Source of the DNA: Methylobacter sp. S3L5C
Lineage (GTDB): Bacteria; Pseudomonadota; Gammaproteobacteria; Methylococcales; Methylomonadaceae
Length of the DNA stretch: 32,000 nucleotides
Reading direction: 5' to 3'
NCBI RefSeq assembly: GCF_022788635.1
Contig: NZ_CP076024.1
Location: 3,541,503-3,573,502 of the forward strand
In this document: positions 1 to 32,000 of the stretch, piece after piece
Numbering within the stretch: the stretch's first letter is position 1
Layout: the number at the start of each line of letters is the position of its first letter
Position numbers and translations under genes: made by a program
The notes under the pieces: model-generated
Seen by the model: only the letters and a program-made list of their open reading frames with translations
What the model was told of the DNA's origin: nothing
Database searches by the model: none

Positions 1-2949
1 GAAATTCGGGATGAAGGCGCAACCGGAAGAGGTTCGGCGACAAAAGCTGGCTTAACCGGATTTTCCGTATCGCATTTAAAAATCCCCGGATTTATTCAAC
101 CGTGGGAACAAGATAATGGTAAGCCGGAACGCATTGCTTCAGCTTTAGACATTATGCTCGAAGGCCCCTTAGGCGGTGCAGCTTTTAATAATGAATTTGG
201 AAGGCCCAATATCGCCGGCTATTTTCGTAGTTTTGAACAACCTGCACCCGGTAGTAACGGTCATGAATTTAAGGGCTACCACAAACCCATTATGATTGCC
301 GGTGGCATGGGTAATATTCGCCCGATGCTGGTCGATAAACACCCTATTCCTGCCGGTTCCTTAATCATCATATTAGGCGGCCCGGCCATGCTCATTGGTT
401 TGGGTGGTGGAGCAGCGTCATCACAAGCATCCGGTGCCGGTTGTGAAAACCTTGATTTTGCCTCGGTACAACGCGAAAATCCTGAAATGGAACGTCGCTG
501 TCAGGAAGTGATTAACCACTGTAATTCGATGGGTAACGACACCCCCATTATTTCTATCCATGATATTGGTGCGGGTGGCTTATCCAATGCCGTCCCTGAA
601 ATTATCCATGACTGCAAACGTGGTGGACAGTTTGAATTACGAAATGTCCACAATGCCGATAAAGGCATGTCACCCATGCAAATCTGGTGCAATGAAGCGC
701 AAGAACGTTATGTGGTTGCTATCAAACCTGAATCATTACCGCTGTTTAGCGCTTTTTGTGAGCGCGAGCATTGCTTGCATGCCGTTATAGGTATCGCCAC
801 CGAACAAGAGCATCTGTTGCTTAATGACGCCTTGTTAGGCGACAAACCGGTTGATATCCCGATGTCAATATTGTTTGGCAAACCACCCAAACTGCACAGG
901 AATACCCAACATATAAAACCGGCTACCAAGGTACTGGACTTTAGTGGCGTGGCTCTACAAGAAGCCGTTGAACGGGTATTGGCTTTTCCTGCAGTCGCTG
1001 ATAAAAGCTTTCTCATTCATATCGGTGACCGTTCAGTAACGGGACTGGTCGCACGCGATCAAATGGCTGGTCCTTGGCAAGTCCCGGTGGCTGATGTTGC
1101 CGTCACGGCATCCGGTTTTTATGCTTTAACCGGTGAAGCCATGGCAATGGGTGAACGTTCACCGATTGCTGTAATTGATGCCCCCGCGTCCGGTCGTATG
1201 GCGATCGGCGAGGCTATAACCAATCTGGCTGCGGCCCGGATAAAATCACTCAATAAAATCAAAATATCTGCCAACTGGATGGCAGCGGCGGGTTTTCAAG
1301 GTGAAGACGCCGCGTTATTTGATACCGTTAAAACAGTCGGCATGGAATTATGCCCGGCACTGGGCATTGCCATACCGGTCGGTAAGGATTCATTGTCGAT
1401 GAAAACCGTGTGGAAAGATAACACCGACGAAAAAGTCATGACGTCACCGTTATCGCTGGTTGTTACCGCATTTGCTCCCGTCATTGATGTCAGTAAAACC
1501 CTGACTCCCCAGATGCAGGATATTGAAGATAGCGTATTAATTTTAATTGATTTGGGTGCAGGTAAAAATCGTTTGGGTGCTTCGGTACTGGCGCAGGTTT
1601 ATAACCAAATGGGTGATGACTGCCCCGATTTGGATGACCCGGAATTATTGAAAGACTTCTTTAATGCTATTCAATCACTCAATAGCCAAGGAAAATTGCT
1701 GTCCTATCATGACCGTTCAGACGGCGGCTTATTAACGACCGTAGCTGAAATGATGTTTGCCAGCCGATTGGGCGTTTCCTTGTCAATTGATGAACTGGGC
1801 GATAACGCTCTGTCTGCCTTGTTTAATGAAGAACTAGGCGCAGTAGTGCAAATCCATGCCAGCGATTGTGAGCAGGTAATTGATTTATTACAGCAATCAG
1901 GCCTAAAAAATTGTACTTTCGTTATAGGTAAAGTGCTAAAAGCACCACAATTAACCATCAATTTTAAAGATAATCCGGTTTATTCTGCCAGCCGTGCCGA
2001 ATTGCAAACCATCTGGTCAGAAGTCAGTTACCGGATGCAGGCTTTGCGTGATAATCCTGATTGTGCGAAACAACAGTTTGATCGTATTACCGATGATAAT
2101 GATCCCGGCTTAACAGCAACCTTAACGTTTGACGTTAATGAGGATATCACCGCACCGTTTGCATCAACGTTAAGACCCAAGGTTGCCATCTTGCGTGAAC
2201 AAGGCGTCAATGGTCATGTAGAAATGGCAGCGGCGTTTGATCGGGCAGGTTTTACCAGCATTGATGTACACATGACTGATATTATTCATGGACGGGTAAG
2301 TTTGCGTGATTTTACCGGACTGGTTGCCTGCGGTGGTTTTTCTTATGGCGATGTACTCGGTGCGGGTGGTGGCTGGGCTAAATCCATTCTTTTTAATCCG
2401 CTCGCCAGAGCAGAATTTGCGGCATTTTTTCAACGCCCTGATACCTTTGGCCTGGGGGTCTGTAACGGTTGTCAGATGATGTCAGGCTTAAAAGAAATAA
2501 TTCCTGGAGCCGAGCATTGGCCACGCTTTATGCGCAATACCTCGGAACAATTTGAAGCCAGAGTGGCAATGGTTGAAGTACAAAAATCACCGTCCATTTT
2601 ATTGGTCGGTATGGAAGGTTCCAGAATGCCGGTTGCCATTGCCCATGGCGAAGGTCGCGCAGAGTTTATTGGCGATCCTCAGACAGCACTTGATGCACAA
2701 GCCGTCGCCTTGTGTTATGTTGACAACTATGGCGCAGTAACGACTGATTTTCCTGCCAATCCTAATGGCTCGCCTTTAGGCATAACCGGATTAACGACCA
2801 GTAATGGACGCTTTACTATTATGATGCCTCACCCCGAACGCTGCTTTAGAACACTGCAAAATTCATGGCATCCTGATAATTGGAGCGAGTATGGTGCGTG
2901 GATGCGGATGTTTAGAAATGCCAAGGTTTGGACGCAAAGCTTAAAATGA
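1..2949 (+). CDS. purL: Phosphoribosylformylglycinamidine (FGAM) synthase, large single-chain form; 5' end lies outside the window
   Basis: Frame 1 is open from base 1 ([31 protein letters not shown]...), so the Met at 154 in the ORF track is internal. The translation has AIR-synthase-like repeats and a C-terminal glutamine amidotransferase domain (GVCNGCQMM nucleophile, MMPHPER). Stop at 2947-2949. Confidence 0.95.
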
Positions 2950-2956
2950 AACTAAT

Positions 2957-2990
2957 AAGGGGCAAGTTGTTTTTAGCTTCGCCCCTTTTA
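2957..2990 (+). terminator. Candidate rho-independent terminator after purL
   Basis: AAGGGGC(AAG) at 2957-2966 pairs with (CTT)cGCCCCTT at 2977-2987 and is followed by a short T run (2986-2989). The stem is imperfect and the T tract is short. Confidence 0.4.
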
Positions 2991-3010
2991 AATCACAGGC
3001 AGGATGACAA

Positions 3011-3448
3011 ATGCTTTTAACCTCTAATCGAAAGGTTCTTTACGGCTTGATTCTCATCGGCATTGTCATAATAATAACAATGCCTGATGTGATTATCGGA
3101 TTATTATTTGGGGTAGTCCATTTTTTCTTTGAGTTACTATTTATCTCGTTTGAATGGCTTGAATCCCTATTGGATCATGTCGTCGAACACTTACTTCATA
3201 CTGAACTCCACGAAACTCAAACCATTGTTTTCTATTTGCTGGTCGGCATTGCCGGAATACCGCTTTATTATCTCTGGATCACGCTGCGGCGGTTTTTTTA
3301 TTGGTTAAAAAAAACGCTCCCGGTAATATGGACACAATGCAAAACTCACACAATTGTTTACTGGCAAGACTTGTCGTTAATCGACAAAGTAAAAGTACTT
3401 TTCATTACGGTGATCGTAATTTATTTAGCCTCTTTTATATTCATGTAA
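3011..3448 (+). CDS. Hypothetical small integral membrane protein
   Basis: 145-aa ORF with several long hydrophobic segments (LILIGIVIIITMP, IVFYLLVGIAGIPLYYLWI, VLFITVIVIYLASFIFM). I did not recognise a family. Confidence 0.55.
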   Translation: MLLTSNRKVLYGLILIGIVIIITMPDVIIGLLFGVVHFFFELLFISFEWLESLLDHVVEHLLHTELHETQTIVFYLLVGIAGIPLYYLWITLRRFFYWLKKTLPVIWTQCKTHTIVYWQDLSLIDKVKVLFITVIVIYLASFIFM

Positions 3449-3497
3449 TATAGAAAATCTGTTCATATAAACTGCACCCGACCTGCCCTACCACTAT

Positions 3498-3962
3498 TTA
3501 TTTCTCAGTCCACGGCATAATCGGAACAGTAGAGATACTATTTGCCGGTGCACCTTCAATCAATTTTCGACTAATAGCCACATAAATCAAGGTGTTACGG
3601 TTAGCATCAAACAAACGACTGACTTTGGTTTCTTTAAAAAACAGCGAGGTATCTTCGCTAAAGGCTGTTTCTTCTTTCGGCAACTTTCCATCAATAATAA
3701 TGGGACCGACCTGACGGCAGGCAATAGAAAATTGCGAAGGATCTTCAGCGACGCCAAATGCCCCGGCAATACCCCCGGTACGAGCTTGGCTAATATGACA
3801 AGCAACGCCTTTTACCTTGGGATCATCAAAGGCCTGCACGCAGACTTTGTGATTTGATCCAATCAATTTCCACGATGTAGTAATACAGCCAATTTCTTCT
3901 GACTGCGCGGAAGGTGTCAAGAAAACAAGTAATAATGAGCTATACGTCAGTATTTTTTTCAT
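3498..3962 (-). CDS. creA: CreA family periplasmic protein
   Basis: Signal-peptide-like N-terminus (MKKILTYSSLLLVFLTPSAQS), then EEIGCITTSWKLIGSNHKVCVQAFDDPKVKGVACHISQARTGGI...CRQVGPI...ISTVPIMPW, which closely parallels E. coli CreA. The start is probably the third ATG (3962), not the ORF-track start at 3977. Confidence 0.85.
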   Translation of the reverse strand: MKKILTYSSLLLVFLTPSAQSEEIGCITTSWKLIGSNHKVCVQAFDDPKVKGVACHISQARTGGIAGAFGVAEDPSQFSIACRQVGPIIIDGKLPKEETAFSEDTSLFFKETKVSRLFDANRNTLIYVAISRKLIEGAPANSISTVPIMPWTEK

Positions 3963-3985
3963 AGAAATTTCCATCATATTTATTT

Positions 3986-5560
3986 TTAGTGGTTTGTTGG
4001 CATGCAGTTAAACAAGCTATCCAACGCTTTATCGCTTTCGGTATTAACCGTTATTACATTAATTTGTTCTTCAGCGGACAGAACTTCTGCCCATTGCAGT
4101 TGATGGAGTAATACATCAGTCGTCGCTTCTGAGGCATCATTTTGTCGTTGTTTTATACGCCGACATAACGCTTCTGTAGATGCCTTAAAATCAACAATAA
4201 TAAATCGTACGCCACATTCTGCGGCAAGATTTTTAAATAAGTCGCGCTGATCAGCTTTAAGAAAAGCTGCATCAACAATGGCAGAGAAACCTGCTTTAAT
4301 GACATTTTTTGCACAACCGGCAAGATGCAGATAAGTTTTATGTCCGGCCTCCCGGGTATAAAGCCCGCTATCAAGATCACTCCCGGTATCTGACTGTGCC
4401 TGATAGCCAAATAAGCGTTTACGTTCTATATCTGAACGTATTTGCAAAGCCCCCATTTTTTCGGCAAGCTGACCGGCATAAGTAGATTTACCGGAGCCTG
4501 AATAGCCATGAGTAATGATTAAAACCACCGGCTTTACCGTAGTAAATCGCTCGGCCAGAGTAACAAACTCAAGGTATTTTAAACAAGGCTGATTACAGAC
4601 AGGATCATTTAATTGCTGGGCATTGCGCAACAATGAAACTTTGGCGCACACCAGCGCACGGTAAACCAGATAGTATCGCAATAAAGCCAGTCCCTGATAA
4701 TCACCGGAATGTTGCAGATAATGGTTGAGTAATCGGTAAGCGTAACACTCATAGCCAACGTGCAGTAGATCAATCACCAGAAAAGCGAGCTCACTGATGA
4801 CATCAATCCAGCGTAGCAGCGGATTAAACTCGATACAATCAAACAGCGTTACCTTGCCGTTGATAAGCGTCATGTTACTTAAATGCAAATCACCGTGACA
4901 TTCGCGGATATAGCCTTGCCCCCTGCGTAGCTCCATTAATTCGGCTTTATCATGCCATTCATCATTACCCCAAGTCTCGATAACCTGGAGTTGCTGTTTT
5001 TGTTTTTCATCGACCAGCAAGGGCCTTATATGATCAAAATTCTCGTTAAACCAATGTTTGATACCTTCACTTTGACCATAGGGAGAGGCAATATCAGCTT
5101 TTTCGATAACATCATGAAAATCAGCAACAATACCGGTAATTTGATCGATTTCATTTACAGTTAATTGCCCACTTTCGGCAAGCTCACTTAAGGTAAATCC
5201 TGCGGGAAATTGAAGCATCTTAACGGCGTATTCAATAACCGCCCCTCTTCCTTCCATGGTTGGCTGATCGGGACTACCGGTTATTGCAACCACATCAAGA
5301 TATAAATCGGGCGCCAATCGCCGGTTAAGGCGTATTTCTTCATGACAAAAAAACCGGCGTTTCTCTAACGTAGAAAAATCCAGAAAGCCAAAGTTAACCG
5401 GTTTCTTGATTTTATAGGCATATTTCCCGGTTAACAGCACCCAGGAAATATGTGTTTCAACCAGATTAAAAGCTGTTATTTTATGCTGATATGCACTGGC
5501 CTCAGACAAAGCCTTAATCAAGGCAATACTACTATCCAGTCGGGTTTTATTGTTATCCAT
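3986..5560 (-). CDS. Two-domain protein: N-terminal aminoglycoside-phosphotransferase-like (APH/ePK-fold) kinase domain plus C-terminal P-loop kinase (AAA_33-like) domain
   Basis: Kinase catalytic-loop pattern HGDLHLSNM followed by LFDCIEF. C-terminal Walker A in ITHGYSGSGKSTYAG. 524-aa ORF starting 12 nt downstream of the preceding gene's stop. Confidence 0.8.
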   Translation of the reverse strand: MDNNKTRLDSSIALIKALSEASAYQHKITAFNLVETHISWVLLTGKYAYKIKKPVNFGFLDFSTLEKRRFFCHEEIRLNRRLAPDLYLDVVAITGSPDQPTMEGRGAVIEYAVKMLQFPAGFTLSELAESGQLTVNEIDQITGIVADFHDVIEKADIASPYGQSEGIKHWFNENFDHIRPLLVDEKQKQQLQVIETWGNDEWHDKAELMELRRGQGYIRECHGDLHLSNMTLINGKVTLFDCIEFNPLLRWIDVISELAFLVIDLLHVGYECYAYRLLNHYLQHSGDYQGLALLRYYLVYRALVCAKVSLLRNAQQLNDPVCNQPCLKYLEFVTLAERFTTVKPVVLIITHGYSGSGKSTYAGQLAEKMGALQIRSDIERKRLFGYQAQSDTGSDLDSGLYTREAGHKTYLHLAGCAKNVIKAGFSAIVDAAFLKADQRDLFKNLAAECGVRFIIVDFKASTEALCRRIKQRQNDASEATTDVLLHQLQWAEVLSAEEQINVITVNTESDKALDSLFNCMPTNH

Positions 5561-5572
5561 ATTAGCGTCAAA

Positions 5573-6136
5573 CTATTGAAAATACTCAGTCAGATCATCA
5601 TTAATAGCGTCAAGATCAAACTCTTCGGGATCAAACTCCCCGCCTAACCATTCCAGCGTATCTTCATACTCAGCATGTTTGGGATCTAAAACTATTGCAA
5701 TAAGCTCTTCATACCCCCAGATACCACCACAATCTTCTGGTGGACAGGCACGCTTACCTTTAAGGCAAACAGGCAAGGCAATTTCAGTATCAAAAGGCAG
5801 TATTTTTTCGAGCAGTATTTTGTGTTCCCAGCTATCCCCAAAATCATATTCATAAATCAGGGAATCCTTTTCCTTTGTTAACAATTGCGCCAACGTGTAT
5901 TGTGTCTCGTCTTCCGTTTCCAGATCATAATCTCCATCGGGGACACTATAAAATGTTTTATTGGCAATAAATTGGTGTAAATGACTGTTGGTCCAGCCCA
6001 TTACAACCTGAATGACATCATGAAAGGCAGATAAACCTATATCACTGGCAACTAAAACAGTACGCCAAATGGGCGGTTTGGCACCCATCAATGAAATTTT
6101 TATTTGATAAATAACCCTTGATTGCTTCGTTGCCAT
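5573..6136 (-). CDS. pRiA4b ORF-3 / MM3350-like domain protein (function unknown)
   Basis: The N-terminus IYQIKISLMGAKPPIWRTVLV...FHDVIQVVMGWTNSHLHQF...YEYDFGDSWEH is the characteristic pattern of the PRiA4_ORF3 family. It is followed by a Cys-containing segment (CLKGKRACPPEDCGG). Confidence 0.7.
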   Translation of the reverse strand: MATKQSRVIYQIKISLMGAKPPIWRTVLVASDIGLSAFHDVIQVVMGWTNSHLHQFIANKTFYSVPDGDYDLETEDETQYTLAQLLTKEKDSLIYEYDFGDSWEHKILLEKILPFDTEIALPVCLKGKRACPPEDCGGIWGYEELIAIVLDPKHAEYEDTLEWLGGEFDPEEFDLDAINDDLTEYFQ

Positions 6137-6454
6137 TTTAATAACTCCGTCAAAATATAAATTTATTGATATTATTTACACAAGCATACTAAGGTGACTC
6201 CTAAAAGGGTTAAGTTTACCTGATACTTAATTTGTAAATAATTACCAACATTTAATGTTATGATTTTATTGCATTATTACTATAATAACAACAATATATC
6301 AATCTAATAATGTAAATAAAAAACTACATTTCTATAAAATTCTTTACAAAAAGTTATTAAGTAGCGTGTGCGTTAAATAATCCATGACTCATAGATGCAT
6401 AAAATAAATTAGCAGCTAAACCCATCAATATTATTTATTATGAATTTATCTATT

Positions 6455-8203
6455 CTAAAAGGTCAGTTCGTCTGTTAATTTTTTCTTTAAAAGTTCCACA
6501 CGTTCTTCAACAAAATCTGGAAAATCTTTAAGATCAAGCTTCTTTGGTAAATAATGCTTTTTCATTGATGGATTAGCTTCTAAAACCCAAACATTTAAGT
6601 CTTTTGCACCTTTAGATTTATTTTCATTCTCATCAAGCATTTGTAAATTAATAACTGAATTAAAGTAGCTTGGATCTGTATAGTATTCTCTATTATTATC
6701 GTCTAAAGTTACTCCTTTTGATTTTAGCTTCTTCTTATCAAAATGCGATAATGGATGACAATGGTCAAGATTAAAGTCTCTATTCTTATAATCGAGGTGT
6801 GGAAATAATAATGCTAATACCGCGAAAGCATATCTATTATCTTTACTTGTAAATAACAAGCTTTCAACAAACTCTTCATCAACCGAGATACTTTTATTAG
6901 TTTTGGAAAGCCTTAATGCTATTTGTTTAGCAGGAAAAATATCAATCCCTTTTACTAATTCTTTTTTAATAGTATCCCTGATTGTTTTTAAAACTCCCTC
7001 TGCTTGCCCACCAAATATTTGATGTAATAAAACAACATGCAACCATCTCTTAATTATTGCTCTATCATTTTTATATGCTGTTTTTTTACAAAAATTATTC
7101 ACTCTCCCATTTTTATAAAGATAATAAACAATTGGAAGCACAGAATTCAACGAAGTTAGTGTCTTAGTTGTATATCCAAAGTCCGTTACTAACTGAAAAG
7201 ATTCTTTAATTGCACTTTTAATTTCATTCCAGTTAGTTTCAAATTCTTTTGCATTTTTTACACTAAAGTTATCAACTCGAAACTTAATATCATCATTGTA
7301 TAAAACCAAATATGTTCTCAAAATAAAATCTTTGTTAACCAAAAATCCAAATTCTTTGATTAGTTCATCAACAAGCCCATTAATTTCTTTCTTAGCATCT
7401 AAATTCATCCAACCTGAAATCGTTGTTGACATAACTAAATCAGAGTAACTTAGTGTTACGCCTCCTGAATTAATGCGTATAAAAATATTTAATGCTCTCG
7501 TGTAATCTGCGCTCTGCTCAAGATAGTAATGTATTAATTTTTCGATATGTACCATATCATGAAGTCTGCTTAAAATTTCTAGCGACTCACCATTTTCTAT
7601 ATTATTTTTTTTACAATAACTATTTAGTTGAGATAGCCCTCTGATATCTAATATTTCGCTAATCTTAAACCATTTTTTATTACTATTAACTTCGGCAGCT
7701 TCCTTTGGCTTAAGAAAAGAAAAATCATATTTTTTTTCATCGTCACTATCATCTAAATTATTTTTTTCATTTTTCTTGTAAAATAAATTTAAATAAAGGT
7801 ATCTTGTTTGCACTGAGTATTCATTGTCATTCCAAGCAAGGTTATATCCGTGGTAGGCATATGAACCTTTTAATCCTAAGTATAATGCCGTAAGTCTTTG
7901 CTGCCCATCAAGAATAACTTCAAAGCTTGGAATACCTATTGTTGATATCTCTTCTGAACGTATTAAGTACCGCTCTCTATATTTTCTTAATATTCCATAA
8001 AATCTTTGATTTTGAGTATTTCTCCCATCAACACTCCAAAGAAGCATTGAGCCAATTGGATAACCCTGCATTAAAGAATCAAAGAGTTTTTCAATTTTAC
8101 TATGCGTCCAAACAAAATCTCTTTGTATGGCAGGGAGTAAATATTGGTTGTAATCGATTTTTTGTAAAGCATCTGCAACAGACAGTGGAGGGAAAAATGA
8201 CAT
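6455..8203 (-). CDS. DUF262 + DUF1524 (GmrSD/BrxU-like) putative type IV restriction endonuclease
   Basis: N-terminal DUF262 motifs LPAIQRDFVW...LFDSLMQGYPIGSMLLW and ILDGQQRLTALYLG. C-terminal His-Me finger-like DUF1524 pattern NLDHCHPLSHF...VINLQMLDENENKSKG. The gene is very AT-rich (spot count 17/60 G+C at 7681-7740). Confidence 0.8.
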   Translation of the reverse strand: MSFFPPLSVADALQKIDYNQYLLPAIQRDFVWTHSKIEKLFDSLMQGYPIGSMLLWSVDGRNTQNQRFYGILRKYRERYLIRSEEISTIGIPSFEVILDGQQRLTALYLGLKGSYAYHGYNLAWNDNEYSVQTRYLYLNLFYKKNEKNNLDDSDDEKKYDFSFLKPKEAAEVNSNKKWFKISEILDIRGLSQLNSYCKKNNIENGESLEILSRLHDMVHIEKLIHYYLEQSADYTRALNIFIRINSGGVTLSYSDLVMSTTISGWMNLDAKKEINGLVDELIKEFGFLVNKDFILRTYLVLYNDDIKFRVDNFSVKNAKEFETNWNEIKSAIKESFQLVTDFGYTTKTLTSLNSVLPIVYYLYKNGRVNNFCKKTAYKNDRAIIKRWLHVVLLHQIFGGQAEGVLKTIRDTIKKELVKGIDIFPAKQIALRLSKTNKSISVDEEFVESLLFTSKDNRYAFAVLALLFPHLDYKNRDFNLDHCHPLSHFDKKKLKSKGVTLDDNNREYYTDPSYFNSVINLQMLDENENKSKGAKDLNVWVLEANPSMKKHYLPKKLDLKDFPDFVEERVELLKKKLTDELTF

Positions 8204-8311
8204 TTTAAATTATATTATTATATTAGTTGAAAAATAAAAACGCTGTTAGCGCCGACTGAAACCGAGTTCTAGAGCGTTCTAGAGCATTAAAAATAACCCT
8301 ACCCATATTTA

Positions 8312-8650
8312 CTACCGACATTCCGTACCTTTGCACATTACGATTAGGGTAGTAAGCCGCTGCTGGCCATCTATGATATTTAGACGGAGGTCTTTCTCTC
8401 TGTCTTGTTGGTGCAGGATAATGCTACCCAGATAAAACGGATGAGAAGCTGGCTGCAAACCTGTTGCTGGTTTAAAGTATCTGCGCAGATCATCCAGCAA
8501 GCATTGAAGCTGAGATGCCCTCCAACGATAGGGGCGCTGATATTCTGGCAGGTGGAGAGAGCCCTGAATCTGCGCGCCATCACTGGCTATAATACTCGGT
8601 TCACCAGCAAACAACTCGGCCAGCGAACAGCTGGCAACAATAATACTCAT
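8312..8650 (-). pseudogene. Truncated DUF262 gene remnant (N-terminal 112 codons only)
   Basis: Encodes LPEYQRPYRWRASQLQCLLDDL...FYLGSIILHQ...IIDGQQRLTTL and stops a few codons later. Intact DUF262 proteins continue for several hundred residues. It has an SD-like AAGGA upstream of its ATG and lies 69 nt after the hsdM stop. Confidence 0.6.
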
Positions 8651-8719
8651 CTCAACCTTTCCTTAAATCTTTGAATAGAGCGAATCAAGCAGCTTGAATC
8701 TTCGGAAAATATTCAACCT

Positions 8720-10177
8720 TTATGGTTTAAGTCCAACCGCTAGATCCCGGAAGGAGGCAAGCGCAGCTTCAAGGTGCTCAATGATTTCCTGCTGTAAAAC
8801 ATACGGAGGCGGCAGATCATCAAGATTGTCGAGAGTGTCATCCTTGTGCCAAAAAATATCCAGACTGGCTTTATCACGGGTTATTAATTCGCTATAGGTG
8901 AAGTATTTGAATCGTTCGGCTTCCTTACGCTCATGCCGATTTTCAGGGTTGTAGCAGGTTATAAAATCCCGCAAATCATCGAGCTTCAGGGTTTTTGTTT
9001 TCAGCGTGAAATGCTTGTTAGTGCGCAGGTCATATATCCACACACCTTTAGTATGCACCTTACCGTCTTTTGGTTTAGCGTCGAAAAACAGCACATTCGC
9101 CTTCACGCCTTGGGCATAAAATATGCCGGTGGGTAAACGCAGCAAGGTGTGTACGTCGCAGTTCTCCAGCAATTTTTTGCGAATTTTCTCGCCCGCTCCG
9201 CCTTCAAATAACACATTGTCCGGCAATACAACGGCGGCTTGGCCTGTGTCTTTGAGGATGGTGACGATGTGCTGCAGAAAGTTAAGCTGTTTGTTGGATG
9301 TGGTTTCCCAAAAATCCTGCCGCTCGTAAGTTAACGCGTCTTTGTCTTCCTCGCCTTCCTCATTGGTAATGGTCATGCTGCTCTTCTTACCGAATGGAGG
9401 ATTCGCTAACACGTAATCGAAACGTTTACCCGGATCACCAATCAACGCATCGGCACGCTCCACGGAAGGCTCGCCATCGAGTTCGCCGATATTATGCAAA
9501 AACAAATTCATCAAACACATGCGCCGAGTGTTGGGCACGATTTCATTGCCTTGGAAAGTGTTATGCCGCAGAAACTCTTTTTGTTTTTTATCCAGCGTGT
9601 TGCCAGAGCGGGTTAACCAATTGTAAGCACCCAGAAAAAACCCGCCGGTACCGCAGGCAGGATCTGCAATTGATTTCATCGGTTCGGGACGCACGCATTC
9701 CACCATCGCCTGAATCAGTGCGCGCGGCGTAAAGTATTGGCCCGCACCGCTCTTGGTATCCTCGGCATTCTTTTGCAGCAAACCTTCGTACAAATCGCCC
9801 TTGGTATCGGCATCCATACCCACCCAGCTTTCAGCATCAATCATCTGCACCAGTCGAGATAACTTGGCCGGGTCTTGAATCTTGTTTTGCGCCTTGAAGA
9901 AGATTGCGCCCAACATACCCGGCCCAGTGCCTAGCTTGTGTAGTGTCGCTAGATAATGCGCTTCCAGCGGTTCACCCACCTTACTGCGTAAACTGGCCCA
10001 GTCATAACCTTCTGGAATATGGGTATCGCGGTTGTACGGTTCTTGCGCGTACTCATGCGCCATCTTCAAAAACAGTAAATAAGTAAGTTGCTCCAGATAG
10101 TCGCCATAGCCCACGCCGTCGTCGCGAAGAGTGTGACAAAAGTTCCAGACTTTCTGAATCAGGGTGCTTGTATTCAT
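8720..10177 (-). CDS. hsdM: Type I restriction-modification system DNA methyltransferase subunit M
   Basis: HsdM N-terminal pattern (IQKVWNFCHTLRDDGVGYGDYLEQLTYLLFLKM), AdoMet motif I ADPACGTGGF and catalytic motif IV NPPFG. The likely start is the ATG at 10175-10177, which overlaps the upstream TGA (ATGA). The ORF-track start at 10195 is a TTG extension. Confidence 0.93.
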   Translation of the reverse strand: MNTSTLIQKVWNFCHTLRDDGVGYGDYLEQLTYLLFLKMAHEYAQEPYNRDTHIPEGYDWASLRSKVGEPLEAHYLATLHKLGTGPGMLGAIFFKAQNKIQDPAKLSRLVQMIDAESWVGMDADTKGDLYEGLLQKNAEDTKSGAGQYFTPRALIQAMVECVRPEPMKSIADPACGTGGFFLGAYNWLTRSGNTLDKKQKEFLRHNTFQGNEIVPNTRRMCLMNLFLHNIGELDGEPSVERADALIGDPGKRFDYVLANPPFGKKSSMTITNEEGEEDKDALTYERQDFWETTSNKQLNFLQHIVTILKDTGQAAVVLPDNVLFEGGAGEKIRKKLLENCDVHTLLRLPTGIFYAQGVKANVLFFDAKPKDGKVHTKGVWIYDLRTNKHFTLKTKTLKLDDLRDFITCYNPENRHERKEAERFKYFTYSELITRDKASLDIFWHKDDTLDNLDDLPPPYVLQQEIIEHLEAALASFRDLAVGLKP

Positions 10178-10962
10178 AGAAGTTCCTCTACCCAAGCTTT
10201 ATCACGATGTGAGCCAATGGCTGACCTGAAAAAGCTTGAATATTCGTGATCGAGAGATAGATGTTCTTGCAAGTGCGTGATGATGACGGGCTGATTACCT
10301 ACAAGGCGAATCAGGTCGTCCAACAAGCGCCAATCGTTTTTTTTGCTTTCAGGTATGTTCCATTCGTTAAAACCAAGCCGCTCAATCGTGTAGTACGCAC
10401 GCTGGTATTCCCAAGTGCCAACAGGTGCAGCGAGCTTGATCTCACCATCTATAGTGTGTGCCAACAAAGCGCAATCGGCCTCAACACATGGATCAAGCAA
10501 CCTGGGGATTTCAGCGGTAATTGGGCTCGCGGGGGCGTTGCAACGGCTGGTCTCGTTCTGGAGAGGAAATTCGTTGGCCTTGCCGTGCAATGTTGTAAGT
10601 TCGTCTTTCTCTGGCCGATTGCACCGTTGGCACGAAAGGCGGAAGTTCGACCACTCATACGCCAGCCAGAAGTAACCGTTATGCCCGACCAGCTTGACGC
10701 CATCCACCGTAATGCCGAGCTTAGGTCGGAAATGGTCTACATCAAAAACCGCACGGTTACTCTTCGCCTCGCAGTACCAACACTTATGTCCACTGGCGTT
10801 CGATAGCCACTTCTTGAGCAGCCCCCAACTGCCATTCTTCTTCAGATATTTTGACCGCTCTTCTTGCGTGACGAGTGCATTGACGACAGCAACCCTTGCT
10901 GGGTAAACCTTAATCCATCGCGCTGGCAGATTTGGTGGTAAAGGAATAATGACGAATCTCAC
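10174..10962 (-). CDS. TIGR02646-type HNH endonuclease, PtuB-like (Septu-like nuclease partner)
   Basis: CWYCE-x10-DHFRPK and WSNFRLSCQRCNRPEK form a His-Me/HNH pattern. The GTG start overlaps the ATPase stop (GTGA) and the stop overlaps the hsdM ATG (ATGA). Confidence 0.8.
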   Translation of the reverse strand: MRFVIIPLPPNLPARWIKVYPARVAVVNALVTQEERSKYLKKNGSWGLLKKWLSNASGHKCWYCEAKSNRAVFDVDHFRPKLGITVDGVKLVGHNGYFWLAYEWSNFRLSCQRCNRPEKDELTTLHGKANEFPLQNETSRCNAPASPITAEIPRLLDPCVEADCALLAHTIDGEIKLAAPVGTWEYQRAYYTIERLGFNEWNIPESKKNDWRLLDDLIRLVGNQPVIITHLQEHLSLDHEYSSFFRSAIGSHRDKAWVEELL

Positions 10963-12665
10963 CTACGATCCCCCTGCAAGCTGCTCAGCAGACTTTGCAC
11001 TAAGGCATCTAAGGCCTTTTGCTTGTTTTCAGGCGTGACGATTGCACCGCCGATTTCGCCATCAGCCGCGAGATCGAATCTCGCCCGCAAATATTCCTGC
11101 TCCAGACGATCTCGTGAACCGAAATTGAAATCCAAGCCTTCCAGGCGCTGGCGAACTGCAACCAGCTCTTCTCGGTCGGTATCGCTCAATGTCGCTTGCG
11201 TGGAAAGCTGGTGCAATGAGAGCAGGTCAGTATTGGTGGCCTTGTCCAAGCTGGAGCCAAGACCAAACATATCGCTGGTAATGATACCAGCAAAGCCCAT
11301 GCCCTTGGGGTCCATGGCAGGGTTTTCCGAATGCACTGTTCGAGCGCCGGAGTCTCGGTATAGGATTTGGACTTGCTCTTTGACAAGCTCAGCAATCGCC
11401 AAGGGATTGTGAGTCGTCAGAACAATATGGCTATTGTCCTCACCTTCGTTGTTTTGCCCCACAAAGGACTTCAAGTAGCTCAGGTAGTCAACGCACCAAC
11501 GCGGATTCAAATGCGTATCCGGCTCATCCAGCAAAAACAGGCTTTCATCCTCGGCGGTGAAGCGCAGCAAGCCCAACACTGTCAATAACTGTTGCTCGCC
11601 TTCGCTGAGCTCACGGAACGTCACACTGCCGTCGTTTTTCTTGAGACGCACGCGGATGCGCACTTCTTCAATCAGCTCGGAGACATAGGTGCTCTCCAAA
11701 TCTCGGAAGAACTGCGCCGGAGCCTGATTGCCCACCAAACGCCGTAACGCGGCAATGTCTTTCACGTATAGATATTTGAACTGCAGGGTTTTCTTGTTCC
11801 AGATCGATGTCGACACGCGGCGACTGATGTCAACCGGAGCCAAAGCAATGTCATAAAGGCGGGACAGGAAGTCGCGTACTACGCCCCGTGCATTCCAGAA
11901 ACGCGGGTCGCCATCGGCAGCCTTTGATTTCCAGGGTGGTTGGCGCAGTACGAACAGCACCGATTCAATGCCTTCGTCCGGATCAAGACCCAAATGATCA
12001 TCCAGGAAAGCCCGCACCATGTCCGACTGCTGGAATAAGAAGGCAAGCAGCACGAATTGACTGTGCACAGGCATTGCGTAAAACAGACGCTTTAGGCCGG
12101 GGTCTTCGCCATTGCGTAGCTTGCTATCGTATTTCTCCAAGTAAGGACGGAATATGTCGCGCATGCGTGTGCTTTCGCCTGAGTAGTAGCCGAAAACGTA
12201 GCGAGGCAGATACTTGCAATCGTCTTTTAAGAAATCAAGGAGATGGATGCGAGCTTTGTTTAATTTTTTCTTAACTTCAGAGTTAGCTTCAAACAAATAA
12301 CCCAATGTTTCGTGTTGCTTAGTGTTTTTGATTTGCTCTATATCTTGTGCGTTGCCCACATAAAACTGAATGGGATCCGCTTTGCGATCCGGGTCAGAGC
12401 TAATGTAAACATGAAATAGGCTCTCACCCGTGCCTATGCGATAACTGAGCTCAAAGGCAAACGCTGGCATGCGCTTCATGGTAATTAAATCACGGAAGAT
12501 GATGGCCAACGCCTCCAGCACGTTGGATTTGCCCGTGCCGTTCCATCCGATGACCACAGTCACCCAGTGATCCTGATCGAAGTCGATGGTGACGTTTTTC
12601 AGGTTCTTGAACTGGTGCGTCGGGCTATCTTTGGCGCTGCCAATGGTAAGTTTATCCAGGCGCAT
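10959..12665 (-). CDS. ABC/SMC-like AAA ATPase, PtuA-like (restriction-system-associated ATPase)
   Basis: Walker A GWNGTGKSNVLEAL, signature-like LSEGEQQLL, Walker B LFLLDEPDTHLNPRW, H-loop LTTHNP, with a long insertion between Walker A and the signature motif. The start ATG is 2 nt after the hsdS stop. Confidence 0.8.
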   Translation of the reverse strand: MRLDKLTIGSAKDSPTHQFKNLKNVTIDFDQDHWVTVVIGWNGTGKSNVLEALAIIFRDLITMKRMPAFAFELSYRIGTGESLFHVYISSDPDRKADPIQFYVGNAQDIEQIKNTKQHETLGYLFEANSEVKKKLNKARIHLLDFLKDDCKYLPRYVFGYYSGESTRMRDIFRPYLEKYDSKLRNGEDPGLKRLFYAMPVHSQFVLLAFLFQQSDMVRAFLDDHLGLDPDEGIESVLFVLRQPPWKSKAADGDPRFWNARGVVRDFLSRLYDIALAPVDISRRVSTSIWNKKTLQFKYLYVKDIAALRRLVGNQAPAQFFRDLESTYVSELIEEVRIRVRLKKNDGSVTFRELSEGEQQLLTVLGLLRFTAEDESLFLLDEPDTHLNPRWCVDYLSYLKSFVGQNNEGEDNSHIVLTTHNPLAIAELVKEQVQILYRDSGARTVHSENPAMDPKGMGFAGIITSDMFGLGSSLDKATNTDLLSLHQLSTQATLSDTDREELVAVRQRLEGLDFNFGSRDRLEQEYLRARFDLAADGEIGGAIVTPENKQKALDALVQSLLSSLQGDRR

Positions 12666-12667
12666 GG

Positions 12668-14368
12668 TCAGGTCGCCAACAGCTTCAGCCGATCGTGCAG
12701 TTTACGGCCTTGGGTGTCCGTAACCGCCTCTACCGCCAAACGACCCGCTTTATCCAGCATGCGCAGTTCGGCGTACAGCGCTTCAATTTGCTCGGTCTGA
12801 GCACCATCGGCCACACCGCAGCGACGAAATGCTTCTTGGGCTGTCACCCAATCGCCCGCCTCGCCGAGCACGTCAATTAATTTGCTCACCACGGCGGCGA
12901 TCTCCTTTTGTTGTTTGGTTTTACGCACCTTCGGCTGCTTTTCGCGCTCAGCCCTTTCTGCACGAATACGCTCCAGCAACACGCTGGCTGGTTCTTCGTT
13001 GGGGGCTTGCGGCACCAACTGGCCGGAAAAAGCGGCTTTGAGGATGTTTTTGCGTTGGACGGCAGATTGTTTGAGGGAAAGCTCTACCGCATTCTCTTGG
13101 CGATTAAGGTTTTCAATCTGCAATTCGAGTTGACTCAATAGCTCTCTTTGTTCTGATGCAGGGCCTAAGGGAACAGGAAACATCCGCAACATAGTCATGT
13201 TAATTGATGCCAAGTTGGTCGTTTGCTTGCCTGCGTTTTGGAACCACAATTTGCCGAAAGTATTGCCATGATGCGAGATCAGCTCTGGCAATACCTCTGG
13301 CAAATACAGGCGCATGCGGAATACGTGGTTTTGGTGAATGCAATTGGCAACTTCATCACTCCACACCCAGCCACGTCCAAGCTTGTCTCGATCACCACCT
13401 TCGTTAAACAGCACATCACCGGCTTGTAATGTTAATTCCGCAATGTCGCGCTCAGTGGCCAAAATGGTCTTTATTTCGGAAAGATCGAGAAAGCCGCGCT
13501 GCACGTTGGCCACCCGTAAATACGGTACTTCGCGAACCTGGACATCAGGGTTGCGTTTTGTTCCTTTAGCAACGCCTGATGCAATTTCACCTAGCATATC
13601 CAAGCTCGTCCAAACCCACCCCTCCGGCAATTCCGACAAATCGCTAGTATCAGGGTTGGCCGGCTCGGGGTATTTGCTTTGCCAGCCTTTAGGCGGAGCT
13701 TTACCTTGTTCTTTAAATTTTGCTAATTGCTTGGCTTCCCAGAAGATTCGGCGCTCGGTGAGGATGCGTTCCAGCAATACAGTGCCGGTTTCTTCAGGTT
13801 GGTTTGTTGTACGCCACTCGGAAGTCAGCTCACCTTCCACTGCTGCTTTCAGCAGCGATTGCCGATACTGCACCAACTTCTTCTGTGCGGCCTTGAGTTC
13901 GCCCACCCCGGCGTCGAGATCGGACAGCATTTCTTCGAGTTTTTCGACGATGCGAGTTTGCTCAGCCGCAGGCGGCAAGGCCAGAAATTCTTTGCGTAAG
14001 TGCTGGTAATGGCGACCATACCCACGATTCTCAAGATCAATAGTTCCGAGCTGTAGATACGCAAACATCGGGTCCCAAAGCGCAGTCGGGGCAAATAGCT
14101 TGACTCCATCCGCTCCAACAGCAAACGGAAATTTCACGAACTTGAAACGGCGGGTGTGGTCACCAAAAACGATCACCGGAACTGGTGAATTAACTTTCGC
14201 ATTCAAGTCATTGGTATATCCACCGATCAGACCTTCACCTTGATCAACTACAGGTAGTTCGCCTGCTGGTAAATAGTCTTTCTGTTTAATGCGAAATCCA
14301 CGATCCGAGATGAGTTCAACGGCTTCATCAAAGCCAATCTGCAACCAAGAACTAGGTAAACCCCTCAC
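12668..14368 (-). CDS. hsdS: Type I restriction-modification specificity subunit S, with an extra C-terminal tail
   Basis: Two target-recognition regions, each followed by a conserved coiled-coil spacer (LPPAAEQTRIVEKLEEMLSDLDAGV...; PLGPASEQRELLSQLELQIENLNRQ...) and a repeated LLERI-x-ER motif. The GTG start overlaps the hsdR stop (GTGA). Confidence 0.9.
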   Translation of the reverse strand: MRGLPSSWLQIGFDEAVELISDRGFRIKQKDYLPAGELPVVDQGEGLIGGYTNDLNAKVNSPVPVIVFGDHTRRFKFVKFPFAVGADGVKLFAPTALWDPMFAYLQLGTIDLENRGYGRHYQHLRKEFLALPPAAEQTRIVEKLEEMLSDLDAGVGELKAAQKKLVQYRQSLLKAAVEGELTSEWRTTNQPEETGTVLLERILTERRIFWEAKQLAKFKEQGKAPPKGWQSKYPEPANPDTSDLSELPEGWVWTSLDMLGEIASGVAKGTKRNPDVQVREVPYLRVANVQRGFLDLSEIKTILATERDIAELTLQAGDVLFNEGGDRDKLGRGWVWSDEVANCIHQNHVFRMRLYLPEVLPELISHHGNTFGKLWFQNAGKQTTNLASINMTMLRMFPVPLGPASEQRELLSQLELQIENLNRQENAVELSLKQSAVQRKNILKAAFSGQLVPQAPNEEPASVLLERIRAERAEREKQPKVRKTKQQKEIAAVVSKLIDVLGEAGDWVTAQEAFRRCGVADGAQTEQIEALYAELRMLDKAGRLAVEAVTDTQGRKLHDRLKLLAT

Positions 14369-17145
14369 GCCACCAACTCCTCATTCATCTCTGTCATCAA
14401 TTCATCCAGTTGTTTGCCAAACACCGTCCAAACCTTCTGCAACCCGCCTTTATCCGCAAACTCGGCATAGTCGAAATCATCACGACTGATACTGCAACTA
14501 CTGGCTATGTGGTCTTTGATCATCCGTAGCCATTCGGTTTGTTCGGCACTAAATGCCGTGGTGCGCCGGGCATTGTGGCGGAAGATCCATTCTTGAAAGC
14601 GTTTATCGACCTGTTCGCTAAAGGGTTTGAGTTCGGTATCTAGGCCGATGGCAAAGCGCAGCAGTGCGATCAGGTCGGTCAATTGGCGCTTACTGTTTGC
14701 ACCTTTCACTTGGCTGGTTTGCACTCGGGCATAGGCGCTCCACAGCCGTTCGGTGGTCAGCATCAGCGGCGGGCGGCTTAAGGCATCGTGCAATTCATCG
14801 ATCATTTCAAAGGTTAGCGTGCGGCGTTGGTAAGGTTGTTGGTAAAAGAAACTTAAGGCTTCGATTTCTTGCTTGTGCTGGTTGATGTAATCGGTGAAGG
14901 TCTGAATAATTTTTTGTGCCTGCGCTTCGGCTTGCTCGCTGTAGCCGGAAAAGGTGACTTGATCGAGATTAAGGTGGTCGATCAATTGTTCACGTTCGCG
15001 GCGAGCGGATTCGATTTGCTCGCGCAGTTCGGGTTTATCAAACGGCTCGCAGGCTGCGGCAACGCGCTGGGCACGGGCGGCGCTGATTTCATCTTCGGTA
15101 AGCGAGTCATCGCTACGGGTAATGCCTTGGGCTTTTGCTGTCGACAGAGCGGCTTCGATGATTTTGTCGGGGTCAATTGCGGTAATCAGCCGCTTGGCAA
15201 GTTCGCTGACGGGAATGCCGCCGGACACTTTTTCGATGCGGGCCTGAGCTTTGTCGTCCAATTGTTTGGATAAACGCAGCAAACGATTGGCAAGACTTAA
15301 TACGGTGTCGTCGTCGCGGTGGCCGATGGCGATGCCTTGCAGTAAATCTTTAAGGGCGACACCGGGTTTTTTCTCCAGCGGGCGGGATTCGGTTTTAAGC
15401 GACTTCTCCACGCCAACGGCATCAATCAGCACGAAGCGGGTTTTGGCGCTATCGGCGCTATTGCTGACACGTTTTAAGTCGTCAAAGCCCAAGCTGCGGA
15501 CGCCGCGACCTTTCATTTGTTCATAGTAGCCTTTGCTGCGCACATCGCGCATGAACAGCAGCACTTCCAGCGGTTTAACGTCGGTACCGGTCGCGATCAT
15601 GTCAACGGTGACGGCAATGCGCGGATTGTAGTCGTTGCGGAAGCTGCTGAGAATGCTGTCCGGGTCTTCTTCGGCTTTATAAGTGACCTTTTTACAGAAG
15701 GCGTTACCCTGACCGTAAACTTCGCGCAAGATATTGATAATGTCGTCAGCATGGCTGTCGGTCTTGGCAAAGATCAGTGTTTTTGGAGTTTCCTTGCGGC
15801 TGGGGAAAATTTGGTTTTCCACCGCTGTTTTCATGGCCTGGATCACTTGCCGAATCTGGCTAATGTTGACGACGGAGCGGTCCAACTCTTTGCCGGTGTA
15901 GAGCGCGTCTTCTTCGGTTTCAGCCCATCGTTTTTTGCGCGTTTGACGGTCGCGGTGATCAACCCATTCTTTGGCTTTAAGTATCGAACCTTTTTGGGTA
16001 ATTTCAGTTTCAATCTCGAAGACATCGTAACCCACGTTAACACCGTCGGCCACAGATTGCTCATAGGTGTATTCGGCAACAATGTTTTCGTTAAAGAAGC
16101 CGAAGGTGCGTTTGTCCGGCGTGGCTGTCAGGCCAATAAGGTAGGCATCGAAGTAGTCAAGCACCTGCTTCCACAGGTTGTAGATGGAGCGATGACACTC
16201 GTCGATGATAATGAAGTCAAAGGTTTCGACTGGAATGACTGATGTATAACGCACTAGCTTGGCTTGTTTCGAAGTTTGCTGAAGCTCGTTAAGCGAGACA
16301 TCTTCAGCTGAATCGTCAATGGGTTCACCAGACAATATCGAATACATACGCTGGATGGTGGAAATGCAAACCTGCGAATGGGGATCAATGGTCGAAGATG
16401 CCAGACGCTGCACATTATAGAGCTCGGTAAATTTTCGTCCGTCGTCAGGCGGCGAGTAGGCCATGAATTCCTGATGCGCTTGCTTGCCGAGGTTACGAGT
16501 ATCAACCAGGAACAATACACGTTTGGCTCCGCCGAACTTTAGCAAGCGATAGACCGAGGTAATGGCGGTAAAGGTTTTGCCTGCGCCGGTGGCCATGTGT
16601 ACGAGGGCGCGGGGCTTGTTTTGTGCAAGAGATTTTTCCAGTCCGGTAACAGCACTGACCTGACAGTCGCGCAGGTTGCGCTCGGGTAACACAGGCATCT
16701 GCTCGGCCAGTCGGCGGCGCAGAGTTTCTGGCTGAGCCAACCATAAGCTCAGTTGTTCCGGCTTAAAGAAGTGGAACAACTCGCGTGAGCGGGGTATGGG
16801 GTCGCGGCCATTGGTAAAACGGATGATCTGGCCGGTACTTTCGAACAGAAAAGGCAGCGGAGTGGTTTGCACTCGCCACTTCAGGGTAGCGTTGGCGTAA
16901 CGCTCGGTCTGTCTTTCTGTCACGGTAAGGTTCTCACCAGCTTCATCACGCTTGGCTTCGATCACTCCCACGGCTTCTCGATTGACGAACAGCACGTAGT
17001 CCGCCGGTCCAGTGTCAGTGGGATATTCACGCACCGCAACGCCTTGGCCTGCACCCAAGTTGATTTGCTTCATATCCTGAATTGTCCAGCCCGCCCGTTC
17101 GAGTTTCTGGTCGATCAGTTGCCGTGCTTTGACTTCCGGGGGCAT
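14365..17145 (-). CDS. hsdR: Type I restriction enzyme R subunit (EcoEI/EcoAI-like, helicase-nuclease)
   Basis: N-terminal nuclease region (ARQLIDQKLERAGW...), helicase motif I MATGAGKTFTA, motif II IIIDECHRS, and a long C-terminal helical domain. An ATG at 17145 preceded by AAGGA is favoured; the ORF-track GTG at 17172 is the alternative start. Confidence 0.92.
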   Translation of the reverse strand: MPPEVKARQLIDQKLERAGWTIQDMKQINLGAGQGVAVREYPTDTGPADYVLFVNREAVGVIEAKRDEAGENLTVTERQTERYANATLKWRVQTTPLPFLFESTGQIIRFTNGRDPIPRSRELFHFFKPEQLSLWLAQPETLRRRLAEQMPVLPERNLRDCQVSAVTGLEKSLAQNKPRALVHMATGAGKTFTAITSVYRLLKFGGAKRVLFLVDTRNLGKQAHQEFMAYSPPDDGRKFTELYNVQRLASSTIDPHSQVCISTIQRMYSILSGEPIDDSAEDVSLNELQQTSKQAKLVRYTSVIPVETFDFIIIDECHRSIYNLWKQVLDYFDAYLIGLTATPDKRTFGFFNENIVAEYTYEQSVADGVNVGYDVFEIETEITQKGSILKAKEWVDHRDRQTRKKRWAETEEDALYTGKELDRSVVNISQIRQVIQAMKTAVENQIFPSRKETPKTLIFAKTDSHADDIINILREVYGQGNAFCKKVTYKAEEDPDSILSSFRNDYNPRIAVTVDMIATGTDVKPLEVLLFMRDVRSKGYYEQMKGRGVRSLGFDDLKRVSNSADSAKTRFVLIDAVGVEKSLKTESRPLEKKPGVALKDLLQGIAIGHRDDDTVLSLANRLLRLSKQLDDKAQARIEKVSGGIPVSELAKRLITAIDPDKIIEAALSTAKAQGITRSDDSLTEDEISAARAQRVAAACEPFDKPELREQIESARREREQLIDHLNLDQVTFSGYSEQAEAQAQKIIQTFTDYINQHKQEIEALSFFYQQPYQRRTLTFEMIDELHDALSRPPLMLTTERLWSAYARVQTSQVKGANSKRQLTDLIALLRFAIGLDTELKPFSEQVDKRFQEWIFRHNARRTTAFSAEQTEWLRMIKDHIASSCSISRDDFDYAEFADKGGLQKVWTVFGKQLDELMTEMNEELVA

Positions 17146-17560
17146 GCTGGTTTGTCCTTGCTCAATTTCCACTTATTTAATTTATTCCGCTTGTCTTGAG
17201 CAAAAAACACAACTTTTATTATTAATGCAAAACGAGTCAAATGCATCAAAACTTAGCTCATTATTTGATGCTCATCTGGGAGATAAGCCGCTTTTTTATC
17301 CATATTAAGCTAGTAGGCTATAACGAACGACATCTAAATTTCCATAGTAAAACAACATTATACTGGTTTTCTGTGGTCAATTGATATTAAATGAACATCG
17401 TCCAAGTATGTTCCATTTCTGTTTGGAAAATTCATTGCCATTGCTAGTCTGCCAGTTGATGATGAGTTTTCGTAGGATATACGATGAAGTATTACGGAAC
17501 TGTTTTAGCGAGCTGTTGTGTCAGTAGATTCGTTCTATTTCTATTTTTGTGACCATATAT

Positions 17561-17998
17561 TTATTCTGTTCTTTCTCGATCAATCCTTGGCAAAGGTTCA
17601 TTCAATTGATTCTCCTTCATGCCATATTTGTAAGCATTGTATTGCCAAATCACAAATTGTTCTAATAATGCCGAGTTTTTCTGCTTGAGGCTTTCTATTT
17701 CGCTTTGCTGCCTTGCAATTCGATCACCAGCCATAGTTAAACTACTAGGCTTGGGTGTAACAACCCCCTGTACTTTAAGAGTTGCTTTCCTGGAACTATA
17801 AGCCTCTTTTATCAGCTTATTGGCATTGAGAGATTGCCGAGTCGGGTTTTTACCTATAATGGGCTCAGATGCTTCGCAAATACTCTCCCAAGTCAGCTTT
17901 TCGTCCTTCCAGGCATAGATAATACTGATAATTGCTTCTACATCAGTCTGTGTTAAATGCTTAGCCAAGTCCACCTCCCAAAAGTTTCGCCATATCAT
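17561..17998 (-). CDS. Hypothetical small protein trailing the recombinase trio (positional analogue of Tn554 TnpC)
   Basis: 145-aa ORF overlapping the 3' end of the upstream recombinase gene, with a coiled-coil-like segment (RQQSEIESLKQKNSALLEQF). The start is ambiguous: a TTG at 17968 preceded by GGGAGG is an alternative. No family recognised. Confidence 0.5.
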   Translation of the reverse strand: MIWRNFWEVDLAKHLTQTDVEAIISIIYAWKDEKLTWESICEASEPIIGKNPTRQSLNANKLIKEAYSSRKATLKVQGVVTPKPSSLTMAGDRIARQQSEIESLKQKNSALLEQFVIWQYNAYKYGMKENQLNEPLPRIDRERTE

Positions 17999-19988
17999 CT
18001 AAAAGATTGGTATCGTCAGAATTTTTTAACGCAATTATTGCTTGCTTTGACTCAATGGCACGACGTAGTGGACTAAACGATTTATCATTACGTAATTTAA
18101 TTTGCGCACCGTCATCTACATCTGGATGCTCTAGTATGGAAACCAGTTCTAGCAAACGCTCAAAGGTATTTTTATGATATTCGTACCAACGATCTGCTCC
18201 TGACAGCCCTTCCTTTAACGCATTTTCTGCCGCCTGAAACAGCTGCTCAACTTTATTTAGTCGCGCTTTGATCCGTATAAGTTTTTCATTCTCGCCCTTT
18301 ATGCAGACTTGCTCATGGCAATTTAGACAATCCCTGTATTTTTCACAAGGAGTCATGGTGAAATCATGGACGCATACACCAAACTCCGTAACATGAACGG
18401 CACCTTTTTCCATGGTGTTGAATTCCTGAATGGTAATTGGCAGGAACTTGTCAATTTCACCCGATGGCCCGAACAGCGTCAGCGATGTGTCCAGCGCCTC
18501 AGCTTTGGCTACCATCTCGTACTCGCTCATGTGATTATAGGTACGGTTCTGCTTTTGATCCGCACGCCCCGACCATTTGGCAATTTCTAGCTGCGACAAG
18601 CCACCACGTTGGGCAAAAGTATTGAGCAAATGACGCGCTTGATGTGAGTTCAGCTTGATTTGCTTTCCATCAGCGGCAAGATAGCCGTGTCTATCGAAAA
18701 TACTCTGATGTGTACTACTTTTTAGGCTTTCTCTGGGAGACAAGTCATTGTTAACAACATTATGAGTAGGAGCCCAAAGAATTACTGGACTAACTCCACG
18801 GCCTGTGCCGATTAAATTTCTTCGCATACAGAATAAAGCATTGCTATACTTAATTTTTCTCTCCCGATTTATCCAAGGAAATCCTTCCGGTTGCCTTGAA
18901 AGTACATATTTCCAAAGACTCTTGAGAGTATGCACACCATCTTTCTGTTCCAATCCAAAATTGTTTAATGACGTACGACACTCCTTTGATGTGCCATTGG
19001 CTTGACCTAACGCTTGGCAAGCCTCCTTCATCGTAAGTGGATAATCATCGTCCAACTTTGGGCAGCACTCATGCCGATAAAATTTATCAGGATTTGTCTC
19101 AATCCACTTAGCAAGCTTTCTCGATTCCTCAGTTAATTTCATTAGCCGCTTGATCGCTTCTTTGGCAATACCTACCATTTCCGTTGGAATCCATTTTATA
19201 TCGCCACCAAATCCCTTTCCTGCGTAAAAACGCCACCCGTAGCGCGACACGCCCTTAGAATCAAACTCTTCCACCTCACAGTCAACGGGCAGTTCCAGCA
19301 CCTCTGTAATGCGGGATGGGGCGCACATTAGCATTGCGAACGCACAAGAAGTAAAAATATCTTTTGGTTCTGTTGAATCGGCGGCAAAGATTTCTGCCAT
19401 CGCTATTAGCGCTTCTTCAGAGGGTAACTTTTTTTCTCGCCGGGCTTTGGCTTTTTGTCCTGTTTGAGTTATATCGGTTTTACGTGCTATAGGATTTCTC
19501 CACCCGCCTAGATCCGCTGCAATCAGCTTTTTTGAAGTAACAAACTTAGCGAGTCGTTCCAACTCTCTGCCCCCATGATAATCAGCACCACTTAAGTAGC
19601 AGGCTCTCATGAGCTGCGATGCATTATCTAAAATGGGTATGGAAAGATTGTGAATGCTTGCAAGGACGCTACTTTGAAGCAATGCGGCTTCAATCGTCCG
19701 AAGTGCTTTCAGCTCGTTTTTAGCACCAGTTGGCTTATGTCCTTGTTGATACCGGAAGTAGGCTTTTGCAAAATCAATAAAATCATCATCCAATTTGTCG
19801 GCTTCATCTTTAGTGCGTGAATTAGCACCAGACTTGGTAAAGTTTCCAGCTTTAGGCCACCTCCAAGCATCCCAATCCAGATCATTACCAAAAACCGTTA
19901 GATCAGTTTCGCATTTGCTGATGAATTCCAGCAAATTACGTTCGGCATCAATTTCCGATTTCGGTTTAAAATGAAATAGTTCAGCCAT
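17961..19988 (-). CDS. Large tyrosine recombinase/integrase (third of trio, Tn554 TnpB-like size)
   Basis: Catalytic-domain landmarks CAPSRITEVLEL (Arg I), SHQARHLLNT (HxxRH) and DQKQNRTYNHM (Tyr), plus a Cys-rich stretch CVHDFTMTPCEKYRDCLNCHEQVC. The ATG overlaps the preceding gene by 8 nt. Confidence 0.85.
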   Translation of the reverse strand: MAELFHFKPKSEIDAERNLLEFISKCETDLTVFGNDLDWDAWRWPKAGNFTKSGANSRTKDEADKLDDDFIDFAKAYFRYQQGHKPTGAKNELKALRTIEAALLQSSVLASIHNLSIPILDNASQLMRACYLSGADYHGGRELERLAKFVTSKKLIAADLGGWRNPIARKTDITQTGQKAKARREKKLPSEEALIAMAEIFAADSTEPKDIFTSCAFAMLMCAPSRITEVLELPVDCEVEEFDSKGVSRYGWRFYAGKGFGGDIKWIPTEMVGIAKEAIKRLMKLTEESRKLAKWIETNPDKFYRHECCPKLDDDYPLTMKEACQALGQANGTSKECRTSLNNFGLEQKDGVHTLKSLWKYVLSRQPEGFPWINRERKIKYSNALFCMRRNLIGTGRGVSPVILWAPTHNVVNNDLSPRESLKSSTHQSIFDRHGYLAADGKQIKLNSHQARHLLNTFAQRGGLSQLEIAKWSGRADQKQNRTYNHMSEYEMVAKAEALDTSLTLFGPSGEIDKFLPITIQEFNTMEKGAVHVTEFGVCVHDFTMTPCEKYRDCLNCHEQVCIKGENEKLIRIKARLNKVEQLFQAAENALKEGLSGADRWYEYHKNTFERLLELVSILEHPDVDDGAQIKLRNDKSFSPLRRAIESKQAIIALKNSDDTNLLDDMAKLLGGGLG

Positions 19989-21522
19989 TTGCTAACTCAT
20001 CCCTTCGTATAGCGCATCGCTGTATCACATCGGCAATAGCAAGAATGCTACGATCATTGACGGCAGCTATTTGTTTGTCTCCAGTAAGCTCCAGTAGTCT
20101 TTCCCTTTCTGAGATTAATTCTTCGTAGGCGATTTCATGAGGGCCATCCAGCCATGGCTGGAAGTGCATACAGGTATAACAAGTAATTGGAATGCTTGCC
20201 CCACAAAATCCGTAACTCCCGCAAGACCCCAAGCCTTTTCCATCAACTTTAATGCGGCTATTGAGGTCGTTACCTCTTTTAGCATCAGCTTCCGAATCAA
20301 CAAGCACACCTGCAAAAGCTTGCGCGTAGGGGGCAAGGTAATGCCCAACAGCCTGATCCAGCTTTTCAACATGCTCAGGTATATTTTTGATATACACGCC
20401 GGCATTTTGTGTATCAGAATGATCAAGCAGTTCTGCAATAACCATTTCGCCAAAACCTTCTCTCGCGGCTCTGGTGCCTGTGGTATAGCGAAACCTAACG
20501 GGTGTAATATTCAGTAATTCCCCTGTACGTTCAGAATATATTCTTGCTTCATCGGCAATGTGCTTGCAGACCTCTGAAACTTTCACTGACTGAATATGCA
20601 ACAGATCAGTCTTCAGGGAATCCCTTAGCTGACGTGGAGAGTTAATTTTTGAAATCTCGCTCATGTCAGGAAATAGCGGCAATTCAACCCTATCCATCTC
20701 CTGCAACTTAAAACCAAGCACCTTCTCGACTGACTGAACTACATGCACTGTTTGTGCATTCAGTATCGCCCAGAGCTCTTGGGTAATGGCGAACTGCTTA
20801 AACTGGCCTCGAAATTCTGTAGCCCGCTGCTTTGCCCTTGGCATATTCAACAAATAAAAAGGTTCGCTCTTTTTGTTTGAACCGTTCAGGACGTCTTTTA
20901 ACCGCAAATGAGAAATTTGGATTGGGCGACGGCCAGTATTGCTAATCGCCAGTCCCAAGGCTAAGTCTGTTAGCGTAATTGTATCCCTTTCATAGGCTTG
21001 TATCGCGCCTTCATTAAATGCTTGTAGTTCAATGTCACTTAGAGGGCCTCTGACTGGATCAAGTCGCTTTATGACATCCCCTTTGATGTTTCCCTTGATA
21101 GTCCAGTCATCCAATAAATCGATAACATCATCAGATATTCCTTCATACCCAAGGTCATACCATTTTCTTAGGAAACCACGAATTGTACCTAAATACCATT
21201 CGGTATCTCTTGTAAGTTTAGCTCTGTAGTTAATTAATACCGTATCAGTGACAACTGATGCTTCCGTAATTCTGAGCATGTGTAAAAAATATATATTTAT
21301 ATTTCCTGTATGTGAAGCTGATAGATTGGACGCATAATAAGTCAACACCTTTATATAGCTTTTTGCTATTGAATTTTCTAGCAAGCAACGAACTGAACTT
21401 ACATGGGCTTTTGTGTTTTTATCTAACCGCCAATAATCATCATCTGGACAAAATAAATACCCTGCTTTAGAGAAAACTTGTTCTCTTGCAATGGTAATCT
21501 GCTTTTTATTTTCACTTTTCAT
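19981..21522 (-). CDS. Tyrosine recombinase family protein (second of trio, atypical box II)
   Basis: SNTGRRPIQISHLRL (Arg I), VRFRYTTGTRAA where HxLRHTxAT is expected, LLDHSDTQNAGVYIKN (His/Tyr), and a Cys-rich stretch CGSYGFCGASIPITCYTCMHF. It overlaps the first gene by 11 nt. Confidence 0.78.
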   Translation of the reverse strand: MKSENKKQITIAREQVFSKAGYLFCPDDDYWRLDKNTKAHVSSVRCLLENSIAKSYIKVLTYYASNLSASHTGNINIYFLHMLRITEASVVTDTVLINYRAKLTRDTEWYLGTIRGFLRKWYDLGYEGISDDVIDLLDDWTIKGNIKGDVIKRLDPVRGPLSDIELQAFNEGAIQAYERDTITLTDLALGLAISNTGRRPIQISHLRLKDVLNGSNKKSEPFYLLNMPRAKQRATEFRGQFKQFAITQELWAILNAQTVHVVQSVEKVLGFKLQEMDRVELPLFPDMSEISKINSPRQLRDSLKTDLLHIQSVKVSEVCKHIADEARIYSERTGELLNITPVRFRYTTGTRAAREGFGEMVIAELLDHSDTQNAGVYIKNIPEHVEKLDQAVGHYLAPYAQAFAGVLVDSEADAKRGNDLNSRIKVDGKGLGSCGSYGFCGASIPITCYTCMHFQPWLDGPHEIAYEELISERERLLELTGDKQIAAVNDRSILAIADVIQRCAIRRDELANG

Positions 21523-22765
21523 TACTTACCCCTTCAGGCACTCGAACCATTCCTTCCTGTAACTTCAGCGCCGCTTCATTTGCCTTCTTTTTCACAAAGC
21601 GCTTGTTATAGTGTATTGCTGATCCAGAGCCTTCCTTCCAACCCATAATATATGATCGCATTTTTTCTTGCTCTTCTTGGCTAGGAGGGTTATCCATTGA
21701 GTCCATTCGAATGGAAAATGCCTCATTCCATGTATGGCGTAATTGGTGGCCTGTGAGATTAAATAATGTGGGTGATGCTGTTCGTACAACCTCGATTACT
21801 TTTTTATAACCTGATTTTGAAAGAGGTTGACCTTGCGTTGGACCAGACTTATGGGTCACAAACAGAAAATCATTCTTGGTCGAATTAGGAATAATCTTCC
21901 TGCCATTAAGAATATAGTGATGAATTTCTTGTACTAAGGTATCTTTCATAGGAAGGCGACGATCCAGCGTTTTCACCAAAGGCTGATTTGTTCTAGGATC
22001 ATCTTTTTCGTCTGCCCTCCTGACAACGACTAGCTGGTTTTTACCAAAGTCAATGTCACGAATCCGAATATTCAAAAGCTCACCACCCCGTAAACCAAGG
22101 TAATAAAGCATCAAAAAGATTAACCGGTTTCTGATTCTGACTGACTCATCTGCAAATGGATTAAGTTCTGAGCCGGGTCTGAACATTTCAAAAAGTAAAT
22201 CCAGTTGTTTTTCATCCAAACCTTTCTCATCGCGCTCCATATTGCGATTCTTTTTTATGGGTCTTCTGGCTTTCAGACCTTTTTCCATTTTATCGATTTG
22301 CAATACGGTTAACCGATCCTTACTGCTGCCAAAAATTTGTTCGGCCAACCACTTGGTATATTGGGCGATAACAGTCAGTCTTACATATTCTGTTTGAGAG
22401 CTAACCTTCTCATTAAACTCCCGCAACTCTGAAAGGGTAAATATTCCGTTACTATTTTCTTTAGTCGTTTGGGTGCTAAATTTTATCTGGCAAAAATCTC
22501 TAAGCGCATCAAGTTCATGCTCCTTGAATAACTCTCCCTTTTGAAATCGATTTTCAATGTTCTCACCCCGTTCCTCCAGGTATCTCAACAAAACAGAAAC
22601 CCCACCCAAACTAGATTCCATTGATGAATAAGACAGCGATCTATTACGCGACTGAGTAGTAATAAACAGATTAGGATAGAACAATGGCAAACCCGTAAGA
22701 TTATCCACTAACAGGCAATATCGCTCCCCTGACACCATAACAAACGTTTTTATAACGCTCTTCAT
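21512..22765 (-). CDS. Tyrosine recombinase/integrase (first of trio)
   Basis: LMLYYLGLRGGELLNIRIRDID (Arg I), LTGHQLRHTWNEAF (HxLRH) and GWKEGSGSAIHYNKRF (Trp/His...Tyr). This is the classical phage-integrase catalytic layout. Confidence 0.88.
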   Translation of the reverse strand: MKSVIKTFVMVSGERYCLLVDNLTGLPLFYPNLFITTQSRNRSLSYSSMESSLGGVSVLLRYLEERGENIENRFQKGELFKEHELDALRDFCQIKFSTQTTKENSNGIFTLSELREFNEKVSSQTEYVRLTVIAQYTKWLAEQIFGSSKDRLTVLQIDKMEKGLKARRPIKKNRNMERDEKGLDEKQLDLLFEMFRPGSELNPFADESVRIRNRLIFLMLYYLGLRGGELLNIRIRDIDFGKNQLVVVRRADEKDDPRTNQPLVKTLDRRLPMKDTLVQEIHHYILNGRKIIPNSTKNDFLFVTHKSGPTQGQPLSKSGYKKVIEVVRTASPTLFNLTGHQLRHTWNEAFSIRMDSMDNPPSQEEQEKMRSYIMGWKEGSGSAIHYNKRFVKKKANEAALKLQEGMVRVPEGVSNEK

Positions 22766-22855
22766 TATCTGTATTACTCATAAAATTTACATTAGATATA
22801 TGGTATCACATAACTGATAAATATCAAATGAAAACTTTACAAAAAAAATCCCTAT

Positions 22856-22887
22856 GGAAACAAAAAAGCCTCTTATAACAGAGGCTT
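22856..22887 (-). terminator. Rho-independent terminator of ssb
   Basis: On the minus strand: AAGCCTCT-GTTATA-AGAGGCTT followed by TTTTGTTTCC. Perfect 8-bp stem (22866-22873 / 22880-22887), about 36 nt after the ssb stop. Confidence 0.7.
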
Positions 22888-22923
22888 ATCTACATTCTTT
22901 ACATAATGATATTAAGGTGTCCG

Positions 22924-23418
22924 TTAAAAGGGTATATCGTCATCAAAATCATCATAATTAGGGAGCGGAGGAGTCGATCCCGGATTATTTTGCTGTGCGG
23001 GTTGCTGAGGCTGGTATGCAGGTTTGGATGATGGTGCAGAATGCCCGCCCATCTGTGCTTGATCACCGCCAAAATTGCTGGTACCGCCACTACGACTGTC
23101 CAACATGTGCATTTCTGTGGCAATTATTTCGGTAGTATAGCGATCCAGTCCATCCTGCCCTTGCCATTTTCGCGTTTGCAAACGCCCTTCTACATAAAGC
23201 TGACTGCCTTTTTTTAAGTATTCACCGGCAATTTCAGCCAAACGGTTAAAAAAGACCACTCTATGCCATTCAGTAGATTCTTTTTTCTCGCCTGATTGTT
23301 TATCCTTCCACCTAAAATTAGTCGCCAAGGTTATGTTCGCTACAGCACCACCCGTTGGCATATAACGGACTTCAGGATCAGCACCCAACCGGCCAATTAA
23401 CGTTACTTTATTAAGCAT
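22924..23418 (-). CDS. ssb: Single-stranded DNA-binding protein
   Basis: [34 protein letters not shown]...[35 protein letters not shown], a Gly/Gln/Pro-rich linker and the acidic tip DDFDDDIPF. Confidence 0.96.
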
Positions 23419-23814
23419 ATATTCTCCTAAATTTTTAGTCTATTTATTAAAACGACTATTTGTCATTAAACTGTTAGCAGCCATTAAAAAATTTCTTTTT
23501 TCAGCGTATGTAATTTTGGTAAAAACTCATGGACCTATTATTTTAACGGTACATTCATGCTGATTATTCTGTAAAAGAAGGCTTGTTTTCAATTGTTAAA
23601 ACTTAACCTTTTACTATCCGCTTAAAAATATTACCAACCTGAATATTTATCTTTATGTCGTCTATAGTACCCGAACATACTCTTTTTTCTTAAAAAAATT
23701 ACACATTCAAGGACCCTTTCCAGCAGTTATTTTCCTCTTTACACTGAGTGACAAAATACTCAGCCCCTAAAATCTGATAAGATGGTGCAATTAACTCATA
23801 CGCAAACACATTCA

Positions 23815-24354
23815 ATGGCGCTTAAGTCAACCATCTATAAAGCCGACTGTCAGATAGCCAACATTGACAACGGTTATTACCAGCCACATAACCTGACCAT
23901 CGCACTGCATCCCTCCGAAACTGAAGAGCGCATGATGGTGCGTTTGCTTGCTTTCGTAGCCAATGCCCATGAATACCTGCAATTTTCCAAAGGCATGAGT
24001 ACTGATGATGAACCGGATCTTTGGCAGAAAAGCCTGACCGATGATATTGAACTATGGATAGATGTCGGTATGCCCGATGAAAAACGCATACGCAAGGCCT
24101 GCAGTCGGGCTGATAAAGTCATCATATACAGCTATGGCGGACGTAATAGCGTTTGGTGGAAACAAATTCAACCAAAACTGGAACGCTTTAATAATTTAAC
24201 AGTCGTAAACCTGCCTAAATCGGCAACTGATCAGCTTGGCTTGTTAATAAAACGGGTCATGCAATTACAAATCAGCCTTCAGGATGGACAAATTTGGGTC
24301 AGTGACGATCAACAAACCGCTCACATCGTGCCTGAAATATGGCTTAATTATTAG
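23815..24354 (+). CDS. yaeQ: YaeQ family protein
   Basis: MALKSTIYKADCQIANIDNGYY...LTIALHPSETEERMMVRLLAF parallels the E. coli YaeQ N-terminus. The start is taken at the Met of MALKST (23815) rather than the ORF-track start at 23782. Confidence 0.85.
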   Translation: MALKSTIYKADCQIANIDNGYYQPHNLTIALHPSETEERMMVRLLAFVANAHEYLQFSKGMSTDDEPDLWQKSLTDDIELWIDVGMPDEKRIRKACSRADKVIIYSYGGRNSVWWKQIQPKLERFNNLTVVNLPKSATDQLGLLIKRVMQLQISLQDGQIWVSDDQQTAHIVPEIWLNY

Positions 24355-24489
24355 CCTTGGTAACATGCACGACATACTTAAGTATTATTATCCACGCAAC
24401 CCTCGCCAACAAAAGAGGGAGTAAGACGTTTAGTGTGACATACCTTTCTTAACCCTGCTTTTTTTACCTTTACCCTTGAGAACAATACC

Positions 24490-26076
24490 TTGATTTCTAC
24501 AGCTAACATCACCATGCAGTTTGGGGCCAAACCCCTGTTTGAAAACGTCTCTGTCAAATTTGGCGACGGCAACCGTTACGGCCTGATCGGCGCAAATGGT
24601 TGCGGCAAGTCAACCTTTATGAAAATTTTGAGCGGCGATTTAGAGCCCTCAGCTGGCAACGTCAGCACCAGTCCCAATGAGCGACTCGGTAATTTACGTC
24701 AGGATCAATTTGCTTTTGAAGACTACCGGGTGTTGGACGTAGTACTGATGGGGCATGCGGAAATGTGGGCTGCCATGTCTGAACGTGACGCCATCTACGC
24801 CAATCTGGAAGCTTCCGAAGATGATTATATGCATGCCGCCGAACTTGAATCGGTGTTTGCAGAATACAACGGCTACACCGCCGAATCCCGCGCAGGTGAA
24901 ATACTGCTGGGACTGGATATTCCACTGGAACAACATACCGGTTTAATGAGTGCAGTTGCTCCCGGCTGGAAATTGCGGGTATTGTTAGCCCAGGCCTTGT
25001 TTTCCAATCCCGATATCATGTTGCTGGATGAGCCGACCAACAACCTGGACATCAACACCATTCGCTGGCTTGAAGACATACTGAATCAGCGTAATTGCAC
25101 CATGGTTATCATCTCGCATGATCGTCACTTTTTAAATAGTGTCTGTACGCACATGGCAGATATGGATTATGGTGAACTGCGTGTTTATCCCGGTAATTAT
25201 GACGATTACATGATAGCAGTTACCGAAGTTCGTGAGCGCTTACTGTCTGGAAACGCCAAGAAAAAAATTCAGATAGCCGAACTGCAAACCTTTGTCAGTC
25301 GCTTCTCGGCCAATGCTTCCAAAGCCAAACAGGCCACTTCACGTGCCAAACAATTAGATAAAATCAAACTGGATGAAGTTAAACCGTCCAGTCGGGTTAA
25401 TCCCTTTCTACGCTTTGAGCAAACTAAAAAATTGCATCGTTTGGCGCTGGAAGTTGAAAACCTCAGTAAAGGTTACGGTGAAGAGCCTTTATTTAAAAAG
25501 TTAAATTTAATGATTCCTGTTGGTGAGCGCGTTGCTGTTATTGGCCCCAATGGTATTGGTAAATCAACTTTATTGCGCACGCTGGTCGGTGAATTAGTCC
25601 CTGATGCCGGTGAGGTTAAATGGTCAGAAAACTCGGAAGTGGGTTATTTTGCCCAGGATCATTCCGAAGATTTTGCCGAAGATGCCACATTAATTGAGTG
25701 GATGAGTCAATGGCGAAAAGAATCTGACGATGATCAAGCCCTGCGCGGTACTTTGGGACGTTTATTATTTAGTGCCGACGACATCAATAAATCGGTTAAA
25801 GTCATCTCAGGTGGCGAACAAGGACGTATGATGTTTGGCAAGCTGATACTGCAAAAAAACAACATTATGGTGATGGATGAGCCCACTAACCATCTTGATA
25901 TGGAATCTATTGAGTCGTTAAATACTGCCCTGGAAAACTACCCAGGCACCTTGATTTTTGTCAGCCATGACCGTGAGTTTGTTTCTTCACTGGCGACGCG
26001 CATTATCGAACTAACGCCTAATGGCATCGTTGATTTTGCCGGCAATTATGAAGACTATTTAAATAGCCAGGCGTAA
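24490..26076 (+). CDS. ybiT: ABC-F family ATPase (YbiT-like), two ABC cassettes, no membrane domain
   Basis: Near-colinear with E. coli YbiT: [68 protein letters not shown], second cassette [19 protein letters not shown]-type, [12 protein letters not shown] start at 24490. Confidence 0.92.
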
Positions 26077-26094
26077 GAAAACCTCCAAAATCTG

Positions 26095-26149
26095 TAGGGT
26101 GTGCCGCGCGCTAAAGGTACTATAAGATACGCGCTCACAGTACACCCTA
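26095..26149. repeat. Imperfect extragenic palindrome downstream of ybiT (possible terminator or REP-like element)
   Basis: TAGGGTGT (26095-26102) pairs with ACACCCTA (26142-26149), with inner GCGCG/CGCGC pairing. It starts 19 nt after the ybiT stop and has no T tract. Confidence 0.3.
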
Positions 26150-26331
26150 TGCCCTGCATCATATTAGTTGATAACCAATAGTTTCATATTCTTTTGGTTT
26201 TGATGCATCAACTGATGTCTCCAAGATGATAGACTACATAAAAAACAGACCCCAATATTTATGGATGGCTATTGGGAGTTTTCGTCAATCACCACAATTC
26301 CTGTTTATCCCTTATGACTTCTCAAACGATA

Positions 26332-27936
26332 ATGTCCAAACTCGATGATTTAATTTTCGATAATCGCTTTATCCGTGAATTACCGGCAGATGAAGAAACC
26401 ATCAATAATCGCCGCCAAGTCATTGGTGCTTGTTACTCCCGGGTAAAACCAACTCCAGTTGTAAATCCGCAAAGAGTGGCATATTCAAGAGAAGTTGCTG
26501 AACTATTGGATTTGACTACCGATGCTTGCGAAGCGGATGATTTTACCCAAGCCTTTGCCGGTAATAGCCTGATAGCAGGCATGGATCCCTATGCAACTTG
26601 CTACGGCGGCCATCAGTTTGGTAACTGGGCAGGTCAACTCGGCGATGGCCGTGCCATTAATCTGGGCGAAATCGTCAATAAAAAAGGCGAGCGCTGGGCC
26701 ATACAACTTAAAGGCGCAGGGCCTACACCCTACTCCAGAACAGCCGATGGTTTGGCGGTGTTACGCTCATCCGTACGCGAGTTTTTATGTAGCGAAGCCA
26801 TGTATCATTTGGGAGTGCCTACCACACGGGCATTAAGCCTGATGTTAACGGGTGAAAATGTTATTCGGGATATGTTTTACGACGGCAACCCCAAAGCGGA
26901 ACCAGGGGCTGTGGTTTGTCGGGTAGCGCCTTCATTTACCCGCTTTGGCAATTTTCAAATTTTAACGGCTCGCCGCGATATTGCTTTGCTGAAAAAACTG
27001 GTCGATTACACCATACGCACTGATTTTCCTCATTTGGGAGAACCTTCACCAGCAGTCTATATGACCTGGTTTACCGAAGTCTGCAGAAGAACCGCAGAAA
27101 TGATTGTCCATTGGCAACGCGTCGGCTTTGTTCATGGCGTCATGAATACTGACAACATGTCAATACTGGGTCTTACCATTGATTATGGCCCCTATGGCTG
27201 GCTGGAAAATTACGATCCCAACTGGACGCCTAACACAACCGATGCCGAACAGCGCCGTTATCGTTTTGGTAATCAGCCGCAAATCGCTTTCTGGAATCTG
27301 GGGCAATTGGCTAATGCTATTTATCCATTGATTGAACAAGTAGAGCCTTTCCAGGAAGCCTTGGCTGTTTACACGGAAACCTTTGAACAGGGCTGGCAAG
27401 CCATGATGGCAGGCAAACTTGGTCTTAATGCCTTTAACAAGCCAACAGACGATGACTTATGCACAGAATTAATTGTTCTATTGCAACTCGTAGAAACCGA
27501 CATGACTATTTTTTATCGTCAGTTGGCCAAGGTAGCCATCAATCCAGAGCCGCTATCAACTGAGTTTGATTATGATGCAGCGCTTAATCTTTTGGCTGCC
27601 GCTTATTACGTTCCAGAACAAATAACGCCGGAATATAAAACCCGTTTAACTATTTGGTTAAAACACTATAGTCAACGAGTACAAAATGACTGTACGCCTG
27701 ATACAAAAAGACAACAGCAAATGAATGCTGTTAATCCTAAATATGTACTGCGAAACTACCTTGCCCAGCTTGCCATTGACAAAGCAGAGCAAGGTGACTT
27801 TGCCATGGTTAATGAGTTATTGGAATTATTGCGCCAACCTTATGACGAACAGCCAGACAAAGAAAAATTTGCTGCCAAGCGCCCCGATTGGGCTCGGCAA
27901 CGAGCGGGCTGTTCAATGCTATCGTGCAGTTCTTAA
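26332..27936 (+). CDS. selO: Protein adenylyltransferase SelO (YdiU family pseudokinase-fold AMPylase)
   Basis: MSKLDDLIFDNRFIRELP..., YGGHQFGNWAGQLGDGRAI, LKGAGPTPYSR, DGLAVLRSSVREFLCSEAM, HGVMNTDNMSILGLTIDYGPYGW. The start is taken at 26332; the ORF-track start at 26272 is a TTG extension. Confidence 0.9.
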   Translation: MSKLDDLIFDNRFIRELPADEETINNRRQVIGACYSRVKPTPVVNPQRVAYSREVAELLDLTTDACEADDFTQAFAGNSLIAGMDPYATCYGGHQFGNWAGQLGDGRAINLGEIVNKKGERWAIQLKGAGPTPYSRTADGLAVLRSSVREFLCSEAMYHLGVPTTRALSLMLTGENVIRDMFYDGNPKAEPGAVVCRVAPSFTRFGNFQILTARRDIALLKKLVDYTIRTDFPHLGEPSPAVYMTWFTEVCRRTAEMIVHWQRVGFVHGVMNTDNMSILGLTIDYGPYGWLENYDPNWTPNTTDAEQRRYRFGNQPQIAFWNLGQLANAIYPLIEQVEPFQEALAVYTETFEQGWQAMMAGKLGLNAFNKPTDDDLCTELIVLLQLVETDMTIFYRQLAKVAINPEPLSTEFDYDAALNLLAAAYYVPEQITPEYKTRLTIWLKHYSQRVQNDCTPDTKRQQQMNAVNPKYVLRNYLAQLAIDKAEQGDFAMVNELLELLRQPYDEQPDKEKFAAKRPDWARQRAGCSMLSCSS

Positions 27937-28159
27937 AGCAATAGTGCCACTTTTGATTCAAAAAGGCGATCATCATGGCTATTGCAACTACATTAAAAAT
28001 AGCGGTGTTTTTGTTATAGCCGTTTCTTATGCTATTTTTATATTTTTTGGCAGTAAAGTTAGTCGGCTTCGATACTTTGAAAAATTCTATGCCCTGGATA
28101 TTTAGCTGCCAGATCTGCATCCCAACAAAAGTCAACTTGAAAAAGCCATGACCGGCATA

Positions 28160-29158
28160 TTATTGTTCAGGCAGAACGGAATCAACTTCAAAATCAAAAT
28201 AATTAATAGCGCCAATAATCGGTGTGCGCGGATTTAAGGATAACTTGACCGACACTTTATTAAGTAAAGCGCCCAGACGGCCTTTCGCTTTAAACGCCTG
28301 TATAAATTGTCCATTTTGTAGTGCCTGTAATATTTTCGGTGCTATGCCGCCACCGATATAAACCCCGCCCGTAGCCATTGACTTTAACGCCAGATTACCG
28401 GTTTCCGCGCCATATAGCTCAACAAATAATTTTACTGCTTCTGTGCAACAAGGGTCTTCACCGGCAACGCCCAGACTTGAAATGACGGCATTTCTGTCAA
28501 TGCCGCCAGTTAACTCAGGAACATCAGGGCAAGGCGCAAAACCCTGAGTACAGAAAAAATCATACAAATGGCTAAAACCAATACCTGACAGAATACGCTC
28601 GTAACTGACATGATCGGGGGTTAGTTTTCTAAGATAGGCCAATAACAAATCTTGCTGAATATTTTGGGCTGCAAAATCACTATGCCCGCCTTCAGTAGCT
28701 ATAGGATGATGCTTATTGCCATCCCAATAAAGAATAGCTTCGCCCAAGCCGGTTCCAGCCGCGATGACAGCAATATTACCGGCTTGGGGTTCTGCCTCGG
28801 CATTTAACTCGATCAAATCCTGTTTGGGCAAATACAGCATACCCAGCGCCATGGCTTCCAGATCATTCAGCAACTTTACCTTGGACGTACCCAGCTTTAT
28901 TTTTAGCGCTGCGGCATCCAGCAACCACGGTAAATTGGTCGTTTGGCAGCGTTGATTAACAACCGGGCCTGCAACGCCAAAACACGCCGACTTGATCGCG
29001 ACAGCAGCAGGTAAAAAAGCCGTCAAAATATCATCAAATGTCGGGAACTGTTGGCTTGAGTAGGTTTGCTCCTGCAGGCAAGTCAACGAACCGTTGGGCT
29101 CTTTGATCAAAAGGGATAATACTGTCTTCGTTCCACCTATGTCGCCCGCTAGTATCAC
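28160..29158 (-). CDS. glk: Glucokinase
   Basis: N-terminal ATP-binding motif ILAGDIGGTKT, GVAGPV, AAGTGLGEA and GGVYIGGGIAPK give the bacterial Glk/ROK-like layout. The GTG start shares 1 nt with the upstream gene's TAG. Confidence 0.9.
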   Translation of the reverse strand: MILAGDIGGTKTVLSLLIKEPNGSLTCLQEQTYSSQQFPTFDDILTAFLPAAVAIKSACFGVAGPVVNQRCQTTNLPWLLDAAALKIKLGTSKVKLLNDLEAMALGMLYLPKQDLIELNAEAEPQAGNIAVIAAGTGLGEAILYWDGNKHHPIATEGGHSDFAAQNIQQDLLLAYLRKLTPDHVSYERILSGIGFSHLYDFFCTQGFAPCPDVPELTGGIDRNAVISSLGVAGEDPCCTEAVKLFVELYGAETGNLALKSMATGGVYIGGGIAPKILQALQNGQFIQAFKAKGRLGALLNKVSVKLSLNPRTPIIGAINYFDFEVDSVLPEQ

Positions 29159-32000
29159 TATTGACTCCTTAAGTCATTGTTAAGTAAATGTATTAAAGCA
29201 TCAAGAATGCCATTGGCAACTTTATGTGGGGGTAAGCGATAAAATTCCTGCCATGCCAAAGACACGCTTTCATCATAATTTTCTTTGTTTTCAGGGTAGG
29301 CTTGTAACCAGCTAATTTTTACGGCATGGCCAATAATAATATCTGTTAACAATGTATCATCAATATGTAAGGATACATTTTCACGAAAAATAGAGGCTAA
29401 GGCTTGCAAAGCTTCTACCGTTAATTGACGATAGACCGGTGCCTGAATTTTATTAAGCAAATGGCTAACGTGTAATTTGAAACTTTGTTCGCCCGCCGTC
29501 ATTTGTGACAAGGTATTTTCGCTATCCAGCCGATTTTTACTGTTCAATTTTTCACCGATCATTACTCCCTTGCAATGGTGCAAGATATCCCGAACACTGG
29601 TAAAAAAAGCATTATTTTCCCTGCCGACACTACCTTGCTGTTCTCGCCACTCGTACCAATCGTTAATTTCTTCCTGGTCTTTTGGATCGGTGTTTTTTAA
29701 GAAACGTACACTGGTTAGTTCATGATTGGCAGACTCGGACAAGGAGCCCTCATAGTGCAATATTTCAGCTAAATTTAGTTGATTTTCGGTATCGTTATAA
29801 TCTTCGAGTGTTTCTTTTACTTTTATGGACAATTGATAAGGTGCCAAAGAAAGAATTTCGTTAAATGCCTGATCCAATGTAGTGTGGCCTGATTCACGCT
29901 GTTGCCTGACAATAACCAATTGCAGGATATGTCCTACCCTCACCGTATGCATATCGGTAAACAATTCAGGATTAGACTTAATTAACATGCCCAGATAAAG
30001 AATCAATTCCTGAATAATAACATGCTCACTGGCATCCGCATTATAAGCACGAATAATGTCCAATATTTCTGACGAATCAGCAGGACGCGTCAAGGTAGCT
30101 CTCCCGCTATAAGCGCGACCTAATGTCAGTGCATGTTGACGAACGAGTATATCGGTTGCTGTCTGCTCCAGATTGATATCATATTTGCCCAGCAATCCGG
30201 CAGCGCGTCTAAGTATATACCAGGTATGTTGATCACCGGCTCGTTCATATATTTCTTCCAACAAATCACGTACACAACTGACAGTGCCACCCATTGCTGT
30301 TAAGCCGGTATCATAATCCAGGCCGTGACGAAAACTTAGTAAGCTTAATACTTCAAGTTGTGCGTAAATATTAGGATTGGATGTTAATTGCTCAAGCAAT
30401 ATTCCATCGCTAGCGATTTCCCATTCTGTCAACACCTCTGTATTTAAGGGTACTGGTGGGTTGCTATCTATGGGTAATGCCAGAAAAAAAGGTCGCTCCG
30501 CCTCATCCCATGACGCTTTGGAAAATTTAAAATCATGCAGGTAGTTAATGATTTCATGACTTGATGTTGCCACGAAATCCGAAAGGGCTCCAAGTTCTAC
30601 AGAAATGCCTTGACTATAGCCTTCTTGCAGTTCTTTAATAAATTCAATGAGAATCTCACGGTGATAACTATCCAACATATTTTGTTTTATAGTGATGACC
30701 ACCAACGGGTTACCTGGTACATCCCAATGTTTACAGATATACAAAAGTTCCAGTCGTAAGCGCTCAATAAGCAAACGGTTGTCCATCGCAAGATAAAAGC
30801 CTTTTTGATTAAGACACTGCGGTAAAAAAAGCAAACACTCACCTGCCAAACTGTACATTTTGGATGTTGCCAATGTTCGCAGTTGCCTTAAAGGTCTACC
30901 GGTCAAACCAATGCGGTCATTTCTGCCTACTTGGGTAAACGCTTGAGCCAATTCACTCGCATCCCTTATCTGCAAAGGCGCTGTTTCAGCAAGTGTTTGC
31001 GTAAAAATGCCGTAGTCCTTTAAGCTGTTCTGTACGGTTTCATCATGAGCAAGCAGCTGAATTTGTAACTTACAATCCTTATATTCATTAACAACTTTAT
31101 GGCGTCCCAAGGGATCTATATCGTCACAAGAAAGTAAGCCATCCTGTATCAGACACCCCAGCATAAAAAGACTTTGTGCCCAAACCAGCGGAACATTTTC
31201 ATTGGGAACCCGTTCCTGACTATGTGGATTGGCTTTTTCTGCGGCAATCAAATCTAGTGGTACAGCATACAGCTCAGGTAATAATTGCTGACCATTTTGT
31301 TCAACCAACAAATCTTTAAGTTTGTTACGGTAGATTGCAGCAGCTTCATGATCGCCGGTAAATAAATTATTAAGCAATAAATAAGTAAAAAACAACGGCC
31401 ATTCACATTCAATATCCGAAAATTGTTTTAATTCATGCGGATCATAATATTGGCGGTGACTATCTTCTATGACGGTTTGGTGGCCGTCCAACAAAAAACG
31501 TTTACAGCCAAACCGGCCTTCCAGCTTGCCACAAATAATGGCTTCTGTTTTTGCCCGAATAGTTTGATTATCAACCGCGAAAGCAGGAAACCCCGTGATA
31601 CTCAAAACCGCTGAATCGGCTTCTTTGGAAATGGATTCTCTGGGTAACAGTGATTCCAGGGTAATTCTTGTCCGGGCAATATCATCACTGATAACATGAA
31701 TAATAGACGCTTGCCCACCCTCTTTGCCAAACAAATTAAAACCCGATAGCGCTTCCAGCGCGGCTTTTGCCATGCCGATGGAACTGGCATTTAGCTCGGC
31801 GACACCGTGGTTAATTTTATTACCGCGCTCCCAGATACCGTAATCAGGGGTACGGTAAGTTCGGCTGATATAGTGAACCAGGTTTTGTACAAAATTAACT
31901 TCATTGATAGTAAAGACAATGCGTAAGCCGGATGCTGTCATTTGTGCCAACATCAACAAAAATAAAGACGTGGCATCCAGTTGTAAATGTCCCCATTCAT
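29158..32000 (-). CDS. Phosphorylase kinase alpha/beta-like GH15 (glucoamylase-like) protein; N-terminus lies outside the window
   Basis: The frame stays open to base 32000 (..EWGHLQLDATSLFLLMLAQMTASGL). IWERGNKINHGVAELNASSIGMAKAALEAL, GFPAFAV, RFGCKRFLLDG, ECEWPLFFTY and LPELY match the GH15-like domain of PHK alpha/beta subunits as I recall them. Similarity appears to continue into the C-terminal half (FYLAMDNRLLIERLRLELLY, VYRQLTVEAL). Confidence 0.85.
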   Translation of the reverse strand, partial: EWGHLQLDATSLFLLMLAQMTASGLRIVFTINEVNFVQNLVHYISRTYRTPDYGIWERGNKINHGVAELNASSIGMAKAALEALSGFNLFGKEGGQASIIHVISDDIARTRITLESLLPRESISKEADSAVLSITGFPAFAVDNQTIRAKTEAIICGKLEGRFGCKRFLLDGHQTVIEDSHRQYYDPHELKQFSDIECEWPLFFTYLLLNNLFTGDHEAAAIYRNKLKDLLVEQNGQQLLPELYAVPLDLIAAEKANPHSQERVPNENVPLVWAQSLFMLGCLIQDGLLSCDDIDPLGRHKVVNEYKDCKLQIQLLAHDETVQNSLKDYGIFTQTLAETAPLQIRDASELAQAFTQVGRNDRIGLTGRPLRQLRTLATSKMYSLAGECLLFLPQCLNQKGFYLAMDNRLLIERLRLELLYICKHWDVPGNPLVVITIKQNMLDSYHREILIEFIKELQEGYSQGISVELGALSDFVATSSHEIINYLHDFKFSKASWDEAERPFFLALPIDSNPPVPLNTEVLTEWEIASDGILLEQLTSNPNIYAQLEVLSLLSFRHGLDYDTGLTAMGGTVSCVRDLLEEIYERAGDQHTWYILRRAAGLLGKYDINLEQTATDILVRQHALTLGRAYSGRATLTRPADSSEILDIIRAYNADASEHVIIQELILYLGMLIKSNPELFTDMHTVRVGHILQLVIVRQQRESGHTTLDQAFNEILSLAPYQLSIKVKETLEDYNDTENQLNLAEILHYEGSLSESANHELTSVRFLKNTDPKDQEEINDWYEWREQQGSVGRENNAFFTSVRDILHHCKGVMIGEKLNSKNRLDSENTLSQMTAGEQSFKLHVSHLLNKIQAPVYRQLTVEALQALASIFRENVSLHIDDTLLTDIIIGHAVKISWLQAYPENKENYDESVSLAWQEFYRLPPHKVANGILDALIHLLNNDLRSQ

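Follow-up and report, generated by a model that had tools for sequence, protein, structure and literature searches.

A Septu-type PtuA/PtuB pair tied to hsdS in type I restriction–modification loci, and a putative PtuA-docking tail of HsdS

Introduction

In the solved Septu complex, the C-terminal domain of PtuA contacts PtuB (PMC12065111). Septu EcB88 and retron-Eco7 cleave tRNA-Tyr (PMC13096335), while in retron Ec78 PtuAB is sequestered via an N-terminal extension of PtuA and a helical flap (PMC12819146). PrrC is reported to be silenced by restriction–modification (R-M) proteins and unmasked by the anti-restriction peptide Stp (PMC12707154; Payne preprint). Septu is a frequent cargo of Hma and type I R-M is a frequent host (Payne et al., 2021, 2024); only 0.7% of Septu systems lie in Hma (Payne et al.). 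That defence genes can be embedded in type I loci has already been published, as has the PrrC-style concept in general (Payne et al., 2024 preprint). Our literature search found no paper describing a coupling between Septu and HsdM/HsdS, in agreement with the original prediction, which had considered such coupling uncharacterised for this family. Here, we compare with these systems an ATPase–HNH nuclease pair encoded between hsdS and hsdM.

Results

The operon and its junctions

The window (the whole 32,000-nucleotide stretch of DNA that was analysed) contains a minus-strand operon in the order hsdR, hsdS, ptuA, ptuB, hsdM:

14365..17172, minus strand: hsdR, type I restriction subunit, 935 aa (Pfam ResIII 1.2e-36, Helicase_C, HSDR_N, EcoEI_R_C 1.2e-42)
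12668..14368, minus strand: hsdS, specificity subunit, 566 aa (PADLOC Specificity_I PDLC03127 1.2e-124, Pfam Methylase_S)
10959..12665, minus strand: ptuA, ABC/SMC-type ATPase, 568 aa (PADLOC PtuA PDLC00302, E 5.9e-266)
10174..10962, minus strand: ptuB, HNH nuclease, 262 aa (PADLOC PtuB PDLC00343, E 1.6e-57)
8720..10177, minus strand: hsdM, N6-adenine methyltransferase, 485 aa from ATG 10177 (N6_Mtase 6.7e-69, HsdM_N)
9638-9664, minus strand: HsdM motif I, DPACGTGGF, located in the sequence
9392-9403, minus strand: HsdM motif IV, NPPF, located in the sequence

The type I R-M set is complete, as Pfam, PADLOC and NCBIfam found HsdR, HsdM and a two-TRD HsdS in one operon (HsdR matched PRK11448 of NCBIfam at 1.8e-116, under the cutoff of that model). 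The original prediction had the pair fused into the hsd operon by stop/start overlaps. Read from the window sequence, the hsdR/hsdS and ptuA/ptuB junctions are GTGA overlaps and the ptuB/hsdM junction is an ATGA overlap at the ptuB stop, whereas hsdS and ptuA are separated by a 2-nt gap (TGA-CC-ATG). The ptuB/hsdM overlap places the true start of hsdM at the ATG at 10177, and the TTG at 10195, which the ORF tool had given as the start, was rejected. The hsd-like composition that had been claimed for the pair was found as well, with a GC content of 0.49–0.535 over 8.5–17 kb versus 0.28–0.45 in the flanks. The locus is part of a mobile island, which carries a recombinase trio.

Assignment of the pair to Septu

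Both predicted ORFs and all of their motifs were located, and the two modules of PtuA were delimited:

11376-12665, minus strand: PtuA ATPase module, residues 1-430
10962-11348, minus strand: PtuA C-terminal module, residues 440-568
12525-12548, minus strand: PtuA Walker A, GWNGTGKS, residues 40-47
11589-11609, minus strand: PtuA signature, LSEGEQQ, residues 353-359
11517-11540, minus strand: PtuA Walker B, LFLLDEPD, residues 376-383
11403-11420, minus strand: PtuA H-loop, LTTHNP, residues 416-421
PtuB residues 61-65 (CWYCE), then 10 residues, 76-81 (DHFRPK) and 111-119 (CQRCNRPEK), minus strand: HNH motifs

The NCBI names of the window proteins are only ‘ATP-binding protein’ and ‘hypothetical protein’. 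The proposed membership in Septu was borne out by the PADLOC matches, which are much too strong to be coincidental, and by profile-versus-PDB searches, in which the best matches of PtuA were 9n69, PtuA 8ee4 (8.8e-17), retron Ec83 PtuA and retron Ec78 PtuA, and PtuB matched PtuB chains exclusively (retron Ec78 PtuB, 1.8e-7; Septu PtuB 8ee7_C, 1.4e-3). Single-sequence searches of the PDB returned weak matches for PtuA (E 5e-7) and no PtuB match for PtuB. Among the profiles named in the original prediction, those of PtuA and PtuB matched, as did AAA_21 (2e-23) and AAA_15 (3.3e-14) with PtuA, whereas PtuB stayed under the cutoff of TIGR02646 (35.3 bits, cutoff 52.15); it was also under that of Pfam HNH (18.5, cutoff 21.4). 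The catalytic columns of PtuA showed no variation across 27 diverse homologues, and C61, E65, H77, N106, C111 and N115 of PtuB were unchanging in 40 homologues.

Two neighbouring assignments were rejected. The pair was not assigned to retron type I-A, because the ORF list and Pfam revealed no RT gene among the five operon ORFs and the NCBIfam equivalogs of retron PtuA and PtuB scored far under cutoff (NF041760, 47.7 vs 500; NF041761, 29.1 vs 150). Membership in TIGR04435 was discarded since, with the cutoff at 300 bits, the window PtuA scored 148.9 and ten clade members 96–159. Neither the Pfam matches nor the PADLOC matches listed included a PrrC or RloC model.

Linkage to hsdS across the clade

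The original prediction had called for homologues next to hsd genes to be counted. In 85 related loci from many phyla (PtuA identity 35–83%), hsdS lies immediately 5′ of ptuA in 78/80 cases, mostly with gaps of −4 to +22 nt, and ptuB immediately 3′ of ptuA in 83/84. Two gene orders occur, S-A-B-M in 38 loci and M-S-A-B in 37, and the hsdS-ptuA linkage is kept on R-M backbones with an HsdM identity of only 37–57%. The type I linkage of the Septu pair is not a chance insertion.

A winged-helix tail of HsdS confined to Septu-bearing loci

The conservation profile of 72 homologues divided HsdS into two TRDs, two conserved regions and a C-terminal extension. Two elements of HsdS were delimited:

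12953..13024, minus strand: HsdS motif GQLVPQ.P.(D/E)EPASVLLERIRAER, residues 449-472 (from the C-termini of HsdS in loci with cargo other than Septu)
12671..12892, minus strand: HsdS winged-helix tail, residues 493-566, proposed PtuA-docking adaptor (tail HMM, AF2 model)

The motif is 62–68% identical between differing R-M backbones. An HMM of the tail, which is ~72 aa long, matched HsdS in 79/85 PtuA-seeded loci, and its matches in an HsdM-seeded set were confined to the 9 Septu-bearing loci; the tail was missing from 57/57 loci whose corresponding slot holds other cargo and whose HsdM proteins are 84–96% identical. The lengths agreed with this distribution: beyond PQDPNDEPA, 98–116 residues follow in 35 of the 36 PtuA-seeded HsdS proteins having the motif (57 in the remaining one) and 104–108 in the HsdM-seeded set where Septu is present (9 loci), but only 23–36 in 47 HsdS proteins from this family with other cargo (HsdM again 84–96% identical). 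The AF2 model of the tail has an H-H-H-beta-beta topology (pLDDT 82–87), with which Foldseek retrieved winged-helix domains exclusively. Its mean net charge is −3.3, and the modelled fold together with this acidity suggests that protein contact is favoured over DNA binding.

The tail co-varied with the PtuA ATPase (rho 0.83–0.89, partial 0.82) and hardly with CR2, the adjoining HsdS core (rho 0.11; 2346 pairs in both cases), values that are confounded by the physical DNA linkage of the compared genes. PtuA residues 440-568 showed no co-variation with the PtuA ATPase domain and co-varied with PtuB, with a Pearson coefficient of 0.97 relative to the window and a Spearman coefficient of 0.64 for all pairs; this separate block, known from structure, served as a positive control for the analysis. 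Among locus pairs in which PtuA identity reached 70% or more while HsdM identity did not exceed 60% (40 pairs), the tail was 56–68% identical versus 24–41% for the adjacent HsdS core. On these comparisons, the tail probably touches PtuA, and we propose that in evolutionary terms it is part of the Septu module rather than of HsdS. Since this Septu branch follows hsdS and the extra HsdS domain occurs only with Septu, a physical coupling beyond mere neighbourhood is likely.

In one monophyletic and old clade, HsdS, adaptor and PtuA form a single polypeptide. These fusion proteins come from several sources, one isolate genome among them, and share 46–80% identity among themselves and no more than 44% with unfused proteins. 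An AF2 model of a natural fusion had a pTM of 0.47 and a low-confidence linker, thus the domain arrangement is not fixed by the model. The hsdS linkage, the HsdS tail and the fusions set the clade apart from the autonomous two-gene system by which Septu is defined, and in this respect the original view that the pair is not a free-standing Septu was upheld.

Loci without hsdR

Within the 3.5–10 kb of flank covered, 34/66 assessable loci had no adjacent hsdR, and their large flanking ORFs are housekeeping genes, such as gyrB, infB and dnaE. The R-less loci include whole old subclades and also the fusion clade, in which two of three loci consist of just three genes, [HsdS-PtuA]-PtuB-HsdM, and lack hsdR. 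Every R-less locus keeps HsdM motifs I and IV intact, and TRD swapping among close relatives persists in these lineages (L060 and L064 share 85% identity in PtuA and 19–20% in the TRDs). Decay accounts for part of the R loss, as some R-less loci retain hsdR remnants (L019; E. coli ECO2947). With hsdR absent beside about half of the loci, the likelier partner of the Septu pair is the HsdM-HsdS core and not the complete R-M enzyme, which supports the originally envisaged type I coupling in part. The frequent absence of hsdR also means that an HsdR-independent role fits at least as well as a restriction guard.

Discussion

Our tentative reading, to which we give somewhat less than an even chance, is that PtuAB is a Septu effector docked on HsdM2-HsdS and controlled by a guard-type trigger. 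Docking would occur via the winged-helix domain at the HsdS C-terminus, beyond a flexible basic linker. The five genes would be translated from one tightly coupled operon, so that the nascent HsdS tail would meet PtuA, the C-terminal module of which would hold PtuB as in solved Septu. Sensing and regulation would fall to the M-S core and the effector role to PtuAB, which would be silent in the normal M2S state and fire when a phage upsets that state, for example by DNA-mimic or other anti-restriction proteins. The fired PtuAB would cut nucleic acid, by DNA nicking or tRNA cleavage like characterised Septu and retron-Eco7, and could form a second line behind HsdR. The guard-type trigger is drawn by analogy only, from PrrC and retron Ec78. 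A restriction guard is hard to square with the many loci devoid of adjacent hsdR, the fusion clade included, and with the intact HsdM motifs and ongoing TRD swapping found there; moreover, a linker of such length and flexibility is better suited to tethering than to allosteric masking. The clade is far from every experimentally studied Septu, thus substrate and trigger are not confidently transferable.

A less likely explanation is that PtuAB is an HsdR-independent restriction module: HsdM2-HsdS would read the methylation of the target and, where foreign DNA is unmodified, would bring in or license PtuAB through the HsdS tail. In that case M-S-A-B would amount to an R-M system sufficient by itself, and the two nucleases of the window would share one sequence reader. 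The flanking housekeeping genes, the age of the R-less subclades (with two of three fusion loci among them), the intact HsdM motifs and the swapped TRDs of L060 and L064 all argue for such a module, for which a flexible tether would suit recruitment, and both stand-alone and retron-displaced PtuAB nick DNA in vitro (PMC12819146). However, hsdR may lie elsewhere in the genome, outside the covered flank, and its remnants persist at some of these loci; methylation reading by PtuAB is without known precedent, a tail on a flexible linker offers no evident relay of the methylation state, and characterised Septu targets tRNA-Tyr in vivo (PMC13096335).

It is improbable that PtuAB is an autonomous Septu occupying the cargo slot of an hsdS-hsdM (or post-hsdS) hotspot and associated with it by co-transfer and co-regulation only. 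Such slots do exist, as 57/67 loci with near-identical HsdM carry other cargo at the same place (SLFN/AlbA_2 proteins, SoFic, HEC-01, PDC-S02), mostly beginning at, or a few nt from, the hsdS stop codon. Type I R-M systems commonly harbour embedded genes, 96.7% of which point in the same direction as their host system (Payne et al. preprint). The canonical Septu pair is described as free-standing (PMC12819146), and free-standing Septu-like pairs occur among more distant relatives. Simple cargo would nevertheless hardly be preceded by hsdS clade-wide, in two gene orders and on diverged HsdM backbones, nor be accompanied by an HsdS domain that is gained solely with Septu and co-varies with PtuA, or by HsdS-PtuA fusions maintained across deep divergence. 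That PtuAB serves the R-M system itself, by post-segregational killing (addiction) on M-S loss or by control of restriction or methylation, is very improbable: the tight stoichiometric coupling to M-S, its retention with M-S where R was lost and the mobile island around the locus, with its recombinase trio, would fit, but all characterised relatives are anti-phage effectors (PMC13096335, PMC12819146), the slot otherwise holds defence cargo and no specific evidence was found.

Similar to type I Septu (stand-alone PtuA/PtuB; Doron 2018; 8EEA), the pair combines a gene for an ABC-type ATPase with a TIGR02646-like HNH gene that follows and overlaps it, and matches PtuA and PtuB in PADLOC and in the PDB profiles (8ee4, 8ee7), whereas the window clade is very remote in sequence, is tied to hsdS and has its adaptor domain fused to HsdS. 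The Septu in Hma and the ‘guilt-by-embedding’ in type I R-M of Payne et al. (2021, 2024) are likewise co-oriented cassettes nested in methylase-containing systems, but there they are taken as autonomous cargo, and the papers describe neither an adaptor domain on a host protein nor a fusion nor an obligate linkage throughout a clade.

TIGR04435 of NCBIfam, ‘restriction system-associated AAA family ATPase’, is a sister ATPase family. Two members examined begin at the hsdS stop, with an HNH-like partner next, and their HsdS is also C-terminally extended, though the tail HMM did not match these two extensions.

PrrC of the EcoprrI type IC locus resembles PtuAB in being a nuclease that is driven by an ABC ATPase and whose gene lies within a type I locus. 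It differs in being one polypeptide with a different nuclease domain, compared with two proteins and an HNH nuclease in the window, and hsdR is often absent in the window clade. To our knowledge, PrrC has neither an HsdS adaptor nor an HsdS fusion.

Retron Ec78/retron-Eco7 (Septu type II, retron type I-A) resembles the docked PtuAB that we tentatively prefer in that a PtuAB effector is co-opted by a separate sensor platform, which reaches PtuA by way of an added element. In the window, this platform would be HsdM-HsdS instead of RT and msDNA, and the added element is carried by the partner, as the HsdS tail, and not by PtuA.

The hsd operon of the window and its island

In the window, a chromosomal segment of Methylobacter sp. 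S3L5C, a single block of five ORFs is encoded on the reverse strand:

14365-17172, minus strand: hsdR
12668-14368, minus strand: hsdS
10959-12665, minus strand: ptuA, 568-aa ATPase
10174-10962, minus strand: ptuB, 262-aa HNH protein
8720-10177, minus strand: hsdM

The operon junctions, read from the sequence in 5′–3′ gene order, are GTGA, TGA-CC-ATG, GTGA and ATGA. A promoter and terminator scan of the operon found no notable internal signal, with 7 promoter-like sites versus 8.5 expected from shuffles and 20 terminator-like sites versus 11.8 expected. The GC content of the block is approximately 0.50–0.53 compared with 0.28–0.45 in its surroundings, and the block is part of an island of about 20 kb bounded by purL and housekeeping genes, which also carries a recombinase trio and GmrSD-type genes.

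Immediately downstream of hsdM lies a truncated 112-aa GmrSD_N/DUF262 fragment (8312-8650, minus strand; HEC-06/SspE-like), adjoined by an intact 582-aa HEC-05 gene (6455-8203, minus strand; BrxU-like GmrSD, PADLOC E 2.4e-192) in a stretch of 29% GC; HEC-05 seems to have been inserted later, disrupting an older DUF262 gene. At the island edge, three successive large ORFs (17961-22765, minus strand; 675, 513 and 417 aa) look like the recombinase trio, with a Phage_integrase match only in the 417-aa ORF, and they may mobilize the island, which spans ~3–23.5 kb and is flanked by purL and the ABC-F/SelO/glk genes. In the same island, the product of one ORF (3986-5560, minus strand; 524 aa) has an AAA_33/Zeta-toxin-like kinase domain at its C-terminus, and the adjoining ORF (5573-6136, minus strand) encodes a PRiA4_ORF3 family protein.

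Assignment of the two proteins

The ATPase and the HNH protein are identical to WP_243217796.1 and WP_243217795.1, which annotation pipelines name “ATP-binding protein” and “hypothetical protein”, respectively, while defence finders would list two independent systems at such loci. All motifs cited in the original prediction were found in the window ORFs. PADLOC assigned the ATPase to the PtuA profile PDLC00302 (E 5.9e-266) and the HNH protein to the PtuB profile PDLC00343 (E 1.6e-57). In Pfam, the pair matched AAA_21, AAA_15 and SMC_N, and HNH only below the threshold. None of the curated NCBIfam models reached its cutoff, the ATPase scoring 148.9 (cutoff 300) with TIGR04435 and 47.7 (cutoff 500) with the retron PtuA model. 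Single-sequence searches of solved structures gave weak matches for PtuA and no match for the window PtuB; the profiles of the clade placed PtuA chains (8ee4, 8.8e-17; retron Ec83, Ec78) and PtuB chains (retron Ec78, 1.8e-7; 8ee7, 1.4e-3) at the top. The catalytic residues of PtuA and PtuB did not vary among the homologues compared. Considering the PADLOC profiles, the structure matches of the clade profiles and the invariant catalytic residues, the pair belongs to the Septu superfamily as a remote yet genuine branch. The Septu-type assignment proposed from the sequence was upheld, as was the TIGR02646-style typing of the HNH protein, with the caveat that TIGR02646 itself scored 35.3, under its cutoff of 52.15.

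Linkage to hsdS across the clade

Full-length plasmid homologues of 35–45% identity were located directly after hsdS in all five cases. A genomic scan with one genome per species covered 80 loci, the top-ranking ones among at least 546 relatives; these loci, many of them from metagenome-assembled genomes, show 40–83% PtuA identity, and their phyla include Proteobacteria, Bacteroidota, Cyanobacteria, Chloroflexota, Acidobacteriota, Planctomycetota and Nitrospirota. The 85 PtuA-seeded loci were annotated by HMMs built on the window proteins, genes being called as longest ORFs. Of the 80 loci having upstream DNA, 78 carry hsdS immediately before ptuA, with gaps of −71 to +22 nt in all but two (mostly −4 to +10), and ptuB immediately follows ptuA in 83/84 loci. 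The order hsdS-ptuA-ptuB-hsdM (S-A-B-M), that of the window, was seen in 38 loci, and the nearly equally frequent order hsdM-hsdS-ptuA-ptuB (M-S-A-B) in 37. Co-inheritance after one ancestral insertion was rejected, as the block formed by the HsdS tail and PtuA is found in two gene orders and on R-M backbones whose HsdM proteins are 37–57% identical.

Both examined members of TIGR04435, a sister ATPase family, likewise begin at the hsdS stop. ATPase/HNH pairs that are more distantly related, found on plasmids of Bacillus cereus and Rhizobium etli, had no hsd neighbours. Free-standing Septu-like ATPases of 744–767 aa on pRML01 of B. cereus (L175, 3423-5657) and pRetMIM1e of R. etli (L176, 3453-5756) match the PtuB HNH profile at their N-termini (E 1e-23 and 3e-18) and are accompanied by a separate PtuB gene. 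The operon had no megablast match among E. coli genomes; a distant-mode search hit 4 genomes, which were taken as additional examples.

The HsdS tail and the cargo slot

All 72 full-length HsdS proteins encoded upstream of PtuA are at least 506 aa long and share a conserved C-terminal extension, the tail (HsdS residues 493–566). An HMM of the tail matched 79/85 PtuA-seeded loci. Whether a tail-bearing HsdS ever occurs without PtuA was addressed by combining this HMM with a scan of metagenome contigs seeded with the window HsdM, which yielded 80 loci with HsdM 84–96% identical. PtuB was found beside hsdM in 10 of the 67 assessable HsdM-seeded loci, while the remaining 57 have the order hsdR-hsdS-[other cargo]-hsdM, the cargo mostly starting at the hsdS stop or a few nucleotides away and including SLFN/AlbA_2-HATPase_c_4 proteins, SoFic, HEC-01 and PDC-S02. 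In this set, the tail HMM detected all 9 Septu-bearing loci whose hsdS is complete and gave no hit in any other locus. HsdS extends 23–36 residues beyond its PQDPNDEPA motif with non-Septu cargo (47 loci) versus 104–108 residues in these 9 loci; among the PtuA-seeded HsdS proteins having the motif, 35/36 extend 98–116 residues and one 57. Because 57/67 loci hold other cargo, the slot between hsdS and hsdM is a general cargo site, and the tail is not general. Cargo sites in type I R-M loci were already described by Payne et al.

In the HsdM-seeded loci, cargo occupies the hsdS-hsdM interval in nearly all members of the window's type I family. The SLFN/AlbA_2+HATPase_c_4 proteins are the largest group (a 656-aa form lacks a PADLOC match), HEC-01 consists of an ATPase and DUF4276, and PDC-S02 is DUF1016/YhcG. 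One locus (L095, 3552-7948) carries in the same slot a different PtuA-like ATPase (537 aa) with a PDC-M62B/PDC-M01B-like HNH partner, and its HsdS has its own 99-residue C-terminal extension unrelated to the tail, an indication that ATPase+HNH cargo is generally accompanied by HsdS extensions. TIGR04435-linked HsdS proteins have C-terminal extensions too.

In an AF2 model, the tail adopts a helix-helix-helix-β-hairpin fold (pLDDT 82–87). Foldseek returned only winged-helix domains, all generic and weak (E ≥0.011); one of them, 5h66_C, the C-terminal winged helix of ScpA bound to the SMC head (TMt 0.76), is a lead only. The tail is acidic (mean net charge −3.3). Tblastn of the tail against plasmids found nothing, and in a protein search the isolated tail matched only short fragments of 71–218 aa. 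In some contigs, the tail is a separate 74-aa ORF between hsdS and ptuA. About 25 protein clusters (P0322–P0346) are 73–75-aa ORFs comprising the winged-helix tail alone; in one context, hsdS(497 aa)-74 aa-ptuA-ptuB-hsdM, the ORF overlaps by 16 nt in another frame. This arrangement could be a genuine split gene or a frameshift.

Module boundaries

Covariation was calculated from pairwise identities of 69 loci (2346 pairs, Spearman rho).

Blocks of covarying segments
Block 1: HsdM, HsdS conserved regions CR1 and CR2; rho about 0.6
Block 2: HsdS tail, PtuA residues 1–430; rho 0.83–0.89
Block 3: PtuA residues 440–568, PtuB; rho 0.64

Block 3 (Pearson correlation 0.97, calculated relative to the window) serves as a positive control, since it recovers the known contact in the Septu structure, where the C-terminal domains of PtuA hold PtuB (PMC12065111). 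The tail correlates with PtuA residues 1–430 even given CR2 (partial correlation 0.82) and not with CR2 (rho 0.11); physical DNA linkage is a confounder here, yet the tail is equally near CR2 and ptuA. In 40 pairs of loci with PtuA ≥70% and HsdM ≤60% identical, the tails are 56–68% identical versus 24–41% for the adjacent HsdS core. As the tail covaries with PtuA rather than CR2 and is conserved across differing backbones, it belongs to the Septu module and has been grafted on diverse type I backbones.

PtuA residues 440–568 and PtuB occur in two versions among the PtuA-seeded loci (~60–90% vs. ~20–40% identity to the window). Both versions join ATPase domains that are 54–79% identical, which indicates cassette exchange inside ptuA.

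HsdS-PtuA fusions

Nine of the best 150 representatives at 50% identity are fusions of 786–1179 aa that begin with Methylase_S and end with the PtuA ATPase, encoded in loci of the order [HsdS-PtuA]-PtuB-HsdM. Their PtuA parts are 46–80% identical to one another and at most 44% to any unfused representative, so that the fusions form a single old clade. A fusion-seeded search added ten full-length members (NCBI, JGI, ENA, Logan), including one from Brevundimonas sp. NPDC092305. Sequencing or gene-calling artefacts were rejected as their source, given one clade diverged to 46% identity, several sources and one isolate genome. In the fusions, the HsdS core and PtuA are still separated by a helical domain, which is recognizably tail-like only in P0143. 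In the AF2 model of a natural 1121-aa fusion, the domains are well folded and the linker is disordered (pTM 0.47). Four HsdR-domain proteins (P0423–P0426; ResIII, EcoEI_R_C; 619–695 aa) share 47% identity over 14% of the fusion P0190 and may represent HsdR-HsdS read-through or a common segment.

Loci without hsdR

An hsdR gene of >600 aa adjoins 32 loci. Another 34 loci, each with ≥3.5 kb of upstream DNA (26 M-S-A-B, 8 S-A-B-M), showed no adjacent hsdR on flanks of 3.5–10 kb, so that hsdR may be located elsewhere in the genome. Examples of loci lacking hsdR are the M-S-A-B locus of E. coli MB06233 (NZ_CM129883.1, 3569302-3575001) and the [HsdS-PtuA]-PtuB-HsdM locus of Brevundimonas sp. NPDC092305. 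The big flanking ORFs of these loci are gyrB, infB, dnaE and similar genes; the loci cluster in subclades and some contain hsdR remnants. All of them retain intact HsdM motifs I and IV, and TRD exchange among close relatives includes these lineages. The association of HsdS with Septu does not need an adjacent hsdR. In two such M-S-A-B loci (L040, 12574-16263; L042, 12736-16500), a 1229–1254-aa SF1 helicase (AAA_30, AAA_19, UvrD_C_2) directly follows ptuB and may be an extra component.

Interpretation and comparison with known systems

We consider it probable that the HsdS tail docks the pair, as a Septu effector, on the HsdM-HsdS core. For PtuAB, a guard or second-line role, as the original prediction proposed, is favoured by analogy with PrrC (PMC12707154) and with retron Ec78, where PtuAB is sequestered by added PtuA elements (PMC12819146). 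A role of HsdM-HsdS in licensing PtuAB as an HsdR-independent nuclease, which we regard as possible though rather unlikely, is favoured by the fusions and the loci lacking hsdR, by the conservation of the methylase motifs and by TRD turnover. That Septu is autonomous cargo agrees with a slot accepting many cargoes, but it leaves the cargo-specific tail, the covariation and the HsdS-PtuA fusions unexplained and is improbable.

Beyond docking via the tail, HsdM-HsdS-PtuA-PtuB might tentatively be viewed as a distinct R-M class. The type I methyltransferase core would supply the reading of sequence and methylation; the tethered Septu ATPase/HNH pair, covalently fused in one clade, would replace or double HsdR as nuclease; and the winged-helix tail would act as the coupling device, with analogous devices in TIGR04435 and PDC-M62-like systems. 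Characterized relatives of PtuAB nick DNA in vitro (PMC12819146) and cleave tRNA-Tyr in vivo (PMC13096335).

That defence genes are embedded in type I loci has already been published, as has the general PrrC-style hypothesis (Payne et al.), and NCBIfam already labels TIGR04435 “restriction system-associated”. A literature search of incomplete coverage provisionally found no description of the linkage to hsdS throughout the clade, the winged-helix tail specific to this cargo, the division into three modular blocks or the HsdS-PtuA fusion clade, and nothing relevant on TIGR04435 and TIGR02646. To our knowledge, PrrC/EcoprrI is essentially the sole worked example of crosstalk between a nested defence system and its host. 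Loci of the window type would be a second, far more widespread case, and they could reveal a type I-derived R-M variant working without HsdR. The small cargo-specific HsdS domain and the natural HsdS-PtuA fusions provide a concrete handle on the coupling, which makes it directly testable. If true, the coupling would extend to type I R-M the use of PtuAB as a portable effector of different sensors, an idea established for retron Ec78.

Follow-up and report, generated by a model that had tools for sequence, protein, structure and literature searches.

A 16.7-kb island behind ssb in a methanotroph, very probably a GInt with a ginABCD operon

Directly behind ssb on the chromosome of Methylobacter sp. 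S3L5C lie three overlapping genes resembling those of tyrosine recombinases, followed by a small ORF, and the locus raises the question of what kind of element such a module belongs to. An earlier note on the window (the whole 32,000-nt stretch of DNA that was analysed) had called it a Tn554-like or recombinase-trio integration module and considered that it might be a distinct family. Genomic islands with three integrases, known as GInts and also as Tn6571-type or Tn6571-family elements, offer another answer. The 16.7-kb mobile island at the 3′ end of the chromosomal ssb of this methanotroph of the Methylobacter/Crenothrix group is very probably a GInt, and its module the genes ginA, ginB, ginC and ginD.

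The idea of an undescribed family is therefore given up, the module being the ginABCD operon of GInts as described by Bardaji et al. 2017 (Sci Rep 7:46254, PMC5385486). In that study 6 of 11 GInts were integrated at the 3′ end of ssb, restriction-modification (R-M) systems were common cargo, and excision as a circle with a requirement for all four gin genes was among the criteria for a GInt. The kind is thus already described, and the addition made here is a further member with an empty site in a sister strain. A nomenclature in PMC8865565 ranks ginABCD elements (Tn6488, Tn6571) among the subfamilies of a broadly drawn "Tn554 family", so that "Tn554-like" can be defended in this loose sense only; for Tn554 in the strict sense the label does not apply. 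The name Tn6571 is credited by Hochhauser et al. 2023 (PMC10121019) to Jiang et al. 2020, on Pseudomonas IncpRBL16 plasmids.

Ends of the island and the empty site

A search for an empty site downstream of ssb, recommended in the earlier note, succeeded in sister strain L065 (GCA_025583945.1) and allowed the element ends to be defined (Table 1). The L065 sequence aligns with window positions 28049-22886 and 6210-202, the two alignments overlapping by a 48-nt repeat, and 64 nt after its ssb comes the right-hand flank of the window. The left copy of the repeat agrees letter for letter with the empty site in L065; the left and right copies match at 36 of 48 positions, a level reached by none of 200 shuffles. 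With discrete ends and a sister strain free of the element, the view that the genes form the integration module of a mobile island is upheld. The empty site demonstrates that strains differ in carrying the island; what excision would yield within a single cell line is a separate matter. It was located only by an exact-protein look-up of SSB. In the first comparison no empty site was found among the same-genus genomes examined, in which other genes follow ssb and purL, creA and a PRiA4/AAA_33 pair lie on contigs other than that of ssb, and the attachment site searched as a 15-mer with up to three mismatches gave only a chance match, in purL.

The repeat starts within the Pro-Phe-stop codons of ssb. 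Judged against the L065 empty site, the exchange point falls 39 nt past the ssb stop codon, where the repeat ends on its far side, and outside the canonical core seen in an E. coli plasmid pair, which is a point against the GInt reading. The repeat search found no long terminal inverted repeats.

The module had been placed at the very edge of the island, after the ssb terminator and transcribed inward, and this is borne out: ginA begins 158 nt past the ssb stop codon, beyond the predicted hairpin, and is read toward the cargo. All related loci have a corresponding hairpin. The island has the tripartite structure of a GInt, with the operon next to the target, then the cargo and then a short AT-rich 3′ end. 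That the island carries defence genes was also correctly surmised, since the type I R-M operon with its nested ATPase/nuclease pair constitutes, together with the GmrSD genes, an anti-phage defence cargo.

Table 1. Features of the island and its target in window coordinates
Feature	Coordinates	Strand	Basis
ssb, 164 aa, target gene; last codons ..D D D I P F stop are the attachment-site core	22924..23418	-	Pfam SSB E 2e-40
attL, left copy of 48-nt imperfect direct repeat (ACCCTTTTAACGGACACCTTAATATCATTATGTAAAGAAT..)	22886..22933	-	top direct-repeat family D1
Predicted terminator hairpin AAGCCTCTGTTATAAGAGGCTT followed by T run; left element end, between ssb and gin promoter	22866..22887	-	predicted from sequence
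Conserved promoter-like block for ginA (putative function)	22785..22841	-	promoter scan, motif positions, kept across loci
Core of ginA block, TTGATA-16-TGnTACCAT	22800-22827	-	promoter scan
TGTAAA motifs flanking ginA promoter-like block	22835-22841 and 22785-22791	-	motif positions
ginA, ordinary-size tyrosine recombinase, 417 aa, complete catalytic set	21512..22765	-	GinA homology, Pfam
ginB, 513 aa; Arg-I, Arg-II, His-III and Tyr kept, His-II absent; C-terminal Cys/His cluster	19981..21522	-	NCBIfam, conservation
ginC, 675 aa, tyrosine-recombinase fold, full R-K-H-R-W-Y, C-terminal Cys/His cluster	17961..19988	-	homology, conservation
ginD, small helical accessory protein, probably about 135 aa from TTG 17968 (145 aa from ATG 17998)	17561..17968	-	model, homology
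Main cargo, type I R-M operon in the order hsdR, hsdS, AAA_21 ATPase, 262-aa protein, hsdM, then truncated GmrSD_N gene	8312..17172	-	Pfam
Second cargo block, low-GC (28-34%) GmrSD/DUF262-family gene	6455..8203	-	Pfam GmrSD_N E 3e-33, composition
AT-rich right end with more TGTAAA motifs, ending in conserved arm ATCAGGTAAACTTAA	6211..6454	-	repeat families D2, D12, I2
attR, right copy of 48-nt imperfect direct repeat (ACCCTTTTAGGAGTCACCTTAGTATGCTTGTGTAAATAAT..)	6163..6210	-	repeat search, L065 comparison
Whole inserted element, 16,723 bp	6171..22893	-	delimited against sister-strain empty site

The gin operon and its proteins

The ORF listing gives four minus-strand ORFs, three with the ginA, ginB and ginC coordinates of Table 1 and a fourth of 145 aa at 17561-17998, and it agrees with the gene sizes and the overlaps of 11 and 8 nt that had been reported. 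As called, the fourth ORF overlaps ginC by 38 nt. An overlapping small gene does exist, while its reported length of 145 codons does not stand: the start is most likely the TTG at 17968, because relatives have stop codons within the first codons of the 145-aa ORF, a GGGAGG Shine-Dalgarno sequence precedes this TTG, and other assemblies of the same strain call the gene at 135 aa. The actual ginD would then span 17561-17968 and overlap ginC by 8 nt.

The catalytic landmarks of tyrosine recombinases, claimed for all three large proteins, are present, both catalytic arginines and the tyrosine being found in each and the box II histidine lacking in GinB. In GinA the catalytic residues are R226, H340-x-x-R343, W376 and Y386, as identified by conservation and alignment to the XerC-like structure 4a8e, and Pfam PF00589 is matched at E 4e-15. 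GinB has R198/R199, R345, H368 and Y377, with V342 in place of the box II histidine, and reaches 650 bits with NCBIfam NF041502 (cut-off 350). The GinC residues R226, K258, H449-x-x-R452, W472 and Y484 are kept in 95-100% of 130 diverse family representatives. The Cys-rich stretches described for the two larger proteins are real and conserved as well (C434, C440, C448, C451 and H453 in GinB; C539, H541, C548, C554 and C557 in GinC). The four gin ORFs are open and their catalytic residues conserved, and in this large clade all three Gin recombinases retain catalytic residues.

In BLAST comparisons, GinA is 35% identical to GinA of P. stutzeri DSM 4166 (E 5e-29), and GinC shows 43% identity over the catalytic stretch of the P. 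stutzeri GinC fragment (E 2e-11); GinB had no match to the published P. stutzeri GinB fragment. All four Gin proteins do match their positional counterparts in plasmid operons of Stutzerimonas stutzeri, P. aeruginosa and E. coli. For GinB the identity to the second gene of the plasmid gin operons is 27-61%, and for GinD the identity to the fourth is 34-53%; with genes 2-4 of the Stutzerimonas stutzeri plasmid operon, GinB, GinC and GinD share 27%, 29% and 34%. The GInt assignment rests on the homology of GinA and GinC to the P. stutzeri proteins, on the order ssb-ginA-B-C-D in 8 of 9 related loci and on this position-wise homology to plasmid operons. The missing BLAST match of GinB, the full catalytic set of GinC, which published descriptions deny to this protein, and the low confidence of the GinC model count against it.

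Structural comparisons were less informative. The GinC model is of low confidence (pLDDT 58.6), and its best fold matches are all tyrosine recombinases, yet weak (best E 6e-3); a profile search of the PDB returned no solved-structure relatives of GinC. Profile comparison of GinC or GinB with GinA gave negligible probabilities, though the proposed Arg-I motifs pair up, and a search of PHROGs yielded no more than "integrase". The GinD model (pLDDT 77) combines a helical bundle at the N terminus with a long helix spanning residues 78-115, and its best structural neighbour is not significant (E 0.8); a fold can be suggested only as "helical bundle plus long helix".

By analogy with the Pseudomonas GInt experiments, the four Gin proteins would jointly recombine the two ends, releasing a circle and leaving an empty site, and the circle could reintegrate at a conserved ssb end. 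The element brings along its own predicted terminator and promoter.

Related loci and alternative explanations

Fourteen related loci were found in other Gammaproteobacteria. The order ginA-B-C-D is kept in all that have enough flank, and ssb lies 147-160 nt upstream of ginA in 8 of 9 with enough flank. Within the order itself, a GinC homologue occurs in only 4 of 201 genomes sampled. The same attL/attR pattern is seen at loci L041 (7.9 kb) and L048 (9.3 kb), and both, like an E. coli plasmid, have the ATCAGGT(A/G/T)A arm ahead of attR.

Like published GInts, the island has an overlapping four-gene operon at its target-side end, encoding three integrase-like proteins and a small helical one, of which GinA and GinC are homologous in sequence to the published proteins. 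Variable cargo, here as elsewhere of R-M or other defence genes, an AT-rich far end, imperfect direct repeats, insertion at the ssb 3′ end that leaves SSB unchanged, and a patchy distribution are further shared properties. There are differences too. The clade shares no more than about 30-35% identity with the type element of P. stutzeri, and GinC keeps the whole catalytic set, whereas the GInt papers describe GinC without the first arginine or RHRY. The flanking repeat is 48 nt long compared with 10-17 nt, the exchange point judged from the empty site is offset as described above, and the host is a methanotroph, absent from the hosts named in the GInt literature consulted.

[quoted passage not shown] 2023, Mob DNA 14:7), are copied out as a nicked circle and leave no empty site. 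They resemble the island in their four-gene tyrosine-recombinase module at one end, with an ordinary recombinase, a partly degenerate second, a large complete third and a small fourth protein, and also in a site-specific target, a size of about 15 kb, the absence of transfer genes, gammaproteobacterial hosts and inverted arms around a short spacer; the exchange point offset from the core might even recall their one-strand chemistry. SEs form a separate sequence cluster, however, and Tfp is at least 550 aa long and without RHRY, whereas GinB has 513 aa with R, R, H and Y; the empty site in the sister strain, a difference between strains, may also speak against an SE. In addition, SE and GInt proteins are reported to have no BLAST matches to one another, yet ORF1 and ORF3 match GinA and GinC, and ssb is a documented GInt target. 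An SE is accordingly very improbable. A strictly defined Tn554-type or RIT-type element deserves even less credit. Overlapping tyrosine-recombinase genes with a small ORF, site-specific insertion, the broad grouping cited above and the view of TnpC as counterpart of GinD/Srap recall Tn554 (tnpA, tnpB, tnpC), and three adjacent recombinase genes recall RIT. The note had itself remarked that, by gene size, neither archetype is an obvious fit, and rightly so. Tn554 has two recombinases and TnpC, with no counterpart of the middle gene, another target and Firmicutes hosts (Staphylococcus, Enterococcus), while in RIT elements the three recombinases measure 315-410 aa and all have a catalytic tyrosine, the terminal inverted repeats are of 34 bp, a fourth gene is lacking, and such cargo is not described; here the proteins are of 417, 513 and 675 aa and accompanied by a fourth gene, and the repeat search gave no long terminal inverted repeats. 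Nor do the genes belong to the gamma-mobile-trio (GmtX/Y/Z), NCBIfam's other trio family, the GmtY model scoring 26 bits against a cut-off of 340.

A more serious alternative, although we consider it unlikely, is that the island descends from a GInt but has become an immobile fossil whose gin genes persist without activity, its presence or absence among strains reflecting ordinary deletion or recombination. Decayed relatives are common: genome G004 has homologous R-M cargo behind ssb2 without gin genes, ginB of L038 has a stop codon, ginC of L048 a frameshift, and partial ginD copies lie past attR in L041 and L048. The empty-site junction moreover differs from the product expected of canonical excision at the core, and according to the literature natural GInt transfer has never been reproduced in the laboratory. 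Against a fossil speak the intact state of all four genes, the conservation of catalytic and Cys/His residues, and the fact that the two ends are preserved along with promoter block and terminator. The Crenothrix MAG contigs L046 and L047, carrying ssb-ginA-B-C and ginC-ginD-hsdR, also argue against it, HsdR being 95% identical and SSB just 74%.

The ssb gene as a target on chromosomes and plasmids

The naming of the island as a GInt places the recombinase module among those whose mechanism has been tested elsewhere. What this copy adds is a clean natural occupied/empty pair in a methanotroph and a clear view of how the sites of ssb-targeting GInts are built. A pair of E. coli IncF plasmids, one occupied and one naive, is a further addition. 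In the occupied plasmid a 13.2-kb GInt carrying Avs4 lies between ssb and a DUF905 gene, flanked by CCGTTCTA repeats; in the naive plasmid nothing lies between the two genes, and the insertion is clean. The core site of the E. coli plasmid has inverted arms, AGGTRA.../...YNACCT, around CCNTTT, with exchange at the stop codon, and it looks like a classical tyrosine-recombinase site. Members of the clade sit downstream of ssb on plasmids, their defence cargo being Avs4, type ISP R-M or another system. Novelty of defence cargo and plasmid carriage was considered and rejected, GInts being already listed among the defence-carrying elements of E. coli (Hochhauser et al. 2023, PMC10121019).

The target probably works because the C-terminal tip of SSB is specified by near-universal codons, on chromosomes and conjugative plasmids alike. 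It is possible, if still short of probable, that this clade of GInts uses these codons as a portable landing pad, shuttling single defence systems between chromosomes and the leading-region ssb of conjugative plasmids. Such a landing pad would explain how GInts spread despite the absence of transfer genes. The offset exchange point in this genome, like the "footprints" resembling GInts that lie behind ssb paralogues, would then have been left by repeated visits, perhaps by way of a second exchange site at the TGTAAA motif. The movement of GInts between cells was described as open in a 2024 preprint from their discoverers, and docking sites at plasmid ssb genes would make it testable in laboratory E. 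coli.

The ginABCD recombination module

The island beside ssb is a well-preserved genomic island with three integrases (GInt) of the Tn6571 type carrying defence cargo, and on sequence grounds its recombination module is ginABCD. The four minus-strand ORFs have the sizes and positions given in the earlier note, whose 11- and 8-nt overlaps are also seen in the ORF list; the overlaps of consecutive ORFs as called are 11, 8 and 38 nt, and ginA starts 158 nt past the ssb stop codon. The true start of ginD is probably later than the ORF call, at TTG 17968, which has a GGGAGG motif 5′ of it. Relatives have stop codons upstream of the ginD codons for LAKHL, gene calls from other assemblies of the Methylobacter sp. 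S3L5C strain give a ginD of 135 aa, and from TTG 17968 ginD overlaps ginC by 8 nt, matching the overlaps of the other pairs.

Features of the island, of the second ssb locus and of the plasmid pair (window coordinates unless a locus or contig is named)
Feature	Location	Strand or orientation	Description
ORF1 (ginA)	21512-22765	minus	417 aa
ORF2 (ginB)	19981-21522	minus	513 aa
ORF3 (ginC)	17961-19988	minus	675 aa
ORF4 (ginD), as called	17561-17998	minus	145 aa
ssb (ssb1)	22924-23418	minus, as the gin ORFs	target gene
Terminator hairpin	22866-22887		3′ of ssb
attL	22886-22933		48-nt repeat copy
attR	6163-6210		48-nt repeat copy
ssb2, second SSB gene	L032 8910-9347	inverted relative to ssb1	145 aa, next to topB
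83-nt stretch after ssb2	G000:C1:3249326-3249409 (L032 9327-9409)		93% identical to window 22862-22944
IncF pair	occupied NZ_CP122931.1 (L058/L074), naive NZ_LT985319.1 (L073)		E. coli plasmid NZ_CP122931.1

Exactly such a gene set is described in two papers, and the undescribed family suspected in the earlier note thus gives way to the known GInt module. According to Bardaji et al. 2017 (PMC5385486), GInts carry 2.5-70 kb of cargo, with R-M systems named as common, have a short AT-rich far end and imperfect direct repeats as borders, yield circular excision products, and need all four genes for excision and integration. The same authors place six of the 11 GInts examined outside the type family at the end of ssb with the SSB product unaltered, among them that of Shewanella baltica with repeats CCGTTTTTAATT / CCTTTTTTAATT. 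When compared with the partial P. stutzeri proteins printed in the Bardaji supplement, ORF1 matched GinA (35% identity, 223 residues, E 5e-29) and ORF3 the catalytic stretch of GinC (43% identity, E 2e-11); BLAST of ORF2 against the GinB fragment gave no significant match. ORF1-4 match several plasmid four-gene operons gene by gene and in order, at 50-61% identity in E. coli, 33-37% in P. aeruginosa and, for genes 2-4 of a Stutzerimonas stutzeri plasmid, 27%, 29% and 34%.

[quoted passage not shown] 2023 (PMC10214605) report that the proteins of the two classes have no mutual BLAST matches and form separate clusters. The module was assigned to ginABCD and not to an SE because ORF1 and ORF3 match Gin proteins, and because no accepted Tfp is as short as ORF2, which also retains the arginines and tyrosine. 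Recombinase-in-trio (RIT) elements, which lack a fourth gene, have 34-bp terminal inverted repeats and encode three proteins in the 315-410 aa range, were likewise rejected, as was Tn554 sensu stricto, with two recombinases. SE, RIT and Tn554 are here set apart by their published descriptions, and in one nomenclature ginABCD elements (Tn6488, Tn6571) are subfamilies of a broad Tn554 family (PMC8865565).

Weaker operon matches were found on one Vibrio halioticoli and one Bacillus thuringiensis plasmid. The latter (pGR157, L063, 647-5228) carries a Firmicute relative whose recombinases of 369, 466 and 538 aa show weak gene-by-gene homology to ginA, ginB and ginC; its fourth gene (146 aa, annotated TetR/AcrR) gave no BLAST match to ginD, and next to it come genes for a restriction endonuclease and a nuclease-domain protein. 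The Vibrio operon (AP024877.1, L064, 1407-7618) is unannotated and encodes 506, 554, 858 and 195 aa; genes 1-3 match ginA, ginB and ginC weakly, and protein 2 has a weak NF041502 match (89 bits). The operon may belong to an SE, in which case the positional homologue of Tfp would be GinB and not GinC.

Both catalytic arginines and the tyrosine are retained throughout the trio. ORF1 matches Pfam Phage_integrase (E 4e-15), its alignment to a XerC-like structure runs through the Arg-I and HxxR motifs, and ten homologues share R226, H340, R343, W376 and Y386 without exception. ORF2 scores 650 bits against NCBIfam NF041502 'site-specific integrase' (cut-off 350) and retains R198/R199, R345, H368 and Y377; the box II histidine is replaced by Val, and by Asn in most relatives. 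Pfam and PHROG integrase matches of ORF3 are weak, and R226, E229, K258, H449, R452, H453, W472 and Y484 are each retained in 95-100% of 130 diverse family representatives (31-52% identical). The Cys-rich stretches remarked upon earlier in the two larger genes are genuine family features, since both proteins carry a Cys/His cluster conserved among homologues: C434, C440, C448, C451 and H453 in GinB (window 20170-20220), and C539, H541, C548, C554 and C557 in GinC (window 18300-18380, residues 532-562). Both sit about 55 residues past the catalytic tyrosine and may form a metal-binding, perhaps zinc-binding, module, of which the consulted passages of the GInt and SE papers make no mention. The structure model of GinC was poor; that of ginD is a helical bundle with a long helix (pLDDT 77), for which a fold-neighbour search gave no significant neighbour.

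Ends, empty site and point of exchange

No direct repeat within window 5900-23100 is longer than the attL/attR pair, whose copies are spaced 16,723 nt apart and identical at 36 of 48 positions, compared with a mean best match of 27.6 and a maximum of at most 32 in 200 shuffles. Both copies open with ACCCTTTTA(A/G), encoding the SSB Pro-Phe-stop, and run on as NGRNCACCTTA...TGTAAA(G/T)AAT. Before the right-hand copy lies ATCAGGTAAACTTAA; the same arm (ATCAGGTGAACTTAT, ATCAGGTAAGTATAA) recurs in the related loci L041 and L048, where it leads into another core resembling the ssb end, at a distance of 7.9 kb and 9.3 kb downstream, respectively.

The empty site was located by exact-sequence look-up of the SSB protein. 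The sister strain GCA_025583945.1 (L065) encodes an identical SSB, and its PRiA4_ORF3, AAA_33, creA and purL genes, which start 64 nt past ssb, are those of the far-side island flank in the window. Its two alignments to the window (28049-22886 at 94.8% and 6210-202 at 98.5%) share the 48-nt repeat and nothing more, which defines the insert as 6171-22893 (16,723 bp). This unoccupied ssb end is the empty site that the earlier note proposed to look for. In the same-genus genomes G001 and G016 homology picks up again at 6140-6149. The pair of PRiA4_ORF3 and AAA_33 (zeta-toxin-like kinase) genes, at window 3986-6136 and directly 3′ of ssb in the sister strain, sits away from ssb, on different contigs, in genomes of the same genus, in which the ssb neighbourhood has been repeatedly rearranged.

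The empty site, ...ATACCCTTTTAACGGACACCTTAATATCATTATGTAAAGAAT|ATCAATAAAC..., equals attL up to ...GAAT and the attR-distal flank from ATCAAT on, which, relative to the present strain, puts the exchange 39 nt past the stop codon, where the repeat ends on its far side. In the E. coli IncF pair the exchange lies within the core: the naive site reads ...ATTCCGTTCTAA|CGAAAGACAG..., the occupied left junction ...ATTCCGTTCTAG|GATTTACCTAAGACG... and the right junction ...GTATCAGGTTATCTGAACCGTTCTAA|CGAAAGACAG..., from which it follows that the ACCT...TGTAAT arm is supplied by the element there. The Methylobacter pair fits integration into a site already holding a GInt-like arm, with the exchange resolved at the TGTAAA motif; it also fits integration at the core, the site in the sister strain then being the footprint of a non-canonical loss. 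Such footprints are favoured by the lack of the arm in most native ssb1 downstream regions of the genus and by an 83-nt copy, 93% identical, of ssb end, ACCT..TGTAAA arm and GInt-type terminator behind ssb2 of the same genome, at a distance of about 315 kb and with no island behind it; comparable sequences follow ssb2 of G018 and G015. The 83-nt stretch would be an attachment site that is unoccupied, or else the footprint of a GInt.

In a same-genus genome (L034, G004:C59, 11300-14856, and L054) a type I R-M operon homologous to that of the island, with 86% nt identity in hsdR, lies about 310 nt behind ssb2, preceded by a degenerate left-end arm and followed by the PRiA4_ORF3/AAA_33 pair. No gin genes were found there, and the locus looks like a decayed GInt minus its recombination module.

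Conserved linkage and a proposed mechanism

Relatives of GinC at E <= 1e-3 numbered 865 among the best 8000 word-sharing candidates scored in a clustered protein collection, and an exhaustive search gave 1501 representative clusters. Fourteen related loci came from species genomes (Methylobacter, Crenothrix, Methylomarinum, Legionellaceae and other Gammaproteobacteria MAGs), the nearest being Methylobacter and Crenothrix MAGs, and the ginA-B-C-D order is kept in every locus with enough sequence. The distribution is sporadic: in a sample of 201 genomes of the order, four, the present one included, have a GinC homologue, and the Crenothrix MAG G003 is the sole carrier of the operon among same-genus loci checked with Gin proteins.

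From ssb stop to ginA the distance is 147-160 nt in eight of nine loci with upstream flank; in the ninth a 2.8-kb insertion parts the two genes. The intergenic layout is conserved across related loci: the ssb stop is followed by NNNNNACCT, about 11 nt, TGTAAA, the terminator hairpin, TGTAAAG, a promoter-like TTGAYA-16-TGnTACCAT, TGTAAA and ginA. Signs of decay are an in-frame stop in ginB of a Methylobacter tundripaludum MAG (L038 2150-3691) and a ginC frameshift in L048 (3461-5463). Downstream of ginD, the 3′ end of this gene is partly repeated in L041 (13059-13196), L048 (9926-10042) and L050 (2331-2408), in the first two immediately past attR, which suggests tandem arrays with an older GInt whose gin operon is largely lost.

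Discrete ends, an empty site, intact genes with their catalytic residues and the conserved terminator-promoter block are all seen here, and the island is probably functional. In GInts, according to PMC5385486, the four proteins jointly recombine attL and attR into a circle, which integrates. In the predicted circular junction the core would be a 12-6-12 site, AGGTAAACTTAA-CCCTTT-TAACGGACACCT, and a distance of about 20 nt would separate it on both sides from outer TGTAAA motifs; the promoter-flanking TGTAAA motifs may couple gin expression to recombination. As Arg-I, Arg-II and Tyr are kept in GinA, GinB and GinC of the clade, cleavage of a particular strand or site may fall to each of them, and ginD may serve as an accessory DNA-binding or architectural factor. 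A cleaving GinC would be at odds with the literature, which regards this protein as non-catalytic.

Defence cargo and docking at plasmid ssb

Between ginD and the right end lie hsdR, hsdS, an AAA_21 ATPase, a 262-aa protein and hsdM, together with a truncated GmrSD_N gene and a low-GC full-length GmrSD-family gene; the R-M operon and GmrSD genes agree with the earlier proposal that the module mobilises defence cargo. The genes next to ginD in relatives indicate that such cargo is typical of the clade: type I R-M in L042, L049 and a Crenothrix contig (HsdR 95% identical), type II R-M in L040 and L048, and Avs3 in L043. On plasmids this position is held by Avs4 in E. coli and Salmonella, by a type ISP R-M enzyme in P. 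aeruginosa, by a helicase with an AAA ATPase in Citrobacter and by a reverse transcriptase in E. coli IncY. The two exceptions are L041, with an amidase, and L044, with a carrier-family protein. Defence cargo of GInts in E. coli has been reported before (Hochhauser et al. 2023, PMC10121019).

A tblastn search with GinC gave 159 plasmid records, 96 of them typed conjugative, and in four of six inspected (Citrobacter, E. coli IncF, Salmonella and P. aeruginosa) ginA lies 133-159 nt behind a leading-region plasmid ssb. Since the name Tn6571 traces back to an earlier Pseudomonas IncpRBL16 plasmid paper (Jiang et al. 2020, cited in Hochhauser 2023, PMC10121019), docking at plasmid ssb is kept as a lead and no discovery is claimed. 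Within the leading region of the occupied IncF plasmid, a discrete 13.2-kb GInt with Avs4, an AbiGi gene and an IS2 separates ssb from the DUF905-ParB-psiB genes; the CCGTTCTA repeats on its flanks are at the ssb stop codon.
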